Assembly (NCBI GenBank): GCA_947631035.1
Contig: CANRJW010000001.1
Span: forward strand, 5,254-69,253
Length of the DNA: 64,000 nt
DNA from: an uncultured Bacilli bacterium
GTDB taxonomy: Bacteria > Bacillota_I > Bacilli_A > RF39 > UBA660
Reading direction: 5' to 3'
How positions within the stretch are numbered: the first letter of the stretch is position 1; the number at the start of each line of letters is the position of its first letter. The translations under genes were made by a program, and so were the position numbers. Positions 1-64,000 of this stretch are shown one piece after another. Under the pieces are notes generated by a model, which was not told the origin of the DNA, made no database searches, and saw nothing but the letters and a program-made list of their open reading frames with translations.

Positions 1-1
1 T

Positions 2-196
2 AAAAGCATTGAAAATAAGTTAGACAATCCCCACTATTTTTTTAAAACCCATCAAAGTTGTATTGTCAATTTAAAGAACATTAAAAAAGTAAATTTTAAT
101 CAAAATATCATTTATTTTAAAAATAAAGAAATTAACTTACTTTCAAGGTATAAAAAAAAGGAATTAAAAGAAAGATTAGAAATTGGTATTGAGTAA
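2..196 (+). CDS. C-terminal fragment (64 aa) of a LytTR-family DNA-binding domain, response-regulator type; the 5' end lies outside the window
   Basis: Frame-2 translation ...HYFFKTHQSCIVNLKNIKKVNF...LKERLEIGIE* matches the LytTR signature (F.R.HRS.IVN...I); stop at 194-196. Confidence 0.6.
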   Translation, partial: KSIENKLDNPHYFFKTHQSCIVNLKNIKKVNFNQNIIYFKNKEINLLSRYKKKELKERLEIGIE

Positions 197-295
197 AATG
201 ACCAAATTTCACCTCATATCAACAAAATATCTTAGACTTTTTCTAAAAGTTATCGAATACATGCTATATTTTTATAGAAAGTGAGGTGGACAAAC

Positions 296-415
296 TTGCA
301 AAGTCGCATAGGAGGGATAGAAAACAAAAAAGAATATGGTTTTATCGAATATACCAATGAAGAGGAAATCTTTGTTCACAATTCTGTAATACTTTTAAAA
401 AAAATAGAGCAATAA
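296..415 (+). CDS. 39-aa mini-ORF resembling a degenerate, truncated cold-shock domain (TTG start, AGGTGGA Shine-Dalgarno 5 nt upstream)
   Basis: MQSRIGGIENKKEYGFIEYTNEEEIFVHNSVILLKKIEQ aligns with the Csp N-terminal half (KGFGFI / DVFVHFSAI) but loses the RNP1 aromatics and beta4-5; not in the ORF track because it is under 60 aa. Confidence 0.25.
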   Translation: MQSRIGGIENKKEYGFIEYTNEEEIFVHNSVILLKKIEQ

Positions 416-436
416 AGTAATGTTTATTGTTCTATT

Positions 437-2797
437 TTATTTCCATTCCCAATTGGTAACTTCAGGCATATCAATACCATACTCTTTAATATAAGTCTCG
501 TGTTTTTCAAGCATTTCAACACAATATTTTTGACATTTTTCTTTTTCTTTTGGATAAGAAGAAATATGGTCCAAAAGAAGTAAAACTAAGTGAAAACGGT
601 CCACTTTATTTAAAACACGCATATCAAAAGGAGTGGTAATACTTCCTTCTTCGTTGTAACCTCGAACATGCAAATTGGTATTGGTTCTTCGATAGGTTAA
701 TTCATGGATTAAATTTGGATAGCCATGAAAAGCAAAGATAATAGGTTTATCCTTTGTAAATATCAAATCATAGTCTTTATCGGATAATCCATGGGGATGT
801 AAACTTTCGGATTGTATTTTCATTAAATCGACGACATTAACAAAACGGGTTTTTAATTTTGGAATGTATTCTCTTAAAATACTAGTGGCAGCAAGTCCTT
901 CAAGGGTTGGCATATCTCCACAAGTGGCAATTACGGCATCGGGTTCACTATTTTTATCGTTGCTGGCAAATCCCCAAATGCCAATCCCTTGGGTACAATG
1001 TTTATCTGCTTCTTCCATCGAAAGCCATTGTGGTTTTGGATGTTTGCTGGCAATTAAAACATTGACATAATCCTTGGTATCAATAATATGATTAAAACAA
1101 GAGATTAAAGTATTCGTATCGGGTGGTAGATAAGCCCTTACAATACTTGCTTTTTTGGTCATGATATGATTTAAAAATCCTGGGTCTTGATGTGTATATC
1201 CATTATGGTCTTGTTGCCATACATGACTAGTAAGAAGGAGATTTAAAGAAGGAATTGGTTTGCGCCATGAAACTTCTTTGGCCATTTTAAGCCATTTAGC
1301 GTGTTGGCTTACCATAGAATCGACCACTCGAACAAAGGCTTCATAACTATGGAAAAAACCAAATCTTCCGGTTAATAAATACCCCTCTAACCATCCTTCG
1401 CAGGCATGCTCAGATAAATAGGAATCCATAACGACTCCATCATTGGCCAAATATTCATCTTGGTTTATGATGGTAGCATTCCATTTACGGTCCGTAACTT
1501 CAAATACATGATTCAAACGATTTGATAAAGCTTCATCTGGACTAAACATACGAAAATTACGATTTTCTTTATTGAGTTCAATTAAATCTTTAATATAAAC
1601 GCCCAGTTCACTCATGTCTTGTGCTATCACACGACCCGGTTTTGAAACTTGAACACCATATTTTTTAAAATCTGGCTTCTTTAAAGGAATTGTTAGTAAT
1701 CCACCATTGGCATTTGGGTTTGCACCCATTCGTTCAAAACTAACCGGTGCTAAATCTTTATAATATTTTTTTAAACGACCATCCTTATTAAAGAGTTCTT
1801 CGGGATGATAACTTTTTAACCATTCTTCTAGACGTTCTAAACTTTCTGGATGTTCTTTCGTCACTTCAATAGGAATTTGATGAGCCCGAAAACTTCCTTC
1901 AATTTTTTTGCCATCAATTTCTTTCGGACCTGTCCAACCTTTTGGAGTACGTAAAACAATCATTGGCCAAATGGCTCTTTCTGAGTTATTCGTCTTGCGA
2001 GCATGATTTTGAATTGCTTTTATTTTTTCAATTACAGTATCCATAACGGTTGCCATATCTTCATGTATTTTTAAAGAATCCTGTCCACTCACATAGAAAG
2101 GTTCCCAACCACAACCTCTTAAAAAGGCATCTAACTCAATATCACTAATACGAGATAAAACAGTAGGGTTTGAAATTTTATACCCGTTTAAGTGAAGAAT
2201 TGGTAAAACAGCACCATCTGTTATGGGATTTAAGAATTTATTCGAATGCCAACTAGTAGCAAGAGCACCTGTTTCGGCTTCCCCATCTCCTATTACACAA
2301 GCTGCAATTAAACTAGGATTATCAAAAACTGCCCCAAAAGCATGCAATAAACTATAGCCAAGTTCTCCTCCTTCATTGATAGAACCAGGAGTTTCCGGTG
2401 TTGCATGACTTCCAATCCCTTTTGGGAAACTAAATTGTTTACAGAGTTTTTTTAAACCTGCGATATCTTCGGTGATTTCCGGATAAAATTCACTATAACT
2501 TCCTTCTAAGTAAGTATTTGATACAACGGCTTGTCCACCATGACCTGGACCACAAACATAAATCATATTTAAGTTGTATTTTTTGATAACTCGGTTTAAA
2601 TGAACATAAACGAAATTTTGACCAGGAACAGTACCCCAGTGTCCAACAAGTTTTGCTTTTATATCATCAAAAGTTAACTTTCTTTGTAAAAGAGGATTAT
2701 CTTTTAAATAAAGTTGGGCAGCACTTAAATAATTAGCAGCTCTAAAATAACCATCTATTTTCTTTAACATTTCTTTAGATAAAGTTTTATCACGCAT
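437..2797 (-). CDS. xfp: xylulose-5-phosphate/fructose-6-phosphate phosphoketolase
   Basis: 786 aa; N-terminal GHWGTVPGQNFVYVHLNRVIKKYNLNMIYVCGPGHGG is the phosphoketolase TPP-binding signature; full-length. Confidence 0.9.
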   Translation of the reverse strand: MRDKTLSKEMLKKIDGYFRAANYLSAAQLYLKDNPLLQRKLTFDDIKAKLVGHWGTVPGQNFVYVHLNRVIKKYNLNMIYVCGPGHGGQAVVSNTYLEGSYSEFYPEITEDIAGLKKLCKQFSFPKGIGSHATPETPGSINEGGELGYSLLHAFGAVFDNPSLIAACVIGDGEAETGALATSWHSNKFLNPITDGAVLPILHLNGYKISNPTVLSRISDIELDAFLRGCGWEPFYVSGQDSLKIHEDMATVMDTVIEKIKAIQNHARKTNNSERAIWPMIVLRTPKGWTGPKEIDGKKIEGSFRAHQIPIEVTKEHPESLERLEEWLKSYHPEELFNKDGRLKKYYKDLAPVSFERMGANPNANGGLLTIPLKKPDFKKYGVQVSKPGRVIAQDMSELGVYIKDLIELNKENRNFRMFSPDEALSNRLNHVFEVTDRKWNATIINQDEYLANDGVVMDSYLSEHACEGWLEGYLLTGRFGFFHSYEAFVRVVDSMVSQHAKWLKMAKEVSWRKPIPSLNLLLTSHVWQQDHNGYTHQDPGFLNHIMTKKASIVRAYLPPDTNTLISCFNHIIDTKDYVNVLIASKHPKPQWLSMEEADKHCTQGIGIWGFASNDKNSEPDAVIATCGDMPTLEGLAATSILREYIPKLKTRFVNVVDLMKIQSESLHPHGLSDKDYDLIFTKDKPIIFAFHGYPNLIHELTYRRTNTNLHVRGYNEEGSITTPFDMRVLNKVDRFHLVLLLLDHISSYPKEKEKCQKYCVEMLEKHETYIKEYGIDMPEVTNWEWK

Positions 2798-2838
2798 ATT
2801 ATCAAACCCTATTCTATTTATAAGTATAACCGAAATTT

Positions 2839-2873
2839 TGAAAAAATAGAAGTCTAAAACGCTAAGACTTCTA
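2839..2873 (-). terminator. rho-independent terminator after the M23 peptidase gene; hairpin overlaps the stop codon
   Basis: tagaagtct-N9-agacttcta stem followed by a T-run on the minus strand. Confidence 0.5.
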
Positions 2874-3719
2874 CTCCTTTACTTTGATTTGGACAGCATC
2901 AATTTCCTTACCTAATATTCCAGCATAGCCAGAATTTGTATCGTCATATTTTTGTACCCATGATAACCAACTACCATTTTTTAAATGAACTCGATAAAGT
3001 AAAGTACAAGTATCGCTTTTCATTTGAATTCCATCAATGTTTTTACCAAGGTTTCCGGCATAGTCTTCCCTATCCTTTACATCAGGTAGCCATTTATTAT
3101 TCATTTCATGTACACGATACACGACATTTCCTTTTGTCAAGTTAATGGCAAGGCCACTCATGGCATTTCCTAAATTTCCAGCATAATCCAAATCATTAGT
3201 CACATTAGGTAACCATCTTTTTTTACGGCTATCATAAGACTGATAAATCACATCTATTTTTTCTATATCGTTAGGAAGATTGGCATCAATATAGGGAGTT
3301 GGGTTAATACGAACATCTTTATTATTTCGGACTTCAAAATGTAAGTGAACACCATAAGCTTTACCTGTTTCTCCCATTTCTCCTAAAATATCTCCCTGTT
3401 TTACTTGATCACCTTTTTTGACGTTAACATTTTTTAAATGGGCATATAAAGTATACATTCCATTATGATGTTTTAATTTTACATAATTTCCATAAGTTGC
3501 AGTACCCGTAGTATTTGTATCATGCTTTTGGCCTGTTGCTACTGAGACAACTTCACCATCACTATGAGCCATCACTTCCGCGATTTTATTTTTTTCTTTA
3601 ACAAGGTCAATTCCCTTATGAGTAATGGCATTGTACTTTTGGGTAACTTGATTTATAGCATTGTATAAGACTCTACTCAAATATATTCCTCCTCCTATGG
3701 ATAGAATATGTTGGAACAT
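2871..3719 (-). CDS. M23-family peptidoglycan endopeptidase with three C-terminal ~45-aa cell-wall-binding-type repeats
   Basis: GVHLHFEV (HxH) and YAHL motifs of peptidase M23; C-terminal repeats KWLPDVKDREDYAGNLG / RWLPNVTNDLDYAGNLG / SWLSWVQKYDDTNSGYAGILG. Confidence 0.8.
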   Translation of the reverse strand: MFQHILSIGGGIYLSRVLYNAINQVTQKYNAITHKGIDLVKEKNKIAEVMAHSDGEVVSVATGQKHDTNTTGTATYGNYVKLKHHNGMYTLYAHLKNVNVKKGDQVKQGDILGEMGETGKAYGVHLHFEVRNNKDVRINPTPYIDANLPNDIEKIDVIYQSYDSRKKRWLPNVTNDLDYAGNLGNAMSGLAINLTKGNVVYRVHEMNNKWLPDVKDREDYAGNLGKNIDGIQMKSDTCTLLYRVHLKNGSWLSWVQKYDDTNSGYAGILGKEIDAVQIKVKE

Positions 3720-3765
3720 ATTTTTGGTATTTGCATATGCACAGAAAAAGGTTGATTTTATAGTA

Positions 3766-5799
3766 TTAAATGGCTAGGACGATACGGAAACTACAATTTC
3801 CCCTCGCAATCCCATCTTCACCGAAAAAAGCAAATAAACCTCTTCGAATAGTATTTTGAAACTGTCCACCACGACAAAGCCACGGATGCGTAGTGTAAAC
3901 AAATACTGCATAATCTTGATAAAAATAACTCCAATGCCATCCTCCGCCAACATTAGTTCCTATAGGTCCTATTTCTCCTATTGCATCTCCTAAAATTCGA
4001 CGATTCCAATGGGTTTGGTCAGCCCAATATTGGTAACTATCATAATATTTAGAATCTGCAAAATCTATTTTTCCTCCTGAGCCATAATCAACTTCTTTAT
4101 TCCCCTCTTGTAACATCACTCCCGCTACATATTCCCATGAACCACCGGACATGTCGAAGATGCCTGTATTATTTTCTGTGGTACTTGCTTTTTGACTTGT
4201 TGGGTATACGTAGGAAACATTATTACTTTCCTTTGGAGTTGTAGTTGCATATTCGTCCTTAGAAAAACCTGTATCAGCTCCATTTATTGCTACTACACCG
4301 GTTACATAATTTTGACTATTATTAACATTTACTTCGGTACATTTACCATTATTACATCTTCCATAAATAGAATTTGTAAGATAAGCAACGGCTCCCCACT
4401 CTGTATTCTTCATCATATGACTTTCTAATTCTCTTTTATACCCATAACTTGTTTGATAGGCATTCGATACGTTTATATTTCTCCATGAATAAACATTTGG
4501 TTTTATGATAACTTGTTCTGATTTATTTTCATTTTTTTGGGCATCTTCCACTTTTGTAGCTCCTTTATATCCTGTTTCAAACTTGCCGACCCACAATCCT
4601 TTAGCTCCTTCAAAGGCTAGAAATGCTGGATGCGTCATCCAATCTCCATAGCCACAACTTCCTCTTTCTCCTGATTCTGTTGGGGTAGTACATTCATTTG
4701 GATTTCCATCATCAGTATCTTCTATTCCAAATCGTATCTCAATTGATGTCGTTGGACCTTTATTGGAAAGTTCACTGCTGGCTGGTAATGCTTCAGTATA
4801 TTCCCCTAACTTATCGTCAAATAACTTATAACTATATTTTGGTATCCATACAAAATAACTTTCGATATCTTTCTCTTCTATTGTTGCCCCTACGTCTGGT
4901 TCTTCTGCTCCATCTGTTAGTATAACAGCATTCGCCCATCTCTTCTCTTCATAGTTATACCAATCATGGGATAAATCTGCTCTAGTAACTGTTCCATTAT
5001 CACTTATAATGACAGGTATGAGTTTATCGTTTGGAGTTGGTTCTACTTCTGCTAGTGTATTGGTTGATAGTAAAGCAATTTCTCCTTTACTATCTTGATT
5101 TCCTAATACTGGGTCTGCTCCATGTAATTTTGGTTCATTATAAACTGCTAAATCATTCATACTTCCATCTACTACTATTTTACTAATAAAAATTTTATTC
5201 ATTGCTTGGTCTTCTATTGTAACACTTTCGTCCATCCATAGTTTTATTGTATATGTTTTTGTATCACTCTCATTTAATGTTCCTTTTATTAATTCTCTTG
5301 CTTCTACTGATTTATAATCTTCTCCTTCATAGGTACTTTTTCCTTTTGGATAATTGAATAGTAACTCTTTTTGGCCTCCATTAAACTCTACGGCTATATA
5401 TTCACTATTTAATAAATTATCTTCTTGGCCGTTTTTTTCCATTAACTTCTCTAGTTTTACTGTATAATCCACTGTTGTTTTACATATATTTGTGATTTTA
5501 AATTGATAAGGTGTCAAATTCTTGGCATCTTTATCTTCTATAGGATAAGTCTTTTCTAAACGGATATCATTTTTTTCTTCTGTTAAACTTAATTTTAAGC
5601 AACCACTTTGTACTTCATTAATTCCAGTTTGAGTTGCCGTTGTTGTCCACCAGGCATAACTTGTTCCTACTAAAATTAATAATCCTGCTATAATTCCTAT
5701 AAATATTATTTTGATTCGTCGTTTGGGTTCCTTTCTATTATTATCTAATATACCCCCCCCCCAGACGACTATTTTCACTGGTTGGGAGGTTCTTTTCAA
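3766..5799 (-). CDS. Phase-variable surface-protein candidate: SipW-type leader plus TasA/camelysin-like N-domain, with a C-terminal FGE-sulfatase (SUMF1/DUF323)-like domain. Coordinates follow the TTG-initiated track ORF; the Shine-Dalgarno-linked ATG at 5809 is out of frame across the G10 tract
   Basis: GTSYAWWTTTA resembles the TasA GGTWAAFND SipW-cognate motif; LKLSL..PIEDKD..YQFKITNI pattern as in TasA; C-terminus NTEWGAVAYL / SGGSWEYVAG / LCRGGQFQNTIRRG resembles FGE-sulfatase motifs; paralogous to 11848..13596. Confidence 0.6.
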   Translation of the reverse strand: MKRTSQPVKIVVWGGGILDNNRKEPKRRIKIIFIGIIAGLLILVGTSYAWWTTTATQTGINEVQSGCLKLSLTEEKNDIRLEKTYPIEDKDAKNLTPYQFKITNICKTTVDYTVKLEKLMEKNGQEDNLLNSEYIAVEFNGGQKELLFNYPKGKSTYEGEDYKSVEARELIKGTLNESDTKTYTIKLWMDESVTIEDQAMNKIFISKIVVDGSMNDLAVYNEPKLHGADPVLGNQDSKGEIALLSTNTLAEVEPTPNDKLIPVIISDNGTVTRADLSHDWYNYEEKRWANAVILTDGAEEPDVGATIEEKDIESYFVWIPKYSYKLFDDKLGEYTEALPASSELSNKGPTTSIEIRFGIEDTDDGNPNECTTPTESGERGSCGYGDWMTHPAFLAFEGAKGLWVGKFETGYKGATKVEDAQKNENKSEQVIIKPNVYSWRNINVSNAYQTSYGYKRELESHMMKNTEWGAVAYLTNSIYGRCNNGKCTEVNVNNSQNYVTGVVAINGADTGFSKDEYATTTPKESNNVSYVYPTSQKASTTENNTGIFDMSGGSWEYVAGVMLQEGNKEVDYGSGGKIDFADSKYYDSYQYWADQTHWNRRILGDAIGEIGPIGTNVGGGWHWSYFYQDYAVFVYTTHPWLCRGGQFQNTIRRGLFAFFGEDGIARGNCSFRIVLAI
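5753..5762. repeat. Homopolymeric C10 (G10 on the coding strand) tract inside codons 13-16 (WGGG) of the TasA-like gene; candidate slipped-strand phase-variation switch
   Basis: Read directly; the only long G/C run in an ~30% GC window apart from its twin at 13550-13559. Confidence 0.9.
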
Positions 5800-5995
5800 A
5801 TTCTTTCATTTGTTTTTCTCCTCCATATCTTAATCTAATTCTACCACAAATTTTCCTCTTTGTTCAACCAAACTTTTTTACTTTTTCCTATCATTATGCT
5901 ATCTTATATCGTTATGCATGACATTGATATCACTATGCAAGCATAATTTTATCTTAAAATAGTATATTATTGAAATAACCAAGGAGAAAATTTTT

Positions 5996-6178
5996 ATGAA
6001 CAAAGACGTTATATTTGTTAGAATTGATGAAGACTTAAAGAAAAAATTAGACATGATTGCCCTAGAAGAACAAAGAAGTTTAAATAATTTGGTAGTTCGA
6101 ATTCTTACTAAATTTATTATTGACTATGAAAAGAAATCTTTAAATGAAAAAGCAACCACCGAAACAGAAAAATCATGA
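5996..6178 (+). CDS. Small ribbon-helix-helix (CopG/Arc-like) DNA-binding protein candidate
   Basis: 60 aa; VIFVRIDEDLKKKLDMIALEEQRSLNNLVVRIL fits a beta-strand then helix RHH pattern; AGGAGA RBS; 3' end overlaps the convergent sigma-factor gene by 6 nt. Confidence 0.4.
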   Translation: MNKDVIFVRIDEDLKKKLDMIALEEQRSLNNLVVRILTKFIIDYEKKSLNEKATTETEKS

Positions 6179-6823
6179 TGCATAATATTCACGAATTTTA
6201 TCTATTCCTTTTTTTTCGTAACGTGAGACCATGACTTGGGTCTTTTTTAATTTTCTTGCTACTTCACTTTGAGTCATATCTTGAAAGTAACGATACTCTA
6301 AAATCTTTCGTTCTTCTCCACTTAATTGTTCTAGCCCTTCTAAAATGACTAATCTGTCTTCTATCGACATATTTTCATTTAAAGGAATGGTTTCATATAA
6401 ACTTCTTTCATCATCCATACTTTGGTCTAAACTACTTACCATGATAGACCCAGCAATAATGGCTTGTTCAAGTTCATAGATATCCATTTCTAAGAATTGA
6501 GCTAGTTCTTCATTTGTGGGAATTCTTCCCCATTTTTGAGCAAGACTATATCTAGAAGTTTCAATCGATTTATAAAGACGTAAATAATCACTACTTACTT
6601 TGATTTGTTTTTGCATAGCAAGTTTATACATTTCACCAAAAATAGATTTAAAAGCATAACTTGAAAACTTTGCCAAACTTTCTTCTTTATAATTTTTAAT
6701 AGCTTTTAAAATACCCAATACTCCGGCTTGGTATAAGTCTTCTCTTTCAATTCCATAAAAACTTCGATTGGCAATTTTATAAATCAATCCGGTATTTTCT
6801 TCAATTATTTTTTCAGTTGTCAT
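6173..6823 (-). CDS. Sigma-70 family alternative sigma factor (SigF/SigG/SigB-like)
   Basis: Region 2 (LIYKIANRSFYG..EDLYQAGVLGILKAIKNY) and region 4 HTH (ERKILEYRYFQDMTQSEVARKLKKTQVMVSRYEKKGIDKIR). Confidence 0.8.
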   Translation of the reverse strand: MTTEKIIEENTGLIYKIANRSFYGIEREDLYQAGVLGILKAIKNYKEESLAKFSSYAFKSIFGEMYKLAMQKQIKVSSDYLRLYKSIETSRYSLAQKWGRIPTNEELAQFLEMDIYELEQAIIAGSIMVSSLDQSMDDERSLYETIPLNENMSIEDRLVILEGLEQLSGEERKILEYRYFQDMTQSEVARKLKKTQVMVSRYEKKGIDKIREYYAS

Positions 6824-6831
6824 TTGTCCTC

Positions 6832-7173
6832 CTATATTTTAATAGTCTTTAAAGCAGAGAGTTCATTTTCTAATTCTTGAATATGTAAGTTCTTTATCCA
6901 CTTTTTAATGGTATCTTTTGCTTCACAAATATAAATTTTTCCTTTATTGATACGAATCGCACTTTTGGTATTTAAAAGAGCATTGACACCACTTTCATCG
7001 ATAGAATCTAATTCATATAAATTGTAAACTAAATATTTTATTTTATGCTTTAAAAGAACTGGAACTAAATAATTATTTAATTCGTAAGTCTTTTTGCTAG
7101 TTAAATTACCTTTCAAGCGAACAAATAAAATACCTTTATTGTACTCTACGTCCATTTGAAACATTTTTATCAC
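6832..7173 (-). CDS. STAS-domain anti-sigma-factor antagonist (SpoIIAA/RsbV-like)
   Basis: 113 aa; the LYELDSIDESGVNALL segment keeps the phosphorylatable Ser context (DxSG); immediately upstream of the sigma gene. Confidence 0.65.
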   Translation of the reverse strand: MIKMFQMDVEYNKGILFVRLKGNLTSKKTYELNNYLVPVLLKHKIKYLVYNLYELDSIDESGVNALLNTKSAIRINKGKIYICEAKDTIKKWIKNLHIQELENELSALKTIKI

Positions 7174-7257
7174 CTGCTATATGAATATAGTAAATTTTTA
7201 TAACTTTTTAAACACTTTCGACAAAACTTGTCAAAAGAAGTGGGTATAAAAAAAAAT

Positions 7258-7908
7258 TCATGCATTATGAATTTTCCTTTGTTTAATGTCTTTTATTTTT
7301 TTCGTCTTTCTTTTTTTTAAGAAAAGGAGAAGGAAAAAGAATAGTCCCATACTAAGTGTAGGAAGTACAATTAAAAACTTTTCTAATATATAAAACATAG
7401 GTGTATCAAAAGTATCTAAATAATAGATGCCAAAAATATCTTTACTATTTTCTTCTGTTACAATATCTTGTTCGAGAATTTTATTTAAACTGGACATGGC
7501 AGTCAGTTGTAAATCTTTGGGAATCACTTTGGCAATTCCTTTAATGGTAACACTACTTGGTGAATTTGTATCCACAGTATTATAAGAATACGTATAAATT
7601 TCTTCTAATTGCTTTCTTGTTTCTTCATTTAAGTCTACGAGATAAACATTTTTAGCATCCCAAATAAAATACGTTTTATGTTCTACTCCAGCATAATCAT
7701 GAATGGCAAAATAATCGGTCATAACAGAAGCTTCGATTTTAGCATATTGATTGCTTTCCTTGACATTTTTTAATTCTTGGGCAGTCGTAAATGTTTTTGC
7801 ATTCGTAAAATAAATATAGAAAAGAAAAACAACACTAATGGCAAGAAAAAGAATTCCCAAACAAAAGCATTGTTGATTGTTGATTTGTACTATTTTTCCT
7901 ATTTGCAT
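7258..7908 (-). CDS. Membrane protein of unknown function (N- and C-terminal TM helices flanking an extracytoplasmic domain)
   Basis: Hydrophobic segments CLGILFLAISVVFLFYIYF and LIVLPTLSMGLFFFLLLFL; no recognisable motif. Confidence 0.4.
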   Translation of the reverse strand: MQIGKIVQINNQQCFCLGILFLAISVVFLFYIYFTNAKTFTTAQELKNVKESNQYAKIEASVMTDYFAIHDYAGVEHKTYFIWDAKNVYLVDLNEETRKQLEEIYTYSYNTVDTNSPSSVTIKGIAKVIPKDLQLTAMSSLNKILEQDIVTEENSKDIFGIYYLDTFDTPMFYILEKFLIVLPTLSMGLFFFLLLFLKKRKTKKIKDIKQRKIHNA

Positions 7909-7975
7909 CTATATTCCTCATCCCCATAAAGAATATATCAAAAATTCATTTTATGGTAAATATTTTTTTAATAAA

Positions 7976-9460
7976 TTAAGCCTCTTCCATTAAGTTTTTA
8001 ATTTTTTCTTTGGCAACATTTACAGAATCGGTATCCGGTAGCATCACATAAGATTTGAGTGATTTATAAGAATACGTATAATCATAAGCATCTGTTCCTG
8101 CTAAAGTATATTTTTCAATCGTCCAAGAAGGCATTTCTTTTATTTGTTTTTTTACTAAAGAAGTAATATTATCCGTACCAATATTGGTGATAAATTTTCC
8201 ATCTAAAGCATTTAATAAATCATTATATTTTAACAGAATCTTTTTGGATAAAACTTTATTTAAAATTGCTTCTAGTAATTGTTGTTGATGTTTTACACGT
8301 CCGACATCTCCATCGGATAAGCTTTTTCTTTCACGGGCAAAGGCTAGTGCTTGTTTGCCGTTTAAATGATTCATTCCTTGTTGAAAAGAATAACTTACTA
8401 CTTCATCTTCGACATAATAGGCTTTAAAGGCTTTATCCACATTAACATCAATTCCCCCTAGTTCATCGACCACTTTAATTAAAGAAGTAAAGTTTACTTT
8501 GGCATAATAGTTAATGTCTATAGAAAGTAAGTCTTCTACTGTTTTAACCGATGTATCGATACCATGAATACCAGCATGGGTAATTTTATCATTTAAAGTG
8601 GTATTGATACCATGTAATTTGACATAATAATCTCTTGGAATACTCGTTAAAAGCACTTTATGGGTAACGGGATTTACCGAAACTACCATATTGACATCAC
8701 TTCTAGATACACTGGTTATTTTTCCATAAGTATCAATTCCTGAAATGAAGATATTAAAAGATTGTTTTGTTGTATCCACATTTTTCACTAGTTCGTCTTT
8801 TAGTTCTATATCAATCGAAAATTCATAAATAATTCTTTCTTTTGTTTTTAATTCATTGCTCATTTCTTCTAACATTACTTTTTGAGCATCTTCCATTAAT
8901 ATAGCATCAACTTGATAATTGTATAAAGCATCTAGTAAATGCTCTGTATCTTCTAATTCGATATATTCTAAAGAAGTTTTTTTATTTAAATGTTGTTTTG
9001 CTTCAGTAAGTTCTTCTTCATTGGATTTTACAAACCCTATTTTTTTATCTTTAATATCATTTAGTTTATTATAAGAACTGGTATTTAAAACAATAACATT
9101 ATAATTCTTTGTATTCATATTGCCTTTTCCTAAATTATGTAAAAAAAGAAAAGTATGAACAAAATAAAGAAGTAAAACAAAAGTCCCAATCATTTTTATT
9201 ATCGTAAGTACAGTAGCAAAGCATCTTCTTTTCCAACCTCTTTTTAAAGTTAAAGAAAGCATGCCAAAATCAAACAAAATAAGAAGTGCACCTAAAAGAA
9301 GAAAATAAAAAAGAGGTAAAACATTCAATAAAAAAACAGCAATGAGTAATAAAATGGTCAGTAAAAAAGAAGCCAAAAACAAACGACGATATGTTTTTTT
9401 CTTCACTCTTTTTCTTTTGGGATTGGTATTTTTGATATTTTCTTTACTAGTATTTTTCAT
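7976..9460 (-). CDS. LytR-CpsA-Psr (LCP) family cell-wall polymer transferase with a polytopic N-terminal membrane region
   Basis: VVSVNPVTHKVLLTSIPRDYYVKLHG...GIDTSVKTVEDLLSIDINYYAKVNF is the LCP domain core. Confidence 0.85.
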   Translation of the reverse strand: MKNTSKENIKNTNPKRKRVKKKTYRRLFLASFLLTILLLIAVFLLNVLPLFYFLLLGALLILFDFGMLSLTLKRGWKRRCFATVLTIIKMIGTFVLLLYFVHTFLFLHNLGKGNMNTKNYNVIVLNTSSYNKLNDIKDKKIGFVKSNEEELTEAKQHLNKKTSLEYIELEDTEHLLDALYNYQVDAILMEDAQKVMLEEMSNELKTKERIIYEFSIDIELKDELVKNVDTTKQSFNIFISGIDTYGKITSVSRSDVNMVVSVNPVTHKVLLTSIPRDYYVKLHGINTTLNDKITHAGIHGIDTSVKTVEDLLSIDINYYAKVNFTSLIKVVDELGGIDVNVDKAFKAYYVEDEVVSYSFQQGMNHLNGKQALAFARERKSLSDGDVGRVKHQQQLLEAILNKVLSKKILLKYNDLLNALDGKFITNIGTDNITSLVKKQIKEMPSWTIEKYTLAGTDAYDYTYSYKSLKSYVMLPDTDSVNVAKEKIKNLMEEA

Positions 9461-9562
9461 AAGTTCCTCACTTTATTCTAAAAACATTATAACATAGATA
9501 AAAAAAGGACTGCTAAAAGTTCACAATCCTTTTGTAAATTAAGAGTCAAATTTAACAGAGTC

Positions 9563-10708
9563 TTAGAAAACAAGACCACTGGTTATAAATTCAAATAAAC
9601 GGATGCCTAAATCCCAAAGACTTGCTTTTGGTACGTCTTCTTTAGCAATAACATTTACTTCTTTAATACGATTTCCGCCCTTGTCAAGAACTTCTAAATA
9701 GCCCAAAACATCGCCATTTTTGATTGGAGCATTTACGGGTTCTACCACGAGATTATAATGGTACTCTTCTTTGGCATCACTTACCTTTTTTAAAAGAGTG
9801 ATGTCTTGGTCAAGGTATACTTTAGTATTTAATTTTTTTCCTTTTTCAATAGAAACTTCTCCTAAATCGTTTTCTTTGGTAAGTAAAAGGTCTAACTTGT
9901 AAGTATTAAAGCCATAATTTAGCATACTTACTGTATCTTTACTTCTTAAATCACTCGTTTCGGCATTCATTACAACGGATAGAAGGCGCATGTTTCCTCT
10001 TTTCGCAGTGGTGGTAATACAATAGCCAGCTTGATTCGTAAATCCAGTTTTTAAACCATCAACCCCTTCGTAAAACCTGACCAATCGATTGGTATTGACA
10101 AGCCATACACTAGAACCATCTGGTTTTTTCAAGTAATCTTCATAAAGAGAAGTATATTCTAAGATACGTTCGTGTTTTAATAATTCTTTTGCCATAACCG
10201 ACATATCTCGTGCCGTTGTATAATGCGTTTTACTTTCTAGTCCATGGGGATTATCAAAATGGGTATTTTTAAGTCCTAATTCCTTGGCTTTTTCATTCAT
10301 TTTTTCAACAAAAGCGGAAACACTACCACTTACCTTTTCGGCCATCGCAACAACGGCATCATTGCCACTTGCAACAGCAATTCCTTTTAAAAGTTCATGA
10401 ACTTTATATTTTTCTCCGGTTTGTAAAAAAATTTGACTACCACCCATACTTGATGCTGTATCACTAATAATGACTTCATCTTCAAAAGAGATTTTACCTG
10501 AGTCAATGGCTTCCATAATTAAAAGCATGCTCATGACTTTAGTCATAGAAGCAGGAGCCAGTTTGGTATCGGCATTTTTTTCATAGAGTACTTTTCCCGT
10601 TGATACTTCAAGAAGTATGGCACTTTCACTATTTGGGGCTAATTCTTCCGCCTGCACTTTTCCAATAAAACAAAAACTTAAAAGAATAAGGATTCCAATT
10701 TTTTTCAT
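9563..10708 (-). CDS. dacA: D-alanyl-D-alanine carboxypeptidase (PBP5/DacA-type serine peptidase S11) with a signal peptide
   Basis: ASMTKVM (SxxK), SGNDA (SxN) and KTG motifs; C-terminal PBP5-C-like domain. Confidence 0.85.
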   Translation of the reverse strand: MKKIGILILLSFCFIGKVQAEELAPNSESAILLEVSTGKVLYEKNADTKLAPASMTKVMSMLLIMEAIDSGKISFEDEVIISDTASSMGGSQIFLQTGEKYKVHELLKGIAVASGNDAVVAMAEKVSGSVSAFVEKMNEKAKELGLKNTHFDNPHGLESKTHYTTARDMSVMAKELLKHERILEYTSLYEDYLKKPDGSSVWLVNTNRLVRFYEGVDGLKTGFTNQAGYCITTTAKRGNMRLLSVVMNAETSDLRSKDTVSMLNYGFNTYKLDLLLTKENDLGEVSIEKGKKLNTKVYLDQDITLLKKVSDAKEEYHYNLVVEPVNAPIKNGDVLGYLEVLDKGGNRIKEVNVIAKEDVPKASLWDLGIRLFEFITSGLVF

Positions 10709-10803
10709 AGTATCACCTAATAAAAACTATGTCTAGACAGGCAAAATATGACAAAACTCTCCAAACTTATTTTGTAGAATAAAAAGGAAAGAAGGTAGAA
10801 AAA

Positions 10804-11829
10804 ATGAAGAAAAAGGAATTTATTTTTGCATGTAGTATTACACTCGTTTTTATGAGTGTTTTTTCATATTTTATTTATCAAGAGAATAATAATAAGAAAA
10901 GGATTGTGAATGTAATGAATGAACAAGAACAAACCCTATTTTATATTAAAGATACGAAAGAATTTAAAGAAGAGTATCAAAATATGTATGCTCAAATCCT
11001 CTATCATGAAGAAGATAGTTTTTTTCATGAAATCAATTGTTTACTCCACTTAAATTATACCCCTCAAGAAATTAATAATCTTTACAATTATGTCCATCAT
11101 GAAAATATTGAAAAACTTTTAGATAATGAAAAAATAGATTTAGAAGCTTATTATGAAATTCCCAATTTTGAAGTGGATAAAATCCCTCGATATGAACAAT
11201 ATCAAGAAAAGAATAAAACATCTTTACAAGAAGCCGTTTTAAAAGTAAATATTGGTTTAGATCATGACTTTTATACACAAATAGAAGAAATCGAAGATAA
11301 AGAAGACTATCAGGTTTTGGTAAACAAATATCGTACTTTAAAAGAATATGAACCAAAGGATTTAAAAAGTTTAAGTTATGATGCCAGGTATCAATTAAGA
11401 GAAAAAGCAGCGGATGCTTTTGAAGAGTTGGTAAGTTTTGCTAAATTAGAAAATGTTTTTATAAGACCCTATAGCGCTTATCGCTCTTATAGTTATCAAC
11501 AATCTATTTATAATACTTATATACAAAAAGATGGGCGAATACTTGCAGATACTTATTCGGCAAGACCAGGGCATTCCGAACACCAAACGGGACTGGCTGT
11601 TGATGTTTGGAGTGAAGGAATGAATGACATTAGCGAAGAAGATGCCCTTTGGTTAAAAGAAAATGCCTATAAATATGGATTCATTGTTCGTTATCCAAAA
11701 GAATCGGAAAGCATCACTGGCTATATTGAAGAACCATGGCATTTAAGATATTTAGGAAAAGATTTAGCTAAAAAAGTATGGGAAAGTCAACTTACTTATG
11801 ACGAATATTATGACTTATATTTAAAGTAG
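10804..11829 (+). CDS. VanY-type D-Ala-D-Ala carboxypeptidase (peptidase M15B) with an N-terminal TM anchor
   Basis: SAYRSYSYQQ, SEHQTGLAVD and EPWHLRY motifs of the VanY family. Confidence 0.8.
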   Translation: MKKKEFIFACSITLVFMSVFSYFIYQENNNKKRIVNVMNEQEQTLFYIKDTKEFKEEYQNMYAQILYHEEDSFFHEINCLLHLNYTPQEINNLYNYVHHENIEKLLDNEKIDLEAYYEIPNFEVDKIPRYEQYQEKNKTSLQEAVLKVNIGLDHDFYTQIEEIEDKEDYQVLVNKYRTLKEYEPKDLKSLSYDARYQLREKAADAFEELVSFAKLENVFIRPYSAYRSYSYQQSIYNTYIQKDGRILADTYSARPGHSEHQTGLAVDVWSEGMNDISEEDALWLKENAYKYGFIVRYPKESESITGYIEEPWHLRYLGKDLAKKVWESQLTYDEYYDLYLK

Positions 11830-11847
11830 AAAAATCTTTTACTTTTT

Positions 11848-13596
11848 TTAATTATTTCCTAAATAGGTAATTCTAGCATAACCATCGCCTTGTTTAGCAT
11901 TTTGACTAATAGCCTCGCTACTTACACTATCCGTAGTGTAAGTTTTTGTTTCGTCTGCATCACTTGTTGTACATTGGTAGCAATACATAGCTTTATTAGT
12001 TAGAAGAGGATTTCCAATGTAGCCAGAACCTCCTCCACCTCCAGCGTGTCCTCGTGAAGAGCCCCCTCCACCGAAGTATCCTCCACCTCCTCCGGCGCCA
12101 CCACAACCACCAATACTTGAATCTATTCCGCATCTATCCCCCTCAATATAGTAATAATTACCTCCTTGGCCAAATTTACCCTTTGCATTCTCACTTTTTT
12201 TATGAATTTCATATCCACCCTCGTTTTGGCTTCCTCCAATACCAGTATAATTAGTTGAAGAATTATTAGGATGAGTATTTACAATATTATTATATCCATC
12301 TTTTCCTTTGAATCCACCACCTGAGCCACCGTAAATATCATTACCATAACTATAAGTTCCACCATTACCTCCGCCACCTCCAGCAACAATTAAGACTTGT
12401 TCTTTTTGAGATTCTAATGTTGATAACAATCCTGAAACTTTAGCTATATGGGTAGCGCCTCCGCCACCAAAACCAATTTGGCTTACTGTATTTCCTGTTC
12501 CTCCACCATTATATCCACCAAAATATTCATTATTATTTCGTATATTTGAACCTTGCCCTCCAACATTAACAAATAATGTATCACTTGAAGAAATTGTATA
12601 TTCTCCTACTGAATAACCACCTAGACCACCTATATTTTTGGCTTCTTCACTTTCTGCACCACCCTGAGCTCCCCATACTTCTAATTTGTAATTTCCTTTT
12701 GGTAAACTGATGGCTTCTTCTTTTCCTGTATAATCAAAATCAATGGTTGTGTCTTTCTCTAGTGTGGTAAACTCTATGTTACAACTTACTTGATTTTTCT
12801 CGATTCCGGTTATCTCGACTCCCCATGTTTCTTGATTCCATTTTCCACTTCCTTTATCACATTTTACTTCGACTGCATAGTTTTCTTCTTCCTTGTTTGG
12901 CATTTCTTCTTGCATCTTTCCATCTACTAACATTGCTAATTGTATATCTCCATCTTGTGCTATTTCATTTTGGTCTCCTGTTATTACTACCTTGGCTTCA
13001 AACTTTCCGTTTTGACTATCATTATCCGCACTTTCGTCCATCCATAATCTTACTTCATGTTCTACGTTTGCATAGGCAGTTAGAGTTCCTTTATATATGT
13101 TATAGGCTTCTATCGCTTCATAGTCTTCTGTCTCTATCTTTGATGTACTATATTCTTCTGTTAATTTTTTTTTAACTTTTTTATCTATCTTGACCGCGAT
13201 ATTCTTTGATTCGATTCTTTTTCCATCTATTTGTAGTACCTCTATATTTACTTTATAATCTACTCCGGTATTACAGATGTTTCTTATTCTAAAATGAAAG
13301 GGTTCTAGTTTTTCTCCTTCTTTATCGGTTAAAGGATAAGCTTTTTTTAAACTTATAGCTTCACTTAATTCGTCCATTTCTATTTTCAAGCAACTTGTTC
13401 CTAAGATATTCATTTCGTTTTGTTTTGTTGTTGTGGTCCACCATGCATAACTAAAAGACACTACTGTTATGAGTGTTACAATACTTATTAAACTTACTAC
13501 TATTTTCTTGAGTCGTCTTGGTTCCTTTCTATTATTATCTAAATAATAACCCCCCCCCCAGACGACTATTTCCACTGGTTGGGAGGTTTCTTTCAA
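11848..13596 (-). CDS. Paralog of 3766..5799: SipW-type leader plus TasA/camelysin-like N-domain, fused to a C-terminal ALK-type glycine-rich domain (GAQGG family). TTG-initiated track ORF; the Shine-Dalgarno-linked ATG at 13606 is out of frame across the G10 tract
   Basis: N-terminus MKETSQPVEIVVWGGG..SYAWWTTTT and the LKIEMDE..PLTDKEGEKLEPFHFRIRNICNTG TasA-like pattern; C-terminus LEVWGAQGGAESEE..GGLGGY..VGGQGS..GGGGG blocks typical of bacterial/ALK glycine-rich domains. Confidence 0.6.
   Translation of the reverse strand: MKETSQPVEIVVWGGGYYLDNNRKEPRRLKKIVVSLISIVTLITVVSFSYAWWTTTTKQNEMNILGTSCLKIEMDELSEAISLKKAYPLTDKEGEKLEPFHFRIRNICNTGVDYKVNIEVLQIDGKRIESKNIAVKIDKKVKKKLTEEYSTSKIETEDYEAIEAYNIYKGTLTAYANVEHEVRLWMDESADNDSQNGKFEAKVVITGDQNEIAQDGDIQLAMLVDGKMQEEMPNKEEENYAVEVKCDKGSGKWNQETWGVEITGIEKNQVSCNIEFTTLEKDTTIDFDYTGKEEAISLPKGNYKLEVWGAQGGAESEEAKNIGGLGGYSVGEYTISSSDTLFVNVGGQGSNIRNNNEYFGGYNGGGTGNTVSQIGFGGGGATHIAKVSGLLSTLESQKEQVLIVAGGGGGNGGTYSYGNDIYGGSGGGFKGKDGYNNIVNTHPNNSSTNYTGIGGSQNEGGYEIHKKSENAKGKFGQGGNYYYIEGDRCGIDSSIGGCGGAGGGGGYFGGGGSSRGHAGGGGGSGYIGNPLLTNKAMYCYQCTTSDADETKTYTTDSVSSEAISQNAKQGDGYARITYLGNN
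13550..13559. repeat. Homopolymeric C10 (G10 coding) tract in codons 13-16 of the second TasA-like paralog
   Basis: Read directly; same position and length as the tract at 5753-5762. Confidence 0.9.
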
Positions 13597-13693
13597 ATTC
13601 TTTCATTTGTCTTTTCCTCCTCTATTATTACTTTTTATTCTACTCTCTTTTTCGTCTTTTGACAAGACATGAAAAAAAGGCCTATACAAAAGC

Positions 13694-15874
13694 CTATTTT
13701 CTACTCTTAACTTTTTTCTCTTTTTCTACTTTCTTTTCTTCTTTACCTTTTGGTTTTGGTAAAGCTTCTTTACGAGATAAATTTAAACGTCCTCTATTGT
13801 CATAGCCTAAACTCTTTACAACAATTTGGTCTCCAACTTTAAATAAATCACTTGGTTTTTCAATTCTTTCATGAGCAAGTTGTGAAACATGTACCAATCC
13901 TTCACAGCCACTCCATAGTTCAACAAAGCAACCAAAGTCTTCTACTTTTGTAACCGTTCCAGTATAGATTTCCCCTTCTTCAACAACACGTACAACGTTT
14001 AAAATCATTTCTTTGGTTTTTTTAATAATTTCTGGGTCCGTATGATAAATAATAACTCTTCCATCATCTTCTAAATCCACTTTAACAGCATCTTTATCAT
14101 TTACCGTTGAAACATTGCTTGATTCTAAAATAATCTTGGTAATCATTTCTCCACCACGACCAATAACATCTTTAATCTTTTCTGGGTCAATAGTGAATGT
14201 TTCAATTTTAGGTGCATATGGAGATAATTCTTTACGTGGTTCTTTAATACAATCGGTCATAACATCTAAGATTTCAAGTCGAGCTTTTTTAGCTTGGGCA
14301 AGGGCTTCTTTTAAGATGTCTTTTGTAACGCCTTTAATTTTAATATCCATTTGTAAAGCACAGATACCATCTTTTGTTCCGGCAACTTTAAAGTCCATAT
14401 CTCCCATGTGGTCTTCTAAACCAGCGATATCGGTTAAAATAGTATATTTTTTACCATTGGTAATAAGTCCCATTGCAATACCTGCTACTGGCTTTTTAAT
14501 TGGAACTCCTGCGGCCATTAAAGATAAACACCCAGCACAAATGGTTGCTTGACTACTTGATCCGTTACTTTCTAATATTTCACTTACAACACGAATGGTA
14601 TAAGGGAATTCTTCTTCGCTAGGTATTACTTGAGCAAGGGCTCTTTCTCCTAAAGCACCATGGCCGATTTCGCGTCGACCTGGGGAACCATACCTTCCCG
14701 TTTCTCCAACAGAAAATTGTGGGAAATTATAATGAAGCATAAAACGTTTTGAATCTTCTAATCCAAGGCCATCAAGTATTTGATGTTCTCCTAAAGCTCC
14801 TAGAGTTGTTGTTGCTAGGCTTTGCGTTTCTCCACGTGTAAATAAAGCACTTCCATGTGGTCGAGGTAAAATATCAACTTGGGCATCTAAATGTCTTATT
14901 TCGTCCATTTTTCTACCATCTGGTCTAATTTTCTTATCAGTAATTAAACGTCTTACTTCGTCCCCTTCAATGGTATCAACAACTTTTTTAACATCTTTTA
15001 AAATTTGTTCGATGTTTTCGTCATTTGCATAGATTTCCGCAAAATTTTCTAAAGTCGCCGTTTTTACTTCTTCAATACGTTCATAACTTGCTAGTTTATC
15101 TTTAATTTGAATAGCAGCAAGCATATCTTTGGTTGCATAATCTCTTACAGCACGTTCTAATTCTTCATCGATGGATGCAACAGCAAGTTCTTGTTTTTCT
15201 AATCCAATTTCGTCAATAATTTTTTGTTCAAATTCACATAACGTTTTAATATGTTCATGACCAAACATTAAAGCTTCTAACATATCTTTTTCGCTTAATT
15301 CTTGAGCACCAGCTTCCACCATACAAATAGCGTCTTTTGTACCAGCTACTGTTAAATTTAAACTACTTTGTTCTAATTGTTCAACGGTTGGGTTAATAAT
15401 AAATTCTTTACCAATTTTACCAACGACAACTCCAGCCACCGGTCCATCAAAGGGTATATCGCTAATTCCTAAACATAAGCTTGAACCAAATAAAGCAGCC
15501 ATAATAGGAGAATTGTCTTGATCAACGGATAAAACCGTATTGATTACTTGAATTTCATTTCTTAAGTTCTCATCAAACATGGGTCGTATTGGACGATCGA
15601 TAATTCTTGCGGCAAGGGTTGCTTCATCAGTAGGTCGCCCTTCTCTTTTAATAAAACCTCCTGGTATTTTACCAATCGAATATAATTTTTCTTGGTATAA
15701 AACGGTTAGTGGAAAAAAGTCTGCGGTAATCGTATTTTTTCCCATAACACAAACAGATAAAATGACTGTATCTCCATAACGAACTAAAACGGATCCATTC
15801 GTTTGCTTTGCTAGTTCTCCTGTTTCTACAACTAAATCTCTTCCTAAAAAATCTAATTTATATACTTTCTTCAT
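13694..15874 (-). CDS. pnp: Polynucleotide phosphorylase (PNPase)
   Basis: 726 aa; two RNase PH domains, KH and C-terminal S1 domain ([20 protein letters not shown]); lysine-rich tail. Confidence 0.95.
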
Positions 15875-15925
15875 ACATTTCCTCCTTTACTAGCATAAAA
15901 AAAGACACTTTAAAAAACAAGTGCC

Positions 15926-16195
15926 CTATTTTCTTAAATTTAATTTTTCAATTAGATTACGATAAGATACAATATTATTTTCTTTTAAGTAATCTAATAA
16001 TTTTCTTCTTTTACCAACCATCATTAAAAGTCCTCTTTTGGAATGATAATCATGGATATGAACTTTTAAGTGTTCTGTTAATGCATTAATTTCTTTTGTT
16101 AAAATTGCAATTTGTACTTCAGTAGATCCACAATCTTTTTCATTTTTACCAAACTCTTTAATGATTGCTTGTTTTTCTTCTTTGGTAACTGCCAT
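15926..16195 (-). CDS. rpsO: 30S ribosomal protein S15
   Basis: 89 aa; [48 protein letters not shown]. Confidence 0.95.
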
Positions 16196-16486
16196 ATTTT
16201 TTCCTCCTTACTTTTTTAATCGGTTTAAACTGAGTAAGAAAACGAGGTGTCTTTCTAACTAAGATTAAACTTCGTTATTATTATATTATAAGTGTGATTA
16301 GAAATGCAATGATTTTTTGCTTTTAAACGTAAAATTAGAAAAAAATGCCCTTTTTTTAAAGTTTTTTTCACTTTTTTAAAGAAATTTGCTCTAAAAAAAA
16401 GGAAATCACGAATTTGCCTTGTATATATATAAGTAGAGGAAGTATTTTTTAGGATACTTCTTTTATATAGAACAAGGAGGTGAAAA

Positions 16487-17320
16487 ATGTTTACTCAAGA
16501 AGAACCAAAAACAATCAACTTGAAAAATGATTGGATGTTCAAAGCTTTCATGACTAAACCACAAAGTAGAAGTATGGTTGCAGGTTTGATTAGTGAAATC
16601 ACAGGTATCGATAGAAATCTTTTGTATCATGCCACATATATAGGTGGTGAAGAAATTGCCAAAAGGCAAGAAATACAAAAGAAGCAATCCACCGATATGA
16701 CCATTAAGATTACTGACCACATGCAAATTATTGTGGAAATGAATCAAGCATATCAAAAACATGTTTTTGAGAAAAACAGTTTGTATGCTATGAGTCGTAT
16801 TGTGGAAACTACCACATCCAAAAAAGAGTATACTTCTATTATACTGATTAATTTTGATAATTTTAATCAGTATGAAACAAGTGACCCTATCTTGATTTTT
16901 CAAATACAAGATAAAAAGGGACACATAGAAGTAAACAATTATATTTCTTATCATGTAATACTTGAAAATTGTTCTGATAAAAACTATAATGTAGGTAAAG
17001 AAATAAAGAAGTTTGCTAATTTCATAAAAGAAAAAAGAACAATCAAGCAATTAGAGGAAAAGTATGAGGGGGATGAGGAATATATGTCAGTAATAAGAAC
17101 AGTAGAAGAGTTAAGTAAAGACCCGGAGTTTGCGGGGTATTATGATATTGAAGAGAAGCATCGTCAACAACTAGAAGATGCCAAAGAAACGGGAATGGAC
17201 GAAGCAAACCTTTCTACTGCTAAAAAGTTACTGCAAATGGGTGTTAATACAATCGAACAAATAGCGGAAGCAACCGGTTTATCCCTTGAACAAGTTGAGA
17301 AGTTAAAGGAAGAAAACTAA
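16487..17320 (+). CDS. Rpn-family / PD-(D/E)XK nuclease-family transposase-like protein (TIGR01784-like)
   Basis: N-terminus NDWMFKAFM (family NDxxFKxxF motif); C-terminal LSTAKKLLQMGVNTIEQIAEATGLSLEQVEKLK helix typical of this family; AAGGAGG RBS. Confidence 0.65.
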   Translation: MFTQEEPKTINLKNDWMFKAFMTKPQSRSMVAGLISEITGIDRNLLYHATYIGGEEIAKRQEIQKKQSTDMTIKITDHMQIIVEMNQAYQKHVFEKNSLYAMSRIVETTTSKKEYTSIILINFDNFNQYETSDPILIFQIQDKKGHIEVNNYISYHVILENCSDKNYNVGKEIKKFANFIKEKRTIKQLEEKYEGDEEYMSVIRTVEELSKDPEFAGYYDIEEKHRQQLEDAKETGMDEANLSTAKKLLQMGVNTIEQIAEATGLSLEQVEKLKEEN

Positions 17321-17350
17321 CAATCCAAATAGTTTTCTTTTTTTATGATT

Positions 17351-17815
17351 TTATTTCATTACTCTTTTCTTACTATTTTTTTCTAAATCATTGATAATGC
17401 TCCAAAAAAAGCGATTTATTTCTTGATTATCTAAACAATTTAAGTCTTGATAATGCGTTACTCTTTTTAAAAAGGCTTTTTTTAATTCTAAACTTTCCAC
17501 ATCCGTAAAACATTCCATTATTTGTGGCAACCATTTTATTATCGATTCAATATCATCATCTAAAGTATTTTCAATGCAAGCAATATAACTATCCATTCCC
17601 ATAATACGCACAACACATACTAAGTGATAAAAATCATTTAAGTCTATAGAAAATTGTTCTTTTAATGAAACTGTATATATTTGACTTAAGTCCTCGTGAT
17701 ACAATAAAGCTTTTTCAATATCAAAGGGAGTAATATCTAATTTTTTATTTTTTAATTCTTTACAAATCTTATTATATAATACCAAAGAGATTTTTTTCAT
17801 TTCCATTTCATCCAT
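17351..17815 (-). CDS. Hypothetical protein; probable start at MDEMEMKK with a GGTGG RBS (shorter than the 182-aa track ORF)
   Basis: ORF only; occupies the position where ribF normally follows truB. Confidence 0.3.
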   Translation of the reverse strand: MDEMEMKKISLVLYNKICKELKNKKLDITPFDIEKALLYHEDLSQIYTVSLKEQFSIDLNDFYHLVCVVRIMGMDSYIACIENTLDDDIESIIKWLPQIMECFTDVESLELKKAFLKRVTHYQDLNCLDNQEINRFFWSIINDLEKNSKKRVMK

Positions 17816-17843
17816 ATAACCCACCAACTTTTTTAAAAAACAT

Positions 17844-18683
17844 TTATAAAACCAAACATGGTTTATAAAATTCCCCTTTTTTTTCATACAAAGCCACAAT
17901 TTCGTGATGATATTCCAATAAAATTTCTTCGCTTGTTTCAGGAAGATTTAAAGTATTGCCATTTTTTACTTTTTGATATTCTTCTGTTGTTAACGAATAA
18001 CGAGGACAAGAAAAAAGATTTTCTAAAGTGAGAAGTTGATAATTCTCCTTTTTAATCTCGTCCAATGTATAACTATTTTGAATTGTAAAATTTCCTTGTT
18101 TAATCCTTATTAAATCGGACATCGTTCCTAGAACTTGTAGTTTTTCACAAATATCGCGAATTAAACTACGAATATAAGTTCCTTTGGAAACAACACAAGA
18201 AAACGTTATATGATTGTCTTTATATTCTAAAAGTTTGATTTCTTTTACTTCAATTTCTCTTTTCGGAAGTTCAATACTCTTGTTTTCTCGAGCATATTCA
18301 TATAATTTTTTACCATTTATTTTAATTGCAGAATAACTAGGGACTTCTTGTTTACTTTTTCCTAAAAAAGAATTTAAAACATTCATAATTTCCTCTTCCG
18401 TTAGTCGTTGCGGTTCTTCTTTTTCCAAAATAGTTCCCGCGGTATCTAAAGTATCCGTCTTGATTCCTAAGGCAATGTTTGCAACATACTCTTTTTCATG
18501 GTTGGTTATTTTTTCAACCAATTTTGTATATTTTCCAATGCAGACTACAAGCACTCCACTTGCTATAGGATCAAGGGTTCCCGTGTGTCCTATCTTTTTC
18601 GTTTGAAAAACATGGTTTAAGACATTTACGACATCACGACTTGTATAACCACTCTCTTTATTCACAACTAGAATACCATTCAT
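17844..18683 (-). CDS. truB: tRNA pseudouridine(55) synthase
   Basis: GILVVNKESGYTSRDVV...GHTGTLDPIASGVLVVCIG catalytic Asp motif. Confidence 0.9.
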   Translation of the reverse strand: MNGILVVNKESGYTSRDVVNVLNHVFQTKKIGHTGTLDPIASGVLVVCIGKYTKLVEKITNHEKEYVANIALGIKTDTLDTAGTILEKEEPQRLTEEEIMNVLNSFLGKSKQEVPSYSAIKINGKKLYEYARENKSIELPKREIEVKEIKLLEYKDNHITFSCVVSKGTYIRSLIRDICEKLQVLGTMSDLIRIKQGNFTIQNSYTLDEIKKENYQLLTLENLFSCPRYSLTTEEYQKVKNGNTLNLPETSEEILLEYHHEIVALYEKKGEFYKPCLVL

Positions 18684-19033
18684 TCCTCGTCATCTTTCTT
18701 ATGAATTTCATCGATAATTTTTTCAATATGGGCCCCATATTCAATCGATTCATCATATAAGAATTTTAGTTTTGGGGTATTTCGTAAATCCATTTTTTCC
18801 GCTAATTTTTTTCGTATAAAAGGAGAAGCTTCTTCCATTTCATATTCTAATTCTTTATGGGTTTTATCTTCCACTAAACTAGTAAAATAAACTTTGGCAA
18901 AAGATAAATCCGTGGCGACTTCAGCTCCCGTAATACTAATCGTTTTTAGTAAGTCATCTCTTGCTTCTTCTAGTAGGATTTCGCTGATTACTTTGACCAT
19001 TTCACTTTCGATACGCTTTATTTTAATACTCAT
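18680..19033 (-). CDS. rbfA: Ribosome-binding factor A
   Basis: 117 aa; RIESEMVKVISEIL...ISITGAEVATDLSFAKVYFT. Confidence 0.9.
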   Translation of the reverse strand: MSIKIKRIESEMVKVISEILLEEARDDLLKTISITGAEVATDLSFAKVYFTSLVEDKTHKELEYEMEEASPFIRKKLAEKMDLRNTPKLKFLYDESIEYGAHIEKIIDEIHKKDDEE

Positions 19034-21141
19034 CTTTTAACCTCTACCATTTCATAAGATTTAATGGTATCTCCTTCTTTAATATCGCTGTAGTTTTCTA
19101 AAGTAATTCCACATTCAAAACCTTTTTTCACTTCTTTTACCGTATCTTTTTCTCTTTGAACACTGGCAATTTTTCCTTCATAAAGAACAATACCATCACG
19201 AATAAGTCTAGCAAGACTACCATTTTTGATAATTCCTTCTGTAACATAAGAGCCAGCGATATTTCCCACTTTCGAGAATTTGAATATTTTACGAATTTCG
19301 GCTTCACCTAGTTCATGTTCTTCGAATTCTGGATCGAGCATTCCTTTCATAGCAAGTTCCATTTCTTCTACCACTTTATAAATAATGGTATAAAGGCGAA
19401 TTTCAACGTTATATTCTTTAGCAATTTCTTTGGTCATTCCACTAGGACTGACATTAAATCCAATAATGATAGCATTGGATGCATTAGCTAGAACAACATC
19501 GCTTTCGGTGATGGTACCAATTCCACTACGAATCACTTTTACTTTGACGCCTTCGACATCAATTTTTTCTAGAGCATTTCGAACGGCTTCTTCGCTTCCT
19601 CTTACATCGGCTTTTAAAACAACATTAATTTCTTTTTGCCCTTCATTAATTTTATTAAATAAATCATCTAAAGATAAAGATTGTGGTCTATTCTTTTTAT
19701 CTCTTTCGGCATTTTTTCTTTTACTAGCAATTGTTTTGGCTTCCGTTTCGGTTTCAAAAGCCATGAAACGATCTCCAGCACTTGGGTTATCGGATAAGCC
19801 AGTAATTTCTACAGGAGTTGAAGGACCAGCACTAACAATGGATTCTCCTAAATCATTTTTCATGGTACGAATTTTACCAAAGCAAGTTCCAACGACAACT
19901 GGGTCTCCTAAACGTAATGTTCCATTTTGAATTAATAGTGAAGCAACACCACCAATATTTTTATCAACTCGACTTTCGATTACGGCTCCTACGGCGTAAC
20001 GATTCGGATTGGCTCTTAAATTACTCATTTCACTAATGGTTTGAATGGTTTCTAATAATAATTCGACTCCTTCACCTGTTTTAGCAGATATATCCACAAA
20101 TGGATACTCTCCACCCCATTCTTCTGGTGTAATACCGGCTTCACTCATTTCTTGACGAATTCTCTCTTTATTAGCATCTGGTTTATCAATTTTATTCACA
20201 GCGACAATGATAGGAACATTTGCGGCTTTCGCATGGTCAATCGCTTCTTTGGTTTGTGGCATAACCCCATCATCTGCAGCGACAATAATGATAACAATAT
20301 CTGTTACACTTGCTCCTCTGGCACGCATTTCTGTAAAAGCGGCATGTCCTGGAGTATCAATAAAGGTAATTTTATTGCCATTGTGTTCTACTTGATAAGC
20401 ACCAATGTGTTGGGTAATACCGCCAAACTCACTTTCCGTCACTTTAGAATGACGAATATAATCCAAAAGGGAAGTTTTTCCATGGTCAACATGACCCATA
20501 ATCGTAACAACCGGTGGTCTTGCTACTAAATCACTTTCATTATCGGTAATTTCATACTCTTCAAAATTGGCAACATCTTGCGTTTCTTCATTTTTAAGAG
20601 TCTTATTATATTCCATAGCAATCAAAGAAGCATTGTCAAAGTCAATAGATTGATTGACATTTACCATTAAGCCAAGCATCATAAGCTTTTTAATAATCTC
20701 GTTGGCACTTTCGTTTAATTCTTCTGCTAAATCCTTAACGGTCATATTTGATTTGTAAAGGATAACATTTTCGTCGACACTATTTGACATTAATTTTTCT
20801 TTATGTTTATACATTTCTTTACGTTTTGTCATGTATTCTTCTTGATTATTATTGAATTGATTTTTCTTTTTTAGCTTTTGCTTTTTTTCACCATCGTTTA
20901 TATTGGCAATAGAACTAGAACCCATTATTTCTTCCACAACTTCATCGATATCGTCATTATCTTCTAAAGTAGCTTCCGTATCGGTGCTAATCAAACTAAT
21001 CGCATTATCAAGAATAATGACATCATCTTCACTTAACTCATCTGTAGCATTTTTTACTTCAATGCCAATTTCTTGGGCTTTTTTAAGAACCTCTGCAACG
21101 GATAAATCAACGCTTTCAGCATATTCTTTTACATTCATCAT
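19030..21141 (-). CDS. infB: Translation initiation factor IF-2
   Basis: G-domain [17 protein letters not shown] and NKIDK motifs; C-terminal beta-barrel domains. Confidence 0.95.
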
Positions 21142-21416
21142 TTTACTTCACCATCCTTTTCTACAATTTTTATCATTTCTTCATAGATAGTTTCTGGAAC
21201 ATCCATCTCTAAAATTCTATCTATTATTTTATTTTGTTTGGCTTTTTTTATGACTTCAACCTCTTTTTTAACATAGGCACCTTTGCCATTCGCCTTGCCT
21301 GTTAAGTCAAGTTCAATTTGTTTATCTGGTGTTCGAACGACTCGAATCAAGTCTTTCTTTTCCAAGCGTTCTTTTGTTACCACACACATTCTTAAAGGTA
21401 TTTTTCTTTGTTTCAT
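21138..21416 (-). CDS. ylxR: YlxR/RnpM (DUF448) family RNA-binding protein
   Basis: 92 aa; RMCVVTKERLEKKDLIRVVRTPD...GKGAYV pattern between nusA and infB. Confidence 0.8.
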   Translation of the reverse strand: MKQRKIPLRMCVVTKERLEKKDLIRVVRTPDKQIELDLTGKANGKGAYVKKEVEVIKKAKQNKIIDRILEMDVPETIYEEMIKIVEKDGEVK

Positions 21417-21434
21417 TTGGATACCCCCCTTACT

Positions 21435-22553
21435 TTATTCGGCCTTATTTCCCTCTTCGTTAATTTGAGCAAGCGTTTTTACATCAATTTTATATTTCGT
21501 AAGACGACTGGCAAGTTTAACATTGCTTCCTTTTTTACCAATGGCTAAACTTAAATTTTCGTCATTTACAATTGCTAAGGCTTCTTTATTTTTCTCATCG
21601 GTAATGTTTACAATAACATCTTTTGCTGGACTCAAAGCATTTTTAATAAATTCTTGAGGATCTTCGCTATATAAGACTAAATCAATACGTTCGCCATTTA
21701 ATTCTTTTAAAATACTTCCAATACGACTACCACGTTCTCCGATACATGCTCCAATTGGATCTACTTTATCAATCGTGGAATAAACGGCAACTTTACTACG
21801 AATTCCTGCTTCACGAACCACGGCATATAATTCGATTGTTCCATCGGCAAGTTCGGGAATTTCCGCTTCAAATAAACGTTTAACAAAACCATAATGTTTA
21901 CGAGAAAGTAAAATAAGTGGTCCTTTGGTTGTTGCTTCTACTTTTGTAATATAAACCTTTATACTAGAGCCCATTTTAACAACTTCTTCGGGTATCATTT
22001 CACTTTTTGGTAATATTCCTCTGGTTCTTCCCAAATCAACATAATAATTTTTTGCATCTTCCATGGCAAGCATTCCCACCATCATTTCGCCTTCTTTGCC
22101 TTCGAATTCTGACATGATACTATTTCTTTCAGCTTCACGAATTTTTTGGTTGATTACTTGCTTTGCTGTTGATGTTGCAACACGGCCAAAATCTTTAGGA
22201 GTCACTTCACGCTCGATGGTTTCTCCAACCTTTATACCTGGAACAAGTTCCTGTGCATCCTCTAAAAGAATTTGGGCATCTTCATTAATAGCAGGTGGAA
22301 TTCTCACAATGTTTCCTTCTTCGTCGGTTGTTTCTGTTCCTTCATCGTAATCGTCGACAACGACATAATAAGAAATAACTTTAATGTCCCCTGTATTTGG
22401 ATTAATATCTACTCTAACGTTGGTTTTGGAATCAAAATTCTTTTTATACGCTGTAGTTAAAGCAAGTTCCATAGCTTCTAATACAACTTCACGGCTTATA
22501 TTTTTTTCTTCAACTATATGGTCTAACGCCTTTAAAAATTCTTTTGCATTCAT
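21435..22553 (-). CDS. nusA: Transcription termination/antitermination factor NusA
   Basis: 372 aa; S1 and two KH domains (GACIGERGSRIGSILKEL..; AIGKKGSNVKLASRLT). Confidence 0.95.
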   Translation of the reverse strand: MNAKEFLKALDHIVEEKNISREVVLEAMELALTTAYKKNFDSKTNVRVDINPNTGDIKVISYYVVVDDYDEGTETTDEEGNIVRIPPAINEDAQILLEDAQELVPGIKVGETIEREVTPKDFGRVATSTAKQVINQKIREAERNSIMSEFEGKEGEMMVGMLAMEDAKNYYVDLGRTRGILPKSEMIPEEVVKMGSSIKVYITKVEATTKGPLILLSRKHYGFVKRLFEAEIPELADGTIELYAVVREAGIRSKVAVYSTIDKVDPIGACIGERGSRIGSILKELNGERIDLVLYSEDPQEFIKNALSPAKDVIVNITDEKNKEALAIVNDENLSLAIGKKGSNVKLASRLTKYKIDVKTLAQINEEGNKAE

Positions 22554-22819
22554 TATTCTTCATTCCCTCTTTCTTTACTTAATACATCTAGAATGTATTC
22601 TTCGTCAATCAAATCCAATTTATCAAGAATCGGATTAATGATATTGGTTGCCATAACAATGGTATCTAAATCAATTCCATTTACTTTATCCAGTACAATA
22701 CGTAAAAAATTGTATTTTCCTTCATGTTCAAATGTTATGCTATCCACAATAATTTCTTTTTCCTTTAGTGTACTTTCTAAAGCTTCTTTTATTTTTTCTA
22801 ATTTAACTTCCATGTTCAC
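22553..22819 (-). CDS. rimP: Short RimP-like ribosome maturation factor (N-domain only)
   Basis: 88 aa; ...EGKYNFLRIVLDKVNGIDLDTI... resembles the RimP N-domain; precedes nusA with ATGA overlap. Confidence 0.6.
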   Translation of the reverse strand: MNMEVKLEKIKEALESTLKEKEIIVDSITFEHEGKYNFLRIVLDKVNGIDLDTIVMATNIINPILDKLDLIDEEYILDVLSKERGNEE

Positions 22820-22977
22820 CTCACCATTTCAATAATAAAAGTGGGAGTTATGCCCACTTAAATCTGTTAGTTGTATTTTAACAAAAGATAATTAAAAAAG
22901 GAAGTCTTTTTTTGCATTTTTGTTAAAAATAAGTTTATTTACATATTATATATAGGAAAGATATTAAAAAGAAGCAT

Positions 22978-23005
22978 TTGACTTCACAAGATTTTTGTGT
23001 ATAAT
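22978..23005 (+). promoter_or_regulatory. SigA-type promoter of rpsD (TTGACT-16-TGtTATAAT, extended -10), ~150-nt leader
   Basis: ttgacttcacaagatttttgtgtataat read directly upstream of rpsD. Confidence 0.5.
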
Positions 23006-23163
23006 TAATAAGTGCAATGAGTTAGGCAGAAGAAAGGAAAAAAGTAACGTGTTTATAAAGTTTCAAAGTATCAAAGCTGCCTTTTTGAGAAATGATTGAT
23101 ATAAACTCCCTATTTTTTAAATTTCATAACTTGTAGCAAAAATAAATAGAAAGGAGAAAATAC

Positions 23164-23766
23164 ATGGCAAGATATACAGGTCCTGCTTATAAAAAAGCAA
23201 GAAGACTTAATTTTTCATTACTTGAAAATGGTCGTGAAATGGCACGTCGTCCTTATGCTCCTGGTATGCATGGAGTTGATCGTCGTAAAAAAGTAAGTGA
23301 ATACGGAGTCCAATTACAAGAAAAACAAAAAGTACGTTTGATGTATGGTTTAACGGAAAAACAATTTAGAAAAACGTTTGAACATGCTTCTCGTATGAAA
23401 GGTGTTGCTGGTGAAAACTTACTTCGTTTATTAGAAAGTCGTTTAGATAATATTGTTTATCGTATGGGACTTGCTAGAACAAGACGTGGAGCAAGACAAA
23501 TTGTCAATCATGGTCATATCTTAGTCAATGGTAAAAAGGTAAACATTCCTTCTTATCAAGTAAAACCTGGAGATACAGTTAGTGTTAAAGAGCAATCTTT
23601 AGACCATAAAGCAATGAAAGAATCTCTAGAAGCAAATGTAAAAAGCCCTGCTTACGTGACATTTGATGCTAAGAAAATGTCTGGTACTTATGTAAGATAT
23701 CCAGATCGTAGTGAACTTAATAGTGAAATCGACGAAAGTCTTATTGTTGAATTCTATAACAGATAA
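23164..23766 (+). CDS. rpsD: 30S ribosomal protein S4
   Basis: [19 protein letters not shown]...; 200 aa; AAAGGAGA RBS. Confidence 0.95.
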
Positions 23767-23797
23767 AAAAAGCGTTCAGTTAATTGAACGTTTTTTA
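23765..23797. terminator. Bidirectional rho-independent terminator between rpsD (+) and the convergent membrane-protein gene (-)
   Basis: cgttcag-ttaat-tgaacg hairpin flanked by an A-run upstream and a T-run downstream. Confidence 0.6.
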
Positions 23798-24331
23798 ATT
23801 GCTATTATTGTTTGAAGAAGTTGATTCGCTTTTTTGTTCATTTGGCAAATTCGTTTGTTGCAGAATTTGTGGATTCGACAATTGAGTAGAATTATTCTTT
23901 TTTAACTTTATATATTTTATTATGGCGTAAATGAGTAAACCAACAATTGCTATATTATAAAACGTTTGTACAATTGACCTTAAACCTTCAGGTAAAATAG
24001 TGTGAACCGTTCTAACACCATTTATCGTTATTGAAAAAGTAGTAGTTAGAAAAACAACTCCAACTAAAATCCAACCCACAATTTTATTAAATGTTAACTT
24101 TCCTAATAGATAAATATTACATACAGGAATCCAAGCTAACGCTGTACCCTTCCCTGTAGTTAACTTATTCAATTTATTTAAAAATATAGCCAACGCAATA
24201 TGAGTAATAATACAAATAAGGAACAACAGAATTAACATTATAACAGAAATTACTATTAATCCAGAAAACGCCCCAAAAACAAATTTTCCTAATATTTCAA
24301 AACCCTTTATATCCATATCCATATCTATCAC
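23795..24331 (-). CDS. Polytopic membrane protein of unknown function (4 predicted TM helices, Ser/Asn-rich C-tail); own transcription unit downstream of essC
   Basis: Hydrophobicity pattern only. Confidence 0.35.
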   Translation of the reverse strand: MIDMDMDIKGFEILGKFVFGAFSGLIVISVIMLILLFLICIITHIALAIFLNKLNKLTTGKGTALAWIPVCNIYLLGKLTFNKIVGWILVGVVFLTTTFSITINGVRTVHTILPEGLRSIVQTFYNIAIVGLLIYAIIKYIKLKKNNSTQLSNPQILQQTNLPNEQKSESTSSNNNSN

Positions 24332-24415
24332 CTATTAGTTTAAGTATATCATGGTTGAATAAATCATTTACATTCTTTTGCACTTTATTGTCATTTAATA
24401 TACACAATCTTCCAT

Positions 24416-24449
24416 TGAAAAAGTTATGACCTAAACATAACTTTTTTTA
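24416..24449. terminator. Rho-independent terminator immediately after essC (aagttatg-acctaaa-cataactt plus T-run; an A-run precedes it, so bidirectional)
   Basis: Read directly. Confidence 0.5.
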
Positions 24450-24451
24450 AT

Positions 24452-27400
24452 CTAAACATTTGTGTCTTTTGCTTCAAAGTCAGTAAGTAATTTCACTTTA
24501 TAGAGTTTGGCATTATTAATGACATAACCATAATCATTTGGTAATTCTTCTCGATCATCTCTTGTAATTTTAGAAATTTTAAATAACGTTTGATCAGCAA
24601 TTCCACTACCAATCCATATTCCTTTGGTTAAATCAGCACCAACTTTAAACCATTCTTCATAAGTAAATGGTTTAATAACATCTGGATTATCAACAATAAC
24701 AAAAGATACTAAACCGATTTGGGCATCTTTTTTGATACACTCTCCAAACCTTTTTTTAATTTCCTCACTCAATTTATTCATAAAAGCATAGAATCCGTAA
24801 ATAAAGCAATACATTTTCTTTTGATTTTGAATGGATTCTAACTCCATATGATTTTGTTCATAAATGGTATAAACTTGGTCAATATAATCAAGGATTTTGG
24901 TAAGATTTTCTTCGATATTTTTAGTAATCAAATTCGTTGTTAAATTTTCATTTGTTAAGGCATGCTCCGAAGCATTAAAGAAATAAAGATTAGCGTACTT
25001 TTCATAACAAATTTGATTTATAAAAGCATTCAGAACTGCATCGACATTTTCTATGTCATAAGATGCAATAAAGTGAACAGCATTTTTAGAGAAGTTATAT
25101 TTTTCAATAGCAAGTGTATCTTTATTAACACCAACTGCAATAGAAAAATCATGAGTTAAAGCACTTTCAATGCTTGCAAAATTAACTGTCTCTGGTAATA
25201 CTGGAATTTTTTTCGCGCGATATTGAGAAGCTTTATTAAATTTTGTACAAATTTCTCTTATATATTCACTAGTATTTTCTTCTTTAATACTTGCTGTTTG
25301 AAATTCATAAATCTTATCTCTTTTGAATAGTCCTCTTCCTTTTATTTTAGCAGGTATCTTACCATGAACATTACCAAGAATACTTGAATAATCATAGTCG
25401 TTGTTTTGTTGTAGAGCATAAATCAAATTAAAGTTTTGCTTTAAACGCATACGAACACTGCTATCGCTCGTTGCTGTAAGAACAAAACAGATTCCATAAC
25501 GAGTAGCTTCTCTTGTAATTGTTGTTAACTCTTCATTCAAATCTTCAAAGTTTTCCAGAAAAGCTTCATAATTGTTCATTACAACGACAATATTTGGAAG
25601 AATCTTACCACTAGAACGTAAATAACTAATATAATTTCCACCAAAACTAGCAAATAATTTCTTACGAGATTGTAATTCTTCTTGAATCATTTTAAATAGA
25701 TTCATTATTTTATCCGTATCACTTAAGTATGCAATATCTCCAACATGTGGACAAGCTTCAAAATTTCGTAATGTCTCTGAACCAAAATCTAATAAATAGA
25801 AATTTAATTCTGCTACGGAATAAGTTGTCATTCCCGAGTAAATAAAGCTTTCCAAAAATTCTTCTTTACCACTATCAGCAATACCATAGATTAAAGCATT
25901 CCCATCTTCAAATAAAGGCATGGTAAGTAAATATTGATTTTGGCTATCTGGGTCATCATATTCTCCAATAATAGGATTTAATATATAATTTTGACGTTTA
26001 AAGTTATATTTGCTTTTTAAATTATCGATATAAATTTTGGCTGGTATTTTTTCTAACCATAATTTTTTAATTTGAATTTTTTCCGTTCTAGCAAGATCGC
26101 TTAAATATTTTACAATGTTAGAAAGTTCCTCACCATTGGCATTCACCACAATTTCTTTTTTGCTGTCTTTACTCATAGTGGTAATGCCAATATTATTAAT
26201 CATACTAACCGAAGTATCCACATCTTTTTTAAACATTTGACTTGGTATATATCTAGCTCCAGCCCAAGCTGATTGTCCTAAAGTAAAGACCTCGTCATAG
26301 CCCACTTGCAAATAAAATCTTCCGGTTTTCTTTAAATAAGCCGCATCGGGTTTTTTTAGGACTTCTTGAGAGTCTCCTGTATCTTGGACTTTTAAGCAAA
26401 TACGAAAACGGGTATTTGACCAAATTTGTTGGTCGACCACACCACCCGGTTTTTGCGTAGCTAGTATTAAATGGACTCCTAAACTACGACCCACACGGGC
26501 AACAGAAATTAATTTATCCATAAATTCCGGTTGTTGTTCTTTTAATTCAGCAAACTCATCACTAATAATGAAGAGATGGGCAATTTGTTCTTTTCCTGGT
26601 AAACGTCCTTCACGCCACAACTTTTGGTATTTATAAATATCAATTGTACTTTCATTGGTCATAACTCTTGCTTCATTAAATTCTCTTTGACGTCTTTTAA
26701 TTTCACTTTCGATAGAAGCAAGAGAACGCGTTAATTCACTTCCATCTAAATTGGTCATAATTCCCGCCAAATGGGGAAGTGTATAAGAATCATTTTGAAA
26801 AGCTAGAGCAAGTCCTCCACCTTTATAGTCAATTAAAATCACTTGCACTTCGTAAGGGCTATAATTCACTGCTAAAGAAAGCACATAAGTAATAATAAAT
26901 TCTGATTTTCCACTACCAGTAGTTCCGGCAATTAAACCATGAGGTCCATGATATTTTTCATGTAAATCCAAACTAATGACTTCTCCACCTTTACCTATTC
27001 CCACAGGAGTTTGTAAAGAAAGCATTGGATTACTTTTTTTCCATCGTTCTAATGAATTTAATTGTTCAACTTTCCCCACTTGATACATTTCTAAGAAATG
27101 ATAGACATCCGGTAGACTACTTTCTGTTTCACTTTTTATCTCGACTTTAATATTAGCAAGTTCTTTACTGCAATTATAAAGTTCGTCTAGAGAAGATAAA
27201 TCCATTTTAAAACTTTGGGCTTGTTCATTTAAAACACTTTTAAAAATAGCACATTCGTCTTGATTTACATGAATAAAGTTTTTACATTCATTAGGACAAG
27301 CAGAAACCCTGTCAACAAGCATAATAATACTAAATCCGTAGTTTTCAGAACTACCTAAAATATTTTTAATTAAATCATAATTATCAATAGATTTAATCGC

Positions 27401-29050
27401 ATCTGTAACAAGAACATAATGAGGAACATGTCTTTCTTTTTCCTTACTTTCACGTCTTTCATGGTAAATTTTATCTAATTGATAAATCATTTCTCTATAT
27501 TCGTCATTGGTAGAACCAAAAAAACGAAAAGTATGATCATTTGACCAACTATGAGGTAAGGTTTTTACATACTCCCATAAGGATTCATTTTCTGAAGAAG
27601 TAAAGGTAACAATTTTTACTTCATCATAACTATAATTACTCATGATTTGTAATAAAATTCGGTCAGCTAATTCTTTTGTTAAAGACGGACTTCCGACAAT
27701 TCCCGTTGCTTTATTCTCATAAAAAGAATACGTAATAGGAACATCTCTTAAAATTCGTTTCGTCTCCCCTAGTTCATGCACTAAATCAAGTAAATTATCT
27801 TCCGTTAGAGAAAAATGTTCTTCAGGGTATTGTACTTCAATCTCCATGGGAATATTGCCAAGTCCTACAGGAAGGTCTAAAAAATCTTCGTCGCCGATTC
27901 TTCTTTGCCACAAACGCACGTTATGAGCTCTTATAATATCAAGACATTCTGAAACACTTAAATTATTGGAAACCAATGAACTTTTTTGTTTATTCATTTC
28001 TATTTCAATTTCTTTTTCTTTTTTGTCTAAGTATTTTTTATAAAGTTTTTGACGTTTCTTCTCCCATCTTTTATCGGAAAATTTTTGATAAACTTTCGTA
28101 AGTGTTGGCCAAAGTAGAGAACTGGCAAGCATAACAATACACATAGCAATAGAGGTTGCAGAGTCACTTACTGTTCTTTCTCCTTTGTTAATGGCACTCA
28201 TTGTACTCATAAGCATCACAACGCTCATCATGGACATCGTAAGCATCGGTCCAACAGTTAAAATTGCTGGCGTTTGATTTTCCTCTTTTTTAGAAGGTGG
28301 TGCATCAATTTTTAAAACAAATTTATTGGTTCTTTCATAAAATCTCGGGGTACGATAAAAATAATCTTCGCCATAATAATCTTCGGTTAATTCTTCATAC
28401 TCTTCATTAAAATTAGAAATTTCTCCGGTACAAGTTGCATATAAAGCGGAAGGAGCCACAAGTCCACCCGGATTGTTTACCAAGAAATAATCAGCACCCT
28501 CCTTGCGCATTAAAATGAGTTTTAACCCAAAAACAAAAATAATATCCCCATACTCAATTTTTTTAATATGACGAACACGCTTTTGATTGACATAAACAAA
28601 ACTATTTTCATCAACTAATTTTAACATATAAGATTTCTCTTGTTTTTCAATAGTAAATAGGGTATTACTTAGACCTGCTAATTGATAATTAATTTTATTG
28701 TTATCCCCATTTCCCACTGAAACACTAGTATCTTTTAACATATTAAATTCTCTAAAAGATTCATCATAGAGTGGTGCACAATAAAGAAAATATTTTTCTT
28801 GTTTATAATTGTTTTTAATAGAAAAGAATTTCCATTCTTCCAATTTTACATAGGGAACCATTACTTCTTGATTATCGATAATAAAGGCTTCACGATTACT
28901 ATAGAGTATCCATCCTTCTTCTGTTGCATCAATATTCATTAAATTGATTTTACGGCCATTTTCAAAGTCACTAATCCAATAACTTCCTCTTCTGTTTTTG
29001 GGAAGTGTAAACACAATCAATTTGTTTTCTTTTATAAGAGTTATTTGCAT
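24452..29050 (-). CDS. essC: Type VII secretion system (T7SSb) FtsK/SpoIIIE-family ATPase EssC/YukB-like
   Basis: 1532 aa; N-terminal FHA-like region, two TM helices (~aa 255-310), three P-loop ATPase modules (GLIAGTTGSGKSEF.., LIYGIADSGKEEF.., third degenerate); the block TPVGIGKGGEVISLDLHEKYHGPHGLIAGTTGSGKSEFIITYVLSLAV is near-identical to YukB/EssC. Confidence 0.9.
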   Translation of the reverse strand: MQITLIKENKLIVFTLPKNRRGSYWISDFENGRKINLMNIDATEEGWILYSNREAFIIDNQEVMVPYVKLEEWKFFSIKNNYKQEKYFLYCAPLYDESFREFNMLKDTSVSVGNGDNNKINYQLAGLSNTLFTIEKQEKSYMLKLVDENSFVYVNQKRVRHIKKIEYGDIIFVFGLKLILMRKEGADYFLVNNPGGLVAPSALYATCTGEISNFNEEYEELTEDYYGEDYFYRTPRFYERTNKFVLKIDAPPSKKEENQTPAILTVGPMLTMSMMSVVMLMSTMSAINKGERTVSDSATSIAMCIVMLASSLLWPTLTKVYQKFSDKRWEKKRQKLYKKYLDKKEKEIEIEMNKQKSSLVSNNLSVSECLDIIRAHNVRLWQRRIGDEDFLDLPVGLGNIPMEIEVQYPEEHFSLTEDNLLDLVHELGETKRILRDVPITYSFYENKATGIVGSPSLTKELADRILLQIMSNYSYDEVKIVTFTSSENESLWEYVKTLPHSWSNDHTFRFFGSTNDEYREMIYQLDKIYHERRESKEKERHVPHYVLVTDAIKSIDNYDLIKNILGSSENYGFSIIMLVDRVSACPNECKNFIHVNQDECAIFKSVLNEQAQSFKMDLSSLDELYNCSKELANIKVEIKSETESSLPDVYHFLEMYQVGKVEQLNSLERWKKSNPMLSLQTPVGIGKGGEVISLDLHEKYHGPHGLIAGTTGSGKSEFIITYVLSLAVNYSPYEVQVILIDYKGGGLALAFQNDSYTLPHLAGIMTNLDGSELTRSLASIESEIKRRQREFNEARVMTNESTIDIYKYQKLWREGRLPGKEQIAHLFIISDEFAELKEQQPEFMDKLISVARVGRSLGVHLILATQKPGGVVDQQIWSNTRFRICLKVQDTGDSQEVLKKPDAAYLKKTGRFYLQVGYDEVFTLGQSAWAGARYIPSQMFKKDVDTSVSMINNIGITTMSKDSKKEIVVNANGEELSNIVKYLSDLARTEKIQIKKLWLEKIPAKIYIDNLKSKYNFKRQNYILNPIIGEYDDPDSQNQYLLTMPLFEDGNALIYGIADSGKEEFLESFIYSGMTTYSVAELNFYLLDFGSETLRNFEACPHVGDIAYLSDTDKIMNLFKMIQEELQSRKKLFASFGGNYISYLRSSGKILPNIVVVMNNYEAFLENFEDLNEELTTITREATRYGICFVLTATSDSSVRMRLKQNFNLIYALQQNNDYDYSSILGNVHGKIPAKIKGRGLFKRDKIYEFQTASIKEENTSEYIREICTKFNKASQYRAKKIPVLPETVNFASIESALTHDFSIAVGVNKDTLAIEKYNFSKNAVHFIASYDIENVDAVLNAFINQICYEKYANLYFFNASEHALTNENLTTNLITKNIEENLTKILDYIDQVYTIYEQNHMELESIQNQKKMYCFIYGFYAFMNKLSEEIKKRFGECIKKDAQIGLVSFVIVDNPDVIKPFTYEEWFKVGADLTKGIWIGSGIADQTLFKISKITRDDREELPNDYGYVINNAKLYKVKLLTDFEAKDTNV

Positions 29051-29064
29051 ATTACTACCCCTTT

Positions 29065-29319
29065 TTAATATAAAATTAATTTTGAGCCATTTCTAATCTT
29101 ACTTTCTTTTACATATTCTTCTTCACTTATTTTTTCTCCAGTTTCTTGGTCATATAAGGAAGAAGAATGAGTATCAATAAAAATATGGTCACTTTCTTCC
29201 TCAATAATTTGGGCAATTAAATTTTTAATTGTTCCAACTTTTTTCGTTGTTGGAATATAAAGGTCAAAACTTTTTTCTAACATAGGAACTGTGACAACAA
29301 CGTATAATTTACTATTCAT
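29065..29319 (-). CDS. esaB: YukD/EsaB-like ubiquitin-fold T7SS protein
   Basis: 84 aa; YVVVTVPM..KSFDLYIP..KKVGTIKNLIAQ...RNGSKLILY parallels YukD (IDITIDLK..FDLRL..VKKVIDIA...NGDRLEIL); 15 nt upstream of essC. Confidence 0.6.
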   Translation of the reverse strand: MNSKLYVVVTVPMLEKSFDLYIPTTKKVGTIKNLIAQIIEEESDHIFIDTHSSSLYDQETGEKISEEEYVKESKIRNGSKLILY

Positions 29320-29555
29320 TATGCCCTCCTAAAAAAACAAAGGAGCAAGACAACAACAAGTATGAAGACAAGCACACCGATTCCACAAAAAACAGCAAAA
29401 CGAATATTCTTTTTTTTGTTTTCTACTGTTGGTTCTATCTCTACTGTTTTATCAATTCCTGGAACATAAGAATGAGCAAGACTTAGTTTTGCTTTACAAT
29501 TGATACAAATTTGGTCCCCAGGATGGGTCTCATAACCACATTTTTCACACTTCAT
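29319..29555 (-). CDS. Small zinc-ribbon (CxxC...CxxC) single-pass membrane protein, T7SS-associated
   Basis: MKCEKCGYETHPGDQICINCKA plus C-terminal TM FAVFCGIGVLVFILVVVLLLCFF; stop overlaps the esaB start. Confidence 0.4.
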   Translation of the reverse strand: MKCEKCGYETHPGDQICINCKAKLSLAHSYVPGIDKTVEIEPTVENKKKNIRFAVFCGIGVLVFILVVVLLLCFFRRA

Positions 29556-29894
29556 GTTATCACCCTTTATTATGTATTTATTGTATCATAAGGGAAAAAG
29601 AAAGAAAAGAAAAACCAAATGAATTCACTTGATTTTTCCTATTTTTCTAAAAGAAAATTTATTCTATTTTATTTACTTCATTTAGAAACTCCATCACTTT
29701 TTAAATATTCTATAAATAGTTCACTTAAAGTAGTTTTATCACATCTTCTAATACCCATTGACCACTTTAATTAAAACCTTATATATTCATGTATTTCTAT
29801 ATAAATATTCCTCCATAAAAATTATAGAATATTTTATTTTTACAAAAATGAATTTGTAAATTTTTGGGCTCTTAAAACTAACCTTTTTTACAAC

Positions 29895-30620
29895 TTAAAC
29901 ATATGAATCAAGTAATTTTTTTAAATCATTTTTCATTTCAGTAATTGTTGAATATCTTATTCCTTCTTTTGAAGATGTTGCCTTTAAAATAATAAAATTG
30001 GCAAACCAAGGCGCATTAGAACTCTTAAAAGAATATTCCTTTTTTAATTGTAATAATTTATTTGTATCAACATCTCCAAAATTTAATTCAGAATATAACT
30101 CATATAACATAACTCCTAAAGCATATATATCAAAATAAACAGAAACTTTATTCAATTTCAACTGCTCTAAAGAACAATATTTTTTAGTACCATATGAAAC
30201 ATACTCACCAATTTTTCGAGTATTAGCATAATCTATTAAATACAATTTTCCATCATTGCGAATCATAATGTTACTAGGATTTAAATCACAATGTACAAAA
30301 CCATCTTTATGCAAAAATTCTAAAATTTTTGCAACCGAATATAGAATTTCAATATTTTTTTTTAAAGAAATACTATTTTTAATTTTATTATAAGATAACC
30401 CATTTATATATTGATAAACAATATATTTTTTATCAATATCATATTTATATATTTTAGGTAAAAAAGAATATTTTTTTATAATAGAATATACTTTAATTTC
30501 ATTTTTCAATTGTGAAATATCCTTTTCTTTTTTTAAAACCTTTATAAAATAATCGTGATTCGTTTCATTTATATGATAAAAAATACCATTTTGATTTTCT
30601 AATTTTTTTAAAATTTCCAC
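29895..30620 (-). CDS. Minimal protein-kinase-like protein (Ser/Thr-kinase fold without a canonical glycine loop); GTG start
   Basis: HCDLNPSNIM (HRDLKPxN catalytic loop), DYA (DFG-like), GTKKYCSLEQ (APE-like), DIYALGVMLYEL (DxWSxG). Confidence 0.55.
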   Translation of the reverse strand: MEILKKLENQNGIFYHINETNHDYFIKVLKKEKDISQLKNEIKVYSIIKKYSFLPKIYKYDIDKKYIVYQYINGLSYNKIKNSISLKKNIEILYSVAKILEFLHKDGFVHCDLNPSNIMIRNDGKLYLIDYANTRKIGEYVSYGTKKYCSLEQLKLNKVSVYFDIYALGVMLYELYSELNFGDVDTNKLLQLKKEYSFKSSNAPWFANFIILKATSSKEGIRYSTITEMKNDLKKLLDSYV

Positions 30621-30625
30621 TTAAC

Positions 30626-30892
30626 TTACCTTTCAATTAAAATTCTATCTTGAGGAGTAGTTGCAACAAACATTTCTGGAGAGATAAGTTCTTTATAAAA
30701 ACTTTCTATTTCATCTTGTTTTACATCTAAGAATTCAAGCATACCTATAACTGTATTTCTTGGAATCTTAAAAAAACAACCTTCAACACTTAATAATTCT
30801 AATAATAAATTCATTTTTTCTTGTTCCTCTTTTGTGTTAATTTTCTTTTTCTTTTCTTCAATTAAATAATCTAATTTTTCTAAAATATTCAT
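30626..30892 (-). CDS. 88-aa acidic protein translationally coupled (ATGA) to the end of the giant toxin gene; candidate immunity or accessory protein
   Basis: Position and overlap only; no motif. Confidence 0.35.
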   Translation of the reverse strand: MNILEKLDYLIEEKKKKINTKEEQEKMNLLLELLSVEGCFFKIPRNTVIGMLEFLDVKQDEIESFYKELISPEMFVATTPQDRILIER

Positions 30893-30894
30893 TT

Positions 30895-33800
30895 TTATCC
30901 TCCTATAACACCAATGCTCTGAATATAATTTTCATAATCCACATGATTATCAAACATTTTTTTGCCATTTTTTTGGTCATATACTATATAATCCGTACCA
31001 TTATCTTTAGATACTGTAATAATACAAAGTGGTATTGTTTTATCATCAGCTTTGATATATTCCGTTGCAGTGCTCACCTTTATATTATCTTGTTTATTAA
31101 ATAAAATATATTTCAAATTGCTAAAATAAACTCGAGCTTCAAATCCATCCATATATTCTGGAATTGGGGTATTTTCAAAATCTTTAATTAAATCAACAGT
31201 ATCAGTATTCTCCGTACTAGGTTTAAATACATTGTTGGCCTTTTCTAAAAGTTTATCAAAATATTCATTTTCTTTAACGCCAATTTTTTTATCCACATTT
31301 GCCCATGTTGTTCCATATTGTGCTAATACAGAATTATCCAAATTTACTAATCTTTTATGTGATAATTTATTCATATATCCATATACAAAACCAGCTGTAG
31401 CAAAACCACATTTGCAATTAACTAAATCATTTGATTTATTGATAGCATCGGTTGCATCAGCAACAATAACGCGATTTTCATCTACTTTAACTTCAACCCA
31501 TTTATGGGAACCCACACTATCACCACCAATAATGGATACATTTTTTTCTTCTATTCCACTAGCAATTAATAACTCGGCATATAACTGACTCCATCCTTTA
31601 CAAATGACATTATTGCTCTCTAAATTTTGAAAGTTAAGATTTTTATTATAAATAGTTGCCTTAATACCTAAATTTTCTTCATTATCATCCATAAAAGTTG
31701 TATCATAATGTACCCGTTTATTCAATTCATAATAAATTTTACGGGATTTTTCTAATATGGACCATTTTGAATCAATTAGTGACAATATTTCGTATTTTAT
31801 GTAATTTAAATTTTCTGTTGTAGTTGAATTGGTTGGATTTGAAATATCCCATTTTTCTGATAATTCTGCGCCTTCTATTTTATGTGCAACCTTATCATAC
31901 CAATCTCTAGCAACAATTTTTGATATTTTTTTCTCTTTTATAAAGTTGGCTAAATAAGAATTATCCCTGAAGTTTTCATAAGTATCATACTCGTATTTAG
32001 AAACTTTTTTATATTTTAGTTTACCTTCCTGTTGAACTAAAACAAAATATTCTTTTGAAGTAAATGCATTTTTTAAATTCCAATCCCCCTCATATATAAT
32101 AGCACTATCGTCTAGATTTCGAACCTTTAATTTTGAACTAGTAATAGTTTCTAAACCAGGATTTACTTTAAGAGCTGTAATTTTCACAGGTAAATCATTT
32201 AAATTTGTAGCCACTGCTCCTACTTCTGGAATACCAGCAAAAAATATTTTTTTACCAAAATTCATTACAGAATTACTATTTTTCAATAATTGACTCGACA
32301 TAATTTTATCAATATCTTTTTCACTAGAAAAATAATATAATCCTTCTTTTAAAATTTTATCATTCAAACCTTTAAAATAATTCGTGTCAGTATATATAAA
32401 TCTATGCATAGTCGAAATTAATTTATTGGACATTGCATTTAATACATTATGGCTTTGATAATTTGTTAATAACACATTCAAGTCAGGTAATTTCTTTTCA
32501 TTATTTAATGGTACTGTTACTTCTTCAGTAATATTTTCATCCGTATTTAAATTTTCTTCATTTGAAATAGTTATTGAATCTACTCGGATATCACTTTTAT
32601 CTTCTTTTAATTCTTCAGCATTATTTTCTTCTAATATGTCTGTAGCTTCATCAGCCTCTAGCACTTCTATTACATTATCATCCAATTTTTTGCTACTGCT
32701 AATAGAATTTTCTGCTATTTTGACATCAGGTCCTAAAGATTCAAAAGTTTTCTTTAACATATCACTGAACTCATCACCGAATATTTCTTTAAGAGTGGTT
32801 AAATATTTCTTATCTGTTAAAATTAAACTCGTATAAGTTGCAAACATCTCATGAAAAGAAATTAAATCACTTCCAATAGGATGATTTTCATAATATTCAG
32901 CACTATGACCATATCGAAGACGATATTTTTCATTTTGATTAAATGAAATCTCCGGATTTTTATAAACACTACAAATAATACTAGATAAATCTATTAAATC
33001 AGGGTATTTTTTAGACATATTCTCATAGGTTAGTTTTGTTATCTTATCGGATACCTCATAAGTAGCAACTTGCTCGCGTAATTCGGCACCACTTATATCT
33101 TTCAAATGTTCTTTTAAAGAAGGATGACGTTCAAATAAATTTTCTTTAATTTGCGTAAAATTTGTTTTATTGTAATTTTGTAATTCTTTAGTAACTACTT
33201 CATCTAATGTTGATACATTATATTGTTTCATGACACTTTTTTGGGCATCATTTAAACATTCATTGCGAGATTTTTCAATTTGTTCTTGTAATGAAATAAT
33301 TTTTTCTGAATTGACATTTTTTATAGCGCGTCCGATTATATTTTGATAATCGTCAGGTAATTTTTCATTTAATACTTTTTCAAAGAAGGCATGTCCCATT
33401 TCATGAAATAAAGCCCTAGAATTTTTCTTATCCGCATTAAGATAAACATTTCCGTTGTTTTCATAACTTCCTTCATTTGTTTCATAAAAATGAATTTGAT
33501 CTTTCATATTTAAAAGTAATTCTCTTATTGCTGTTGCTTCTGTATTGCCTTTTTTGGCAGAATCTAAAAGATAATCACTTACAAGTTTGACAAGTTTTGG
33601 ATCACTTTTTCCATCCTGAGTAAGCGTTTTTATAAAATGGCTTTCTTTCGATTCAAATATTGACTTTATCTTATTTTTGATTTTATCATCAATTTTTAAA
33701 TCCAGTATTGTATTCCCTTTTGAATTTGTTCTAATATTATATTTACTAGTATCCACTTTAGATAATTTTAAAATATTTTCTATAACAGAATAATCTATTT

Positions 33801-36800
33801 TTTTATCCGTTGTTTCAAACGTCATTTCATACATTTTAACGTTTCTTTGTCTTTGTTCTATTCCAAGAGCAAATCGTGCTACTGCCAAATTCGTTTCCTT
33901 TGTGGAAGGTGTTTTTGTTAAATTTTTAATAAAGCCTAATTTTTGCATTTGTCTTAATAACATAAAAGTATTTGCTTGACTTGTTGTTCCATATTTATGA
34001 TTTTTTTCTAATTGTTGGAAAGCATTTAAAGAACGAACCAAAAAATATTCTTGGGGATTATCTGAAAATCTAGATTTTATAAAATCATTATAAGAAAATA
34101 CATTTTGATTTAATTTTATAATTTGTTCCGTTTTACCATCAGCAGTCTGCATTTTAGAATCAGCAGTCATTAAAATACTATCTTTTATATTATTATTATA
34201 AAAACCATCATTCATTAAACTGATACTTTTTAAGGCAAGTGGTACACTTAAAACAGCCCCAATTGGACCAGAAGAAACTAAACTCGTGAAAGCAACAAGA
34301 CCTGCAGTTCCCCCTATCAGTTTTGCTCCTCGAACTGTAGCATTTTTAACTTGCTTAATTTTTAAAGGTTTAGAATCGTTTACTAACTCTAAAGTATTTT
34401 TATTTTCAAATAATGAATTTAAATAACTATCTTTTATCGATTGAACATTTTTTTTGTTATTAACATATTCTTCTATTTTCTTTCCTTCTTCGGTATTTTT
34501 ATAATGATCATATACATCTTTAGAAACTGATTCGTAGACTAACTCATCTTGTTTTTGTTTTAATACAAAATATTCTTTTGAAGCTTCCTGATTTGTCAAG
34601 TCAAATTTTCCATCATAACTAATGGCATGATCATCTAGATTTCGTATTTTTAACTTTGAACTTTCAATAATATCCGTTGTAGGCATAACTTTAACAGCCG
34701 TTGCTGTTAATGGCAAGTAATCCAAATTGGTTGCAAAAGCACCTACCTCTGGAACTCCTGAAAAGAAGAAAGTTTTTGGATTTCCATAAGAGGCATTAAT
34801 ACCGCTTGGCTTAATATAACCACTTTGCAGAATTTGATCTGCTGCACTTGTAAAATGATACAATCCATTCTTTTCTATTCCTTCATTTACACCAACAAAA
34901 TTATTTGTATTTTTGTATACATATTTTTTTAAATTTGACTCTAAAGTAAGTCGTATGGATTGTGGTAATGAAAAATTATTATATTTTAATCCATTTATTT
35001 TATCTTGAGTTTGAACTTTAGGCGTTTCCAATTTTTGTTTGTTCATTTGGGTATTTACTTCACTTATGACTAAATTTGGTGAATTTAAAATTCCACCTGT
35101 AATAGCTCCATAAATAGCACTCTTTTTGGCATTTTCAGTTACTTCTTGTAAATCAATATCTTCCTTAAAAATTCCATATCGTGTTAAGGCATCTACATAT
35201 TCTTGGGTTCCTTCTTCCACCCCTTCTTTTAACATGGATTGAGCAAACGTTTTTAATCCTGTTACATTAACATCACTTAATCCTGGTATTGCTCCTAAAA
35301 ATCTTTCCATTGTAGTTTCTGATACCCCTGATACCACTCCATATAAAACAGAATTTTTTAAATCCTTGCCTTCTACCATAGCACTATGGTAACTGCTACC
35401 TCCAGCACTAATTCCCATACTCACACTACCTACTGCTGGAGTACAAAGAATTCCTAAGGCCATACTTGGTATCATATTACCAATACTTTGTGATATTTCA
35501 TAATTATTATCAAGTATTTTATTGTACTTTTCCGTATTTTGTAAAGCTTCTAGGATATACATAGATTCATATTCATCTTCACTATAAATGCGCGAATCAC
35601 TTGCTAAATTATTTTCAATTCCTAAAAGGGAAGATGCATATGCCCCTACTCCTTTTATAGCATTTGCAAATCCGCCAAAAAAAGATTCTGTTCCATCTCC
35701 TAAACCTTTTCCTGCTACTTTTGCATGGTTTTCTAAAAAACTTGATAATTTCTTGGTAATTTCTTCGTTTGCTTTTTCATCTTCTAAACCATTTAAAAAT
35801 TTTTGGGCTTTTAAATATCCATTCATTTGATTGACATTATTTTTAGTAGCCAATAAATATTCTTCTGCTGCTTCTTCTCCTCTTTTTTCCCATAAATAAT
35901 TATACATTTTTGCTAATTCTGGATTGCTTTTGGAAGCTTTTAATAAACTTTCTAATTCTCCTTTATGTTCGATTGTAATTTGATCACGATTCGCATATTG
36001 GTTTAACGTTCTAAATTGTTCTAATGGACTTATCTCTTTCTTACCGATATCTTTAATACTGGCTTCTTTATAGTTATAATTTTGGTAATCTTCTGTCAAT
36101 GGTAATAATTCATACAAGGAACAACTTTTTAACTCTTTTGTTTTTTCAATAGAAGCTTCTAGTGTTGCTTTATCACTTTTTAGTTCATTTAAACGCTTGC
36201 TAAATTCTTGATAATTGGCAAAATTGGTTGATGCTTTTACAGCATTTGTTAAATCGGATTCACTTTTATTAACCGTTGCATACATCTTTTTGACATCACT
36301 ATCTTTTGCTTGACACAATTTTAATAATTCGGTTGTACTTAATGTTGCTAATTCCTTTTTGGTTATTCCCAGTTCTTTTAATTTAGAATCGGTACAGCCA
36401 AAATTTTTATAATCACTTATAAGTTTATTAATGTCTGCTTCTACCAATCTTTTTTGATTTTGGGCAAGTTCATTTGCTCGAGCAAATTGTTTTTCAAACG
36501 GAAGTAATTTGTTTAATTCTTCATTTACTGTGTCTAAAAGCCCATCATATTCCTCTATTTCTTTTTGATACATTTCTTCATATTCATGAAGTAAACTTTG
36601 AAAGGCATCACTTTCTACATTTTCCATATTGTCATATTGGGTATTATAAGCACCTAAATTCATTTTAAAATTTGCAAAAACAGCATTTAAGTTGTCCATG
36701 CCAAAAGAAGTTTTTTGAATTGAATTCAAATTGGGAATTATTAACGAAGAATGCTCTATAGGAAAAATTTTTTCGTCATATAATTTTAGTTTTGATAAAG

Positions 36801-37116
36801 AATTACGATATTTTCCAACAATACCCCTTGTGCTTGAATCAAATAATCCTTTTTGTCCACTATTACTTAAATTTTCTTCTATAGCCTCTAAATCAAAAGC
36901 ATATTCTCTTAAATACTCTGCAACATTTCCAATATTCTTAGCAATAGTTATATAATTTTTATTTATTTTTCCTAAATAAGTAGATACAGGTGTCCCGCTG
37001 GAACTATACGAATTGGGTATAAAATTTTTTTGTTTATTTTGATAGTAAGTTTGATAGTTTTTCATTGTATTAATATTGGTTGTAATAGCACTAGTGCTGG
37101 CAAATAACTTATCCAT
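30895..37116 (-). CDS. Giant (~2074 aa from ATG 37116) multi-domain polymorphic-toxin candidate in the T7SSb locus: helical LXG-like N-terminal region, glycine-rich PT-TG-like segments, duplicated ~150-aa domain, HExxH zincin motif, C-terminal transglutaminase-like Cys-His-Asp domain
   Basis: Track ORF starts at TTG 37155, but ATG 37116 has an AAGGA RBS. Gly-rich segments FFGGFANAIKGVGAYASS..MGISAGGSSYHSAMVEG and LIGGTAGLVAFTSLVSSGPIGAVLSVP. Internal repeats GLYHFTSAADQIL..FFFSGVPEVGAFATNL..SSKLKIRNLDD vs GLYYFSSEKDIDKI..IFFAGIPEVGAVATNL..SSKLKVRNLDD. HEMGH encoded at 33391-33405. C-terminus CKGWSQLYAELLIASGI ... GSHKWVEVKV ... VIVADATD resembles a transglutaminase/papain-like triad. Confidence 0.6.
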   Translation of the reverse strand: MDKLFASTSAITTNINTMKNYQTYYQNKQKNFIPNSYSSSGTPVSTYLGKINKNYITIAKNIGNVAEYLREYAFDLEAIEENLSNSGQKGLFDSSTRGIVGKYRNSLSKLKLYDEKIFPIEHSSLIIPNLNSIQKTSFGMDNLNAVFANFKMNLGAYNTQYDNMENVESDAFQSLLHEYEEMYQKEIEEYDGLLDTVNEELNKLLPFEKQFARANELAQNQKRLVEADINKLISDYKNFGCTDSKLKELGITKKELATLSTTELLKLCQAKDSDVKKMYATVNKSESDLTNAVKASTNFANYQEFSKRLNELKSDKATLEASIEKTKELKSCSLYELLPLTEDYQNYNYKEASIKDIGKKEISPLEQFRTLNQYANRDQITIEHKGELESLLKASKSNPELAKMYNYLWEKRGEEAAEEYLLATKNNVNQMNGYLKAQKFLNGLEDEKANEEITKKLSSFLENHAKVAGKGLGDGTESFFGGFANAIKGVGAYASSLLGIENNLASDSRIYSEDEYESMYILEALQNTEKYNKILDNNYEISQSIGNMIPSMALGILCTPAVGSVSMGISAGGSSYHSAMVEGKDLKNSVLYGVVSGVSETTMERFLGAIPGLSDVNVTGLKTFAQSMLKEGVEEGTQEYVDALTRYGIFKEDIDLQEVTENAKKSAIYGAITGGILNSPNLVISEVNTQMNKQKLETPKVQTQDKINGLKYNNFSLPQSIRLTLESNLKKYVYKNTNNFVGVNEGIEKNGLYHFTSAADQILQSGYIKPSGINASYGNPKTFFFSGVPEVGAFATNLDYLPLTATAVKVMPTTDIIESSKLKIRNLDDHAISYDGKFDLTNQEASKEYFVLKQKQDELVYESVSKDVYDHYKNTEEGKKIEEYVNNKKNVQSIKDSYLNSLFENKNTLELVNDSKPLKIKQVKNATVRGAKLIGGTAGLVAFTSLVSSGPIGAVLSVPLALKSISLMNDGFYNNNIKDSILMTADSKMQTADGKTEQIIKLNQNVFSYNDFIKSRFSDNPQEYFLVRSLNAFQQLEKNHKYGTTSQANTFMLLRQMQKLGFIKNLTKTPSTKETNLAVARFALGIEQRQRNVKMYEMTFETTDKKIDYSVIENILKLSKVDTSKYNIRTNSKGNTILDLKIDDKIKNKIKSIFESKESHFIKTLTQDGKSDPKLVKLVSDYLLDSAKKGNTEATAIRELLLNMKDQIHFYETNEGSYENNGNVYLNADKKNSRALFHEMGHAFFEKVLNEKLPDDYQNIIGRAIKNVNSEKIISLQEQIEKSRNECLNDAQKSVMKQYNVSTLDEVVTKELQNYNKTNFTQIKENLFERHPSLKEHLKDISGAELREQVATYEVSDKITKLTYENMSKKYPDLIDLSSIICSVYKNPEISFNQNEKYRLRYGHSAEYYENHPIGSDLISFHEMFATYTSLILTDKKYLTTLKEIFGDEFSDMLKKTFESLGPDVKIAENSISSSKKLDDNVIEVLEADEATDILEENNAEELKEDKSDIRVDSITISNEENLNTDENITEEVTVPLNNEKKLPDLNVLLTNYQSHNVLNAMSNKLISTMHRFIYTDTNYFKGLNDKILKEGLYYFSSEKDIDKIMSSQLLKNSNSVMNFGKKIFFAGIPEVGAVATNLNDLPVKITALKVNPGLETITSSKLKVRNLDDSAIIYEGDWNLKNAFTSKEYFVLVQQEGKLKYKKVSKYEYDTYENFRDNSYLANFIKEKKISKIVARDWYDKVAHKIEGAELSEKWDISNPTNSTTTENLNYIKYEILSLIDSKWSILEKSRKIYYELNKRVHYDTTFMDDNEENLGIKATIYNKNLNFQNLESNNVICKGWSQLYAELLIASGIEEKNVSIIGGDSVGSHKWVEVKVDENRVIVADATDAINKSNDLVNCKCGFATAGFVYGYMNKLSHKRLVNLDNSVLAQYGTTWANVDKKIGVKENEYFDKLLEKANNVFKPSTENTDTVDLIKDFENTPIPEYMDGFEARVYFSNLKYILFNKQDNIKVSTATEYIKADDKTIPLCIITVSKDNGTDYIVYDQKNGKKMFDNHVDYENYIQSIGVIGG

Positions 37117-37226
37117 ATTAATACATCCTTTCTTCTTAGAGGCATAGAAAAACAACCCTACTTTATTATTACTTAAATCTTATCATATTTTCAGGTTGTC
37201 TTCAATCATTTTAAATTCTTTATCTA

Positions 37227-37234
37227 TTTTGTTT
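37227..37234. repeat. 8-bp target-site duplication TTTTGTTT, left copy, of the IS66-family insertion
   Basis: Identical octamer abuts both ends of the element (second copy at 39026-39033). Confidence 0.8.
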
Positions 37235-39025
37235 GTTACAATTCACAGCTGAAATAAAAAGAAACTAGAAAAAAGAAAGAAATTCTAGTTTTTTAAATGT
37301 TAAAAGAATAGTTAATAAGTAGGTAAAATTTGTTCATAACTATAAGCATTATTTCTAGGTTAAACGGGCAATAAATGGTATAATTATCTTATAAAGTTGG
37401 TGGCAATAATGGCAGTAGAAACAAGTTTAAGTAAATTACAAAAGCAAGTAGATAAATTAGAAAAAGATAATTTAAAATTAAGAGATTTATTGGCAGAAAG
37501 AAAAGCAAAACAAGAACAAGCAGAAAAATCATTAAAATATTATAAAGAGAATATAGAAAAAATAGTAACAGATGCAGTGGAAAAAGCAACCACAGAACTA
37601 ATGAAAGAATTAAATAAAATAAAAGAAGAAAATGAACATTTAAAAAGGATATTAAACCATGATAGTAGTAATACAGGAATACCAACAAGTAAAACGAAAA
37701 TAGGAGAAGAAAAAAGAATACCGAATTCAAGAGAAAAAAGTAATAAATCAAAAGGTGGACAAACAGGACATAAAAAAACGAAGTTAGAAAAATTTAAAGA
37801 TAATGAAATAACAGATACCTATACATATGAAATAGCAAAACCAATCTGTAATGAATGTGGAGGTAAATTAAACTTAATAGGAAAAAGAAGCAAAGATGAT
37901 TTTGATATAGAAATAAGATTAGTAAAAAGAAGAAATGAATTTTGTATATATGAATGTAGTTGTTGTCATAAAGAAATAAAAGTACCAATACCAGATAAAT
38001 TAAAGGAAGAAAATCAATATGGAAGTAATGCTCAAGCACTAGCCATATCACTAGTAAATGAAGGATATGTATCCTTTAAAAGAACCAGAGAGTTAATAAG
38101 TGGCTTTACAGGTGGAGAAATGAATATGAGCGAAGGATACATAGTCAAATTACAAAAGAGATGTTATGAAAAATTAAAAGAATTTGACAATAGTCTTCAC
38201 CAAGAGATATTAAAACAATCCTTATTAAACTGGGATGATACAACAATAAGTATCAACGGAAAGCAATCATGCTTAAGATTTTATGGAAATGAAAATCTAA
38301 GATATTACAAAGCTCATGCAAAGAAAGATAAAGATGGAATAGATGAAGATGGAATACTTAAATATCTAAGTAAAGATACTATGGTAGTACATGATCACAA
38401 TAAAGTAAATTATAATGAAGATTATGACTTTACGAATGCAGAATGTTGTGTACATTTAATACGTGATTTAAGAGAACTAAATGATTGTCTTTCTAGAGAA
38501 TGGATAGAAAATCTCATAAAGTTATTAGTAGATACAAATGACAAAAGAAAAGAATATATAGATAAAAGTATTCTTCAATTTGATAGTGAAGTATCAGATA
38601 AAGTAATAGAAGATTATGACAAAATCATAGAACAAGCCAAAAAAATCAATTTAAAAGATTTCAATCAATATTATGGAAAAGAAGAAAGAACAATGATAAA
38701 GAGGCTTGAAGATTATAAAGAGAATTATCTATTATGGGTACTAAGATTTGATATACCATTTTCAAATAATCTAAGTGAACGAGCATTAAGAGGGAGCAAG
38801 ACAAAAATGAAAGTATCAGGACAGTTTGCAAATATACAAAATGCTGAATACTTCGCAAGAATAAAATCTTATATGGAAACTTGCAAATGTCATAATATTA
38901 ATCCTCACACTGCCTTAGTTCGACTTATAGAAGATAATCCTTATACTTTAGAAGAATTAAAAATAAACTAAGTTTTTGCTTAGTCTATTTTATGTTATTT
39001 TCTTTTCGGGGCTGTGAATAGTAAC
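37235..39025 (+). mobile_element. Intact single-ORF IS66-family insertion sequence (1791 bp) with imperfect terminal inverted repeats and a perfect 8-bp TSD
   Basis: IRL GTTACAATTCACAGCTGAAATAAAAAGAAA vs reverse complement of the right end GTTACTATTCACAGCCCCGAAAAGAAAATAA; flanked by TTTTGTTT on both sides; encodes an IS66-type transposase. Confidence 0.8.
37397..38971 (+). CDS. IS66-family transposase
   Basis: 524 aa; N-terminal leucine zipper/coiled coil; GGQTGHKKTK (IS66 GQPGHKG-like); C-x2-C...C-x2-C zinc-ribbon; WDDTTISINGK DDE region; C-terminal NNLSERALRGSKTKMKVSGQF..ETCKCHNINP matches the IS66 NNxAERALR tail. Confidence 0.85.
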   Translation: MVAIMAVETSLSKLQKQVDKLEKDNLKLRDLLAERKAKQEQAEKSLKYYKENIEKIVTDAVEKATTELMKELNKIKEENEHLKRILNHDSSNTGIPTSKTKIGEEKRIPNSREKSNKSKGGQTGHKKTKLEKFKDNEITDTYTYEIAKPICNECGGKLNLIGKRSKDDFDIEIRLVKRRNEFCIYECSCCHKEIKVPIPDKLKEENQYGSNAQALAISLVNEGYVSFKRTRELISGFTGGEMNMSEGYIVKLQKRCYEKLKEFDNSLHQEILKQSLLNWDDTTISINGKQSCLRFYGNENLRYYKAHAKKDKDGIDEDGILKYLSKDTMVVHDHNKVNYNEDYDFTNAECCVHLIRDLRELNDCLSREWIENLIKLLVDTNDKRKEYIDKSILQFDSEVSDKVIEDYDKIIEQAKKINLKDFNQYYGKEERTMIKRLEDYKENYLLWVLRFDIPFSNNLSERALRGSKTKMKVSGQFANIQNAEYFARIKSYMETCKCHNINPHTALVRLIEDNPYTLEELKIN

Positions 39026-39261
39026 TTTTGTTTTGCTTCTAAACAAGAGCCTTCACAATTTTCATTGTAGCACTTTGTTTCAAAAATTTTTATTTTCTTT
39101 TCTAGTGCTTCTTCAAGAATTTGGCAACGCACTTCATAACTCATAGAAGTCCAATCAAAAGGATATAAATCAGAATCATATTCTCCGACTTTTTCTTCTT
39201 TGTCAAACATTTTTGCATAAGCGGTTTGCATAAAATAGCATAACATTTTATTCTCATTCAT
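38995..39261 (-). CDS. Small Cys-rich protein (88 aa) whose last 9 codons are supplied by the IS66 right end; the ancestral ORF ended ...EAKQNR*
   Basis: Codon-by-codon reading across the IS junction at 39025/39026; seven Cys residues; no family assigned. Confidence 0.4.
   Translation of the reverse strand: MNENKMLCYFMQTAYAKMFDKEEKVGEYDSDLYPFDWTSMSYEVRCQILEEALEKKIKIFETKCYNENCEGSCLEAKQKLLFTAPKRK
39026..39033. repeat. 8-bp target-site duplication TTTTGTTT, right copy
   Basis: See 37227-37234. Confidence 0.8.
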
Positions 39262-39317
39262 ATTTTTCCAACTTTCCTATAAACCTATTTTTACTCTAGC
39301 ATATTTTTAAAGTATCT

Positions 39318-39812
39318 TCAATTGCTTAATAAACTATCAACCGTTTTTTCTAGAGTTTCGATATTACGATTTTTCGTAGCAACTAAATTATTTTTCGTAT
39401 TAATTTGATTCACTACCCCTTGGTCAAGCACCGTTCTTTCGTCTTCAAAGTGATTTCCATATTCATCGGTATAAGAATAAGTTTCTGTTCTATATTTATG
39501 GCGTTCTAAGCCTGAAATCTCTGTTTTTAAGTTTTTTACTTCTCTTTCCAAAGCCTGAATTTTTATAATATTCTCACAAGCGGTTTTTAAAGTAGTTAAA
39601 TTTTTTTTCAAAGTCGCTACGGAGCCAATTTTAGCACTGGCCATAATTTCACTCGTTTTTACTTGAATCACATTGGTAATGGAAGAATGTAAAACACCGG
39701 GATTTATTAAATTTTCCTTTATGGGATCAAGATTATAATTGGATAATTCACTTAAAGAAGATTCAATCATATTTTTTAAAGATTCTGCTGCAACATTCGA
39801 ATATTTACTCAT
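39318..39812 (-). CDS. Helical/coiled-coil small protein (164 aa), T7SS toxin-associated accessory candidate (Lap/DUF-type)
   Basis: Heptad-rich sequence; position in the pre-toxin gene array. Confidence 0.35.
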   Translation of the reverse strand: MSKYSNVAAESLKNMIESSLSELSNYNLDPIKENLINPGVLHSSITNVIQVKTSEIMASAKIGSVATLKKNLTTLKTACENIIKIQALEREVKNLKTEISGLERHKYRTETYSYTDEYGNHFEDERTVLDQGVVNQINTKNNLVATKNRNIETLEKTVDSLLSN

Positions 39813-39821
39813 AATAATCCT

Positions 39822-40109
39822 CTAAAATTTCATATAACTGCTAATTCCTTGTTCTGTTCTACGATAATTTTCAACTACCGTATCTAAATAGATTTTGATA
39901 TTATAAAATTTAGAATTAACACTTTCCATATTGGATAAAATTTCTTTAACTTGATTATAAAAATAATTCCTCGTTTGTGAATTCCAATTTGCAGAGTTAT
40001 AAATCACTTTATAAGAATCTTCTAATGCATCCATTGTGGTATTTATTTTTTTAAATATTGTATCTAAAATAACGGCATAATTTTCTAATTCATTATAATC
40101 GCAATACAT
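39822..40109 (-). CDS. WXG100-like small helical protein (95 aa)
   Basis: Two predicted helices around the NSANWNSQTRNYF turn; size and context. Confidence 0.4.
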   Translation of the reverse strand: MYCDYNELENYAVILDTIFKKINTTMDALEDSYKVIYNSANWNSQTRNYFYNQVKEILSNMESVNSKFYNIKIYLDTVVENYRRTEQGISSYMKF

Positions 40110-40121
40110 ATTGAATCCCTT

Positions 40122-40424
40122 CTATTCTATATTGACTTCTTTACTAGCATATTGAGTATCTAATGTTTCCTCTGCTTCTACATATCCTTTAACAAATTCA
40201 TTAAAAGAAGTGATTTGGTTTTGAAACATATCCAATTCTTTGATAAAACTATTCATTTTAGAAAAAAAATTAGTGTATTCGTCTTCTTTCCAGATGTCCC
40301 CTATTTCTAATATTGTTTTTTCAATATCTTTTGTATTACTTTCTAAATCTTTAATATAACTATCACATTTATTGGTTTCGCTGTGAAGTGTTTCTATATT
40401 AGCTAGAATTACCATATATTTCAC
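40122..40424 (-). CDS. WXG100-like small helical protein (100 aa)
   Basis: Helix-turn-helix hairpin around IGDIWKEDEYTNFF; size and context. Confidence 0.4.
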   Translation of the reverse strand: MKYMVILANIETLHSETNKCDSYIKDLESNTKDIEKTILEIGDIWKEDEYTNFFSKMNSFIKELDMFQNQITSFNEFVKGYVEAEETLDTQYASKEVNIE

Positions 40425-40492
40425 CCTTTTTTATAAATAAGCTTTTAAAATTTTAAAAGCTTATTTATAAAAACCACTTAAGTGGTTTTTAT

Positions 40493-41137
40493 CTATGCCA
40501 TATCAGCATTTTGGGCATTTTGAGCAGCTTGAGAAATGTTCTTTATACAGATATCTAAACTTTCTAATACACTATCCATATTTGTAGTTAATGTAGTCGT
40601 TAATTCTTCATGGGCACTTCCTGCGGCATCCCCATCCCATAAACCTGAGCCATCATTTAAGCGAGCAATTTCATTTTTTAAACTTTCATATACATCACTT
40701 AATTCTTGTTTAATCGTATTTAAACTCGTACCAATTTCTGAAATCGTGATATAGTCATAAACGACTGCTTCTTGAGCAATGGTACTTGGCGTAATATCTG
40801 AAATGTTTGAATAACTCAAATTCATTGAACTTCCAACATTTGTAGATGTTCCTAAGTTACTAACTTCCAAATTTGCTACATTCTTATTAACAGAATTCAT
40901 TGCTTCTTGAAAAGAAGAACCAAACGCATTAATAAATTTAATCAAAGCTTTATGGGTATCCGTAAAATCTTGATAATTTTGTGCTGCTGCTGCTCCTGTC
41001 CATACATTAGGCTCTGCTAATTTGTCCATTTGTTCCTTAAATTTAGTAGAACAATTTGCTACATTTTCATCTAAATATCTTGCAACTCTATTAGACCATG
41101 TATTAATTTCTATTGGGTCATATCGAAATATTGCCAT
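40493..41137 (-). CDS. Tandem (fused) WXG100/ESAT-6-like protein; first gene of the T7SS operon
   Basis: Two helical-hairpin halves, each with a W-x-G turn followed by an aromatic: VWTGAAAAQNYQDF (aa ~45) and LWDGDAAGSAHEEL (aa ~165); GGAAGG RBS. Confidence 0.55.
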   Translation of the reverse strand: MAIFRYDPIEINTWSNRVARYLDENVANCSTKFKEQMDKLAEPNVWTGAAAAQNYQDFTDTHKALIKFINAFGSSFQEAMNSVNKNVANLEVSNLGTSTNVGSSMNLSYSNISDITPSTIAQEAVVYDYITISEIGTSLNTIKQELSDVYESLKNEIARLNDGSGLWDGDAAGSAHEELTTTLTTNMDSVLESLDICIKNISQAAQNAQNADMA

Positions 41138-41204
41138 TTTTTTACCTTCCTTCTATTGTACTTATCATACATTACCTAAAGTGTAACATGAATTTTTAAA
41201 AATA

Positions 41205-41246
41205 GCAAAAAAAATGTAAAGAATTAGACTTTACTTTACATTTTTC
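41205..41246. terminator. Rho-independent terminator after leuS, separating it from the T7SS operon start (atgtaaag-N12-ctttacat; flanking A/T runs, bidirectional)
   Basis: Read directly. Confidence 0.55.
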
Positions 41247-43650
41247 ATTTCACAACAATATTCACAATTTTATTTGGTACCACAATGGTTTTCACGATTT
41301 CTTTTTCATCGAGGAATTTTTTCACATTTTCTTCTTTTAAAGCTTTATCTTTAATGCTCTCTTCACTTTCTCCACTAGCAATTAAAATCGTTCCACGTAC
41401 TTTACCATTCACTTGAACAGCAATTGTTTTTTCATCTTCAATGGTTTTTTCTTCCTCATAGGTTGGCCAAGGACTTTCACAAATAGGTTTAAAACCGATT
41501 TGTTCATTTAACTCTTCCGTGATATGAGGAGCTATTGGATTTAAAAGTGTTAATAAAACATGATATTCGTCTTTCGTAATATGAGCACAATCTTCATACT
41601 TGTTTACTAAAATCATAAGAGTAGAAACAGCGGTGTTATAGCCCATACTTCTTAAATCGTTTTCTACCTTTTTGATGCTTTTATGAATTAAAGTTTCATT
41701 TTCTTTTTGGTAACCGCTTCCTTCTTTAACTTTCTCTTTTAAACGAATGACTTTATCGATAAAACGTTTACATCCACGCAAAGAATCCGTACTCCATGGA
41801 GCATCTTGTTCATAATCTCCCATAAAAAGTTCATAAACACGTAAAGTATCTGCACCATATTCTTTAACTATATCATCTGGATTTATGACATTTCCTTTAC
41901 TTTTACTCATTTTTTCGTTATTCGAACCAAGCACCATACCGTGGCTTACACGCGTCCAAATCATTTCACTTTTTGGTACTAAGCCAATATTATGTAAGAA
42001 TTGTACCCAGAATCTTGCATATAACAAGTGTCTTGCCGTATGTTCCATTCCTCCATTGTACCAATCGACTTTTCCCCAGTAGTTCATGGCATCCTGACTA
42101 GCAAATTCACTCGTGTTATGTGGATCCATATATCTTAAGAAATACCAACTAGAACCAGCCCATTGAGGCATCGTATCGGTTTCACGTTTTGCGGGACCTC
42201 CACATTTTGGACATGTACAATTGACCCAATCCGTGATTTTAGCAAGTGGACTTTCTCCATTATCCGTAGGTTCATACTCCGTAACATCTGGAAGCACAAG
42301 TGGTAAATCTTCTTCATTCATTGGAACCCAACCACATTTTGGACATTCTATCATTGGAATTGGTTCTCCCCAGAATCTTTGTCTTGAGAAAATCCAATCA
42401 CGCATTTTGTAGTTATTTACACGTCTTGCAACGCCCATCTTTTCTAACTTTTCCGTGATTTTTTCTTTAGCATCTTCAACGATTAGCCCACTAAATTCTT
42501 CGGAATTTATTAATTTACAGTTCTTTCCTAAATAATCGTGTTTTTCAAAAGCATGGGTACTGATATCGCCACCCTCTATAACTTCAATGACTTCTAGGTG
42601 ATGCACTTTGGCATATTCATAGTCGCGTTCGTCATGGGCAGGAACCGCCATAACGGCCCCAGTTCCATAGCTTCCTAGAACAAAGTCTCCTAAAAATATT
42701 GGAACATGTTTTCCATTTATGGGATTAATGGCTTCTAATCCTTTAATTCTGCATCCCGTTTTTCCTTTATTAAGTTCCGTACGGTCCATATTGGATTTCT
42801 TTTTGGTTTCTTCGATATAAGCTAAAACTTCTTCTTTATTTTCAACTCTTGGAAGTAACTCTTGGATTAGTTTTCCATCAGGTGCTAGAACAAAGAACGT
42901 AATTCCATAAATCGTTTCAATACAGGTTGTGAAGATAGAAAACTTGCCACCACCAACGATTTCCACGTCCATTTCAACACCCGTTGATTTACCAATCCAG
43001 TTAATTTGCCCTAATTTTACTCTTTCAGCAAAGTTGGTATTATTTAATCCTTCTAGTAAACTTTCAGAGTAATCGCTCATGCGAAGCATCCATTGGGATT
43101 TTTCTTTTTGAATAACAGCTGTTCCACAACGTTCACATACGCCACCTTGACTATCTTCATTCGATAATACACTCTTACAAGTTGGACACCAGTTTACCGG
43201 AATCGTATCTTTGTAAGCCATTCCATGTTTATAAAATTGTAGGAATTGCCATTGGGTCCATTTATAATATTCAGGGTCAGTGGTTGAAAATTCTCTTGAC
43301 CAATCAAAAGAATAGCCTAAATCTTGCATTTGACCTTTAAACGTTTTGATATTTTCTTTTACGGCTTCTTTTGGATGGATATGGTTTTTAATCGCATATT
43401 GTTCAGCCGGAGCCCCAAAAGCATCCCATCCCATTGGGAATAACACATTATACCCTTGCATACGCATCATTCTTGCCATTGCATCATTTGCGGTATAACT
43501 ACGAACGTGTCCTACATGTAATCCACTTCCAGATGGATAAGGAAACTCTACTAGAATGTAATAAGGATTTGCTCCTTCATTCTTGGTTTCAAATGTTTTA
43601 TGTTCTTCCCAATATTTTTGCCATTTCTTTTCTATTTCTTTAAAATTCAT
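41245..43650 (-). CDS. leuS: Leucyl-tRNA synthetase
   Basis: 801 aa; HVGHVRSY (HIGH) and KMSKS motifs; GGGAGAG RBS; start overlaps the upstream ORF stop (TAATG). Confidence 0.95.
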   Translation of the reverse strand: MNFKEIEKKWQKYWEEHKTFETKNEGANPYYILVEFPYPSGSGLHVGHVRSYTANDAMARMMRMQGYNVLFPMGWDAFGAPAEQYAIKNHIHPKEAVKENIKTFKGQMQDLGYSFDWSREFSTTDPEYYKWTQWQFLQFYKHGMAYKDTIPVNWCPTCKSVLSNEDSQGGVCERCGTAVIQKEKSQWMLRMSDYSESLLEGLNNTNFAERVKLGQINWIGKSTGVEMDVEIVGGGKFSIFTTCIETIYGITFFVLAPDGKLIQELLPRVENKEEVLAYIEETKKKSNMDRTELNKGKTGCRIKGLEAINPINGKHVPIFLGDFVLGSYGTGAVMAVPAHDERDYEYAKVHHLEVIEVIEGGDISTHAFEKHDYLGKNCKLINSEEFSGLIVEDAKEKITEKLEKMGVARRVNNYKMRDWIFSRQRFWGEPIPMIECPKCGWVPMNEEDLPLVLPDVTEYEPTDNGESPLAKITDWVNCTCPKCGGPAKRETDTMPQWAGSSWYFLRYMDPHNTSEFASQDAMNYWGKVDWYNGGMEHTARHLLYARFWVQFLHNIGLVPKSEMIWTRVSHGMVLGSNNEKMSKSKGNVINPDDIVKEYGADTLRVYELFMGDYEQDAPWSTDSLRGCKRFIDKVIRLKEKVKEGSGYQKENETLIHKSIKKVENDLRSMGYNTAVSTLMILVNKYEDCAHITKDEYHVLLTLLNPIAPHITEELNEQIGFKPICESPWPTYEEEKTIEDEKTIAVQVNGKVRGTILIASGESEESIKDKALKEENVKKFLDEKEIVKTIVVPNKIVNIVVK

Positions 43651-44018
43651 TATTCATCTCTCCCTTGTAATTTTTTTAAATGTCTTCCATATATTTCATA
43701 TAATGCGTAAATAAGTAAGAATAAGAGGACGAAACCAATTCCTAATTGTAAAAAGATATAAGTATCGATATAAGAAACAAAGGTTCCGACTCCTGCAATA
43801 ATAAAACTATTGATTAAACACATCCATTTCAGTTCTTTCTTATAATTGATTTTGGTTGGGTCCAAATGAAATTTTTTAATCACATAGTTGGCAACCATAA
43901 TCGAATCGGTTTTCTTTTTCTTGATTTTTCGTAAATCAAAAAGGTATTGAATACTATAAATGGCAACAAACAAAACAAGAAAAAAACCAAATATAAAAGT
44001 TGGACTATTGATATTCAT
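43650..44018 (-). CDS. Small 3-TM membrane protein translationally coupled to leuS (122 aa)
   Basis: AAAGGAG RBS 8 nt upstream of the ATG; stop/start overlap with leuS; hydrophobic segments. Confidence 0.5.
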   Translation of the reverse strand: MNINSPTFIFGFFLVLFVAIYSIQYLFDLRKIKKKKTDSIMVANYVIKKFHLDPTKINYKKELKWMCLINSFIIAGVGTFVSYIDTYIFLQLGIGFVLLFLLIYALYEIYGRHLKKLQGRDE

Positions 44019-44039
44019 TTCTAAAACTCCTTTCTAAAA

Positions 44040-44300
44040 AAGAAAAAACACAGCATTTCTTAAGGACGAAAATGCCGTGGTACCACCTTAATTCCTAGTA
44101 AAACTAGCTTTCTTCATCTTCTATAGGAGATGACCCATTAAACTCCAAAAGCAAGTTCGTAAATTTTATTTGTTTACTTACACCCACCGTAAACTCTCTT
44201 TAAAATAAAGGTTTTACTACTACTCTTTTTTCAACGCTTTTAAGTATTATATTAAATTTTTCTTTTTTTTTCAATAGATTTCTTTTCATAACGAAAAAAA
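44040..44300 (-). promoter_or_regulatory. T-box riboswitch leader (tRNA-Leu expected) with terminator/antiterminator, upstream of the small membrane ORF-leuS unit
   Basis: Minus-strand AATTAAGGTGGTACCACGGCATTTTCGTCCTTAAGAAATGCTGTGTTTTTTCTTTTTT contains the T-box consensus (AANNNGGGTGGNACCGCGG-like), then GCATTT..AAATGC terminator helix and a U-run. Confidence 0.6.
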
Positions 44301-44311
44301 TAGGAAAGTTC

Positions 44312-45067
44312 CTATTTTCTATATTGTTTCATTAGATAGATACCACTAAGAAGTAAGCTCATAAAGGCAATAGCTGAAGCACCCACAACATCTCCTGTTT
44401 TTGGTACATCATCTTTTTTATCCTCTTTTTCTTCTTCTTTTGGTTCTTCTTTTTCTTCATTTGCTTTTTTTACTTCTTCATATTTATCAAAATTCCATAA
44501 GACTGTATCATCTTCTTTGGCTTGTAATACAACACCTGTTGGATTAATTTTCATGGTGACTGTTTGGTCTGTTTCTCCATTATGATCCCAATCAAATGTC
44601 CAAGTATAGGTAATCATTTTATTTTCAATTGTTGCTTTCTCTAAATGTTCTTCAATAACGGCTCCAAAGACATTAATAAAGTGTGGTTTACTTTGTTCGT
44701 TATAGTCTTGCTTTAGAGTATCTTGACTATTCCAAAACAATTGATCTTCGGAATTTCCAGATTTATAGGTGGCTTGTTTTAGTGTTTCAATGGAAATATC
44801 TTTTGGTGCAACAATTTGAGCACCAACCCAAGCCGCATCAATCGTTCTTCCAATACCCATATCTGCTGGAACAATTTTTAAGTTTGCAGCATTATAGGTA
44901 ATGGTAACATTGCTTGTTCCGTTACCAACCACTTCAGGAGTTCCACCTTTATAAGAATCATTTGCATTTAATACGGTAATATTTTCTAATTTTAAAGCAT
45001 GAACTTGTGGTATAAAAATAAAACCAATCAGAAGTAAAATATAGCCAATTAAATTGTATTTTTTCAT
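44312..45067 (-). CDS. Cell-wall-anchored surface protein with a sortase sorting signal (VPKTG + hydrophobic stretch + KQYRK tail)
   Basis: Probable start at MKKYNLIGYILLLIGFIFIPQVHA (GGAGGA RBS), not the longer track ORF; C-terminus DVPKTGDVVGASAIAFMSLLLSGIYLMKQYRK; acidic Lys/Glu-rich stalk. Confidence 0.7.
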   Translation of the reverse strand: MKKYNLIGYILLLIGFIFIPQVHALKLENITVLNANDSYKGGTPEVVGNGTSNVTITYNAANLKIVPADMGIGRTIDAAWVGAQIVAPKDISIETLKQATYKSGNSEDQLFWNSQDTLKQDYNEQSKPHFINVFGAVIEEHLEKATIENKMITYTWTFDWDHNGETDQTVTMKINPTGVVLQAKEDDTVLWNFDKYEEVKKANEEKEEPKEEEKEDKKDDVPKTGDVVGASAIAFMSLLLSGIYLMKQYRK

Positions 45068-45130
45068 TATTTTCCCTCCTGTTTTTAGTATGACAAAAAT
45101 CGCCAAAAATATACAAAAAAAAGAAGAAAA

Positions 45131-45976
45131 CTATTCTTCTGATTTTTCGGATTCGTTTTCTTCTTTTTGAATGGCTTCTATTTCGTCTTTGGTTAGACCA
45201 GTATATTTCATTATCAACTCGATGCTCATATTATCTTCTAGCATCTTCTTAGCTGTTTCTTTTTGATAGTCTTGTAGATATAGTTCTCGAATACCTTCTT
45301 CATCCAGTGCCTTCTTGTCATAGAATAAGTAAGCATCTAATGCTTGTTCGTAATCCTCTACCTTTTTATTCACTTTCTTCATCATTTCACTTCCACCATA
45401 AACCTCTTTGCGTAGCCTTTTATCTTCACATACAAAGATATACAATAGCCACTTTAAATCCCTTTCATTCATTTTCTCTATCTCATTATAATCCATTTTA
45501 CTTAATAAATCTAGATTGATATCATATATTTCGATATTTTTGTCTCTTACGATATGGTATTCTTCTTCCATTACATAACTATGGTAGATAAATTGATTCT
45601 TCTTATAATAGTCATAATTATTGATATTGATTTGCACAATTGGCTTTATTTGATACTTTTCTCCTGGTTTTACTTGTTTTAAATAAAGCTGAGCTATATA
45701 AGCACTATTCTTAATTTTCGATACTTTACTATTACGATAATTGATTTCGATATTGATATAGTTCTCTTTGGTATCATATACGGTATCTACTTCTTGATCT
45801 TTGACATTCTCATTGATATTTACATTAGGATTTATGAGGGTTAAATTCTCCATAACGTATTCTTTTTTTAAATTTAACACCACTGCTATAACACTTGCTA
45901 CATACTCCCTGCAATCTTCGCTTCGAAATATTTTTTTAGCATATTCGTCGTTTAGTAATTTTTTTTCAGTTAACAT
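45131..45976 (-). CDS. Second Rpn-family / PD-(D/E)XK nuclease-family transposase-like protein
   Basis: N-terminus LLNDEYAKKIF (NDxxxKxxF) and C-terminal IELIMKYTGLTKDEIEAIQKEE helix, as in 16487..17320. Confidence 0.6.
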   Translation of the reverse strand: MLTEKKLLNDEYAKKIFRSEDCREYVASVIAVVLNLKKEYVMENLTLINPNVNINENVKDQEVDTVYDTKENYINIEINYRNSKVSKIKNSAYIAQLYLKQVKPGEKYQIKPIVQININNYDYYKKNQFIYHSYVMEEEYHIVRDKNIEIYDINLDLLSKMDYNEIEKMNERDLKWLLYIFVCEDKRLRKEVYGGSEMMKKVNKKVEDYEQALDAYLFYDKKALDEEGIRELYLQDYQKETAKKMLEDNMSIELIMKYTGLTKDEIEAIQKEENESEKSEE

Positions 45977-46125
45977 AGTTTACTTCTCCTTTCATTTTTA
46001 TTCAACCAAAACCCCTGAAAAAAAGTTTTAAGTCGAATATGTCTTGCTATTATAAGTCTTCTTTTTTTCTTTTCAAGGCTTTCGACAAAACTAGAAGAAA
46101 CTTCTAATTATTCGACAAAAAGGGA

Positions 46126-46158
46126 TAAAAAAAGAACTTCAAACAAATGAAGTCTTTT
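46126..46158 (-). terminator. Rho-independent terminator at the GH31 gene stop
   Basis: acttca-aacaaa-tgaagt hairpin then a T-run on the minus strand. Confidence 0.4.
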
Positions 46159-48561
46159 TTATATTTCTTTAATGTACTCTAGTAATTTTAAAAACATTCG
46201 AACGAAGATTGGCTCTAAACCATCTTTCTTTAATTTACGTATTAAAATACGTTTTTTCTTAATTGGTTCTTCGCTAAAGAAAATATTGGCAATCTTGTCT
46301 TTTAATCTTGTTTCAATTTGTAAGTCACTAATAATAGAATCCACATCTTCATTAATAATACGAACAGCATCAATTTCAATGTCTTTTCCTTTACAATTAA
46401 TGGTCAATTGACTAATCGTAGGTACATCTTTTACTTCGACGATAAAGTCATTATCTTCAACATAATTGTTGGTAACTACAACATCTTTTCCAACATAGGT
46501 GATTACATCATCAGCTTCTCTCGTATTTCGAAAGCGAATTTTATAATCTCTTTTATCCGGAATAATACCGCTTTTTCCTTCGACTGGACGTATAATGAGT
46601 GTATAGTTGTTTTGTAAATAATTGTAATCGATATTAGTCATAATATAGTATCCTTGTTCAAACAAAGAAGAATATCCGTCATCTTCATATAATTTGTAGG
46701 AATTGCTTCTTCCTGGGAAAACATGAATTTCCATCTTTTTAGGGGGATTCGTCACATTGATATTTTCTTCCAAATCTGCTAAAGGAATAATACTTCCAGC
46801 TCTAGCAAATACAGGATAGTCTTCGTCTTTATAGAAGGAAACATAACGTTTATCTCCAGGAAATTTCTTACCTGTATTAAAGTCGTACCAGATACCATTA
46901 GGCAAGAAGATTTTTTCAATGGCACGATTCATGACTCTATCTTTTTTAACGGTAATCGGAGCAACGAACAATTCTCCACCAAAATAATATTCATTTTTAT
47001 ATAAAGGTTCATCATAAATTTCTGGATTTTGATAATAAAGCGGTTGGATAAGCGGAAGTCCCGTCTTATGATATTTATAAGCCTCTGCATAAAGATAAGG
47101 AATCAAACGATGTCTTAAAATACAATAATTTTTGACAATATTAAAGGTTTTGATATCCCAGCGCCATGGTTCTCTTTTGTAATAGTGACCATGTTTAGCA
47201 CTAAAACGGAAGATAGGACTAAAGGTAGCAAGTTCAACAGAACGAAGATATAATTCACCATCTTCAATACCATCTTGGTATCCTCCGACATCATGACTCC
47301 ACCAAGAAACACCAATATTACTAGCGGTTGAGTTAAAGAATGGTAAGAAGCGTAACGTATCCCAACTTACAGTGGTTTTTCCTGAATAATGAATAGGTGT
47401 ACGATGAGAAGCTACTAAAGAATTTCTAGAAAGAAGCATTCCTCTTCTAGTTGCATATTTTTTATAATCATTAAAGTGGTAATAGTTTAAAGCTTTTAGA
47501 GTATTTAAATCTTTTTTATTATAGTAATCAATGAAGAAAAAATCGGTTCCGATATCATTTAAAGGATTAATGAGTTCATGAAAGTATTCCATTAAAACAT
47601 TGGGGTCAAAAACATTAAACGGAATATTTCTTTCTTCTGTAAAGCCTAAATGATTTTTAATTGTTTCATATTTTTCTTCTTGACGACTAATTCCACCACT
47701 TGGGTCAATACTTAAACCAACTCTTACTCCACGTTCATGCATATATTTTATAAATTCTTCAGGATTTGGAAACAATGTGTGATTAAACGTATAACCGGTG
47801 CTTGGTAAATCCGTTTGTGTATGCCAGTTGTTTCCTAGTAACAATACAGAATAAGGAATTTCTTTACGAGCAAATGTCATTAATAATTTTTGTAAATCTT
47901 CAAAACTATAAATCTCATCTTTATTCCACCAAATTCCTAAAGCATAACGTGGAATTAAACTTGGAAATCCGGTAAGCATAAAGTAATCTCTTAAACATAA
48001 ACCAAAATCTCTTCGATAAATGAAAAGATAGGTATCCACTCTTTTTTCACTTGGTATGATAAGCTTGCCATCTTCTGTTAATAAAAGAGAAGTGGAATCG
48101 TCGATAGATGCAAAACCATCTGTTGAATAAAGACCTTTATGCAAACCAACTTTTGCACTATTTTCATCCAAACTAGATGCTGTTCCTCGAAAATTTCGTG
48201 CTTCTGGATGATTAAAGTACCATAATTTATCGGTATTTTGTAAAACCACTTTTAATGTTGCATCCGGGGCAATTTTACTTCCTACAAAAGGACGCTCTTT
48301 GACATAAGAAAGTTTAAAATATTTGGTAGCAATTTCTAAATACTTATTATCTTCTTTAACCGTATATTCAGGCACAGGAAAATCACGATTAATAACTCTT
48401 TCTGTCAAACCATCATAAAATTCGCCTTTTTCACTATATTCAAAGCGTATCAATCTTTCTGTTAAAATTGTAATACGATACTTTTGACCTTTAAAAACTA
48501 CATTCTCTTTTGCTTTGGCATGAGAATAATCAATTTTAAAATGCTCATCCATACTAGCCAT
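46159..48561 (-). CDS. Glycoside hydrolase family 31 (alpha-glucosidase/alpha-xylosidase)
   Basis: 800 aa; GIWWNKDE catalytic-nucleophile region and GVSWWSHDVGGY (WWSHDIGGF acid/base) signature. Confidence 0.85.
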   Translation of the reverse strand: MASMDEHFKIDYSHAKAKENVVFKGQKYRITILTERLIRFEYSEKGEFYDGLTERVINRDFPVPEYTVKEDNKYLEIATKYFKLSYVKERPFVGSKIAPDATLKVVLQNTDKLWYFNHPEARNFRGTASSLDENSAKVGLHKGLYSTDGFASIDDSTSLLLTEDGKLIIPSEKRVDTYLFIYRRDFGLCLRDYFMLTGFPSLIPRYALGIWWNKDEIYSFEDLQKLLMTFARKEIPYSVLLLGNNWHTQTDLPSTGYTFNHTLFPNPEEFIKYMHERGVRVGLSIDPSGGISRQEEKYETIKNHLGFTEERNIPFNVFDPNVLMEYFHELINPLNDIGTDFFFIDYYNKKDLNTLKALNYYHFNDYKKYATRRGMLLSRNSLVASHRTPIHYSGKTTVSWDTLRFLPFFNSTASNIGVSWWSHDVGGYQDGIEDGELYLRSVELATFSPIFRFSAKHGHYYKREPWRWDIKTFNIVKNYCILRHRLIPYLYAEAYKYHKTGLPLIQPLYYQNPEIYDEPLYKNEYYFGGELFVAPITVKKDRVMNRAIEKIFLPNGIWYDFNTGKKFPGDKRYVSFYKDEDYPVFARAGSIIPLADLEENINVTNPPKKMEIHVFPGRSNSYKLYEDDGYSSLFEQGYYIMTNIDYNYLQNNYTLIIRPVEGKSGIIPDKRDYKIRFRNTREADDVITYVGKDVVVTNNYVEDNDFIVEVKDVPTISQLTINCKGKDIEIDAVRIINEDVDSIISDLQIETRLKDKIANIFFSEEPIKKKRILIRKLKKDGLEPIFVRMFLKLLEYIKEI

Positions 48562-48685
48562 AGTTATGCACCCTCTACTCTAGATAATTTTATCATAGAA
48601 AAAAAAGAGTTGCAATGAAAGTTGTTTTTGTTTTGTTTTTAAACCCTAAAAAAATTAAAAAAAGATTAGAGTTTGCTCTCTAACC

Positions 48686-48780
48686 TACTTTTTTCACTGC
48701 CATTTACGAAGCTTTCTTCACTCACTTTTTTCGCTACCATTTAAGGCTGGTATCACCTACTTTTTTATAATATTTATAAT
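48686..48780. repeat. Three imperfect ~33-bp direct repeats in the GH31 upstream region
   Basis: CCTACTTTTTTCACTGCCATTTACGAAGC / CACTTTTTTCGCTACCATTTAAGGCTGG / CACCTACTTTTTTATAATATTTATAAT. Confidence 0.5.
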
Positions 48781-48787
48781 ATATTTT

Positions 48788-49810
48788 TTAGTTTTTGTCT
48801 ATACTTTTGTTCCTTATCAGTTTCCTATTTGCTATGTCTTTCTTTTGTTCTATTACTTCTTCTTCTAAATTTTGCCAAGTATAAGAAGGATAGTTATCTA
48901 GAATTGTTCTATCATATTCAATACTTTTTATAGCAATCTGCAACAATTGTTCTTGCATGATTTTAAAAGATTTCTTCATTTCTTGGTGACGATAATCAAA
49001 AAATTCAATTTGCTTTTCTAGTTTTTTTAATTCCTTTTGTATTTCTTCTAAAAGAATCGTCATTTCTACCGATTTTTGAATCATAGAGACTAACTTTCTT
49101 TGTTCTAATTTTTGCTTCATAAGGGATGTAAGTAAGTTTTCGGAATCTAAACTTTCAGGTAATTTTTTGGTGTCAAATAAAAGGGTATTCACGAGTATTT
49201 CATACAAATAAGGATTTTTTGAATCCTTGGTGGGAATTCTTTTAATACAATAAGGTGTCTCTTTACTTTGAAAGATTATTTCATCGGTTTTAGCCGTAGG
49301 AACAACTACTGGTTGATACACATAAAAGCAAGGTTTCTCTTCCTTTAAATCCCAAGAAAAAGTTTCCTTCGTTAAATCTCTATAAGTATCCAAACAAATA
49401 AAAGTAATTCCTAATGTCTTTAGTTTTTCTACAGCTTTCTTGATTTGTTCAAGTTCGGTTTGATGTATTTTTAAATAGGCGGAAAAATAAGAAATTGCAT
49501 CAAAATAACCATTTTCTAAATAATAAGTATTGTAATATTGATAAAATAGAAAATCAGAAATAGCATGGTCTTGATTCAAAAGTTCAATTGCTTTTTTATT
49601 TAATTCGTAATACTTTTGCACTTTATAGGAAAAGAAGCCTTTTTCTCCATTCATTAATTTATTTAATTGGTCTAAAGCTTTTTGAAATTGTTTATAAGTA
49701 TGCCATTTATGAACAAATTCTAGTGTACTAAAATGGAATATTTCATAATTAGGAACCTTTATTACATTTAATAAAAGGTCTATTGGAATACGATTATTGT
49801 TTTCATTCAT
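48788..49810 (-). CDS. Hypothetical protein (340 aa, coiled-coil C-terminus)
   Basis: ORF with a GGGGGA RBS; no recognisable motif. Confidence 0.4.
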   Translation of the reverse strand: MNENNNRIPIDLLLNVIKVPNYEIFHFSTLEFVHKWHTYKQFQKALDQLNKLMNGEKGFFSYKVQKYYELNKKAIELLNQDHAISDFLFYQYYNTYYLENGYFDAISYFSAYLKIHQTELEQIKKAVEKLKTLGITFICLDTYRDLTKETFSWDLKEEKPCFYVYQPVVVPTAKTDEIIFQSKETPYCIKRIPTKDSKNPYLYEILVNTLLFDTKKLPESLDSENLLTSLMKQKLEQRKLVSMIQKSVEMTILLEEIQKELKKLEKQIEFFDYRHQEMKKSFKIMQEQLLQIAIKSIEYDRTILDNYPSYTWQNLEEEVIEQKKDIANRKLIRNKSIDKN

Positions 49811-49934
49811 AAAAAAATCCCCCTAAATTTCGCTTTATTATACCTCTACTTTTAAATAATTGCTACCGAAAATAGTCAATTTTAGAAAAAAGTAAAATTA
49901 TGTTATAATAACCAAGATTAAGGAAGGAATATTT

Positions 49935-50864
49935 ATGTTTTTATACACTCTCGATAATAAAAGATATCATACTTTAAATTATGAATATCAAACCATTTTT
50001 CATAAAAAGGTATTTAAAGTAAGTTTAAATGCCAATTTTTCTTGTCCAAATTTTCAAAATGGTTCGGGTTGTATTTTTTGTTTGCATGGCAGTAATGATT
50101 ATGATATTACGAAAAATCAAGATTTGATACGCCAATTTTATGAAGTAAAAGACATTGTAGAACGTAAATGGCCCGATAGTTACTACATTGGTTATTTTCA
50201 AGCCAATACCAATACGTATGCACCTGTTGCAGTTTTAAAGGAAAAATTTGAATCCATTCTTGCTTTAGATAATGTTGTTGGTTTATCCATTGCAACAAGA
50301 AGTGATGCGATCACGAAAGAGTGTTTGGATTATTTAGAAGATTTAAATAAAAGAACGTATTTGACTGTTGAACTTGGTTTACAATCTAGTAAAGACGAAA
50401 CCTTGTCGTTGATTAAAAGAGGACATGATGTCGAAAACTTTAAAAATTGTGTTCTAGAACTTAAAAAAAGAAACATTCGGGTTGTTGCTCATATTATCAA
50501 TGGACTTCCTTATGAAACCAAAGAAGATATGATTACCACCGCTAAGTTTTTAAACGATTTAAAAGTGGACGGTGTAAAAATCCATATGCTTTCAATATTA
50601 AAAGGAACGGAACTTGCTCGTCTATATCAAGAAAAACCTTTTCCTATTTTAACAAAAGAAGAATACATCGACATTGTAATTGAACAATTAGAACATTTAG
50701 ATGAGAAAATTGTCATTCATCGTATTACAGGAGACCCTAAAGTCGAAGACTTAATTGCTCCTACTTGGCTTATTAAAAAATTTGGTGTTTTAAATGATAT
50801 CGATAAAGAAATGGTTCGTCGTAATGTGTATCAAGGGGATAAAGTTAACAATCACGTGTTATAA
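49935..50864 (+). CDS. Radical SAM protein, TIGR01212 (YhcC/YtqA) family
   Basis: KKVFKVSLNANFSCPNFQNGSGCIFC mirrors the family N-terminus (KISLDAGFTCPNRDG..GGCxFC). Confidence 0.7.
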   Translation: MFLYTLDNKRYHTLNYEYQTIFHKKVFKVSLNANFSCPNFQNGSGCIFCLHGSNDYDITKNQDLIRQFYEVKDIVERKWPDSYYIGYFQANTNTYAPVAVLKEKFESILALDNVVGLSIATRSDAITKECLDYLEDLNKRTYLTVELGLQSSKDETLSLIKRGHDVENFKNCVLELKKRNIRVVAHIINGLPYETKEDMITTAKFLNDLKVDGVKIHMLSILKGTELARLYQEKPFPILTKEEYIDIVIEQLEHLDEKIVIHRITGDPKVEDLIAPTWLIKKFGVLNDIDKEMVRRNVYQGDKVNNHVL

Positions 50865-51180
50865 TTTTTTCAATGCGAAATCCTTTTAAGTCTGCGGAGA
50901 TTCCTAATTCTTCACTTTTGCTTTTTATATAATTTACATTTTGTTTAATAAATTCTTTTACATCATGCTCAACATTGTTCCAAGAAATTGTTTTACAAAA
51001 ATCTTGACTACAAATTTGGCTTACTTTCCCGAGTAGGTCCTTTTCTTTAATATATGCTAGTAAGTTTTTTGAATTTAAATTTTCTATGGTCAATTCTTTG
51101 GTGCAATTTTCCGTCTCCATCGCTTGATAGGTATGTGTTATAAAGCAAAACACAAGAGCCAAAATGATTATTTTCTTCAT
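50845..51180 (-). CDS. Small secreted protein with a signal peptide, unknown function
   Basis: MKKIIILALVFCFITHTYQA signal; 4 Cys. Confidence 0.4.
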   Translation of the reverse strand: MKKIIILALVFCFITHTYQAMETENCTKELTIENLNSKNLLAYIKEKDLLGKVSQICSQDFCKTISWNNVEHDVKEFIKQNVNYIKSKSEELGISADLKGFRIEKIITRDC

Positions 51181-51266
51181 CCTACTTCACCTAAAAGGTA
51201 GTTTGAACAAATTTTTTAGAAAAAGACTCTAGAAAAGAAAAAAAGATTTACCAATTTTTAGTAAAT

Positions 51267-52481
51267 CTATTCCATATACATTACATCAATATCAACAGCA
51301 CCTTTAATCCCATCGACTCTTCCGTCATTACAATGTTGCCAAAAACGATAGGTTCCTTGATAAGTTGTTTTATCCACATAATGAGCAAGCCATGTTTCGT
51401 ATTTAGAAGGCATCCATAATTTTTCTAAGTAATTTTTACTGCTGTAAAGTAATCCGTCATACCCAGCATTATGAATGGTATCTAAAAATGTCTCCGCCAT
51501 CGAAGTAAGGCCAAAGAAACTTAGATGGTATTCATTAAATGTACTCCAATTTTCCCAATCATACGCAATGGGTAAATTGACTTTATAATCTTTAATTTGC
51601 TCTAAGACCCAATTTGCTTCTTCTTTGGCTTTTTCACTAGAACTTGCATAAGAATAAAAGTAAATACCCACATCCATATTTCTTTTATTGGCTTCGGTGA
51701 TGTTATAAACAAAGTTGTTATCAACGAAATATTCTTTATCACGGCCTCTTGTTCCTCCAACACGAATAATCACGAATTCTACACCAGCATTTTGTAAAGC
51801 ATCAAAGTCAATTTCTCCTTGCCAACTCGATACATCAATCCCTATACGGGTTTTATCATTTTTAAATTTTTTTACCACATCTTGAAATTCTGTATAAGAG
51901 GGTTCCGTATTGGTATTTGGTGTCGTATTCTTTTTCGGTTCGGTGACATTTAATTTAAAAGCCTGTTCGGTTCGATTACCACTTTTATCTATCGCAATAA
52001 AGGTAAGAGGATACATGCCAACTTTATCAGTATCGTATTCGCCTTCTACATAACAATTGGGTTCGTTATCTAAATCATCTCCGCATAAAATGTTTTCCGG
52101 ATGAAACGCATTTCCTTTCGTAATCGTATAACTACTTCCCAACCAAATCACTGGTTTTGTGACATCCGTTATTTCGACTTGATAGTTATAAGAAACTTTG
52201 ATGTTATCGTCATTTATAAATTTAAAAGAAATGTCCTTCTTTCCTAAAGAACTTGAATCAATTAGATAATCCTCTAAAATGGTACCATTGATACTGGTAA
52301 TAAAATCCGAAACTTTTTTTGTTTCTCCAAAAGGAATCGTTAAATCTTCTACTAAAGAAACTTCAATTTTAGCATTTTTAATTCGTAAATAACGATACAA
52401 AAAAGAACCTCCGACTATGAAAGAAATACTTACAAGAAAAATAAAACAAATCAATATTCTTTTTTGGAAATTCTTTTTCAT
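51267..52481 (-). CDS. GH25 muramidase (lysozyme) with an N-terminal TM anchor and Ig-like (DUF5011-type) domains
   Basis: C-terminus RIGIDVSSWQGEIDF..VEFVIIRVG..GIYFYSYA..IAYDWE is the GH25 signature. Confidence 0.8.
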   Translation of the reverse strand: MKKNFQKRILICFIFLVSISFIVGGSFLYRYLRIKNAKIEVSLVEDLTIPFGETKKVSDFITSINGTILEDYLIDSSSLGKKDISFKFINDDNIKVSYNYQVEITDVTKPVIWLGSSYTITKGNAFHPENILCGDDLDNEPNCYVEGEYDTDKVGMYPLTFIAIDKSGNRTEQAFKLNVTEPKKNTTPNTNTEPSYTEFQDVVKKFKNDKTRIGIDVSSWQGEIDFDALQNAGVEFVIIRVGGTRGRDKEYFVDNNFVYNITEANKRNMDVGIYFYSYASSSEKAKEEANWVLEQIKDYKVNLPIAYDWENWSTFNEYHLSFFGLTSMAETFLDTIHNAGYDGLLYSSKNYLEKLWMPSKYETWLAHYVDKTTYQGTYRFWQHCNDGRVDGIKGAVDIDVMYME

Positions 52482-52610
52482 ACTATCCCTCTTTTGGTTC
52501 TATTATAAAAAGATTTTGGGTTTTAAGCAAGCAAAATAACGTTACTTATCTATTTGTGCTTCAAATTTAAATAGTGTATAATAAAATTAATTATAAAAGG
52601 AGGAAAAATT

Positions 52611-53870
52611 GTGACTCAAAAAATAAATAGGAGAAAATATCTACTTTTAATCCTCAACATTCTTTTTTATTGCTTATTGGATTTTAAGTCCTTACCTCTT
52701 TTACTTCTTTTAATTCTGTTTACTTTTTTCTGTACCAATGTTAAAAAGTATAAAAAGTTTTTTGCTATTCTAGGTGTTAGTGTTACAGCACTTGTTTGGT
52801 TATTTTATAAATCTTATATCATGCGATTACCCCTAGGTTTATCCTTTTATTCTTTTAAAATCATTAGTTATATTCTCGATTGTTATAAAGGAAAAATTTC
52901 TTTTCAAAATCATTTTATTTCGTATTTTATTTATGTTACATACTTTCCAGAAATTATCTCTGGACCTATTTCCCGTGGAAATACAATTGTGAATCAATTA
53001 GAGCAATCTTTTACTTTTCAAAAAGAAAAATGGTTAAAAGGAATGCAACTCATTCTCTCTGGACTTTTTTTAAAGTACGTTATTGCCAATCGAGCTATGC
53101 TTTATGTTGATAAAGTTTTTGGAGATTTTTCTTCTTATACCGGTCTAACTCTTTTTATTGCTGCTATTTTGTATAGCATTCAAATTTATGGTGATTTTTC
53201 TGGATATTCAAATCTTTCTATTGGGGTATCCAATCTTTTAGGATTTGAGATTGAAAGAAATTTCAATCGTCCTTATTTTTCTAAAAGTATTAAAGAATTT
53301 TGGGGACGCTGGCATATTTCTTTATCCAGTTGGCTTAAAGATTATATTTATATTCCTTTAGGAGGAAATCGAAAAGGAAAACTTAGAAAATGGTTCAATT
53401 CTATGGTTACTTTTTTAGTGAGTGGATTTTGGCATGGGAATGGAACTGGCTATCTTTTTTGGGGATGCTATCATGGAGTTTTAAGTAATTTTTCTACTCC
53501 CAAGACGAAAAGTAAAATTAAAACTTTGGGTTTACAACTACTCACTTTTATTGAAATTACGATTGGTTGGATTTTCTTTCGAACCGAAAGTTTTACAAAA
53601 GGCATCCTTTATTTAAAACAAATGGTGACTACTTTTCGTATTGAGTATTCTACTGTTCTTTCAAGTATACTACCTTTTACAGGAGATAATTCCAGTATTG
53701 CCTTAGCGATTATTCTTTTCTTACTCGTTTTATTTGAATGGATTGTTGAAGTAAAACGTAAAGATGATTATTCTTCTCAAAACTATGGTTTGATTCTTTT
53801 TGTTTATGTTTTTTCTATTATCGTTTTGGGTGTTTTTGGGGTAAATAAATTTATTTACATGAATTATTAG
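52611..53870 (+). CDS. MBOAT-family membrane O-acyltransferase (AlgI/DltB/PatA-like)
   Basis: FWGRWHISLSSWLKDYIYIPLGG...FLVSGFWHG conserved MBOAT His region. Confidence 0.8.
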   Translation: MTQKINRRKYLLLILNILFYCLLDFKSLPLLLLLILFTFFCTNVKKYKKFFAILGVSVTALVWLFYKSYIMRLPLGLSFYSFKIISYILDCYKGKISFQNHFISYFIYVTYFPEIISGPISRGNTIVNQLEQSFTFQKEKWLKGMQLILSGLFLKYVIANRAMLYVDKVFGDFSSYTGLTLFIAAILYSIQIYGDFSGYSNLSIGVSNLLGFEIERNFNRPYFSKSIKEFWGRWHISLSSWLKDYIYIPLGGNRKGKLRKWFNSMVTFLVSGFWHGNGTGYLFWGCYHGVLSNFSTPKTKSKIKTLGLQLLTFIEITIGWIFFRTESFTKGILYLKQMVTTFRIEYSTVLSSILPFTGDNSSIALAIILFLLVLFEWIVEVKRKDDYSSQNYGLILFVYVFSIIVLGVFGVNKFIYMNY

Positions 53871-53880
53871 GAGGTGCGTT

Positions 53881-54792
53881 ATGAAAAAGTTCATTATTAT
53901 TCTTTTATCAACACTTTTATTTTCTATTCTCTTTATCGTTTTAAAAGATCAATACGAAAATAAATTACTAGCACATGCAGAATTTGGATTACCTTCTATT
54001 ATTCAAAAAGGAGAAATTGAAAATTTATTTATTGGTTCTTCGATGTTTCGTCAAGGATTGGATACTAAAGTATTAGAGGAAAATGGTTTAGAAAGCTATG
54101 TTTTATCTTATAACGGAAATACACCTATACTCGAACTATGGATTTTACAATATTTATTAAAACATAATGTTCAAATTAAAAACTTGTATATTGATTTATA
54201 TGCCTATTCCCTTTCGACCGATTCGATTCTAAGTGATAGCAAGATTTTAATGGAAACAGATATAAAAGGCAAATATGAGTTATATAAACTAGTGAGTCCA
54301 AACGGAAATATAAGTGATTTTTATTCTATTTTTGTTAGTAAAAATATGGAACAGCTTCTTACATGGCCCATTTACTATCCGATTATAAATTCTACTTATT
54401 ATAAAGGGGGCACAAAACTTGGTAAGGATGGCATTAGTGAAGAAAAACTGGCTTCTTTAGAACTATTTGAAGAAACACCTGTTCTTGATGAAAATGTTAA
54501 AACGATTCAAGAAATTATTCAGTTTTGTCAAAAGAACAACATTTCACTTTATTACATCGAAACACCAAAAACAAACCGAATTTTAGAAACGGCGTATTAC
54601 CAAAATTTAATGGAACTTTATAAAACGATTTTAGAAGAAAATCATGTCCCCTACTATTTAGCAAGTGATGTAAATTCTGATATTCAAAATCATGCATATT
54701 ATTTCTTTGATTTAATTCATTTATCCAATCAAGGAAGAAAAGAATATTCGAAAAATTTAGCAGAAACGATAAAGATGTCTCAAGAATTCTAA
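53881..54792 (+). CDS. SGNH/GDSL-like partner protein of the MBOAT (AlgJ/DltD/PatB-type role)
   Basis: N-terminal TM; LFIGSSMF (GDS-like block I) and FDLIHLSNQG (DxxH block V). Confidence 0.55.
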   Translation: MKKFIIILLSTLLFSILFIVLKDQYENKLLAHAEFGLPSIIQKGEIENLFIGSSMFRQGLDTKVLEENGLESYVLSYNGNTPILELWILQYLLKHNVQIKNLYIDLYAYSLSTDSILSDSKILMETDIKGKYELYKLVSPNGNISDFYSIFVSKNMEQLLTWPIYYPIINSTYYKGGTKLGKDGISEEKLASLELFEETPVLDENVKTIQEIIQFCQKNNISLYYIETPKTNRILETAYYQNLMELYKTILEENHVPYYLASDVNSDIQNHAYYFFDLIHLSNQGRKEYSKNLAETIKMSQEF

Positions 54793-54797
54793 CATTT

Positions 54798-54828
54798 AAA
54801 AACTGTAACCAAAATTTACAGTTTTTTT
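54798..54828. terminator. Bidirectional terminator between convergent genes
   Basis: aaactgtaa-ccaaaa-ttacagttt hairpin flanked by A and T runs. Confidence 0.6.
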
Positions 54829-54830
54829 AT

Positions 54831-55547
54831 TTAACAATTGTCTATACATGTGTTTTCTTCATTAAAAAAGGTTTGAAATAAATCTTCTTCGTCTTTTAAA
54901 ATTTCTTCACTAAGTTCCATAGAAGAAGATGTTTGTTTCGGACTTTGTCCAGTAGTTATGCGTTTTGCACTTCCCTTTTCAATATAGATAAAATTAGGAG
55001 CAAAAATACGTTTTTCTCCAACCTTTATTTCTTTTCCATTACTATCCGTAAGGGTATAATCTTCTAATACCGAAGATAAATAAGTCAGTAACGTTTGATA
55101 CTCTTTGGCACCTTCACTTTCTAAAACAACATTTCCTTTTTCATCAAGTTTATACGTATCTCTTAGAATCTCTTGATGGTCCCCTTCCCAAATATTTACA
55201 TAATAAATGGTATCAATAGAATAGTTATTCGCTACTTCAATAGATTTTTCTATGACACTTCGACACCAAGGACAATAAGAAGAGCCAAAATAAACATAAA
55301 ACGTTTCTTGATTCTCAATCTTTTTAATAATTTCTTCGGCGGTTGTATACACATAAGGATTGTTAGAAGGAATCGATACGCTTCTTCTTTCTTTTCCAGA
55401 TGTATTCACTGTACCATTTAAACTTTCATATTCTTTTTGAAAACGTAAGGCATCACTTTTTACTTTTTCTTTTCCACAACCAGCTATCAAAAATAAACTT
55501 ATACAACAAAAGACAATTGCCAATATTTTTTTTCTCATTTTTTCCAC
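54831..55547 (-). CDS. Thioredoxin-fold lipoprotein (CxxC)
   Basis: Lipobox LIAGC; YVYFGSSYCPWCRSV thioredoxin-like motif. Confidence 0.7.
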   Translation of the reverse strand: MEKMRKKILAIVFCCISLFLIAGCGKEKVKSDALRFQKEYESLNGTVNTSGKERRSVSIPSNNPYVYTTAEEIIKKIENQETFYVYFGSSYCPWCRSVIEKSIEVANNYSIDTIYYVNIWEGDHQEILRDTYKLDEKGNVVLESEGAKEYQTLLTYLSSVLEDYTLTDSNGKEIKVGEKRIFAPNFIYIEKGSAKRITTGQSPKQTSSSMELSEEILKDEEDLFQTFFNEENTCIDNC

Positions 55548-55623
55548 CTCTATCTACAATTTTACGGATAAAGAGAAAAAGTAAATAGCGTTTCGAGGTT
55601 GAATTTTCTCAACTTTAAGTTGA

Positions 55624-56310
55624 TTAAGAACAATTTTCTCCAAAAGAAAGCGGAATTTCATACATAGTGGTTGTATCATTTTCGTCGACGGCTTTGATTT
55701 CCAGTTTTAAAGCACCCTCTTTTACCATCCCACATGATTTGGAATAATGGTCCACTTTAAAGTTTACTTGTTTTAAAAAGTCTTCTAAAGTAATCGGTTC
55801 TCCTTCATAAACATTGTTATCAATCTCTTTTTTGGTCTTCTCGTCTATTTCATAAAATAAACATTCTAACTTTTTATATTTGGTCGAATTCGGTTCTCCA
55901 CAATAAGTAATATTGGAAATGTAAATCGATGTTTTACTATCATCATAAGCAATACTTCCCGAAAGTTCAAAAGCATCACATGTTGTTTTTAAGGTTTTCA
56001 ATTGAAATTCATGACGTTGAAACAAAAAAGAAATAAGAATTCCTAATAAAACTAGAAAAAGAATACCAATCAAAAGAATCTTTCTATTTGGTCTTTTAAT
56101 CGAAGGGAAATTTTCTAATAATTCATTGATATCTTTTTTATAATCTTTACAAATCTCTTTTAAAATAGCAATATCCGGTAAGTTTTTGCCATTTTCCCAT
56201 TTGCTAACTGCTTGATAGGTCACGCCATATTTTTCTCCAAATTTTTCTTGGCTTAAATGACTCTTAGTACGGACTTCTTTAATAAAGTCACTAATCTTTT
56301 CTTGATTCAT
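55624..56310 (-). CDS. XRE-family HTH transcriptional regulator with TM segment and extracytoplasmic domain
   Basis: SQEKFGEKYGVTYQAVSKWENGKNLPD HTH_3; TM LLIGILFLVLLGILISFLF. Confidence 0.75.
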   Translation of the reverse strand: MNQEKISDFIKEVRTKSHLSQEKFGEKYGVTYQAVSKWENGKNLPDIAILKEICKDYKKDINELLENFPSIKRPNRKILLIGILFLVLLGILISFLFQRHEFQLKTLKTTCDAFELSGSIAYDDSKTSIYISNITYCGEPNSTKYKKLECLFYEIDEKTKKEIDNNVYEGEPITLEDFLKQVNFKVDHYSKSCGMVKEGALKLEIKAVDENDTTTMYEIPLSFGENCS

Positions 56311-56312
56311 AT

Positions 56313-56642
56313 TTATCCTACTTTTTCCCCATTTTTTACTGGTTTATCTGGTGTTAATAAAACAACAGCGTCCCCATGATAAATGCCAAGAACAAGCACT
56401 TCAGATAGAAAGTTAGCGATTTGTTTCGGAGGAAAATTTACCACCGCTACAATTTGGCGTCCCACTAAGTCTTCTGCTCGATAAATTCCTGTAATTTGAG
56501 CAGAAGATTTTTTTATTCCTAATACTGAACCAAAATCAATTTCTAATTGGTAAGCCTTTTTTAAGGCACCCTCAAAGAATTTGGCACTGACAATTGTTCC
56601 AACACGAATATCTAATTTAAAAAAATCATCTATTGAAGACAT
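56313..56642 (-). CDS. csaA: CsaA/YgjH-type tRNA-binding (EMAP/Myf) domain protein
   Basis: FKLDIRVGTIVSAK...GIKKSSAQITG...QIVAVVNFPPKQIANFLSEVLVLG. Confidence 0.8.
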   Translation of the reverse strand: MSSIDDFFKLDIRVGTIVSAKFFEGALKKAYQLEIDFGSVLGIKKSSAQITGIYRAEDLVGRQIVAVVNFPPKQIANFLSEVLVLGIYHGDAVVLLTPDKPVKNGEKVG

Positions 56643-56812
56643 AAAACCACTTCCTTATTTCCTTTTATTATACATGAGAAAAAAGAAAAGAACAACAAAC
56701 CCCAATTGAATTATGAAAAACAGTTTTACATTTTCTATACATTTATTATGACTCTTATTTTACATTGGTCATACTTTATTATAAAGATATAAAACAGAAA
56801 GAAGGACAAAAA

Positions 56813-57169
56813 ATGGAAAACATAACTTTAGGACAAATTGCGGCGATTATTACGTTTTTAAGTATTTTTATCGGGGCTATTACAGCCATTATTACTTTTT
56901 CCAAATCGTTTATTTCTAAAATTTTGGTGCCAATCAATGAAAAAATTGACCATTTGGAAAGTGCTTCTTCCATGGGAAGAAATAATATTGAGTTAGAACT
57001 TATTAAAATCATTTTAATCAACTTTATCAACGATATAGAACAAGGGGTTCTAAAGACGCCCGTCCAAAAAAGAAATGCCTATGAACTTTACGACCGCTAT
57101 GTTTCTTTAGGAGGCAATTCGTATGTTCATGACAAATGGGAAGAACTAATTAGGGAGAAAAAGATTTAA
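56813..57169 (+). CDS. BhlA/UviB-like holin-family small membrane protein (N-terminal TM + charged coiled C-region); start at MENITLG (AGAAGGA RBS)
   Basis: Architecture and ..FSKSFISKILVPINEKIDHLESA.. resemble the BhlA family; weak. Confidence 0.3.
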   Translation: MENITLGQIAAIITFLSIFIGAITAIITFSKSFISKILVPINEKIDHLESASSMGRNNIELELIKIILINFINDIEQGVLKTPVQKRNAYELYDRYVSLGGNSYVHDKWEELIREKKI

Positions 57170-57170
57170 G

Positions 57171-57458
57171 ATGCAAATCAATTATGTACTCGTAGTGGCG
57201 ATGGTCACTTATATATTAGGAACATTTACCAAAACACTTTGGCCAAGCCTTCCCCATAAATACATCCCTTTACAAAATATTGTCATAGGGATTACAAGTG
57301 CTCTCATCTGTTACTTTACAAAACTTGAACCGAGTCTTATTGAAGCATTCACCCTTTGCTTTTCTGCTACTTTAGGAGCTGGAGGAATGCACGATTTGGT
57401 AACGAGTCTAAGTAAAAATACCGAAGTAGAAAATACAAAAGAGAATCCAACTTCTTAA
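57171..57458 (+). CDS. Holin-like small membrane protein (2-3 TM, polar C-tail)
   Basis: 95 aa; hydrophobic segments VLVVAMVTYILGTF / IVIGITSALICYF / FTLCFSATLGAGG; 1-nt gap after the previous gene. Confidence 0.3.
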   Translation: MQINYVLVVAMVTYILGTFTKTLWPSLPHKYIPLQNIVIGITSALICYFTKLEPSLIEAFTLCFSATLGAGGMHDLVTSLSKNTEVENTKENPTS

Positions 57459-57475
57459 AAAAGGATTCTCTTTTT

Positions 57476-58615
57476 CTATAAAAATCTTTCTAATTTTAAG
57501 TGTTTTACTTTTGCTGGGTCGACCTCTAAAAAAGCCGGATGAAGGGTTATAAAAAAGTTTGGAACATCGGATTTAAGATAGGACTTCGTTTCTCCTTTAC
57601 TTATTAGGATTTCTTTTTCTAAAAGTGGCACAATCCGTTTATCATAGACTTCACTTATTTTTCTTTTTTCGTTGTATAAGTGATAAATCATAATTAAATC
57701 CTTAGCTGTCTTGCTTCCATAAGAAAGAAGATACAAAATCATTTGCAAGTCCTCTTTCGTTAAAGAGGCATTGGCTTTTTTACTTAGTTCATGGAGGAAG
57801 TATTCTTTTTCGAGTTCCTTTTCCACTTGCTTTAACATGTATTTTAAAAACAAAGTAATATCCCCAACGACTCTTCCTTTTTGAATTGTTTCTTCATATT
57901 CTCTTTTGGCAAAAGCAATCGCTTGATTAAAGGTAATATAAGGATAATTTTGGTGGTTTAACAAATACCACATGGAAAGAGTTCTAGCGGTTCTACCATT
58001 CACATCAAAATACGGATGGACATAAACAAAGTAAAAGTGCATAATTTGCGATTTTATAAACACATCCATCGTATTTTTACTTTCTTCATTTTCATTGACA
58101 TAACAAAAAAATTGCTCCATCGTTTTATCTAACTTTTCATGTTCAAAACCTTTGTAAGGCTCTACATCCAAGCGACTTCCTTTTAAAATATAAACAGGTG
58201 CTTCTCGGTAGAAAGGCCCCATACGCCTTAAATCTTTTTCTTCTAAAAGAGCATGACTTAATAAAGCATAAAGTTCTTTTAAACTTTCCTTGTTGATTTC
58301 TTTATGACTTAAAATATATTGATACCCATGATACAAATTAATAATACGAATTTTTTCTTCCTCGCGAATCGGAATTTTTCTTTTTCTAATAACTTCTTCA
58401 ATGACCGATAAATCGTCTTTAATTCCTTCAATGGCATTATTGGATTTTATTTCTTGCCCCATCATCATTTTTTTAGCAAAGGCAAGGGTTTTCATATAGT
58501 CTTGTCCTTCTAAAACAGCAAGTAGTTCTTCTTCATAACTTTTTAATACTTCTTCATTATAAAAAAGTTGATTTCCTTGCATCGTCTTTAAATCCGTTTT
58601 TTTAATTGCACTCAA
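57476..58615 (-). CDS. Fic/Doc family protein (probable AMPylator)
   Basis: HPYFDVNGRTAR matches the Fic HPFx(D/E)GNGRxxR motif; N-terminal ..AIEG.. inhibitory-helix-like segment. Confidence 0.8.
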   Translation of the reverse strand: MSAIKKTDLKTMQGNQLFYNEEVLKSYEEELLAVLEGQDYMKTLAFAKKMMMGQEIKSNNAIEGIKDDLSVIEEVIRKRKIPIREEEKIRIINLYHGYQYILSHKEINKESLKELYALLSHALLEEKDLRRMGPFYREAPVYILKGSRLDVEPYKGFEHEKLDKTMEQFFCYVNENEESKNTMDVFIKSQIMHFYFVYVHPYFDVNGRTARTLSMWYLLNHQNYPYITFNQAIAFAKREYEETIQKGRVVGDITLFLKYMLKQVEKELEKEYFLHELSKKANASLTKEDLQMILYLLSYGSKTAKDLIMIYHLYNEKRKISEVYDKRIVPLLEKEILISKGETKSYLKSDVPNFFITLHPAFLEVDPAKVKHLKLERFL

Positions 58616-58636
58616 ATTTACACCCCCTAAAAAAGT

Positions 58637-60829
58637 TTATTTTTCTTTCTTTGCAACATTTCTTAATCGTAAAGCATTACAAACCACACATAAACTCGAT
58701 AACATCATGGCTCCACTAGCAATCATGGGATTAATACTTATTCCTTTATTTTCAAATAGACCCATCGCAATCGGAATCATAAGTAAATTGTAGAAGAAAG
58801 CCCAAAACAAATTTTCTTTAATATTTATTAATGTTTTCTTGCCCGTTTTTAAAAAAGATAGTAGCAGTAGAAGATTATCTTTCGTTAAAATAACAGAAGA
58901 AGAGTTGGTAGCAATATCCGTACTGCCTTTAAAACTTAGCCCAATATCTGCAGTCGTAAGAGAGGGAGCATCATTAATACCATCCCCGACCATCATAACT
59001 TTTTTACCCTCTTGTTGTAATTTTTTTATAAAAGAGGTTTTATCGCTTGGGAGTAAGTCGGCTTCGATATTAGAAATTCCTAATTCTTTACCAATTTGCG
59101 TTGCGGTATTTTTGTTATCACCGGTAAGCATGATTACTTCATACCCACCCTCTTTTAGTCTCTTTATCGTTTCTTTGGCACTTTCTCGTACCACATCTTT
59201 TACACCGATTAAACCTATAATGGTATTTTCCTCGACAACATAAAGAATGCTATTTCCTTCTTTTGTCATTTTTTCTTCGTCTTGTTGATATTTCTCTATG
59301 TTACCCGAAACCATCTTTCGGTTGCCTAAACAATAAGTTTTGTTTTTGATTTTGGCAGTCACACCTTTACCACTTTGTTCTTTATAATGTTCTACTTTTA
59401 ATTCTTTTTGGTAATAGTTTTGAAATGCTTTGGCAATCGGATGCGTAGAAAATTTTTCGATATTGGCAACTAGATTTAATAGTTCACTATCGGTATAGGT
59501 TGAACTATTTTTAATCGTACTTACCTTTAATTTTCCATAAGTAAGTGTTCCGGTTTTATCAAATAAAATGGTGTCAATGTGAGAAGCGATTTCCAAAGTT
59601 TCACTTGTCTTAACTAAAATCCCTTTTTTGGCTAGAGAACCAATCGAAACGACAATCGCAAGAGGGGTTGCAAGACCTAAAGCGCATGGACAAGCAACAA
59701 CTAAAACGGTTACAAAATGAATAAGGGCAGTAGAAATTTCAAATCCAAGAAGAAGATAGATGACAAAAACAAGACTCGCCAAGATAAGAATAAAAGGAAC
59801 AAAAATAGAACTAACCTTATCAGCAACTCTAGAAATAGGCATTTTGGAATTACTAGCTTCTAAAACCAAATGCACCATTTGGGAAATCGTCGACTTTGGT
59901 CCTATCTTTTCCGCTTGGTAAAAAACGACTCCATCGTAGTTAATTGCTCCAGCAACGACTTTATCTCCGACCTTCTTTTTGACTGGTGTCGATTCTCCCG
60001 TAATAAAGGATTCATCAAAATGAGCACTTCCTTGGGTAATGGTTCCATCCACCGCTACTTTCATTCCCGGTTTTACAAGTAGAATATCTCCAACGTTTAC
60101 TAAATCAATGGTCACTTCCTTTTCTCCACCCTTCGTAACTATTAAAGCACTTTCTGGAGTTACTTTAACAAGTTCTTTGATTGCTTCTTTGGTTTTTTCT
60201 TTGCGATTTTTATCAATCGTTCTTCCTAAACCTATAAAGAAAACAATCATACAAACGGATTCAAAATAAAGATGCATAGAAGCATTCGTATCTCCTTTAA
60301 AAAGAAGAAGGAGATTTACCAAACTATAAAGAAAACTGGTAAGCACACCAAGAGAAACGAGTGTATCCATATTGGGATGTCTTTTCTTAAGATTTTTTAA
60401 GCCATTTAATAAAATGTTTTTACCAAATACCAAATACGGAATTGTAAGAAAACATAAAGTTATGGCATAACGAAGTGGATACTTTTCCATATCCAAAAAA
60501 GGAATCACTGGTAAAGAAAGCATATGTCCCATACTTAAATACATAATAAAGAGAAGAAGGATGCCAAGAAAAACTAAATAATAGGGTGTGTTATCTTTTT
60601 TATTTTCTTCTTTTTCATCATAAACGCCACCATATTGATATCCAGAACGTGATATATAATCTATTAAAGTCTCAAGAGATATTGTATCTTCATAGTGAAT
60701 AAGGGCTTGACCAAGAACTAAGTTTACAGAAGCATCTAAAATACCCTCTTGTTTTTGTAAAAACTTTTCCACATGATTCGAGCAAGCACTACAACTCATT
60801 CCATTGACCTTTAAGATAATCTTTTTCAT
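58637..60829 (-). CDS. copA: Copper-translocating P1B-type ATPase
   Basis: N-terminal HMA GMSCSACSNHVEK; CPC in CPCALGLATP; DKTGTLT; GDGINDAP. Confidence 0.9.
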   Translation of the reverse strand: MKKIILKVNGMSCSACSNHVEKFLQKQEGILDASVNLVLGQALIHYEDTISLETLIDYISRSGYQYGGVYDEKEENKKDNTPYYLVFLGILLLFIMYLSMGHMLSLPVIPFLDMEKYPLRYAITLCFLTIPYLVFGKNILLNGLKNLKKRHPNMDTLVSLGVLTSFLYSLVNLLLLFKGDTNASMHLYFESVCMIVFFIGLGRTIDKNRKEKTKEAIKELVKVTPESALIVTKGGEKEVTIDLVNVGDILLVKPGMKVAVDGTITQGSAHFDESFITGESTPVKKKVGDKVVAGAINYDGVVFYQAEKIGPKSTISQMVHLVLEASNSKMPISRVADKVSSIFVPFILILASLVFVIYLLLGFEISTALIHFVTVLVVACPCALGLATPLAIVVSIGSLAKKGILVKTSETLEIASHIDTILFDKTGTLTYGKLKVSTIKNSSTYTDSELLNLVANIEKFSTHPIAKAFQNYYQKELKVEHYKEQSGKGVTAKIKNKTYCLGNRKMVSGNIEKYQQDEEKMTKEGNSILYVVEENTIIGLIGVKDVVRESAKETIKRLKEGGYEVIMLTGDNKNTATQIGKELGISNIEADLLPSDKTSFIKKLQQEGKKVMMVGDGINDAPSLTTADIGLSFKGSTDIATNSSSVILTKDNLLLLLSFLKTGKKTLINIKENLFWAFFYNLLMIPIAMGLFENKGISINPMIASGAMMLSSLCVVCNALRLRNVAKKEK

Positions 60830-60937
60830 GTTTTGAACTCCTTCTTTTTTTTCAAAAAAATTGTACCACTAAAGAAGTTCTTATGCAATTTTTTACCAAA
60901 AAAATAAATGGTTTTTTAGGCCACTTATTTAAAACTC

Positions 60938-61360
60938 TTAGTCTTCTATTTGAATGTATTTTTTCTCTGGTAATTCTTTCTTTTCTTCTTTTTTAGGAAC
61001 TTCTATTTGAAGCATTCCATTTTTGAAAGAGGCTTTAATGTCATCGCTTTGGATATCTTCTCCAACATAAAAACTTCTAGATGCTGAACCAACATATCTT
61101 TCTTTGCGAACAAACTTGCCTTCTTCTTTTTCTTCGTGCTTTGTATCCATTTCTGCATGTACAGTTAAATAACCATCTTCAACATCCAACTTAATGTTTT
61201 CTTTTTGATAACCTGGTAATTCAACATCGATAAGATATTTATCATCCTTTTCTTTAATATCCGTTCTCATAATACGGCTTTCATGCTCTTCAAAAAATGG
61301 ATCAGCAAACATACTATCAAGTAAATCAAATTCGTTTCTTCTTCTAGGTATCATCATCAT
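60938..61360 (-). CDS. Hsp20/alpha-crystallin small heat-shock protein (start at MMMIPRR with AAAGGAAG RBS)
   Basis: alpha-crystallin domain ..YLIDVELPGYQKENIKLDVEDGYLTVHAE....GMLQIEVPK. Confidence 0.85.
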   Translation of the reverse strand: MMMIPRRRNEFDLLDSMFADPFFEEHESRIMRTDIKEKDDKYLIDVELPGYQKENIKLDVEDGYLTVHAEMDTKHEEKEEGKFVRKERYVGSASRSFYVGEDIQSDDIKASFKNGMLQIEVPKKEEKKELPEKKYIQIED

Positions 61361-61456
61361 ATTAATCGACTTCCTTTCATTTTTATGTGTTGACACCATA
61401 AAGCACATATGTAAAAGTCTTTTATTTCTTTTACGAACTTATCGTACCACTTCTTT

Positions 61457-61483
61457 TTAGCACTGTCAATAGTTAAGTGCTAA
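61457..61483. promoter_or_regulatory. CIRCE operator (HrcA binding site) upstream of the Hsp20 gene
   Basis: TTAGCACTG-TCAATAGTT-AAGTGCTAA = 9-9-9 inverted repeat matching the TTAGCACTC-N9-GAGTGCTAA consensus. Confidence 0.8.
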
Positions 61484-61505
61484 TTTTTTATAAAATAGTG
61501 TCAAC

Positions 61506-62174
61506 TTATTTTATAAAATCTTTTTCATAACTCATTTGGATAAAACGATAAATCTCTTTGATGTCCATTCGGCCATCTAGAGGAATCGTAATCCAATGTT
61601 GTTTATTCATATGATACCCTAAAAATATATTTTTATTATCTACAATAAAAGGTATTTTTTCTTTGGGATATTTTAAATCCAAAATATCGATGGGTTCGTC
61701 CTCTTGTTCCCCCAATTTTTGTTTGGAAATTGTCATCATGATTCCATACCACTTTTGATTTTCGGGATGGCGCCATATCGCATTTTCAGGTGCTTTTTCC
61801 CAAAGATATTCTGCTTCATGATGATAAGTCTTTCGAATGTAGTCGATAACTTGTTTGGCCTGGCTACTTTGAAAAACGGAAAAATCAGTGCAAGTTTTTA
61901 CAATGTCTTCTAAAATAGAGGTATACTCTTCTCTTACTTTTCCACTAAAAGAACTCGCATTTTCAAAAACATCCACCAGAATATATTCCTCATTTGTTTC
62001 TAAGTCCATGACTTTAGAAACTTGTTTTTCTTTGGTAATATCGACTTGTACTTGAAAATGATTTAAAATGCTTTTTTCATAAAGGTAATGTTCACTCTGT
62101 TTTGTAAAACCATACTCGATTAATTTATCAAAATTAATATTTTTATTGGCAAATTCTTTCGTTAAATTTCGCAT
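61506..62174 (-). CDS. MmcQ/YjbR-family protein
   Basis: C-terminal ..FLGYHMNKQHWITIPLDG.. resembles the YjbR family HMNKKHW motif. Confidence 0.5.
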   Translation of the reverse strand: MRNLTKEFANKNINFDKLIEYGFTKQSEHYLYEKSILNHFQVQVDITKEKQVSKVMDLETNEEYILVDVFENASSFSGKVREEYTSILEDIVKTCTDFSVFQSSQAKQVIDYIRKTYHHEAEYLWEKAPENAIWRHPENQKWYGIMMTISKQKLGEQEDEPIDILDLKYPKEKIPFIVDNKNIFLGYHMNKQHWITIPLDGRMDIKEIYRFIQMSYEKDFIK

Positions 62175-62186
62175 TGTCCTTATCCT

Positions 62187-62666
62187 CTATTCTTTTATAT
62201 CCAAATGATAAAGACGTTCTATTGGAGAATCTTCTTTAAAGGTTTTTACTTCTTCTACAAAAGTAAAACCAAATTTTTCATACAAGCCGTTATGTTTTGT
62301 ATATAAATAAAGTTCCTTTAAACCTAGTTTTTTAGCATTATCATATACTGTATTTAAAAGCATCTTCCCTATTCCTTTTCCTCTATAAGCTTCATCAACA
62401 TAGACATTAATGAGCCATGGATATAAATCCGGACGACTTTCTAAATCTTCACACATGGAAATTTGATACATCCCAACCGGTTTATTTTCTAGTAAGGCTA
62501 CATAAGTTTGCGGAAGTCTTTCAGTATTTAAAGAATATTCTAAGTTGCACTTTACTTCTTCAAAACTTTTATGATTTCTTATCCCCCACCAATTGTAATT
62601 CCATTCACAAATTTTCGTAAAAATTTCATTATGGCTATCTTCTAAACGTATAATTTGAACTTTCAT
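62187..62666 (-). CDS. GNAT-family N-acetyltransferase
   Basis: VDEAYRGKGIGKMLLNTV acetyl-CoA binding motif. Confidence 0.8.
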   Translation of the reverse strand: MKVQIIRLEDSHNEIFTKICEWNYNWWGIRNHKSFEEVKCNLEYSLNTERLPQTYVALLENKPVGMYQISMCEDLESRPDLYPWLINVYVDEAYRGKGIGKMLLNTVYDNAKKLGLKELYLYTKHNGLYEKFGFTFVEEVKTFKEDSPIERLYHLDIKE

Positions 62667-62680
62667 TTTTATCTTCCTTT

Positions 62681-64000
62681 CTATTTCTGAGATACCATTT
62701 CTTTTTCTAATGCCTCGGCATATTCTTTAAAACTTGAATAAGTAACTTTGGTAAAGAGTTTGTCTAATTGTTTTACTTTTTGATAGAATTTTACAATAGC
62801 ATCCTTTAATCCCCATTGTTCTAACCAATCGTAAAACAAGTCATTGTTTATCAATTTATACAAATCTATAGAAATAGTGTAGCGGTCCTCTTTATAAAAT
62901 TGCTTCTTAAATTTTTCTTTAAAAGTAATAAAAGCTTTTGGTGTAATATAAGCCTCGAAAGAAAAATAACCAAAGAAACACTCAAAAAGTGTATGGGTTT
63001 CTGCCTCAATATAAGAATAGCCACAATTTTCCAGGTCTTTATAATTTAGGCTTTTGAAATGAAGAGTCAAACAAAAAAACTTAAAGAACGCATTTACCAT
63101 GCCTCGTTCATCTTGACCACTTGCATCATTTAAAAAGTGACGAACATAAGATTTCAAGAAATATTCTTTAAATCCTTCACTATCTACTTCAATACCTATT
63201 TTGCAAAATTCATTAAAATAATCGTCAAAAGCAAAACTAATTTGATTCAGTGGAGAATAAGAAAATACCAATTGTTCATAGATTTCTTTTTTATCTTCTT
63301 CCTTGGAAAGTAAAAGCGCAACAGCCATACAATAAATTTGTATACAAGGGTGAACAAAAGAAATCCACTTGCCCTGACGAATAAACAAATCACTATTCAA
63401 AATTTTCTCAAGGTTTTCCTTTTTTAAATTTTTAGTGTATTCGCATCTTTTTAAAGTATCCAAAGTAAAAACCATTTCATTTTCCCAAAGTGTTGCAAAA
63501 CCAATTAATACAACATCGGCAAGAGAAGTCCCTGTTTCTAAATTTTCTTTTTTTAACGCATATAAAATTAAATCCTGGCAAAACAAAGAAACACGTTCTG
63601 CTAATTTAGGATGTTCTTTATAAAAGGATAAAATGAGAGGTAAGGCATCACTTTCTAAAAAAGTTTCTAAGTATTCGTGACTTTCCTCTTGTAATTGGTC
63701 ATATAATTTTTTCTCCGTCTTTTTTATTTTTATCGTTTCTTGTTCTGTAAAATCTTTTTCCATATGTAAATAATGAAGAGCATATTTTTGAATATCTTTT
63801 ACATCTTCTAAAACTTCTGGCTTATCAAATTCTATTTCTAACAATTGGTCTTGTTCATCAAAATAACTATCGGGAAGTTCATAAAATTCTTTTTGTTCTA
63901 ATAATTCTTCATCATCTTTAATAAAGTCGAATAACTCTTCTTCTAGAAGAATCTGCAAATCTCTTAATGCTTGATACCTTTTTTGTTCATAAAAATCTGC
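62681..64000 (-). CDS. Hypothetical acidic protein, 5'-partial (ORF stays open to the window edge; the track start at 63958 is an internal TTG)
   Basis: In-frame reading continues ...ADFYEQKRYQALRDLQILLEEE without a stop up to position 64000. Confidence 0.4.
   Translation of the reverse strand, partial: ADFYEQKRYQALRDLQILLEEELFDFIKDDEELLEQKEFYELPDSYFDEQDQLLEIEFDKPEVLEDVKDIQKYALHYLHMEKDFTEQETIKIKKTEKKLYDQLQEESHEYLETFLESDALPLILSFYKEHPKLAERVSLFCQDLILYALKKENLETGTSLADVVLIGFATLWENEMVFTLDTLKRCEYTKNLKKENLEKILNSDLFIRQGKWISFVHPCIQIYCMAVALLLSKEEDKKEIYEQLVFSYSPLNQISFAFDDYFNEFCKIGIEVDSEGFKEYFLKSYVRHFLNDASGQDERGMVNAFFKFFCLTLHFKSLNYKDLENCGYSYIEAETHTLFECFFGYFSFEAYITPKAFITFKEKFKKQFYKEDRYTISIDLYKLINNDLFYDWLEQWGLKDAIVKFYQKVKQLDKLFTKVTYSSFKEYAEALEKEMVSQK

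Follow-up and report, generated by a model that had tools for sequence, protein, structure and literature searches.

What does a small, soluble protein kinase do inside a type VII secretion system (T7SS) toxin cassette? The question is raised by a 64,000-nt stretch of DNA (hereafter, the window) from the metagenome-assembled genome of an uncultured gut Bacilli bacterium, in which leuS and rpsD flank a reduced type VII secretion island. The original prediction for this DNA held that a soluble kinase is not a described component of such cassettes, and we likewise found no description of one in the literature; where kinases have been reported at T7SS loci, they are core components bound to the membrane (PMC11217815).

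Layout of the island

The island runs from WXG-like genes through a giant toxin, an 88-aa ORF, the kinase, a zinc-ribbon/TM protein and YukD to EssC, and contains the following features:

39318 to 41137, minus strand: WXG100-like genes for helper and substrate proteins (214, 100, 95 and 164 aa), lying upstream of the toxin gene, with Pfam WXG100 and NCBIfam WXG100_ESAT6 matches.
30895 to 37155, minus strand: giant T7SS-associated polymorphic toxin, a 2086-aa ORF from a TTG; gene callers place its start at the ATG at 37116 (2073 aa).
30898 to 31902, minus strand: transglutaminase-/papain-like C-terminal domain of the toxin, with a Cys-His-Asp triad (CKGWS, SHKWVEV, ADATD).
30626 to 30892, minus strand: helical protein of 88 aa, probably the immunity protein cognate to the transglutaminase-like domain.
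29895 to 30620, minus strand: 241-aa soluble Hanks-type Ser/Thr kinase domain, non-RD and without a Gly-rich loop, with a GTG start.
29556 to 29894, minus strand: intergenic gap of 339 bp with a terminator-like hairpin (29640-29607).
29319 to 29555, minus strand: zinc-ribbon protein of 78 aa with a single TM helix, a conserved neighbour of the T7SS core.
29065 to 29319, minus strand: YukD/EsaB-like ubiquitin-fold protein (Pfam YukD E 4.7e-5, 24.5 bits, just under the cut-off of 27).
24452 to 29050, minus strand: EssC ATPase of the T7SS (NCBIfam T7_EssCb_Firm, 1030 bits versus a cut-off of 778).

The set of WXG100-like genes keeps its synteny in many related loci, the zinc-ribbon gene lies upstream of yukD-essC in most of them, and the YukD-like gene, which adjoins essC, is also kept. 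The 88-aa and 241-aa products were identical in independent gene calls on five other contigs. The hairpin in the gap is the 1 terminator-like site found there versus 0.3 expected from shuffled sequences, and is a consensus match only; a promoter scan of the region returned 19 candidates, which is not above the 17.6 expected from shuffles.

The C-terminal domain of the toxin matched Pfam Transglut_core at E 5.6e-4 (20.6 bits, under the cut-off of 23), and its Cys-His-Asp triad is conserved when the protein is aligned with the toxins of two related loci, L012 and L030 (related loci are identified here by L numbers). The first 260 residues gave no match to Pfam LXG (PF04740) at E<=1 and a weak YwqH-like match (0.0017). 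Since it has WXG100-like partner genes and lies in an EssC context, the toxin may, by analogy, work like an LXG toxin, with membership of that class unproven.

The 241-residue kinase domain

The 241-aa ORF had been read as a minimal protein kinase with intact catalytic residues, and profile comparison bore this out. The protein matched Pfam Pkinase (PF00069) at E 4.5e-22 (79.1 bits versus a cut-off of 31.7), far beyond chance, and has the bilobal kinase fold; the motifs HCDLNPSN, DYA and DIYALGVMLYEL are all present in the ORF. The lack of a glycine-rich loop and of a TM helix was also correctly called: the beta1-beta2 turn reads ENQNG, with no GxGxxG in the protein, and the best 19-residue Kyte-Doolittle mean is 1.09, versus 3.3-3.4 for two true membrane proteins nearby. 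By its sequence, then, the gene is a complete, soluble Hanks-type kinase domain of the PknB/Stk1-like kind.

An exhaustive search defined a family of kinases of 228-262 aa, which form at least 36 clusters at 50% identity among the best 150 matches; a word-indexed profile search recovered only 3 members. This mini-kinase family is undescribed. Across 38 family sequences with a mean column identity of ~39%, K27, E41, D112 and D130 do not vary and at least 90% retain N117, a set that covers the beta3 Lys, the helix C Glu, the HxD Asp, the catalytic-loop Asn and the DFG Asp. The retention of these residues at such divergence indicates selection for catalysis. The GxGxxG column is not conserved across the family either, and its members are non-RD, with a short activation segment. 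At one position the window kinase departs from its relatives: N114 (in HCDLNPSN) stands where at least 90% of them have the catalytic-loop Lys of H-x-D-x-K-x-x-N. Because of this substitution the window copy could be weak or inactive; overall, we regard it as probably catalytically active.

The best solved relatives of the family profile were S. aureus PknB (4eqm, 2.6e-48), StkP and M. tuberculosis PknB. The likeness to these PASTA kinases (M. tuberculosis PknB, S. aureus Stk1/PknB, S. pneumoniae StkP) lies in the catalytic domain. Unlike them, the mini-kinase has no juxtamembrane segment, TM helix, PASTA sensor or GxGxxG loop; it carries HCD where PknB and Stk1 carry HRD, and is therefore non-RD; its activation segment of about 22 residues is without the double-Thr sites of PknB; and it is encoded in toxin cassettes, whereas the PASTA kinases are found with a PP2C phosphatase in a cell-wall operon. 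As for the minimal kinases of Bacillus, YabT has a C-terminal TM helix, and PrkD/YbdM is, to our knowledge, not encoded at a T7SS locus. The window kinase also falls outside the PrkT family, because it scored 34 bits with the NCBIfam PrkT model against a cut-off of 280.

EssB/YukC of T7SSb likewise has a kinase-like fold and a gene that adjoins EssC in its type VII locus. The window protein had been suggested to be an EssB-like pseudokinase remnant; a related reading makes it a dead adaptor that docks on EssC in place of a missing EssB. Profile searches detected no EssB, EsaA or EssA gene in the island, and the pseudokinase domain of EssB binds the FHA domains of EssC (PMC10765036). The missing Gly-rich loop of the window copy and its Asn in place of the catalytic-loop Lys would fit such a role as well. 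EssB, however, belongs to the conserved core, sits in the membrane, and has an extracellular domain and catalytic residues that are degraded (PMC10765036), whereas the window protein is soluble and sporadic, has neither a TM helix nor an extracellular C-terminal domain, and gave no match to Pfam YukC (PF10140) at E<=0.1. Across the whole family, moreover, the catalytic Lys, Glu, Asp, Asn and Asp residues are retained, and the gene is missing in nearly all sister loci with the same machine (see below). We therefore reject the remnant, and consider any reading of this kind highly improbable.

A further suggestion was that of a second effector, in which a secreted protein or orphan toxin module would carry the kinase domain as its payload. 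Kinase toxin domains are known in polymorphic toxin systems ('Tox-Peptide Kinase', PMC3482391), and orphan modules typically lie downstream of toxin-immunity pairs. All 241 residues, however, belong to the kinase domain, with no further domain and no N-terminal helical targeting domain of LXG or WXG type; the family begins at its own conserved N-terminus, in beta1 of the kinase, and no candidate immunity gene follows the kinase in the window, L007 or L042. We also looked at longer matches that contain the domain (P0234, P0278 and P0261) as candidate Rosetta-stone or toxin fusions, and rejected them, as they are ordinary HRD kinases with Gly-rich loops. An effector role consequently appears very unlikely.

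The 88-residue ORF and the exchanged toxin end

An overlap of the toxin stop codon with the start of the 88-aa ORF (ATGA) had been taken as typical of an immunity gene, but the sequence has none. The junction, read on the coding strand, is ...GGA GGA TAA AA ATG AAT..., such that two bases separate the toxin TAA (30897-30895) from the ATG of the 88-aa ORF (30892-30890), and the apparent ATGA consists of the ATG and the base that opens the following codon. The two ORFs are nonetheless tightly coupled, since the last two codons of the toxin contain the GGAGGA Shine-Dalgarno sequence. The GTG of the kinase lies 5 bases after the TAA of the 88-aa ORF.

The immunity-like character of the 88-aa ORF stood up on other grounds. 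Homologues with 28-43% identity directly follow the same transglutaminase-like C-terminal domain in three further cases that are visible (L012, L030 and L001), and another is present in L041, where the upstream sequence is cut. The toxins ahead of these homologues differ in length (773 aa in L012, 901 aa in L030), and the small ORF, which has the position of an immunity gene, co-varies with the C-terminal domain and not with the N-terminal part. Since it accompanies the transglutaminase-like toxin end whether the kinase is present or not, the 88-aa protein probably serves as the cognate immunity protein for that end. Searches of Pfam, NCBIfam and PADLOC gave no family match for it, and a word-indexed protein search recovered only the protein itself. 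A single-sequence AF2 model is a helical bundle (pLDDT 79), for which Foldseek found nothing significant in the PDB (all matches E>5). The other 88-aa ORF, at 38995-39261, is unrelated.

Comparison with the closest relative, L007, which comes from a near-identical strain, placed both small genes in a single exchanged segment:

29654 to 34384, minus strand: block replaced relative to L007 (blastn of the window against L007).

The block takes in the last 1170 aa of the toxin together with the 88-aa ORF and the kinase, and extends ~240 nt beyond the kinase. Its flanks are 79% and 86% identical to L007 at the DNA level, with homology resuming at 29653, while blastn of the interior found no DNA match except one 272-bp internal-repeat match. 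The N-terminal 918 aa of the toxin show 74% identity to the L007 toxin, with divergence thereafter. Between the same two loci rpsD is 98% and EssC 91% identical, versus only 33% (protein) for the kinases, and the GC content of the kinase gene is 20% versus 31% for the window.

A family HMM detected the kinase in only 2 of the 28 loci with a closely related EssC (56-91% identity). The kinase is thus an accessory and mobile gene, dispensable for the secretion machine. Absence of the kinase from homologous loci that retain the toxin had been named in advance as a finding that would refute the prediction. For this toxin type such loci do occur: L012 and L030 have the C-terminal domain and a homologue of the 88-aa protein but lack the kinase, which is therefore no partner of this toxin in particular. 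What stands is its recurrence in T7SS toxin cassettes generally. Kinase identities were 40-42% among cassettes with the same toxin end versus 41-42% among different cassettes, and these near-equal values give no sign of co-evolution with a specific toxin.

Contexts of the mini-kinases and their proposed role

All 12 family members with an examined context were found in T7SS or polymorphic-toxin surroundings, although these contexts are phylogenetically non-independent, being mostly short contigs from related AT-rich gut Bacilli. The mini-kinase usually comes last, behind a toxin and a small ORF with which its translation is often coupled, and in six cases its start overlaps the end of the upstream ORF. 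It follows an 88-aa family ORF in the window, L001 and L041, and a 109/112-aa family ORF in L007, L042 and L045; the toxins of L007 and L042 have ADP-ribosyltransferase (ART) domains, and only the tail of the ORF upstream is visible in L045. Other orders occur in L037 (ART toxin, 127-aa ORF, HD_4 hydrolase, ADP-ribosylglycohydrolase, then the kinase directly) and L038 (EssC, YukD, toxin with a papain-like end, 236-aa ORF, kinase). The kinase therefore recurs irrespective of the toxin C-terminal domain. In L046 and L048 a DUF4176 gene comes after the kinase; the 109/112-aa ORFs ahead of it in L007 and L042 look DUF4176-like by eye, but with an hhalign probability of only 10.8%. That the protein is a kinase domain and is linked to T7SS cassettes can be held with high confidence.

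Placement in such cassettes bears on whether the protein could be a stand-alone defence kinase of the abortive-infection type, like PD-T4-6 or Stk2, that merely rides in the variable region. The PADLOC models PD-T4-6 and mad6 match nearly its full length at E 1e-25 to 1e-38, and the sporadic distribution, low GC and swapped block would suit a defence gene. These scores are, however, no better than generic kinase similarity (4.5e-22 for Pfam Pkinase; 2.6e-48 with PknB for the profile), and the 12 contexts, in which the kinase start often overlaps the upstream cassette gene, point to the cassette itself. Scans of IMG/VR and the JGI metagenomes with the family alignment recovered generic kinases only, the best at 194 bits versus at least 238 for members, and no members. 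We consider a stand-alone defence role improbable.

In L050 the mini-kinase comes directly after EssC-YukD and before a DUF4176-like ORF, with no toxin-immunity pair ahead, an arrangement that fits a machine- or regulation-linked role as well as one in the immunity slot. As a regulator of secretion or toxin release, the kinase would license export by phosphorylating a component of the T7SS, a helper protein or the complex of toxin and immunity protein, on the model of the membrane kinases found in subtypes c, d, e and j of the T7SS or of the PpkA-Fha pathway of type VI secretion. Variant T7SS loci commonly hold kinases, phosphatases and FHA proteins, and TscD, TsdD, TseD and TsjD of those four subtypes are Ser/Thr kinases whose active site is conserved (Garrett, Higginson & Palmer 2024, PMC11217815). 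These proteins are membrane-anchored, have large C-terminal domains, belong to the core at every locus of their subtype, and are partnered by an EssC whose FHA domains keep the phosphothreonine-binding motif (PMC11217815). A kinase that looks to be of their type is encoded in the distant Murimonas locus L033, where a Zn-ribbon/TM protein and a 690-aa kinase-TM-TPR protein lie directly upstream of a canonical-FHA EssC.

The mini-kinase, in contrast, has no anchor, large C-terminal domain, core status or canonical-FHA EssC. The FHA-like domain of EssC is degenerate in kinase-bearing loci (Pfam FHA E 0.06, below cut-off, for the N-terminal domain in the window; none in L007 and L038) versus a canonical match at 8.3e-18 in Murimonas, which makes a core T7SS kinase with FHA signalling unlikely. 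The gene is missing in 26 of the 28 closely related EssC loci and is exchanged with the toxin end, not retained with the conserved core. No phosphatase partner was seen, and the family profile scored 168 bits with S. aureus PknB versus only 109 bits with the Murimonas T7SS kinase. A regulatory role therefore seems to us unlikely, if less so than a defence role.

Our best guess, offered tentatively and built on gene position and analogy, is that the kinase is an accessory enzyme of the immunity slot that would act by phosphorylation. In this proposal it would occupy the slot of the cassette otherwise given to immunity genes and work in the cytoplasm of the producer, where, constitutively active, it might protect or condition the cell by phosphorylating either a toxin or the cellular target of a toxin. 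It would then be an enzymatic, non-cognate protective factor, comparable to the ADP-ribosylhydrolase and HD hydrolase genes found at that position in one of the related cassettes. The ADP-ribosylhydrolase Tri1 and other enzymatic immunity proteins share this slot after the toxin, with a different chemistry; Tri1 protects by reversing ADP-ribosylation. We found no precedent for a kinase immunity protein in the literature, and we know of no kinase for which protective activity has so far been shown, or that has been shown to protect in this manner in any secretion-system toxin-immunity module.

The broader proposition is more doubtful, namely that the mini-kinases are a new class of enzymatic factor for interbacterial defence or toxin control: a third cassette gene encoding a constitutively active, non-RD Ser/Thr kinase, which might confer broad protection independent of toxin type by neutralising toxins or hardening their targets through phosphorylation. 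Were the kinase only a hitch-hiker or a weak pseudo-enzyme, the finding would shrink to an annotation note. If the proposition is true, antagonism between bacteria of the gut Bacillota would acquire a post-translational layer. Cassettes currently described as helpers, toxin and immunity protein would gain a recurrent catalytic kinase as a fourth element, and, because it is swapped together with toxin ends, the kinase may mark cassette boundaries in metagenomes. The family would also offer for study a bacterial kinase that is compact (~240 aa), non-RD and without a sensor, and whose genetic context is defined.

Layout of the island and its toxin cassette

The window derives from an uncultured gut Bacilli MAG, whose nearest relatives are rabbit-gut 'Lapin' MAGs with varying labels (Bacilli, Tenericutes, Mycoplasma). 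Its region between leuS and rpsD is a reduced type VII secretion system (T7SS) island, with these features:

41245-43650: leuS, one flank of the island
38995-39261 (-): 88-aa ORF unrelated to the toxin-adjacent one
37397-38971 (+): IS66-family transposase
30895-37155 (-): 2086-aa toxin ORF
30626-30892 (-): 88-aa ORF, 3' of the toxin and 5' of the kinase
29895-30620 (-): 241-aa kinase ORF, GTG start, 3' of the 88-aa ORF
23164-23766: rpsD, the other flank

Along transcription, three WXG100-like genes come first, together with a 164-aa gene. Toxin, 88-aa ORF and kinase follow, and beyond a 339-bp gap the island continues with the 78-aa zinc-ribbon/TM protein, a YukD-like protein, the ATPase EssC (NCBIfam T7_EssCb_Firm, 1030 bits) and a membrane protein of 178 aa. 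Searches of the island turned up no gene for EssB, EsaA or EssA. Gene calls on five independent contigs carrying identical proteins recovered the 88-aa and 241-aa products, and gave a toxin of 2073 aa with an ATG start at 37116. The last 335 toxin residues form a transglutaminase-/papain-like domain (Pfam Transglut_core 20.6 bits, slightly below cut-off) with a Cys-His-Asp triad that is kept in homologues. Because the N-terminus has no Pfam LXG match, we call the toxin LXG-like by context only. Its make-up looks like that of a multi-payload toxin: a domain of ~175 aa is duplicated internally (residues about 750-920 and 1566-1743; about 34395-34905 and 31926-32459, minus strand), the copy in L007, the closest relative, matching the second at 43%, and there is also an HEMGH zinc-metallopeptidase-like motif and a hydrophobic stretch.

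Several local features accompany this layout. A ~2.1 kb block (37207-39296), missing from L007, interposes the unrelated 88-aa ORF and the opposite-strand transposase between the WXG helper genes and the giant toxin, and may cut the toxin off from upstream helpers and promoter. The 178-aa multi-TM protein (23795-24331, minus strand) between essC and rpsD makes a second insertion specific to the strain, at the edge of the island, since L007 has no counterpart and its essC abuts rpsD. A 15-pair hairpin with a T-rich tail (29607-29640, minus strand), between the kinase and zinc-ribbon genes and just inside the point where L007 homology resumes, is a possible terminator or attenuator that would set the core genes apart from the toxin cassette. 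Among housekeeping genes downstream of the nusA-infB operon lies a PD-(D/E)XK-family transposase-like ORF (16487-17320, plus strand; Pfam PDDEXK_2, 2.6e-11).

The original prediction placed an ATGA overlap at the toxin stop, which the coding strand (GGA GGA TAA AA ATG AAT) does not contain: two bases separate the toxin TAA from the ATG of the 88-aa ORF. The two genes are tightly coupled all the same, because GGAGGA, the last two toxin codons, can serve as a ribosome-binding site. The kinase GTG follows the stop codon (TAA) of the 88-aa ORF at a distance of five bases, and this start is supported by homologues that align from that N-terminus.

Homologues of the 88-aa ORF (28-43% identity) lie directly 3' of the same Cys-His-Asp domain in three related loci, L012, L030 and L001, the toxins bearing it being 773 aa in L012 and 901 aa in L030. 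Such co-variation with the C-terminal end of the toxin is characteristic of a cognate immunity gene, so that the immunity-type assignment made earlier stands; judged from sequence, the product is probably the cognate immunity protein of the transglutaminase-like end. It matched no known family in Pfam, NCBIfam or PADLOC, and its single-sequence model, a helical bundle (pLDDT 79), had no significant neighbour in the PDB. In L021, a 199-aa protein (14798-15397) composed of two tandem copies of the immunity-like domain lies directly 3' of essC with no adjoining transglutaminase-like toxin, and is a candidate orphan immunity gene.

Identity of the kinase domain

The 241-aa product belongs to the Hanks-type kinase superfamily. 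Pfam Pkinase scored 79.1 bits against a cut-off of 31.7, and the motifs originally quoted are present. When 1.84 billion representatives were searched exhaustively, the best 150 matches included, amid ordinary long kinases, at least 36 clusters of 228-262-aa proteins (E 1e-19 to 1e-49); in IMG/VR and JGI metagenomes, nothing but generic kinases matched the family alignment. Across this alignment of 38 sequences (mean column identity 39%), K27, E41, D112, D130 and D164 are invariant, and H110, K114 and N117 are conserved in at least 90%. Arg never precedes the catalytic Asp in these 38 sequences (variants HCD, HGD, HND, HLD and FGD), which makes the family non-RD, unlike PknB/Stk1, which read HRD. 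Two Hanks-type features are absent: the Gly-rich loop is lacking, as had been noted (no GxGxxG, the turn being ENQNG), and the window copy specifically lacks the catalytic-loop Lys, with Asn at the K114 position. This copy also has DYA in place of DFG. The protein is soluble, its best 19-residue hydropathy mean being 1.09 versus 3.3-3.4 for two nearby membrane proteins, in line with the predicted lack of a TM segment.

AlphaFold2 with the family alignment gave a model (pLDDT 95.2, pTM 0.92), for which IRAK4 and PknB ranked top in Foldseek (TM 0.75-0.82), bearing out the expected kinase fold; the best solved relatives of the family profile were S. aureus PknB (2.6e-48), StkP and M. tuberculosis PknB. 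From these scores, residues, model and relatives, we therefore conclude that the kinase is a catalytic-domain-only relative of Firmicute PASTA kinases. The Pkinase, catalytic-residue, fold and profile evidence rejects the EssB-like pseudokinase remnant once suggested, and membership in EssB/YukC or the TsxD core kinases is rejected; a role as an EssB-like adaptor is among the less likely readings.

Cassette linkage and mobility

Genomic context was examined for 12 members from the at least 36 clusters, mostly on short contigs from related AT-rich gut Bacilli. Ten further contigs (L002-L006, L039, L040, L043, L044 and L047), whose proteins are the same as those found with one of the 12, were not counted separately.

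Genomic contexts of 12 kinase family members, in gene order (L numbers, related loci or contigs; ART, ADP-ribosyltransferase)
Window: toxin (transglutaminase-like end), 88-aa ORF, kinase
L001: tail of transglutaminase-like toxin domain, 89-aa homologue (43% identity), kinase (38%)
L041: 88-aa homologue (upstream cut), kinase
L007: toxin with ART end (PF03496, 1.1e-15), 109-aa ORF, kinase
L042: toxin with ART and HD domains, 112-aa ORF (homologue of the L007 109-aa ORF), kinase
L045: tail of 112-like ORF, kinase, four-gene helper set
L037: ART toxin, 127-aa ORF, HD_4 hydrolase, ADP-ribosylglycohydrolase, kinase
L038: EssC, YukD, 1215-aa toxin (papain-like end; N-part 47% identical to the window toxin), 236-aa ORF, kinase, four-gene helper set as in L045
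L046, L048: upstream ORF, kinase, DUF4176
L050: EssC, YukD, kinase, DUF4176-like ORF
L049: contig too short to judge

These 12 contexts show that the kinase is specifically linked to T7SS/polymorphic-toxin cassettes, is usually the last gene after toxin and small ORF, and is present independently of toxin-end type. In L007 the kinase start overlaps the end of the 109-aa ORF in ATGA. The 109/112-aa ORF family that precedes the kinase (L007 6621-6950, L042 1944-2282, L045 3-83) has a pattern common to DUF4176 T7SS chaperones (L-x-VGD-x-hKI...DYA...LFN-x-x-DI), with an hhalign probability of just 10.8%. In L037 (2077-3901), the 127-aa ORF, the 150-aa HD_4 protein, which is small alarmone hydrolase-like, and the 323-aa ADP-ribosylglycohydrolase 3' of the ART toxin form a possible multi-enzyme immunity array.

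The kinase is dispensable and mobile. The family HMM, run on 30 loci recovered through EssC, found it in two of the 28 with closely related EssC, the window and L007; the distant Murimonas intestini DSM 26524 locus (L033) gave a generic kinase at 109 bits. Absence of the kinase where the toxin type is retained, named originally as counting against a cassette role, is what L012 and L030 display: both have the Cys-His-Asp toxin end and the 88-aa homologue, and neither has the kinase. By sequence identity (rpsD 98%, EssC 91%, toxin residues 1-918 74%), the window and L007 are near-identical strains, and their DNA homology ends at 34385 and restarts at 29653, the replaced block comprising the toxin C-terminal half, the small ORF and the kinase. 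The two kinases are merely 33% identical, the kinase gene has 20% GC versus 31% for the window, and kinases sharing a toxin end are no closer to each other than to those of other cassettes. A hitch-hiking defence kinase is a less likely reading of the gene. Beside the cassette boundary in L007 (7716-9415), a 396-aa ATPase-like ORF and a truncated zinc-ribbon duplicate (63 aa, 91% identical over 56 aa) follow the kinase and precede the intact zinc-ribbon gene, which looks like an insertion with target duplication.

Proposed role of the kinase

The main rival to a protective function is regulation of export, for which the L050 arrangement and the core kinases of T7SS subtypes c, d, e and j (PMC11217815) speak. 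It is weakened by the absence of the kinase from sister loci, by its exchange along with toxin ends, and by the degenerate FHA-like domain of EssC in kinase-bearing loci (Pfam FHA E 0.06 in the window, no match in L007 and L038; 8.3e-18 in Murimonas). The Murimonas locus, whose EssC has this canonical FHA domain, encodes a 293-aa zinc-ribbon/TM protein and a 690-aa kinase-TM-TPR protein directly upstream of EssC (6891-14578). This arrangement is reminiscent of the T7SSj/e type. It hints that a shared core component has left a remnant in the window lineage, namely the 78-aa zinc-ribbon protein.

In our literature searches, the only kinases encountered at T7SS loci were membrane-bound core components or the chromosomal regulator IreK, and no soluble kinase in toxin-immunity cassettes turned up, which agrees with the view that such a gene is not a described component. 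The second-effector alternative, a secreted kinase, is less likely than the protective reading. That reading is favoured because the kinase lies where additional or orphan immunity genes are usually located, has its translation coupled to that of the immunity-type gene before it, and in L037 closes an array of enzymatic immunity-type genes (HD hydrolase, ADP-ribosylhydrolase). Because the kinase is non-RD, has only a short activation segment and lacks a sensor domain, we predict that it is probably constitutively active. We tentatively suggest, at somewhat less than even confidence, that it may be a producer-side protective or conditioning enzyme that would act by phosphorylation.

Follow-up and report, generated by a model that had tools for sequence, protein, structure and literature searches.

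A 2073-residue candidate effector from a non-canonical type VII secretion locus, with a duplicated ADP-ribosyltransferase-fold domain and several enzyme-like modules

The protein encoded at 30895..37116 of the window (the whole 64,000-nt stretch analysed) is, with a probability of roughly 0.7, a large effector of a non-canonical type VII secretion system (T7SS) comprising EssC, YukD and WXG100-like proteins, built like a polymorphic toxin and with several enzyme-like modules in its variable part. The frame runs along the minus strand, as do all features described below, from an ATG at 37116, with the Shine-Dalgarno sequence AAAGGA ~9 nt upstream, to a stop codon ending at 30895; the initial annotation had this open reading frame right, but its 2074 residues include the stop codon, and the protein has 2073 aa. 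Its description as a multi-module toxin candidate without a signal peptide has held up, since hydropathy reveals no N-terminal hydrophobic signal, and a type VII secretion context can now be added. The only strongly hydrophobic stretches by hydropathy are aa 544-576 and aa 930-969, corresponding to the two Gly-rich segments remarked on earlier. The same 2073-aa protein is found on three or more metagenome contigs that were assembled separately, which makes an assembly artefact an unlikely source of its tandem architecture. The source organism is described as an uncultured gut Bacilli bacterium.

The locus encodes a 1532-aa EssC-type FtsK/SpoIIIE ATPase (24452..29050; PF01580, E 9.6e-44), a YukD/EsaB-like ubiquitin-fold T7SS protein (29065..29319; PF08817, E 4.7e-5), and a 78-aa protein with a zinc ribbon and one transmembrane helix (29319..29555; DZR, E 8.7e-4), which resembles the TcaA N-terminus (E 7e-6) and is 82-91% identical in the related locus L005. 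A 241-aa soluble Ser/Thr-type protein kinase (29895..30620; Pkinase, E 4.5e-22) lies in a variable cassette: the kinases that occupy this position in L005 and L007 are only 33-34% identical to it, whereas the flanking genes of L005 are 72-91% identical. Four small helical genes upstream of the toxin gene (39318..41137) are candidate EsxA or targeting factors, encoding a 214-aa protein with a WXG100 domain, WXG100-like proteins of 100 and 95 aa, and a helical protein of 164 aa; they are conserved in L005 and weakly in L006 and L007. An IS66 transposase lies between these genes and the toxin gene and could affect expression. T7SS-associated genes recur in all seven loci of large relatives with enough flanking sequence (7/7), with EssC and a conserved YukD/EsaB-like protein in L001, L005, L006 and L007, small helical ORFs, either WXG100-like or unannotated, upstream of the toxin in L005, L006, L007, L012 and L013 and downstream in L001, and DUF4176 genes in L006, L007, L012 and L013. 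Homologues of EssA, EssB and EsaA are missing from the window, so export by the T7SS is suggested by genomic context only. The same absence would fit a very improbable reading in which the N-terminal trunk is a structural, envelope-spanning part of a minimal T7SS, an EsaA-like substitute to which the enzyme modules are accessory, as would the hydrophobic Gly-rich helices and the conservation of the trunk beside EssC in several genomes. However, a protein with no signal peptide, no clear transmembrane topology and just two short stretches of hydrophobic residues would be poor material for such a part, the C-termini are polymorphic and have an immunity-like partner, and some relatives, in the manner of substrates, lie without EssC nearby but beside genes for Lap-like and DUF4176 proteins.

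The protein has a constant trunk (aa 1-905) composed of a hairpin, a long helical region, a Gly-rich "G" domain and an ADP-ribosyltransferase (ART)-fold domain. Residues 1-480 had been described as helical, and the AF2 model bears this out for a helix-loop-helix at aa 2-86 and for helices from aa 169 onwards, but not for aa 90-165, which are of low confidence and probably disordered. The hairpin, N1 (aa 1-90, 36847..37116), has AF2 helices at 2-31 and 43-86 with a moderately confident model (pLDDT 50-74), is common to six relatives plus L005, and has a weak YwqH-like match (E 0.0017). It is a candidate T7SS targeting domain that may work like a WXG or LXG domain, docking onto the upstream WXG100-like proteins for export, yet it is no detectable member of either family: profile searches gave no LXG or WXG100 match to N1, and the WXG100 model did not match the 2073-aa protein. 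The LXG-type secretion domain proposed for this end finds no support, as PF04740 matched neither the protein nor its 28 relatives, even at E 0.5. The probably disordered linker that follows (aa 90-168, 36613..36849; pLDDT <50 for aa 90-165) matches in position the disordered region of LXG toxins that is bound by DUF4176 chaperones (PMC12478183); DUF4176 genes, present in the loci of relatives, are absent from the window. The long-helix trunk N2 (aa 169-452, 35761..36612) is all helical at pLDDT 80-93 and common to 12 relatives. Overall, the protein resembles the LXG toxins of T7SSb (Streptococcus intermedius TelA-TelC; Bacillus subtilis YxiD/YobL) in its helical N-terminus without a signal peptide, in its position beside genes for EssC, YukD and WXG100-like small helical proteins, with DUF4176 chaperone genes beside the relatives, and in the order of constant N-terminal part, polymorphic C-terminus and small immunity gene. 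It differs from them in the undetected LXG model, in a trunk of ~900 aa that ends in an ART-fold domain, in a variable part of several enzyme-like modules rather than one, and in a secretion locus without EssA, EssB and EsaA but with a soluble kinase.

The G domain (aa 453-715, 34972..35760; ~260 aa), common to 27 relatives and marked by invariant Gly residues, contains the first Gly-rich segment with its hydrophobic core at aa 544-576, and may be a membrane-interacting or translocation module. Both Gly-rich segments had been likened to PT-TG pre-toxin domains, but searches as permissive as E 0.5 gave no PT-TG match in either the protein or 28 relatives; the first segment instead belongs to this larger conserved helical domain, which is shared with giant phage proteins. 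Homologues of the G domain occur in giant ORFs of three viral contigs, beside virion structural genes, the domain matches PHROG 2206 (E 3.4e-6), and Foldseek pairs the trunk model with phage MuF-C, LPD and polyvalent(-ART) proteins at E 6e-8 to 4e-3; GenBank phages gave no match at the BLAST level. In polyvalent proteins, zincin peptidase and H-Y-D ART domains are hubs, sometimes in several copies, and kinases are associated (Iyer et al. 2017, PMC5512222). These structural and sequence links, together with the repertoire of ART copies, zincin, papain-fold module and neighbouring kinase, all in one giant polypeptide of unrelated enzyme domains, would suit a polyvalent protein of a phage or conjugative element, delivered with DNA to subvert the recipient and lying near T7SS genes without being a substrate. 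We regard this as quite improbable: the locus is chromosomal, in a housekeeping neighbourhood flanked by leuS and rpsD; the window contains no phage or conjugation genes; the protein has no MuF, ArdC-N or DNA-handling domains; its relatives lie consistently amid WXG100, DUF4176, YukD and EssC genes; and its C-terminus is polymorphic, with a small downstream ORF that varies along with it, the pattern of a toxin and its immunity gene. By HMM, the HYD2/PolyVal clade is also further from its ART domain than HYD1 is.

The trunk ends in the first of two copies of a domain whose duplication had been noticed at 753-900 and 1590-1740 as ~150 aa; BLASTP confirms it (aa 725-889 versus 1566-1730, 46% identity over 167 aa, E 3e-42), and HMM envelopes widen it to 179 aa, giving ART1 at aa 724-902 (34411..34947) and ART2 at aa 1565-1743 (31888..32424). 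Rather than the uncharacterised adapter first supposed, the domain is modelled by AF2 at pLDDT 93 as an ADP-ribosyltransferase fold; it falls in the H-Y-[DE] clade and is a distant relative of Tox-ART-HYD1. An exhaustive HMMER scan yielded a family of 188 cluster representatives in which G751, H754, F785, G787, P789, N797, R825, D829 and G836 are near-invariant, and His, Lys, Phe, Arg, Asp and Asn are near-invariant over 146 domain copies. ART1 carries the full signature (H754, K781, F785, R825, D829). Weak Tox-ART-HYD1 matches, none of which reaches the Pfam gathering score, came from 13 of 49 family members and from ART2 itself (E 0.0025); this is the one family that recurs. The conserved H, K, F and D fit the published signature of Tox-ART-HYD1 (PF15633), H,[RK],[FY],[DE] (Zhang et al. 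2012, PMC3482391); the repeat domain departs from that family in its additional invariant N797, R825 and G836, in closing a constant trunk rather than occupying the terminal toxin position, in having no Imm-My6CBD-type immunity gene here, and in also occurring as small membrane-anchored stand-alone proteins. By its modelled fold and conserved H/K/F/D signature, the domain is a third kind of enzyme-like module. ART2 keeps K, F, R and D but has Y1595 in place of His, and is probably inactive, judging from its sequence; His is lost in only two of the 146 copies, both the second copy of a two-copy protein and both H to Y.

Whether the repeat could instead be a non-enzymatic adapter or pre-toxin domain that presents or releases the next module, making the protein two toxins, each with its own adapter, depends on how its position is weighed against its residues. 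In this protein, in P0002, which matches only over aa 172-902, and in the L005 orthologue, with 75% identity across aa 1-905 and divergence afterwards, the domain sits where the constant part meets the variable part; ART2 tolerates loss of a near-invariant His; and no immunity gene varies in step with the domain, none being found as a candidate for ART1. About 60 stand-alone relatives are anchored in the membrane and apparently have the domain on the cytoplasmic side, which argues against an indiscriminate toxin and implies that the domain need not be toxic. Nevertheless, the ART fold and near-invariance at catalytic-type positions, patterned as in an active H-Y-[DE] ART, would not be expected of a passive linker, and most relatives have a single copy followed by a variable spacer of 0-300 aa before the next module, which argues against a fixed partner of one module type. 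We therefore hold the adapter unlikely, though deserving of some weight. That the domain stands ahead of variable parts follows from its being the last of the constant trunk, the point at which orthologues cease to be homologous.

Since that homology stops exactly after ART1, the remainder of the effector would be exchangeable cargo, beginning with the second hydrophobic Gly-rich segment (aa 930-969, nt 34210-34329), which opens M1a (aa 903-1180, 33577..34410). M1a is homologous to segments of P0065 (E 2e-62) and P0059 (E 5e-44), and profile search assigned it to no family. M1b (aa 1160-1470, 32707..33639) is a candidate gluzincin metallopeptidase on the strength of its conserved motifs. The HEMGH motif was correctly placed at nt 33391-33405 (H1238-E-M-G-H1242), and with H1404, Y1408 and F1421-x-E1423-x-F-A (FHEMFA, aa 1421-1426) it forms a pattern, HExGH … H..Y … F.E.FA, that is invariant in four homologues (window, L005, P0060, P0059). 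The zincin proposed earlier has conserved motifs in its favour but neither family nor fold, as M1b matched nothing in Pfam, PDB or PHROG; no immunity candidate for it was found. An acidic low-complexity linker (aa 1471-1560, 32437..32706), for which no homologues were found, then leads to the second, His-less ART copy. The orphan linker, the degenerate His and the zincin without an immunity candidate could indicate an artefact or a decaying fusion, in which a lost stop codon and a lost immunity gene let translation read through into an orphan cassette of ART2 and the terminal module, not functional as one chain. This is scarcely credible given that several contigs carry the 6.2-kb frame intact and without differences, that a second copy is also present in three other family members, that still more modules are strung together in relatives of 3396 and 5100 aa, and that the terminal module retains both its invariant triad and its immunity gene. 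Modules are also shuffled among relatives; P0060, for instance, combines ART, transglutaminase-like, zincin and R-S-E ART.

The last cargo consists of a transglutaminase-like module and a companion domain. M2a (aa 1760-1930, 31327..31839) has a papain-fold Cys-His-Asp triad, C1839, H1871 and D1887, in the motifs CKGWS (1839), SHKWVE (1870) and ADATD (1886). The earlier assignment is strengthened by invariance of the triad in 14 homologues and by a profile match to PDB 9crn_A (E 2.6e-5); the single sequence matches Pfam Transglut_core at E 5.4e-4 and 20.6 bits, under the 23-bit cut-off. As in other domains of this kind (PF01841; PDB 9crn), C-x2-W, H-x-W-V-E and D-A-T occur in canonical order and spacing, whereas a family-specific N-terminal helical part and the C-terminal companion set M2a apart. 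The companion, M2b (aa 1931-2073, 30898..31326), travels with the transglutaminase-like module and is common to P0035, P0036, P0029 and P0074. Directly downstream lies an 88-aa ORF (30626..30892), already suspected of being the immunity gene, which indeed behaves as cognate: homologues (35-41% identity) directly follow three other toxins ending in the transglutaminase-like module, so that the family is present at 4/4 loci ending in this module and 0/4 ending otherwise. From this co-occurrence it is probably the immunity protein of that module.

Several enzymatic effector modules per secreted chain, and peptidase modules that could release them, are also found in MARTX toxins; the present protein has no MARTX repeats or CPD domain and would use a different secretion system, and release of its modules is hypothetical. 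It is thus a candidate polymorphic T7SS toxin of polyvalent-protein-like architecture, with several enzyme-like modules per chain, each of which may be toxic. In the proposed scheme, a trunk-ART-cargo1 unit would have been fused in frame to an ART-cargo2 unit, the repeat having arisen because the ART-coding segment would be the junction where cassettes join. The 88-aa protein, which has neither signal peptide nor transmembrane segment, would confer immunity in the cytoplasm, and the target of the transglutaminase-like module in the recipient cell may therefore be cytoplasmic.

The gene under study starts at an ATG at 37116, preceded by an AAAGGA ribosome-binding site, and its stop codon ends at 30895, giving a product of 2073 aa in a window of 30.6% G+C. 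The open reading frame proposed in the initial annotation therefore exists, with the correction that it lies on the minus strand. At least three contigs that were assembled separately encode this same protein without change, and an assembly artefact was therefore rejected. Self-comparison bore out the internal duplication that had been claimed: aa 725–889 align with aa 1566–1730 at 46% identity over 167 residues (E = 3e-42), and profile envelopes place the two copies at aa 724–902 and 1565–1743. The motifs read from the sequence were likewise confirmed, namely HEMGH (aa 1238–1242; nt 33391–33405), FHEMFA (aa 1421–1426), CKGWS (aa 1839), SHKWVE (aa 1870) and ADATD (aa 1886). The absence of a signal peptide also stands, as hydrophobicity analysis revealed no N-terminal signal and only two strongly hydrophobic stretches, at aa 544–576 and 930–969. 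Searches with the whole protein returned no NCBIfam match, a weak Transglut_core match as the only Pfam hit and, in a word-indexed homologue search, one relative for the entire protein and one for the repeat. A promoter and terminator scan of the AT-rich DNA gave 72 sites versus 79 expected.

Because word-indexed searches recovered almost no homologues of the repeat, an exhaustive HMMER scan was needed, in which a profile of three domain copies was compared with 1.84 billion representatives at E ≤ 1e-3. The domain was found in 188 proteins (39 of them at E ≤ 1e-30) and in two settings: mid-protein in large proteins of 600–5100 aa, and near the N-terminus of about 60 small proteins starting with a hydrophobic helix. 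Across 146 domain copies, G751, H754 (98%), F785, G787, P789, N797, R825 (100%), D829 (99%) and G836 are near-invariant, and K781 is kept in 82%. H754, K781, F785 and D829 of the first copy form an H/[RK]/[FY]/[DE] signature, conserved in 82–99% of the 146 copies, which is the published signature of the H-Y-[DE] clade and of Tox-ART-HYD1 (PMC3482391). By modelling, the repeated domain has an ADP-ribosyltransferase (ART) fold and is an enzyme-like module; catalysis by the first copy would be NAD+-dependent. Tox-ART-HYD1 (PF15633) was weakly matched by the second copy and by 13 of 49 relatives, and no other family recurred; its gathering threshold was not reached, the second copy scoring at best 18.8 bits against a 25-bit cut-off and the first giving no match. 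Compared with PDB sequences, the repeat profile produced chance-level matches only. The repeat had initially been taken for an uncharacterised adapter, a description that is wrong for an ART-fold domain closing the constant trunk of the protein.

Two copies of the domain occur in 4 of 151 family proteins. The signature His is missing from 2 of the 146 copies, each the second copy of a two-copy protein and each with Tyr in its place: our second copy (Y1595) and aa 1150–1327 of the homologue P0108. The stand-alone relatives (P0055–P0151; about 60 cluster representatives of 190–420 aa) start with a hydrophobic helix, continue with the domain and end in a charged tail, and their charge distribution suggests that the domain faces the cytoplasm. 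The gene context of such proteins at three loci (L009–L011), with a cohesin-like protein and a trmB-like methyltransferase, gave no clue to function.

The place of this domain within the protein was evident from its closest homologues. The nearest relative, P0002 (1308 aa), also adjoins EssC and YukD; it is 54% identical over aa 172–902 and unrelated beyond. The orthologous locus L005, which belongs to a rabbit-gut MAG of an uncultured Bacilli bacterium (a GTDB genome), encodes a 1692-aa protein (7832–12910) that is 75% identical over aa 1–905 and then diverges, and nucleotide homology between the two loci ends at window position 34402 and restarts at about 29611. A genome scan with a three-sequence alignment returned one genome only. 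Since homology to both proteins breaks just after the ART domain, the constant trunk ends with this domain, and the exchangeable cargo is joined on immediately behind it. The cargo of the L005 protein comprises a distant homologue of the HEMGH module (HELGH) followed by a classical C-terminal R-S-E ART (YRG…STS…QQE), and an unrelated 109-aa ORF comes next. The simplest reading of the duplication is that a trunk–ART–cargo unit was joined in frame, at the usual junction, to a second ART–cargo unit, in which case the redundant second ART may be decaying or non-catalytic. Longer chains exist in the family: in P0060 (5100 aa), an ART is strung together with a transglutaminase-like module, a candidate zincin and a further ART of the R-S-E type. 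The giants at L012 (1251–16553; 5100 aa) and L013 (6001–16191; 3396 aa) contain ADPrib_exo_Tox besides the modules seen here, and each has three small helical ORFs ahead of it (with one weak WXG100 match in L013) and small ORFs plus DUF4176 behind it.

The trunk itself eluded the family labels first given to it. An LXG domain (PF04740) had been proposed for the helical N-terminal region, but the family model matched neither that segment (E up to 10), nor any of 29 full-length proteins, the toxin and 28 relatives (E up to 0.5), nor eight N-terminal segments (E up to 1). The PT-TG label for the Gly-rich region fared no better, PF14449 matching neither the protein nor its 28 relatives. AlphaFold2 modelled aa 1–905 with a pLDDT of 75, as a helix–loop–helix hairpin (aa 2–86, moderate confidence), a disordered stretch (aa 90–165), confidently predicted long helices (aa 169–452), an all-helical domain (aa 453–692), here called the G domain, and then the ART domain. 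A profile of the N-terminal region matched only designed helical bundles among PDB sequences. Loci of the relatives carry trios of WXG100-like proteins and DUF4176 genes, which for LXG toxins are targeting factors and chaperones, the chaperones binding the disordered middle region (PMC12478183). By analogy, the protein probably works like an LXG toxin, although it is not a detectable member of the LXG family.

The G domain is common to 27 relatives and, on three viral contigs of IMG/VR, recurs in giant ORFs of 1797, 2036 and >2207 aa (24% BLASTP identity across 267 aa, E = 1e-12; G-domain HMM, E ~1e-18). On one of these contigs the adjoining gene has a homologue among the virion structural proteins of Bacillus podophages, and in the phage ORFs the G domain is followed, some 170 residues on, by an HExxH motif. 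The giant phage ORFs (L014–L016; for example L015, 7347–13457) come after a block of virion structural-like genes. Foldseek comparison of the trunk model with BFVD retrieved phage MuF-C, LPD and 'PolyVal ART' proteins (E = 6e-8 to 4e-3, probability 1.0), and the same 905-aa model gave no significant match in the PDB. No match to GenBank phages was obtained by tblastn with the G and ART domains together or with the first cargo, and a PHROG scan of 29 full-length relatives gave sporadic matches only, among which the phrog_2206 match of the isolated G segment did not recur. Our hypothesis is that this domain interacts with membranes or serves as a translocation module.

Residues 1760–1930, in the C-terminal cargo, are common to 13 relatives, and C1839, H1871 and D1887, within the motifs C-x2-W, H-x-W-V-E and D-A-T, are invariant in the 14-sequence alignment. 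The corresponding profile matches the solved transglutaminase-like protein 9crn_A with the triad aligned (E = 2.6e-5), in agreement with the Cys-His-Asp module recognized at the outset. With the single sequence, PF01841 fell just below its cut-off (E = 5.4e-4; 20.6 bits versus 23 bits), and one relative matched it at E = 5.8e-6. Homologues of the 88-aa ORF downstream of the gene (30626–30892, minus strand), at 35–41% identity, lie directly 3′ of three other family toxins (L006, L007 and L008), all ending in a transglutaminase-like module with its companion domain; none was found in L001, L005, L012 or L013, whose toxins end differently. The ORF thus accompanies a terminal transglutaminase-like module in 4 of 4 loci versus 0 of 4 others. 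Such co-variation is the signature of a toxin–immunity pair, making the 88-aa product a candidate immunity protein for this module, as had been suspected at the outset. It has neither a signal peptide nor a membrane segment, suggesting that the toxin would act in the recipient cytoplasm. No immunity candidate was found for the trunk ART or for the zincin.

The first cargo begins with a segment (aa 903–1180) that starts with the second Gly-rich hydrophobic stretch, has two homologues and matched nothing in a family search. The module behind it is a probable zincin, present also in the L005 protein and the giants P0060 and P0059. Invariant in the four-sequence alignment are HExGH, a closely following Pro and Tyr, H1404, Y1408 and F1421-x-E1423-x-F-A, a pattern that fits a gluzincin with a distal Glu ligand; E1423 may be the third zinc ligand. 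The pattern resembles that of lethal-factor-like peptidases, but the module had no match in Pfam, NCBIfam or PHROG and no homologue in a word-indexed search; against PDB sequences, the single sequence found nothing, and the profile, with or without its helical insert, gave chance-level matches only.

The locus lies between leuS and rpsD. Read as it is transcribed, it opens with a WXG100-domain protein of 214 aa, two WXG100-like proteins of 100 and 95 aa and a helical protein of 164 aa; next come an upstream 88-aa ORF, an IS66 transposase encoded on the other strand, the toxin gene and the downstream 88-aa ORF; the last genes encode a protein kinase (241 aa), a zinc-ribbon/transmembrane protein (78 aa), YukD, EssC (1532 aa) and a membrane protein (178 aa). 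EssC, WXG100 and small helical partners uphold the initial view of a multi-module type VII secretion system (T7SS) toxin, and from this context we infer its export by the T7SS. Homologues of EssA, EssB and EsaA were not seen at the locus; the literature describes T7SS variants that have kinases and minimal gene sets (PMC11217815), and this locus could be assigned to none of them. The secretion genes at 23795–30620 and 39318–41137 (EssC, YukD, WXG100-like proteins, the soluble 241-aa kinase, the zinc-ribbon/transmembrane protein and the 178-aa membrane protein) form a non-canonical T7SS, and L007 has the same order of toxin, small ORF, kinase and EssC. The kinase gene (29895–30620) lies inside the variable cassette; its product retains the catalytic HCD…N and D-Y-A (DFG-like) motifs and is 33–34% identical to the kinases in the same position in L005 and L007, versus 72–91% identity in L005 for the genes flanking it, and it may co-vary with the toxin cargo. 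In L005 the zinc-ribbon gene occurs as a 5′ fragment and a full copy around a 396-aa ORF (14097–16114) with no counterpart at that position of the window, suggesting an insertion with target duplication or a partial gene duplication.

Between the WXG-like and 164-aa genes and the toxin gene lie the IS66-family transposase (37397–38971, plus strand) and the upstream 88-aa ORF (38995–39261, minus strand), an interval that in L005 is an 84-nt gap; through this insertion, the toxin and the operon upstream may no longer be coupled. The ORF is similar to the last 70 residues of P0099 (398 aa), which contains the ART-like domain (29% identical; E = 1.7e-6, small database), so that a functional link to the ART domain, for example as partner or antidote, is possible. 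Two ORFs on the strand opposite the transposase (120 and 85 aa; 37389–37751 and 37794–38051, minus strand), of Leu/Phe/Tyr-rich low complexity, are almost certainly not genes.

With LXG toxins the protein shares its encoding beside EssC, WXG100 and small helical partners, and a C-terminus that is polymorphic after aa 905 with an adjacent putative cognate immunity gene. A TsdI-like structural protein was rejected, TsdI having a Sec signal and Ig-like domains, as were the unrelated S8-PTS toxins. In the polyvalent proteins of phages and conjugative elements, a single chain that is delivered into the recipient unites zincin peptidases, kinases and H-Y-D ARTs, the latter at times in more than one copy (PMC5512222), and our protein likewise unites disparate enzymatic domains, with peptidase and ART hubs, in one polypeptide. 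It differs in being chromosomal, with housekeeping neighbours and no phage or conjugation genes, the IS66 transposase being the only mobile element nearby. The family is the polyvalent-protein construction principle in a T7SS setting, and the protein, which is not categorically new, is best filed as a polymorphic T7SS toxin whose multi-enzyme architecture resembles that of polyvalent proteins and whose cargo junction is occupied by an unmodelled ART-fold family.

To our knowledge, the route by which T7SS toxins with cytoplasmic targets cross the recipient envelope has not been established. In one speculative and rather unlikely reading, the trunk (the G domain and the HYD1-like ART) would be a dedicated device for cross-envelope delivery and activation that ejected phage polyvalent proteins also have: the T7SS would export one polyprotein, the tape-measure-like G domain would carry it across the recipient membrane, and its own zincin or papain-fold peptidases would cut it into several effectors. 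The trunk ART would then be an NAD+-dependent switch or processing module instead of a toxin, which would explain both an ART without an immunity gene and the tolerance of a His-less second copy; the family would be the interbacterial-warfare counterpart of phage polyvalent proteins. The analysis also yields a new candidate transglutaminase-like toxin–immunity pair and, with 188 clusters, a branch of the ART superfamily that had not been modelled and that marks where constant and variable parts of a toxin family meet. The G domain, shared with host-entering giant proteins of phage virion modules, is a testable candidate for the translocation module of T7SS toxins. Overall, these findings from uncultured gut Bacilli with a stripped-down, kinase-bearing T7SS link T7SS effectors to phage polyvalent proteins and provide evidence that such effectors may, like them, be multi-enzyme chains of 2000–5100 aa.

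Follow-up and report, generated by a model that had tools for sequence, protein, structure and literature searches.

The segment 37235..39025 (forward strand; 1,791 bp) of the 64-kb stretch of DNA analyzed here (hereinafter, the window) is, with high confidence, a complete IS66-family insertion sequence of the single-ORF type (ISBst12 type) that has transposed into a T-rich octamer, TTTTGTTT, duplicating it, and now resides inside a type VII secretion (T7SSb) operon. The two copies of the octamer directly abut the element (left copy, 37227..37234; right copy, 39026..39033), and the bases outside them are unlike, namely A/C on one side and G/T on the other, so the target-site duplication measures 8 bp exactly. 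On both strands together, the window contains 32 occurrences of the octamer; for two given 8-mers of such a composition, the probability of agreement by chance is estimated at about 5e-5, and hence the identity of the flanking octamers is not fortuitous. Immediately inside the duplication lie the terminal inverted repeats, IRL (GTTACAATTCACAGC; 37235..37249, forward strand) and IRR (reverse complement GTTACTATTCACAGC; 39011..39025, reverse strand), which agree in 14 of 15 bases, with the similarity ending past base 15, and start with GT(A/T/G)A(C) as in the IS66 family. The G+C content of the element is 26.5% vs 30.6% for the window. On re-reading the sequence, the initial annotation of this region was upheld with respect to the IS66-type insertion itself, the terminal inverted repeats, the perfect 8-bp duplication of identical flanking octamers and the intact single transposase ORF.

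The transposase and family membership

The only credible ORF inside 37235-39025 is the transposase gene (forward strand, from the ATG at 37409 to 38971), which encodes a protein of 520 aa, the length called in the databases (524 aa when counted from the TTG at 37397). The gene is preceded by a Shine-Dalgarno sequence, GGTGG, at 37399-37403 and by an extended -10 element, TGgTATAAT (37376..37384, forward strand), the likely transposase promoter, which was delineated by alignment of related copies and in which TG and TATAAT are invariant across 4 copies. The protein matches the Pfam profile DDE_Tnp_IS66 (PF03050; residues 208-484) at 58.8 bits (cut-off, 23.1) and the NCBIfam equivalog model NF033517 (transpos_IS66; model positions 1-385 of 387) with 186.6 bits against a cut-off of 180. 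Across 22 sequences with 53-92% identity, D276 (WDDT), D329 (HDHN), E457 (NNLSER) and C346-C347-x-H349 are invariant, and resemblance to known motifs identifies D276/D329/E457 as the predicted catalytic triad. The four putative zinc-finger cysteines, C147, C150, C183 and C186, are invariant in the same set; the zf-IS66 profile (PF13005) scores 17.1 bits on this protein, under its cut-off of 27.3, and precomputed PF13005 matches are present on some of the homologues. All annotated relatives in Clostridium, Bacillus, Deinococcus and Geobacillus are named "IS66 family transposase", and identity to annotated plasmid-borne IS66-family transposases is only 26-29%.

Canonical IS66 elements (of Agrobacterium and Rhizobium, IS679 type) are about 2.5-2.7 kb long and contain three genes, tnpA, tnpB and tnpC (Gourbeyre et al. 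2010, cited in PMC12898284). The element described here resembles them in the homologous DDE transposase (TnpC) with an N-terminal coiled coil and a putative Cys4 finger, in the CwAH-like motif and in the 8-bp duplication, but possesses the tnpC-like ORF alone; because tnpA and tnpB are absent, it is assigned to the single-ORF ISBst12 group rather than to the canonical three-ORF IS66. ISBst12 from Geobacillus stearothermophilus is reportedly about 1.6 kb long, with 16-bp inverted repeats and an 8-bp direct repeat. Like the members of this group, the present element combines a single transposase ORF containing the IS66-type DDE domain, and no tnpA/tnpB, with imperfect repeats of ~14-16 bp starting from GTNAC and an 8-bp duplication, whereas its transposase barely clears the NCBIfam cut-off given above. 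ISDge4 from Deinococcus geothermalis, another member of the ISBst12 group, likewise has a single ORF, inverted repeats GTGACTACTCAGCA/GTAACTGCTCAGCA and an 8-bp direct repeat (PMC12898284); its transposase (449 aa) is shorter than the 520-aa protein found here. All features by which the ISBst12 group has been defined, that is, a single ORF, a length of ~1.6-1.8 kb, IS66-type ends and an 8-bp duplication (PMC12898284), are found in the element, which is an ordinary insertion of an already known kind.

The host operon

The transposase gene is antisense to the T7SS operon, in which the element separates a large gene (30895..37116, reverse strand), encoding a putative T7SS substrate or effector of 2,073 aa, from the WXG100-like genes upstream; this split, inferred initially, holds. 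The spacing of 80 bp from the element to the large gene does not, having rested on the longest-ORF start, the TTG at 37155. The likely start is the ATG at 37116, which is preceded by a Shine-Dalgarno sequence (AAAGGA) at a distance of 9 nt and is the codon chosen in public gene calls, and the intervening DNA is 118 bp long. The locus carries EssC (FtsK_SpoIIIE), a YukD-like protein and a WXG100 protein that scores above threshold (TIGR03930, 48.6 bits vs 44.85). Another ORF of 88 aa begins 2 bp past the stop codon of the large gene.

A search with the whole large protein retrieved no match to the LXG domain (PF04740), nor did one with its residues 1-285 at E-values up to 10, and NCBIfam and PDB searches of the protein found nothing; a weak YwqH-like match was detected (E = 0.0025). 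The description of this gene as a toxin is thus backed by its T7SS context but not by any LXG, toxin or PDB match. The sole detectable relative of the large protein (P0123) shares residues 172-902 with 54% identity and differs at the C-terminus; it is encoded in a differently arranged T7SS locus (L111) that offers no comparison for the insertion site. The locus in the window accordingly displays the features of a T7SSb effector locus, namely a conserved N-terminal part of the large protein, a variable C-terminus and a small downstream gene. Among the characterized systems, the closest comparison is with the T7SSb LXG loci that encode the targeting factors Lap1/Lap2, such as TelC/LapC1/LapC2 of Streptococcus intermedius (Klein et al., bioRxiv 10.1101/2022.07.06.499029). 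As in those loci, small WXG100-like helical proteins are encoded just upstream of a large protein that is conserved N-terminally and variable C-terminally, and genes for EssC and YukD are present; unlike in those loci, none of the LXG, DUF3130 and DUF3958 models matches here. The labels Lap and LXG would therefore apply to this locus by analogy, not by membership.

The rewritten small gene

The gene disrupted at its 3' end by the insertion (38995..39261, reverse strand) at present encodes a protein of 88 aa, which we analyzed by homologue search and in-silico excision of the element. Residues 1-78 are native, codon 79 straddles the junction, and residues 80-88 along with the stop codon are encoded within the element (38995-39025), so that the current reading is ...EAKQKLLFTAPKRK*. 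Excision restores an 80-aa protein, with the reading ...GAA GCA AAA CAA AAT AGA TAA (...EAKQNR*), in which the terminal AAT AGA TAA runs into the ancestral stop codon at 37220-37222; the orphaned former 3' end of the gene thus persists as 37220..37226 (reverse strand) on the far side of the element. The replacement of NR* with KLLFTAPKRK*, proposed in the initial annotation, is thereby reproduced.

The search with the small protein retrieved 27 remote homologues, the bulk of them 74-87 aa long, in which conservation stops at an EGV motif upstream of the junction. Judging from these alignments, the C-terminal change is probably harmless, given that only the tail is altered and that the tail varies in both length and sequence across the family. 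The depiction of the protein as Cys-rich does not reflect a family trait: no cysteine is invariant, and the first one alone is shared, by about half of the members. An AlphaFold2 model of the 88-aa protein alone is of low confidence (pLDDT 58.8). We also considered whether this small ORF might be spurious and rejected that notion in view of the 27 remote homologues of like length.

Predicted effect on transcription of the large gene

The transcriptional consequences of the insertion can be outlined as follows. Transcription coming from the WXG100-like genes would have to traverse an untranslated antisense stretch of 1.8 kb and, at the exit from the element, would meet a terminator-like A/U hairpin followed by a U tract (37259..37294, forward strand), which is located between IRL and the transposase promoter and was identified by folding and alignment. 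Related copies retain this hairpin with a different sequence, and the operon strand can fold likewise (-8.7 kcal/mol), there too with a U-rich run behind the hairpin. Fewer transcripts would then probably read through into the large gene, a polar effect, and most expression of that gene would probably come from a promoter-like motif (TTGAAG, 17 nt, TGaTAAGAT; 37177..37205, reverse strand), which lies in the 118 bp of native DNA separating the gene from the element and which the insertion leaves unaffected. The motif was recognized by reading the sequence and falls below the scan threshold; a site that the scan does report, CTGAAA-18-AATAAT (37194..37165), overlaps it. Promoter-like sites are no more frequent in this A+T-rich DNA than in shuffled sequence (21 found vs 29.7 expected) and the terminator scan yielded no G+C-rich terminator, so all that is said here of transcription is what we infer from sequence motifs.

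The large gene might instead have depended wholly on the upstream operon promoter and might now be silent, that is, a pseudogene in expression, perhaps under selection for disarming a costly effector. Such an outcome would fit the spacing of 2-103 bp between the genes of the operon, as expected of a single ancestral transcript, the presence of a 1.8-kb antisense element with a terminator-like hairpin at its exit and the fixation of the insertion in the lineage (see below); the 6.2-kb ORF is nevertheless intact in every assembly, which argues against a long-term loss of function, and the extended -10 motif between the element and the ATG could supply a promoter. We consider complete silencing rather unlikely. 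Still less probable, to the point that we mention it with considerable reservation, is that the insertion is a selected regulatory change, whereby a large lineage-specific T7SS effector became insulated from the WXG100/secretion operon and is either transcribed from its own promoter only or silent. On this reading, the apparent preference of the clade for T-rich octamers in a single orientation would steer such insertions to the ends of genes and to intergenic DNA; if true, this would be an instance in which an IS has rewired the weaponry that uncultured gut Bacilli with reduced genomes use against other bacteria.

That the insertion activates the large gene, by means of either a promoter pointing outward from the IRL end or a hybrid one made up jointly with the target DNA, appears very improbable. 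Outward and hybrid promoters occur in many insertion sequences, and IRL read outward ends in TTGTAA, a -35-like hexamer, but no well-spaced -10 element follows it (the best one, TAAAAT, is 22 nt away), and any transcript started within the element would have to get past the hairpin with its U-rich run (37259-37294). Moreover, over the ~950 bp at the large-gene end of the element, the promoter scan detected no operon-strand site of at least 9/12, the first one listed further inside being at 38190..38161, so that the outward promoter at the IS end suggested in the initial annotation finds no counterpart in this part. Reduced read-through and expression from the native motif are the preferred reading. 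The significance of the insertion beyond annotation is small: it documents one IS copy that has become fixed within an operon for a type VII secretion effector. If expression of the effector is altered, the locus would serve as a modest example of how an IS can regulate antagonism between bacteria.

Age of the insertion and the search for an empty site

The junctions of the element are identical in all five contigs of other assemblies that extend to the site. Three of them, from ENA, contain the element from end to end and the other two cover its right junction; the flanks of these contigs differ from the window by 0-7 SNPs (99.96-100% identity). No contig extending to the site was without the element, and one short contig (L010) ends before the site. 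The insertion is thus fixed in the strain lineage, which appears to tolerate it. Its description as recent is accordingly only partly sustained: the perfect duplication and the intact transposase agree with it, but the presence of the element in all five contigs shows that it is already fixed. That the assembler misplaced a repeat here, with no true insertion, is exceedingly improbable, since, even with a family that is multi-copy in metagenomes and includes some contigs that look chimeric and are free of a duplication, misassembly would not yield a perfect 8-bp duplication plus a cleanly restored ORF, nor identical junctions in five contigs from separate assemblies with flanks matching at 99.96-100%.

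Comparison with IS-free alleles, as proposed originally, did not materialize with any of the approaches employed. A search of 5.8 billion proteins with the reconstructed 80-aa protein retrieved only the 88-aa inserted form; look-ups of the exact 164-aa neighbour, the 88-aa protein and the 2,073-aa protein always led to the same locus; a 20-mer across the empty junction produced 17 matches in JGI metagenomes, all of them chance matches of 20-30 nt; and in 80 GTDB genomes whose LeuRS is related (79% identity or less), the T7SS locus and the element are both missing beside leuS. The empty site is therefore a reconstruction.

A clade of related elements

A second copy was also looked for: the 64-kb window holds one copy only, no identical second copy of the element is present in the databases, where the exact transposase protein is found at this locus only, and no DNA match to the element was detected in the phage collection. 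The transposase has 1,205 homologues at E<1e-10, the majority of them on contigs of ~1.7-2.0 kb, the size of the element itself, as expected of a multi-copy repeat. In at least eight related copies, the first and last bases coincide exactly with those of the window element; two contigs begin at base 1 of IRL, and the IRL terminus was also found in L005-L007 and L112-L120. Independent copies are flanked by 8-bp duplications of their own (CTGATTTT in L007, ATTTTTTT in L112/L113 and GATTTTTT in L115), and all four duplications seen, including that in the window, are T-rich. Four related copies lack a duplication, perhaps because they are chimeric assemblies or arose by recombination. The varied contexts and the element-sized contigs point to mobility of the clade as a whole.

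What is new here is an unnamed, abundant clade of single-ORF IS66-family elements of gut Bacilli, with the ends GTTACWATTCACAGY and T-rich 8-bp duplications; the clade is large and known from uncultured gut Bacilli only. The host of the window is itself an uncultured gut bacterium with a low G+C content, a member of the class Bacilli.

An ISBst12-type insertion sequence in a type VIIb secretion locus

The segment 37235-39025 is a true insertion with clear-cut boundaries, formed by an unnamed IS66-family element of the ISBst12 type. It spans 1,791 bp enclosed by two copies of TTTTGTTT (37227-37234 and 39026-39033), and the bases immediately beyond both copies differ, so that the duplication is exactly 8 bp. 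The terminal inverted repeats, IRL (37235-37249, GTTACAATTCACAGC) and IRR (39011-39025, reverse complement GTTACTATTCACAGC), are identical at 14 of 15 positions, with no similarity further inward; the identical octamers and the imperfect, terminal repeats described in the initial annotation are thus borne out. Further copies, which that annotation proposed to search for, are missing from the 64-kb window, where no other good match to the terminal pattern and no second element or transposase was detected.

A single long ORF occupies the plus strand of the element, from 37397 (TTG) or 37409 (ATG) to 38971. A GGTGG Shine-Dalgarno sequence lies 5 nt before the ATG, and public gene calls list the 520-aa product that results from this start; the transposase is an intact single ORF as originally described, with the 524 aa of that description corresponding to the TTG start. 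The G+C skew flips across the element, in keeping with a gene oriented opposite to those around it. The assignment to IS66 holds, given that the protein exceeds the curated thresholds of both Pfam DDE_Tnp_IS66 (58.8 versus 23.1 bits) and NCBIfam transpos_IS66 (186.6 versus 180, with almost the entire model covered). In an alignment with 22 homologs (53-92% identity), D276, D329, E457 and a CCxH motif are invariant and appear to be the counterparts of the IS66 DDE triad and CwAH motif; C147, C150, C183 and C186 are invariant as well, and the score with the zinc-finger model is below threshold. The closest annotated relatives in a plasmid collection, from Clostridium, Bacillus, Deinococcus and Geobacillus, share only 26-29% identity and are all annotated as IS66 family transposases. 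Whereas canonical IS66 elements contain three ORFs, the ORF reading of 37235-39025 revealed neither tnpA nor tnpB, which places the element in the single-ORF ISBst12 group. Its architecture is that of ISDge4, an ISBst12-group element of Deinococcus geothermalis in which one ORF lies between imperfect inverted repeats (GTGACTACTCAGCA/GTAACTGCTCAGCA), with a direct repeat of 8 bp (PMC12898284).

Downstream of IRL and ahead of the transposase promoter, positions 37259-37294 can fold into a terminator-like A/U hairpin with a U tract (-10 kcal/mol, z = -2.1). This hairpin is retained in related copies with differing sequences (database contigs L005-L007; z down to -6.3) and probably insulates the transposase against outside transcription. 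It is followed by an extended -10 element, TGgTATAAT (37376-37384), the TG and TATAAT of which are invariant in four copies, and then by the Shine-Dalgarno sequence and the transposase gene.

Related copies and age of the insertion

Relatives of the element point to a mobile clade. A search of 5.8 billion proteins yielded 1,205 transposase homologs (E<1e-10), the majority on element-sized contigs of 1.7-2.0 kb, the typical outcome when repeats present in many copies are assembled from metagenomes; two such contigs start at IRL base 1. Flanked copies have identical start and end bases, GTTAC[A/T]ATTCACAG[C/T]. Three independent insertions carry perfect 8-bp duplications of their own, namely those on L007 (CTGATTTT), L112/L113 (ATTTTTTT) and L115 (GATTTTTT). 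Together with the duplication in the window, all four are T-rich on the transposase strand, which hints at a target and orientation preference of the clade (n = 4). Four other copies show no duplication, an observation that we would attribute to chimeric assembly or inter-copy recombination. The relative on L112 (1303-3108) and L113 (1229-3034), which is 73% identical, lies 73 bp upstream of rpoB in the rpoB orientation, indicating that insertions of this clade beside an essential gene are tolerated. Contig L005 contains two different IS66-family elements in tandem (125-2126 and 2192-4029), 65 bp apart and with no target duplication seen at either; the first is less closely related, and an extra 84-aa ORF precedes its 531-aa transposase.

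The same insertion is present in all five contigs of other assemblies that extend to this site (ERZ27249596, ERZ27249588, ERZ27249106, ERZ27249325 and Logan ERR10663748), with 0-7 SNPs relative to the window over up to 16 kb of flank. Thus, the insertion is young enough for its duplication to be perfect and its gene intact, and yet it is fixed in the lineage, so that "recent" applies only in the former sense. The comparison with insertion-free alleles proposed originally found no counterpart: protein searches, exact-protein look-ups, an empty-junction search and related genomes yielded no such allele.

Genomic context and transcriptional consequences

The element interrupts a type VIIb secretion locus. 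In minus-strand order, the neighborhood consists of leuS; a 214-aa WXG100 protein (TIGR03930, 48.6 versus 44.85 bits); two weak WXG100-like proteins (97 and 95 aa); a 164-aa coiled-coil protein; the small gene (38995-39261); the insertion; the large gene (30895-37116), encoding a 2,073-aa protein; an 88-aa ORF starting 2 bp past the large-gene stop codon; a 241-aa protein-kinase-domain protein (29895-30620; Pfam Pkinase, 79.1 bits); two small proteins, one of them YukD-like; and EssC. The kinase-domain protein occupies the place expected for EssB, a pseudokinase-fold protein; no EsaA or EssA homolog was recognized among the genes scanned. A T-box leader (44059-44243, minus strand; RF00230, 103.8 bits versus a gathering score of 93) precedes a 122-aa ORF and leuS, in an ordinary tRNA-sensing arrangement for control of a leucyl-tRNA synthetase operon. 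LeuRS is at most 79% identical to that of any species representative, and its best matches come from gut MAGs labeled uncultured Bacilli, Tenericutes or Clostridium sp. CAG:594, which places the host in the class Bacilli, as an uncultured gut bacterium of low G+C content.

The large gene had been called a toxin gene, which is a reasonable reading of its type VIIb context, although profile and PDB searches gave no LXG, toxin or PDB match. Its only detectable relative, P0123 (locus L111), shares residues 172-902 at 54% identity and differs at the C-terminus. Within the protein, a domain of about 167 aa occurs twice (approximately residues 725-890 and 1566-1730; 46% identity); an HEMGH motif of the HExxH type and a weak match to a transglutaminase core (1788-1887) are also present. 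Translation likely starts at ATG 37116, the start codon given in databases, with an AAAGGA Shine-Dalgarno sequence 9 nt ahead of it, and less likely at TTG 37155; accordingly, the element ends 118 bp upstream of the gene, not 80 bp.

The transposase is antisense to the T7SS operon. Transcription continuing from the WXG100 genes would have to pass through 1.8 kb without translation before reaching a hairpin (-8.7 kcal/mol on the operon strand) and a U-rich run behind it, so that the insertion is likely polar on the large gene to some degree. A scan for consensus terminators found none. The 118 bp of retained native sequence contain a plausible large-gene promoter, TTGAAG-17 nt-TGaTAAGAT (37205-37177), read from the sequence alone. 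Taken together, the antisense element, the hairpin, the promoter scan and this native motif favor a reading in which the large gene would be less coupled to the operon and expressed from its own promoter. Silencing of the large gene, to which the likely polarity could also point, is the weaker alternative given the retained motif. Activation by an outward promoter at the IS end, as suggested initially, is unlikely: within the ~950 bp at the large-gene end of the element, the scan listed no promoter-like site on the operon strand. Overall, the scan counted fewer such sites than shuffled controls did (21 versus 29.7). The insertion sits in an interesting neighborhood, and any effect on its neighbors is putative.

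On the other side, in-silico excision restores an 80-aa small-gene product ending in ...EAKQNR*, compared with 88 aa ending in ...EAKQKLLFTAPKRK* at present, in agreement with the proposed rewriting of its C-terminus. A word-index protein search retrieved only the 88-aa form; scanning 1.84 billion representatives in full with HMMER added 27 remote homologs (30-46% identity, mostly 74-87 aa). In their alignment, conserved positions extend as far as an EGV motif, represented by EGS (residues 70-72) in the window protein; the tails past it range from 0 to ~25 residues. With its position at codon 79, the insertion thus affects just this variable tail, probably without harm. The label "Cys-rich" does not extend to the family, in which no cysteine is invariant.

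This unnamed family (P0124-P0150; ~75-80 aa), which has no Pfam match, is characterized by invariant Y15, P34 and Y65, nearly invariant W37 and LxEA, and EGV near the C-terminus. The homolog on contig L121 adjoins a 205-aa protein resembling, with motifs judged by eye, the gene downstream of P0123. The family may be linked to effector or immunity islands.

Follow-up and report, generated by a model that had tools for sequence, protein, structure and literature searches.

The W214 locus

The gene described here lies at 40493..41137 on the minus strand of the window, the whole 64-kb stretch of DNA that was analyzed, which has a G+C content of 30.6%. All features below are on the minus strand unless stated otherwise. 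The ORF list and its translation confirm the product given in the initial annotation, a protein of 214 residues that is named W214 here. The reading frame starts with ATG and ends with TAG (40493-40495). A strong Shine-Dalgarno sequence, AGAAGGAAGG, stands ahead of the ATG; read from the sequence, the site is AGAAGGAAGGT at 41144..41154, 6-7 nt 5′ of the start codon. W214 is acidic, with a pI of 4.3. Its maximum 19-residue Kyte-Doolittle mean is 0.78 and it has no hydrophobic segment, so the protein is not membrane-bound. The family has no name in the source databases.

An AT-rich 13-bp hairpin with a U-run, identified by RNA folding, directly follows the leuS stop codon (41205..41246). It is the probable leuS terminator, which would make W214 the first gene of a new minus-strand unit. 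The gene had been described as an operon leader, and this is true of the window, where it follows the leuS terminator hairpin and has its own strong ribosome-binding site, but in other loci W214 follows essC. A T-box leader of leuS is present at 44059-44243.

A conserved tandem RNA hairpin (40432..40489) separates W214 from s100, the next gene, with a minimum free energy of -24.8 kcal/mol and a z-score of -6.1. Hairpin 1 (40470-40489) has an 8-bp stem and a U-run, and hairpin 2 (40432-40469) has an 18-bp AT-rich stem that ends just 5′ of the s100 Shine-Dalgarno sequence. The same double-hairpin architecture occurs in 11 other related loci, with z-scores from -5 to -8. RNAalifold gives 26 pairs, 11 of them with compensatory double changes, and several G-U pairs in the alignment fit only the sense RNA. 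The double hairpin has no match in Rfam. A G+C-based consensus terminator scan found no terminators, because the stems are AT-rich; folding showed the hairpins. The double hairpin between W214 and s100 fits what is seen for esxA genes that precede the rest of the T7SSb genes and are in part transcribed separately. It would probably keep the level of W214 high relative to that of the products encoded after it.

After the double hairpin come s100 (40122..40424), s95 (39822..40109), s164 (39318..39812) and an 88-aa ORF, then an IS66-family transposase on the opposite strand, for which no terminal inverted repeats were found, and a gene for a 2086-aa protein (30895..37155). Past this gene lie an 88-aa ORF, a 241-aa Ser/Thr kinase, a 78-aa zinc-ribbon/TM protein, an 84-aa YukD/EsaB-like ubiquitin-fold protein (29065..29319; Pfam YukD E 4.7e-5, under the cut-off), EssC with 1532 aa (24452..29050) and a 178-aa membrane protein. 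EssC is an FtsK/SpoIIIE-type T7SS ATPase encoded 11 kb downstream of W214 on the same strand. It scores 1030.5 bits against TIGR03928 T7_EssCb_Firm (cut-off 778.4) and matches Pfam FtsK_SpoIIIE with E 9.6e-44. Among the cluster ORFs of the window, EsaA, EssA and EssB give no Pfam or NCBIfam match, and BLAST clustering of the ORFs of 19 related loci, few of which were scanned with Pfam, yields no candidates for them. An ordinary esxA is absent from the 64-kb window as well. The WXG100 HMMs match only W214 (E 2.7e-21), s95 (E 1.8e-6) and s100 (E 4.3e-6), and W214 is the only one above threshold.

WXG100 membership of W214 and of its two halves

The whole protein scores 33.7 bits against Pfam WXG100 (PF06013, curated cut-off 27.3 bits) and 48.6 bits against TIGR03930 (curated cut-off 44.85 bits), in both cases with two matched stretches, of which the best in Pfam covers residues 131-212. 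By PF06013, W214 is an above-threshold member of the WXG100 superfamily, and the same model matches 26 of the 26 aligned homologs. Taken alone, the two halves stay under the PF06013 threshold, with 26.1 bits (E 1.1e-5) for the C-half and 14.9 bits (E 0.034) for the N-half.

BLASTP detects no similarity between the halves and is blind to their homology, which is seen only by profile-profile comparison. With profiles built from 69 family members, hhalign aligns the N-half and the C-half over 87 columns with a probability of 96.4% and E 1.4e-9. W-x-G is placed opposite W-x-G, and the N-terminal Y-D-P opposite Y127-D-Y. The canonical WXG100 reference consists of seven ~100-aa proteins recovered by exhaustive HMM search; against it, hhalign gives 99.4% and E 3e-21 for the C-half and 92.9% and E 4e-7 for the N-half. 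When the family profile is compared with PDB sequences, the N-half weakly matches the ESAT-6-like protein MAB_3113 (E 0.012) and the C-half weakly matches M. tuberculosis EsxB/CFP-10 (E 0.1). With 214 residues and two hairpins, W214 departs from the definition of WXG100 proteins as ~100-residue proteins of one hairpin, but each half fits it. The halves have diverged, and W214 is therefore a pseudo-heterodimer, not a pseudo-homodimer.

The LXG family (PF04740) matches W214 with E 0.21 only, and W214 has no C-terminal toxin domain. Six of the 26 homologs reach LXG, the best with E 8e-4, under the cut-off. No PE or PPE signature is found in W214 by Pfam scan, where EspB_PPE gives only E 0.016. 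The HMM scores, the profile-profile alignment, the structure prediction and the ~215-aa architecture kept throughout the family agree with the initial annotation that W214 is a fused tandem WXG100 pair. Comparison of each half with WXG100 gives the same answer, both halves are predicted as hairpins, and the protein is neither membrane-bound nor unrelated to the superfamily.

Predicted structure and conserved motifs

The AF2 model of W214, calculated from a 26-sequence alignment, has a pLDDT of 84.7 and a pTM of 0.80. It predicts helices at residues 8-40, 49-95, 129-158 and 170-213, with both W-x-G motifs in turns. The first two helices form the N-terminal WXG100 hairpin (residues 1-95, 40853..41137), recognized also by hhalign, and the last two form the C-terminal WXG100 hairpin (residues 129-214, 40496..40753), recognized by Pfam and hhalign. 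Residues 96-128 are predicted to be non-helical, with low confidence at 96-105. The best structural match of the model is EspB, and the superposition extends over 179 residues of the closed EspB bundle. The linker of ~33 residues has about the length needed to run back along the ~100 Å bundle. Together, the EspB superposition and the linker length suggest that the two halves would pack head-to-tail within the chain.

Residues 45-58, VWTGAAAAQNYQDF, contain the first W-x-G motif, W46-T47-G48 (40994..41002), in the turn between helices 1 and 2 of the model. Residues 166-179, LWDGDAAGSAHEEL, contain the second, W167-D168-G169 (40631..40639), in the turn between helices 3 and 4. Both motifs are thus present as quoted in the initial annotation, but the aromatic residue said to follow each of them is found only after the first (Y55 and F58); the second has no true aromatics. 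W46 is kept in 67 and G48 in 69 of 69 family members, while W167 is kept in 59 and G169 in 65, so the pair of motifs is more than a chance occurrence. The most distant relatives keep the first W-x-G, but the second is replaced by IFDT or ILDT.

The linker (residues 96-128, 40754..40852), non-helical by AF2/DSSP and delimited also by the family alignment, is rich in Ser, Thr and Asn. It had been called a Ser/Asn-rich linker, which describes its composition; it is no plain spacer, however, since it has a conserved start, L90-E91-x-x-N94-L95-G96, and Y127-D128 at its end. The L90-E-V-S-N94-L95-G96 motif (40850..40870) leads from the end of helix 2 into the linker. Among the 69 members, L90 is kept in 58, E91 in 60, N94 in 59, L95 in 51 and G96 in 54. 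In the hhalign alignment of the halves, L90..N94 lies opposite A208..D212, the candidate export motif at the C-terminus of the C-half.

A208-Q-N-A-D212 (40502..40516) is located at the sole free C-terminus of W214 and is a candidate Phi-x-x-x-D export arm, a motif defined in PMC13355648 and PMC10765036. A208 is kept in 60 of 69 members; at position 212, 60 sequences have a residue, which is Asp in 49. A208-x-x-x-D212 aligns with [YF]-Q-x-x-D/E of canonical WXG100 relatives. The Phi position in W214 is Ala, not Tyr, Phe, Val or Leu; the A-D ending is absent from two close homologs, and the longer HxxxD/ExxhxxxH pattern is out of register.

Small WXG100-like neighbors and the large polymorphic protein

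The two genes that follow the double hairpin encode small proteins that resemble the halves of W214. The closest half to s100 is the N-half (hhalign 89%, E 2.4e-6, 79 columns); s100 gives E 0.0077 with Pfam WXG100 and 90.6% with canonical WXG100 in hhalign. The closest half to s95 is the C-half (hhalign 89%, E 2.2e-6, 78 columns); s95 gives E 8.1e-5 with Pfam, E 5e-6 with TIGR03930, and 97.4% and E 1e-11 with canonical WXG100. Thus s100 and s95 follow each other in the same order as the N and C domains of W214. The initial annotation had found no clean WxG in these neighbors, which is correct for the copies in the window, with W-K-E in s100 and W-N-S in s95, but orthologs of s100 mostly carry W-[KQRL]-G; those of s95 have W-x-[SAG]. 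Near its C-terminus s95 has N-Y-R-R-T-E (Y-x-x-x-E), and Y-x-x-x-D/E is present in nearly all of 13 aligned s95 sequences, with the Tyr replaced in a few. Judged by their profiles, s100 and s95 are true WXG100 relatives. As for the suggested likeness to Lap/DUF3130/DUF3958 proteins, both are sub-threshold WXG100 relatives, but neither DUF3130 nor DUF3958 matches s100 or s95 at E<=1 in Pfam, and from the sequences 'Lap-like' is an analogy rather than a family membership.

The third small gene, s164, encodes a conserved helical protein that has no family match in Pfam or NCBIfam and follows s95 in 11 of the loci examined. The 2086-aa protein, with a likely start at M14 (37116), is a polymorphic protein and a candidate large T7SS substrate. 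Its helical (helix-loop-helix) N-terminal domain of ~120 aa is conserved, and the C-terminal modules that come after it are variable. An alignment of the N-termini of large proteins from 11 loci shows 12-60% identity. Relatives sharing this domain range from 387 to about 2000 aa and differ in their C-termini, one of which is CHAP/NlpC-like, and DUF4176 genes are located near the large proteins in related loci. By these sequence features, the 2086-aa protein and its relatives are candidates for typical polymorphic T7SS toxins. Pfam shows no LXG match in the 2086-aa protein, and the profile of its N-terminal domain finds nothing meaningful in the PDB and no significant similarity to WXG profiles. 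A single-sequence AF2 model of the N-terminal 240 residues is poor (pLDDT 53), with a helix-loop-helix at residues 2-85.

Gene order in related loci

Gene order was compared in 19 related loci, in which three orders recur. In order A (the window, L005, L006 and L008) the genes are W214-s100-s95-s164-large protein, followed at a distance by yukD-essC; the large protein of L008 is shorter, with 387 aa. In order B (L009, L010, L012, L016 and L017) one or more large proteins are followed by yukD-essC-W214-s100-s95-s164 and a HerA/DUF87 ATPase. In order C (L013, L014, L018 and L028) the order is W214-essC-yukD-s100-s95-c13-large protein, and L015, L019 and L023 show the first part of it. W214 is always found with essC/yukD, directly before or after them or at the head of the cluster, in one copy per locus. 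Wherever a related locus is long enough to tell, essC adjoins W214 or is near it, and the yukD-like gene is syntenic with essC in every related locus extending that far. In order C, W214 is apart from s100 and s95, which stay beside the large protein. Nearly all related loci contain s100, s95 and s164 too, so synteny clearly separates W214 from them only in the loci with W214-essC-yukD-s100-s95. W214 is better conserved than the small proteins, with 44-53% identity against 25-37% in L008, L010, L012, L016 and L017; in the order-C loci its conservation exceeds even that of EssC, with 51% against 42%.

Distribution of the family and origin of the fusion

Four other metagenome contigs, which stem from several independent samples, encode an identical W214 protein. 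A word-indexed search of 5.8 billion proteins finds 28 relatives, 26 of them with 204-229 aa and two shorter fragments. An exhaustive HMM search of 1.84 billion cluster representatives gives 78 matches at E<=1e-3, of which ~55 are full-length (205-230 aa); where ordinary ~100-aa WXG100 proteins appear in it, at E~1e-4, they match the C-half alone. The genomic matches are all MAGs from rabbit, mouse, human and rumen samples and carry the labels uncultured Bacilli, Mycoplasma, Clostridia or Erysipelotrichaceae. Most family members, W214 included, stop a few residues past helix 4. Five members (P0040, P0048, P0051, P0053 and P0061) have low-complexity C-terminal extensions of 90-290 residues and a total length of 301-506 aa; one of them, P0048, heads an essC-yukD-WXG100 cluster.

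One divergent contig, L025, carries the two halves as separate genes. At the same position, directly after essC, lies a 97-aa N-half-like gene; its TAA stop codon overlaps an AAGGAG Shine-Dalgarno sequence, which is followed without a change of frame by a 119-aa C-half-like gene. Behind the pair come the double hairpin known from the other loci and an s100-like gene. L025 is a single contig and is only ~31% identical to the fused members. The split pair, together with the s100-s95 order that mirrors the N-C domains, suggests that W214 arose by fusion of a heterodimeric WXG100 gene pair, or that the fused gene can be split again.

Other apparent splits were rejected. P0070/P0063 (L027) comes from a contig of 1.9x coverage with a frameshift, and P0086 (L026) from a contig of 689 bp, where the frame upstream is interrupted by TAA stops that are not an effect of code 4. 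P0090 and P0100, which have many matched stretches, are low-complexity repeat proteins and were rejected as multi-WXG100 proteins.

Comparison with known systems

EsxA of T7SSb (S. aureus EsxA, B. subtilis YukE and S. intermedius EsxA) is a homodimeric WXG100 core substrate. It forms a head-to-tail homodimer with two pseudo-symmetric bipartite signals (PMC13355648; review PMC10765036), in each of which the W-x-G of one protomer is combined with the Phi-x-x-x-D of its partner (PMC13355648). In a 2026 study (PMC13355648), neither EsxA nor any of the LXG toxins was exported once the acidic residue had been mutated. In its proposed function W214 is most like EsxA/TsxA. W214 shares with EsxA the WXG100 hairpin fold and the W-x-G turn, is likewise acidic and soluble with no signal peptide, and has a C-terminal acidic residue four positions past a hydrophobic or small residue. 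Its gene is likewise accompanied by genes for a firmicute-type EssC and a YukD/EsaB-like protein, and in the window it is the first of the cluster and is followed by a terminator-like hairpin. However, W214 has two hairpins in one 214-aa chain, whereas EsxA has two identical ~97-aa chains, and the halves of W214, unlike those chains, have diverged beyond BLASTP detection. W214 has one free C-terminal arm, with Ala as Phi, and the EsxA dimer has two pseudo-symmetric ones. The T7SSb core proteins EsaA, EssA and EssB are not recognizable at the W214 locus, so the rules of T7SSb may not transfer fully.

With two non-identical hairpins in one predicted bundle and a single putatively functional export arm, W214 resembles EsxA-EsxB (ESAT-6/CFP-10) of T7SSa in its asymmetry. 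The TseA/TseA2 and TsgA1/TsgA2 pairs of T7SSe/g are asymmetric like W214 (PMC11217815). All of these are separate polypeptides from adjacent genes, whereas the two parts of W214 are covalently joined. The arm-bearing half is second in W214, while esxB comes first in the mycobacterial operon.

EspB of mycobacterial ESX-1 (PDB entries 4wj1, 6xzc and 8ako) is similar to W214 in chain topology, but the identity is 7-17% and no PE/PPE sequence relationship is detectable. EspB is a T7SSa protein and no Esx core component, and it has additional helices and a C-terminal domain that W214 lacks. W214 may be regarded as a Firmicute-side parallel to EspB, the mycobacterial PE-PPE fusion. The LXG-Lap1/Lap2 complexes likewise contain small hairpins of WXG100 type, as s100 and s95 are and, by descent, the halves of W214. 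W-x-G comes from one protein of the s100/s95 pair and Y-x-x-x-D/E from its partner, a division also seen in the composite signals of the LXG-Lap complexes. Unlike Lap1 and Lap2, none of W214, s100 and s95 matches DUF3130 or DUF3958, and unlike Lap partners W214 would be self-complete and tracks essC rather than toxin genes.

No description of a natural fused WXG100 protein (tandem, single-chain or pseudo-dimer) was found in the searchable literature, and a covalently fused pair is indeed unusual beside the ~100-aa EsxA monomer, as first noted. The systematic WXG100 survey of Poulsen et al. took in only proteins of 85-135 aa and would have missed fused forms for this reason, and the T7SSc-j survey mentions no fused WXG100.

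Proposed role of W214 and alternatives

In a lineage of uncultured, low-GC gut Bacilli, W214 is likely to be a single-chain WXG100 pseudo-heterodimer that occupies the EsxA (TsxA) slot of a T7SSb-related system and would be exported by EssC. We build on the domain composition, the homology of the halves, the predicted fold, the conserved fusion and the linkage to essC and yukD, and from these we infer the secretion of W214, the roles of its motifs and the dependence of other substrates on it. Two diverged EsxA-type hairpins joined by the ~33-residue linker would fold back into a four-helix bundle, the bundle normally formed by two separate WXG100 subunits. By analogy with EsxA, W214 would be exported by EssC as a folded bundle, and the large polymorphic substrates would probably depend on this step for their own export. 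The fusion would leave one free EsxB-like C-terminal export arm, A208-x-x-x-D212. With canonical head-to-tail packing, this arm would lie beside the invariant W46-x-G48 turn of the N-half, and the bundle would have one bipartite signal, like mycobacterial EsxA-EsxB. The second pseudo-symmetric site would consist of W167-x-G169 and the end of helix 2, which is altered (LEVSNLG) and would be tied into the linker.

It is unlikely that W214 is instead a substrate-specific, Lap-like adaptor that binds the N-terminal domain of the 2086-aa protein and supplies its export signal. T7SS toxins are known to need WXG100-like partners, and the W214-s100-s95-s164 block ends at a large polymorphic protein in the window, L005, L006 and L008. 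However, essC and yukD separate W214 from the large protein in L013, L014, L018, L019 and L028, where s100 and s95 remain beside it, and in L009, L010, L012, L016 and L017 W214 comes after essC while the large proteins lie upstream without W214. There is one W214 copy per locus even where several large proteins are encoded, and W214 is more conserved than the fast-evolving N-termini of these proteins. The four-helix bundle predicted by AF2 would be self-complete, with no obvious groove for a third partner, and S. intermedius EsxA does not bind LXG toxin complexes (PMC13355648). Of the two functions in the initial annotation, synteny and conservation thus favor the secreted EsxA-like core substrate over the toxin-specific targeting factor.

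We give little weight to the view that W214 is an effector or structural exoprotein of EspB type, in which the bundle would be only the export module and the function would reside in an extracellular ring or pore or in a C-terminal tail. EspB is the best structural match, the extensions of P0040, P0048, P0051, P0053 and P0061 resemble the EspB tail, and P0048 is encoded at the same position of the locus, but most members, W214 among them, lack such extensions, and the PE and PPE signatures are missing. A role of this type would in any case be compatible with that of a core substrate. Pairing of the hairpins between chains, giving domain-swapped dimers or filaments rather than a closed pseudo-dimer, seems equally improbable. 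The flexible 33-residue linker, modeled with low confidence, would permit it, and B. anthracis EsxB can form alternative bundles (PMC4570534). The AF2 monomer nevertheless reaches its pTM of 0.80 and superposes on the closed form of EspB, and a linker as long as the bundle is what a closed head-to-tail arrangement requires. The in-frame TAA between the halves in L025 and the frameshifted copy on the low-coverage contig L027 might be taken to mean that the fusion is an artefact of assembly or annotation, or a recent, strain-specific loss of a stop codon without function. This is scarcely credible, since the identical protein occurs on contigs of several independent samples and a length of ~215 aa is maintained in dozens of cluster representatives and in 19 MAG loci, at identities as low as about 30%.

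How T7SSb recognizes EsxA, and why exit of the toxins requires EsxA export, are current questions in the field. As a single-chain EsxA-like substrate, W214 would make the two sites of the bundle non-equivalent, one with a free export arm and the other locked in the linker, so that the sites could readily be mutated one by one, which is impossible in a homodimer. The fusion further supports the folded bundle rather than the monomer as the transported unit. W214 adds no new principle, but a natural asymmetric EsxA would make the question of one signal or two testable.

More tentatively, the W214 family could be the obligatory EsxA of an unclassified, reduced T7SS in host-associated Bacilli, for which one signal per bundle would suffice. 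Such a system would comprise EssC with FHA domains, YukD, a soluble Ser/Thr kinase and a zinc-ribbon membrane protein, without EsaA, EssA and EssB. If so, the fusion would be a natural experiment on a single W-x-G/Phi-x-x-x-D signal per four-helix bundle, and the internalized site of W167-x-G169 and LEVSNLG would have taken a new conserved role, for example in EssC docking or gating. The locus also draws attention to a gut-associated lineage whose T7SS gene set lies outside the published subtypes a to j.

T7SS gene set and an additional ATPase

The T7SS cluster of the window (23795-30620, minus strand) encodes EssC, YukD, a 241-aa soluble Ser/Thr kinase, a 78-aa zinc-ribbon/TM protein and a 178-aa membrane protein. 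Its EssC ATPase is of the firmicute type with an N-terminal extension. Neither in this cluster nor in the related metagenome loci do we recognise EsaA, EssA or EssB, the membrane components of T7SSb. Neither T7SSb nor any of subtypes c to j, as published, is an obvious match for the gene set. In loci L007, L010, L011, L012 and L017, a HerA/DUF87-type ATPase of ~610-710 aa is encoded directly 3' of the block formed by the tandem WXG100 protein W214, the WXG100-like small proteins s100 and s95, and the helical protein s164 (for example L012 11747-13882, with Walker A motif GNSGSGKS). The window lacks this ATPase, which may serve as a cytoplasmic accessory to the T7SS encoded with W214.

Split and extended forms of W214 and the adjacent RNA hairpin

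The two hairpin halves of the W214 family are encoded separately in L025 (1603-2265; ENA ERZ1667847, k87_14523920), where one gene specifies a 97-aa N-half and another a 119-aa C-half, immediately 3' of essC. The two genes share one frame; a TAA codon, overlapping an AAGGAG SD, and a TTG start lie between them. This arrangement may represent the ancestral two-gene state, or it may have arisen later by fission or nonsense mutation. Other family members (P0040, P0048, P0051, P0053, P0061 and L028 8001-9521) carry low-complexity C-terminal extensions of 90-290 residues, rich in Gly, Ser, Thr, Asn and Ala and without a Pfam domain, and still come first in the essC cluster. This architecture recalls that of EspB, the mycobacterial ESX-1 PE-PPE protein.

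A conserved tandem RNA hairpin lies 3' of W214 (window 40432-40489, minus strand) and also 3' of its homologue in L005-L012, L016, L017 and L025. A terminator-like 8-bp stem with a U-run is followed by an AT-rich 18-bp stem that touches the SD of the next gene. RNAalifold finds compensatory changes in 11 of the 26 pairs, with G-U pairs on the sense strand too, and no Rfam family matches. Where essC directly follows the W214 homologue, a single hairpin of another kind is found instead.

Large proteins and their surroundings

The 2086-aa protein (window 30895-37155, minus strand) begins with a conserved helical domain of ~120 aa, common to proteins with differing C-termini. Within it, HEMGH (an HExxH motif) occurs at residue 1251 (nt 33391-33405), a module of ~137 aa is internally duplicated (51% identity between copies, E 6e-43), and residues 1801-1900 weakly match a transglutaminase core. 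In a 387-aa relative (L008 11809-12972) the same N-terminal domain is joined to a CHAP/NlpC-like C-terminus (E 5.6e-4), and related loci carry DUF4176 genes (98.7 bits; L012 409-726) flanking their large proteins. Both are usual companions of T7SSb toxins.

Between the 2086-aa gene and the small-gene block, on the strand opposite to both, lies an IS66-family transposase (window 37397-38971, plus strand; Pfam DDE_Tnp_IS66, E 7.5e-16). It is missing at the matching site in the closest relatives, L005 and L006, and found in L001-L003, which are the same strain from other samples. A search for terminal inverted repeats of the element found none. The insertion may be polar on the T7SS genes downstream.

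On the leuS side, a T-box leader (window 44059-44243, minus strand; Rfam RF00230, 103.8 bits) precedes leuS and a membrane ORF of 122 aa. A 264-aa protein (window 44312-45106, minus strand) has a hydrophobic N-terminal segment and ends with VPKTG, a hydrophobic stretch and basic residues. As judged from its sequence, this C-terminal region is a predicted sortase-type cell-wall anchor, which would imply that the source organism possesses a cell wall.
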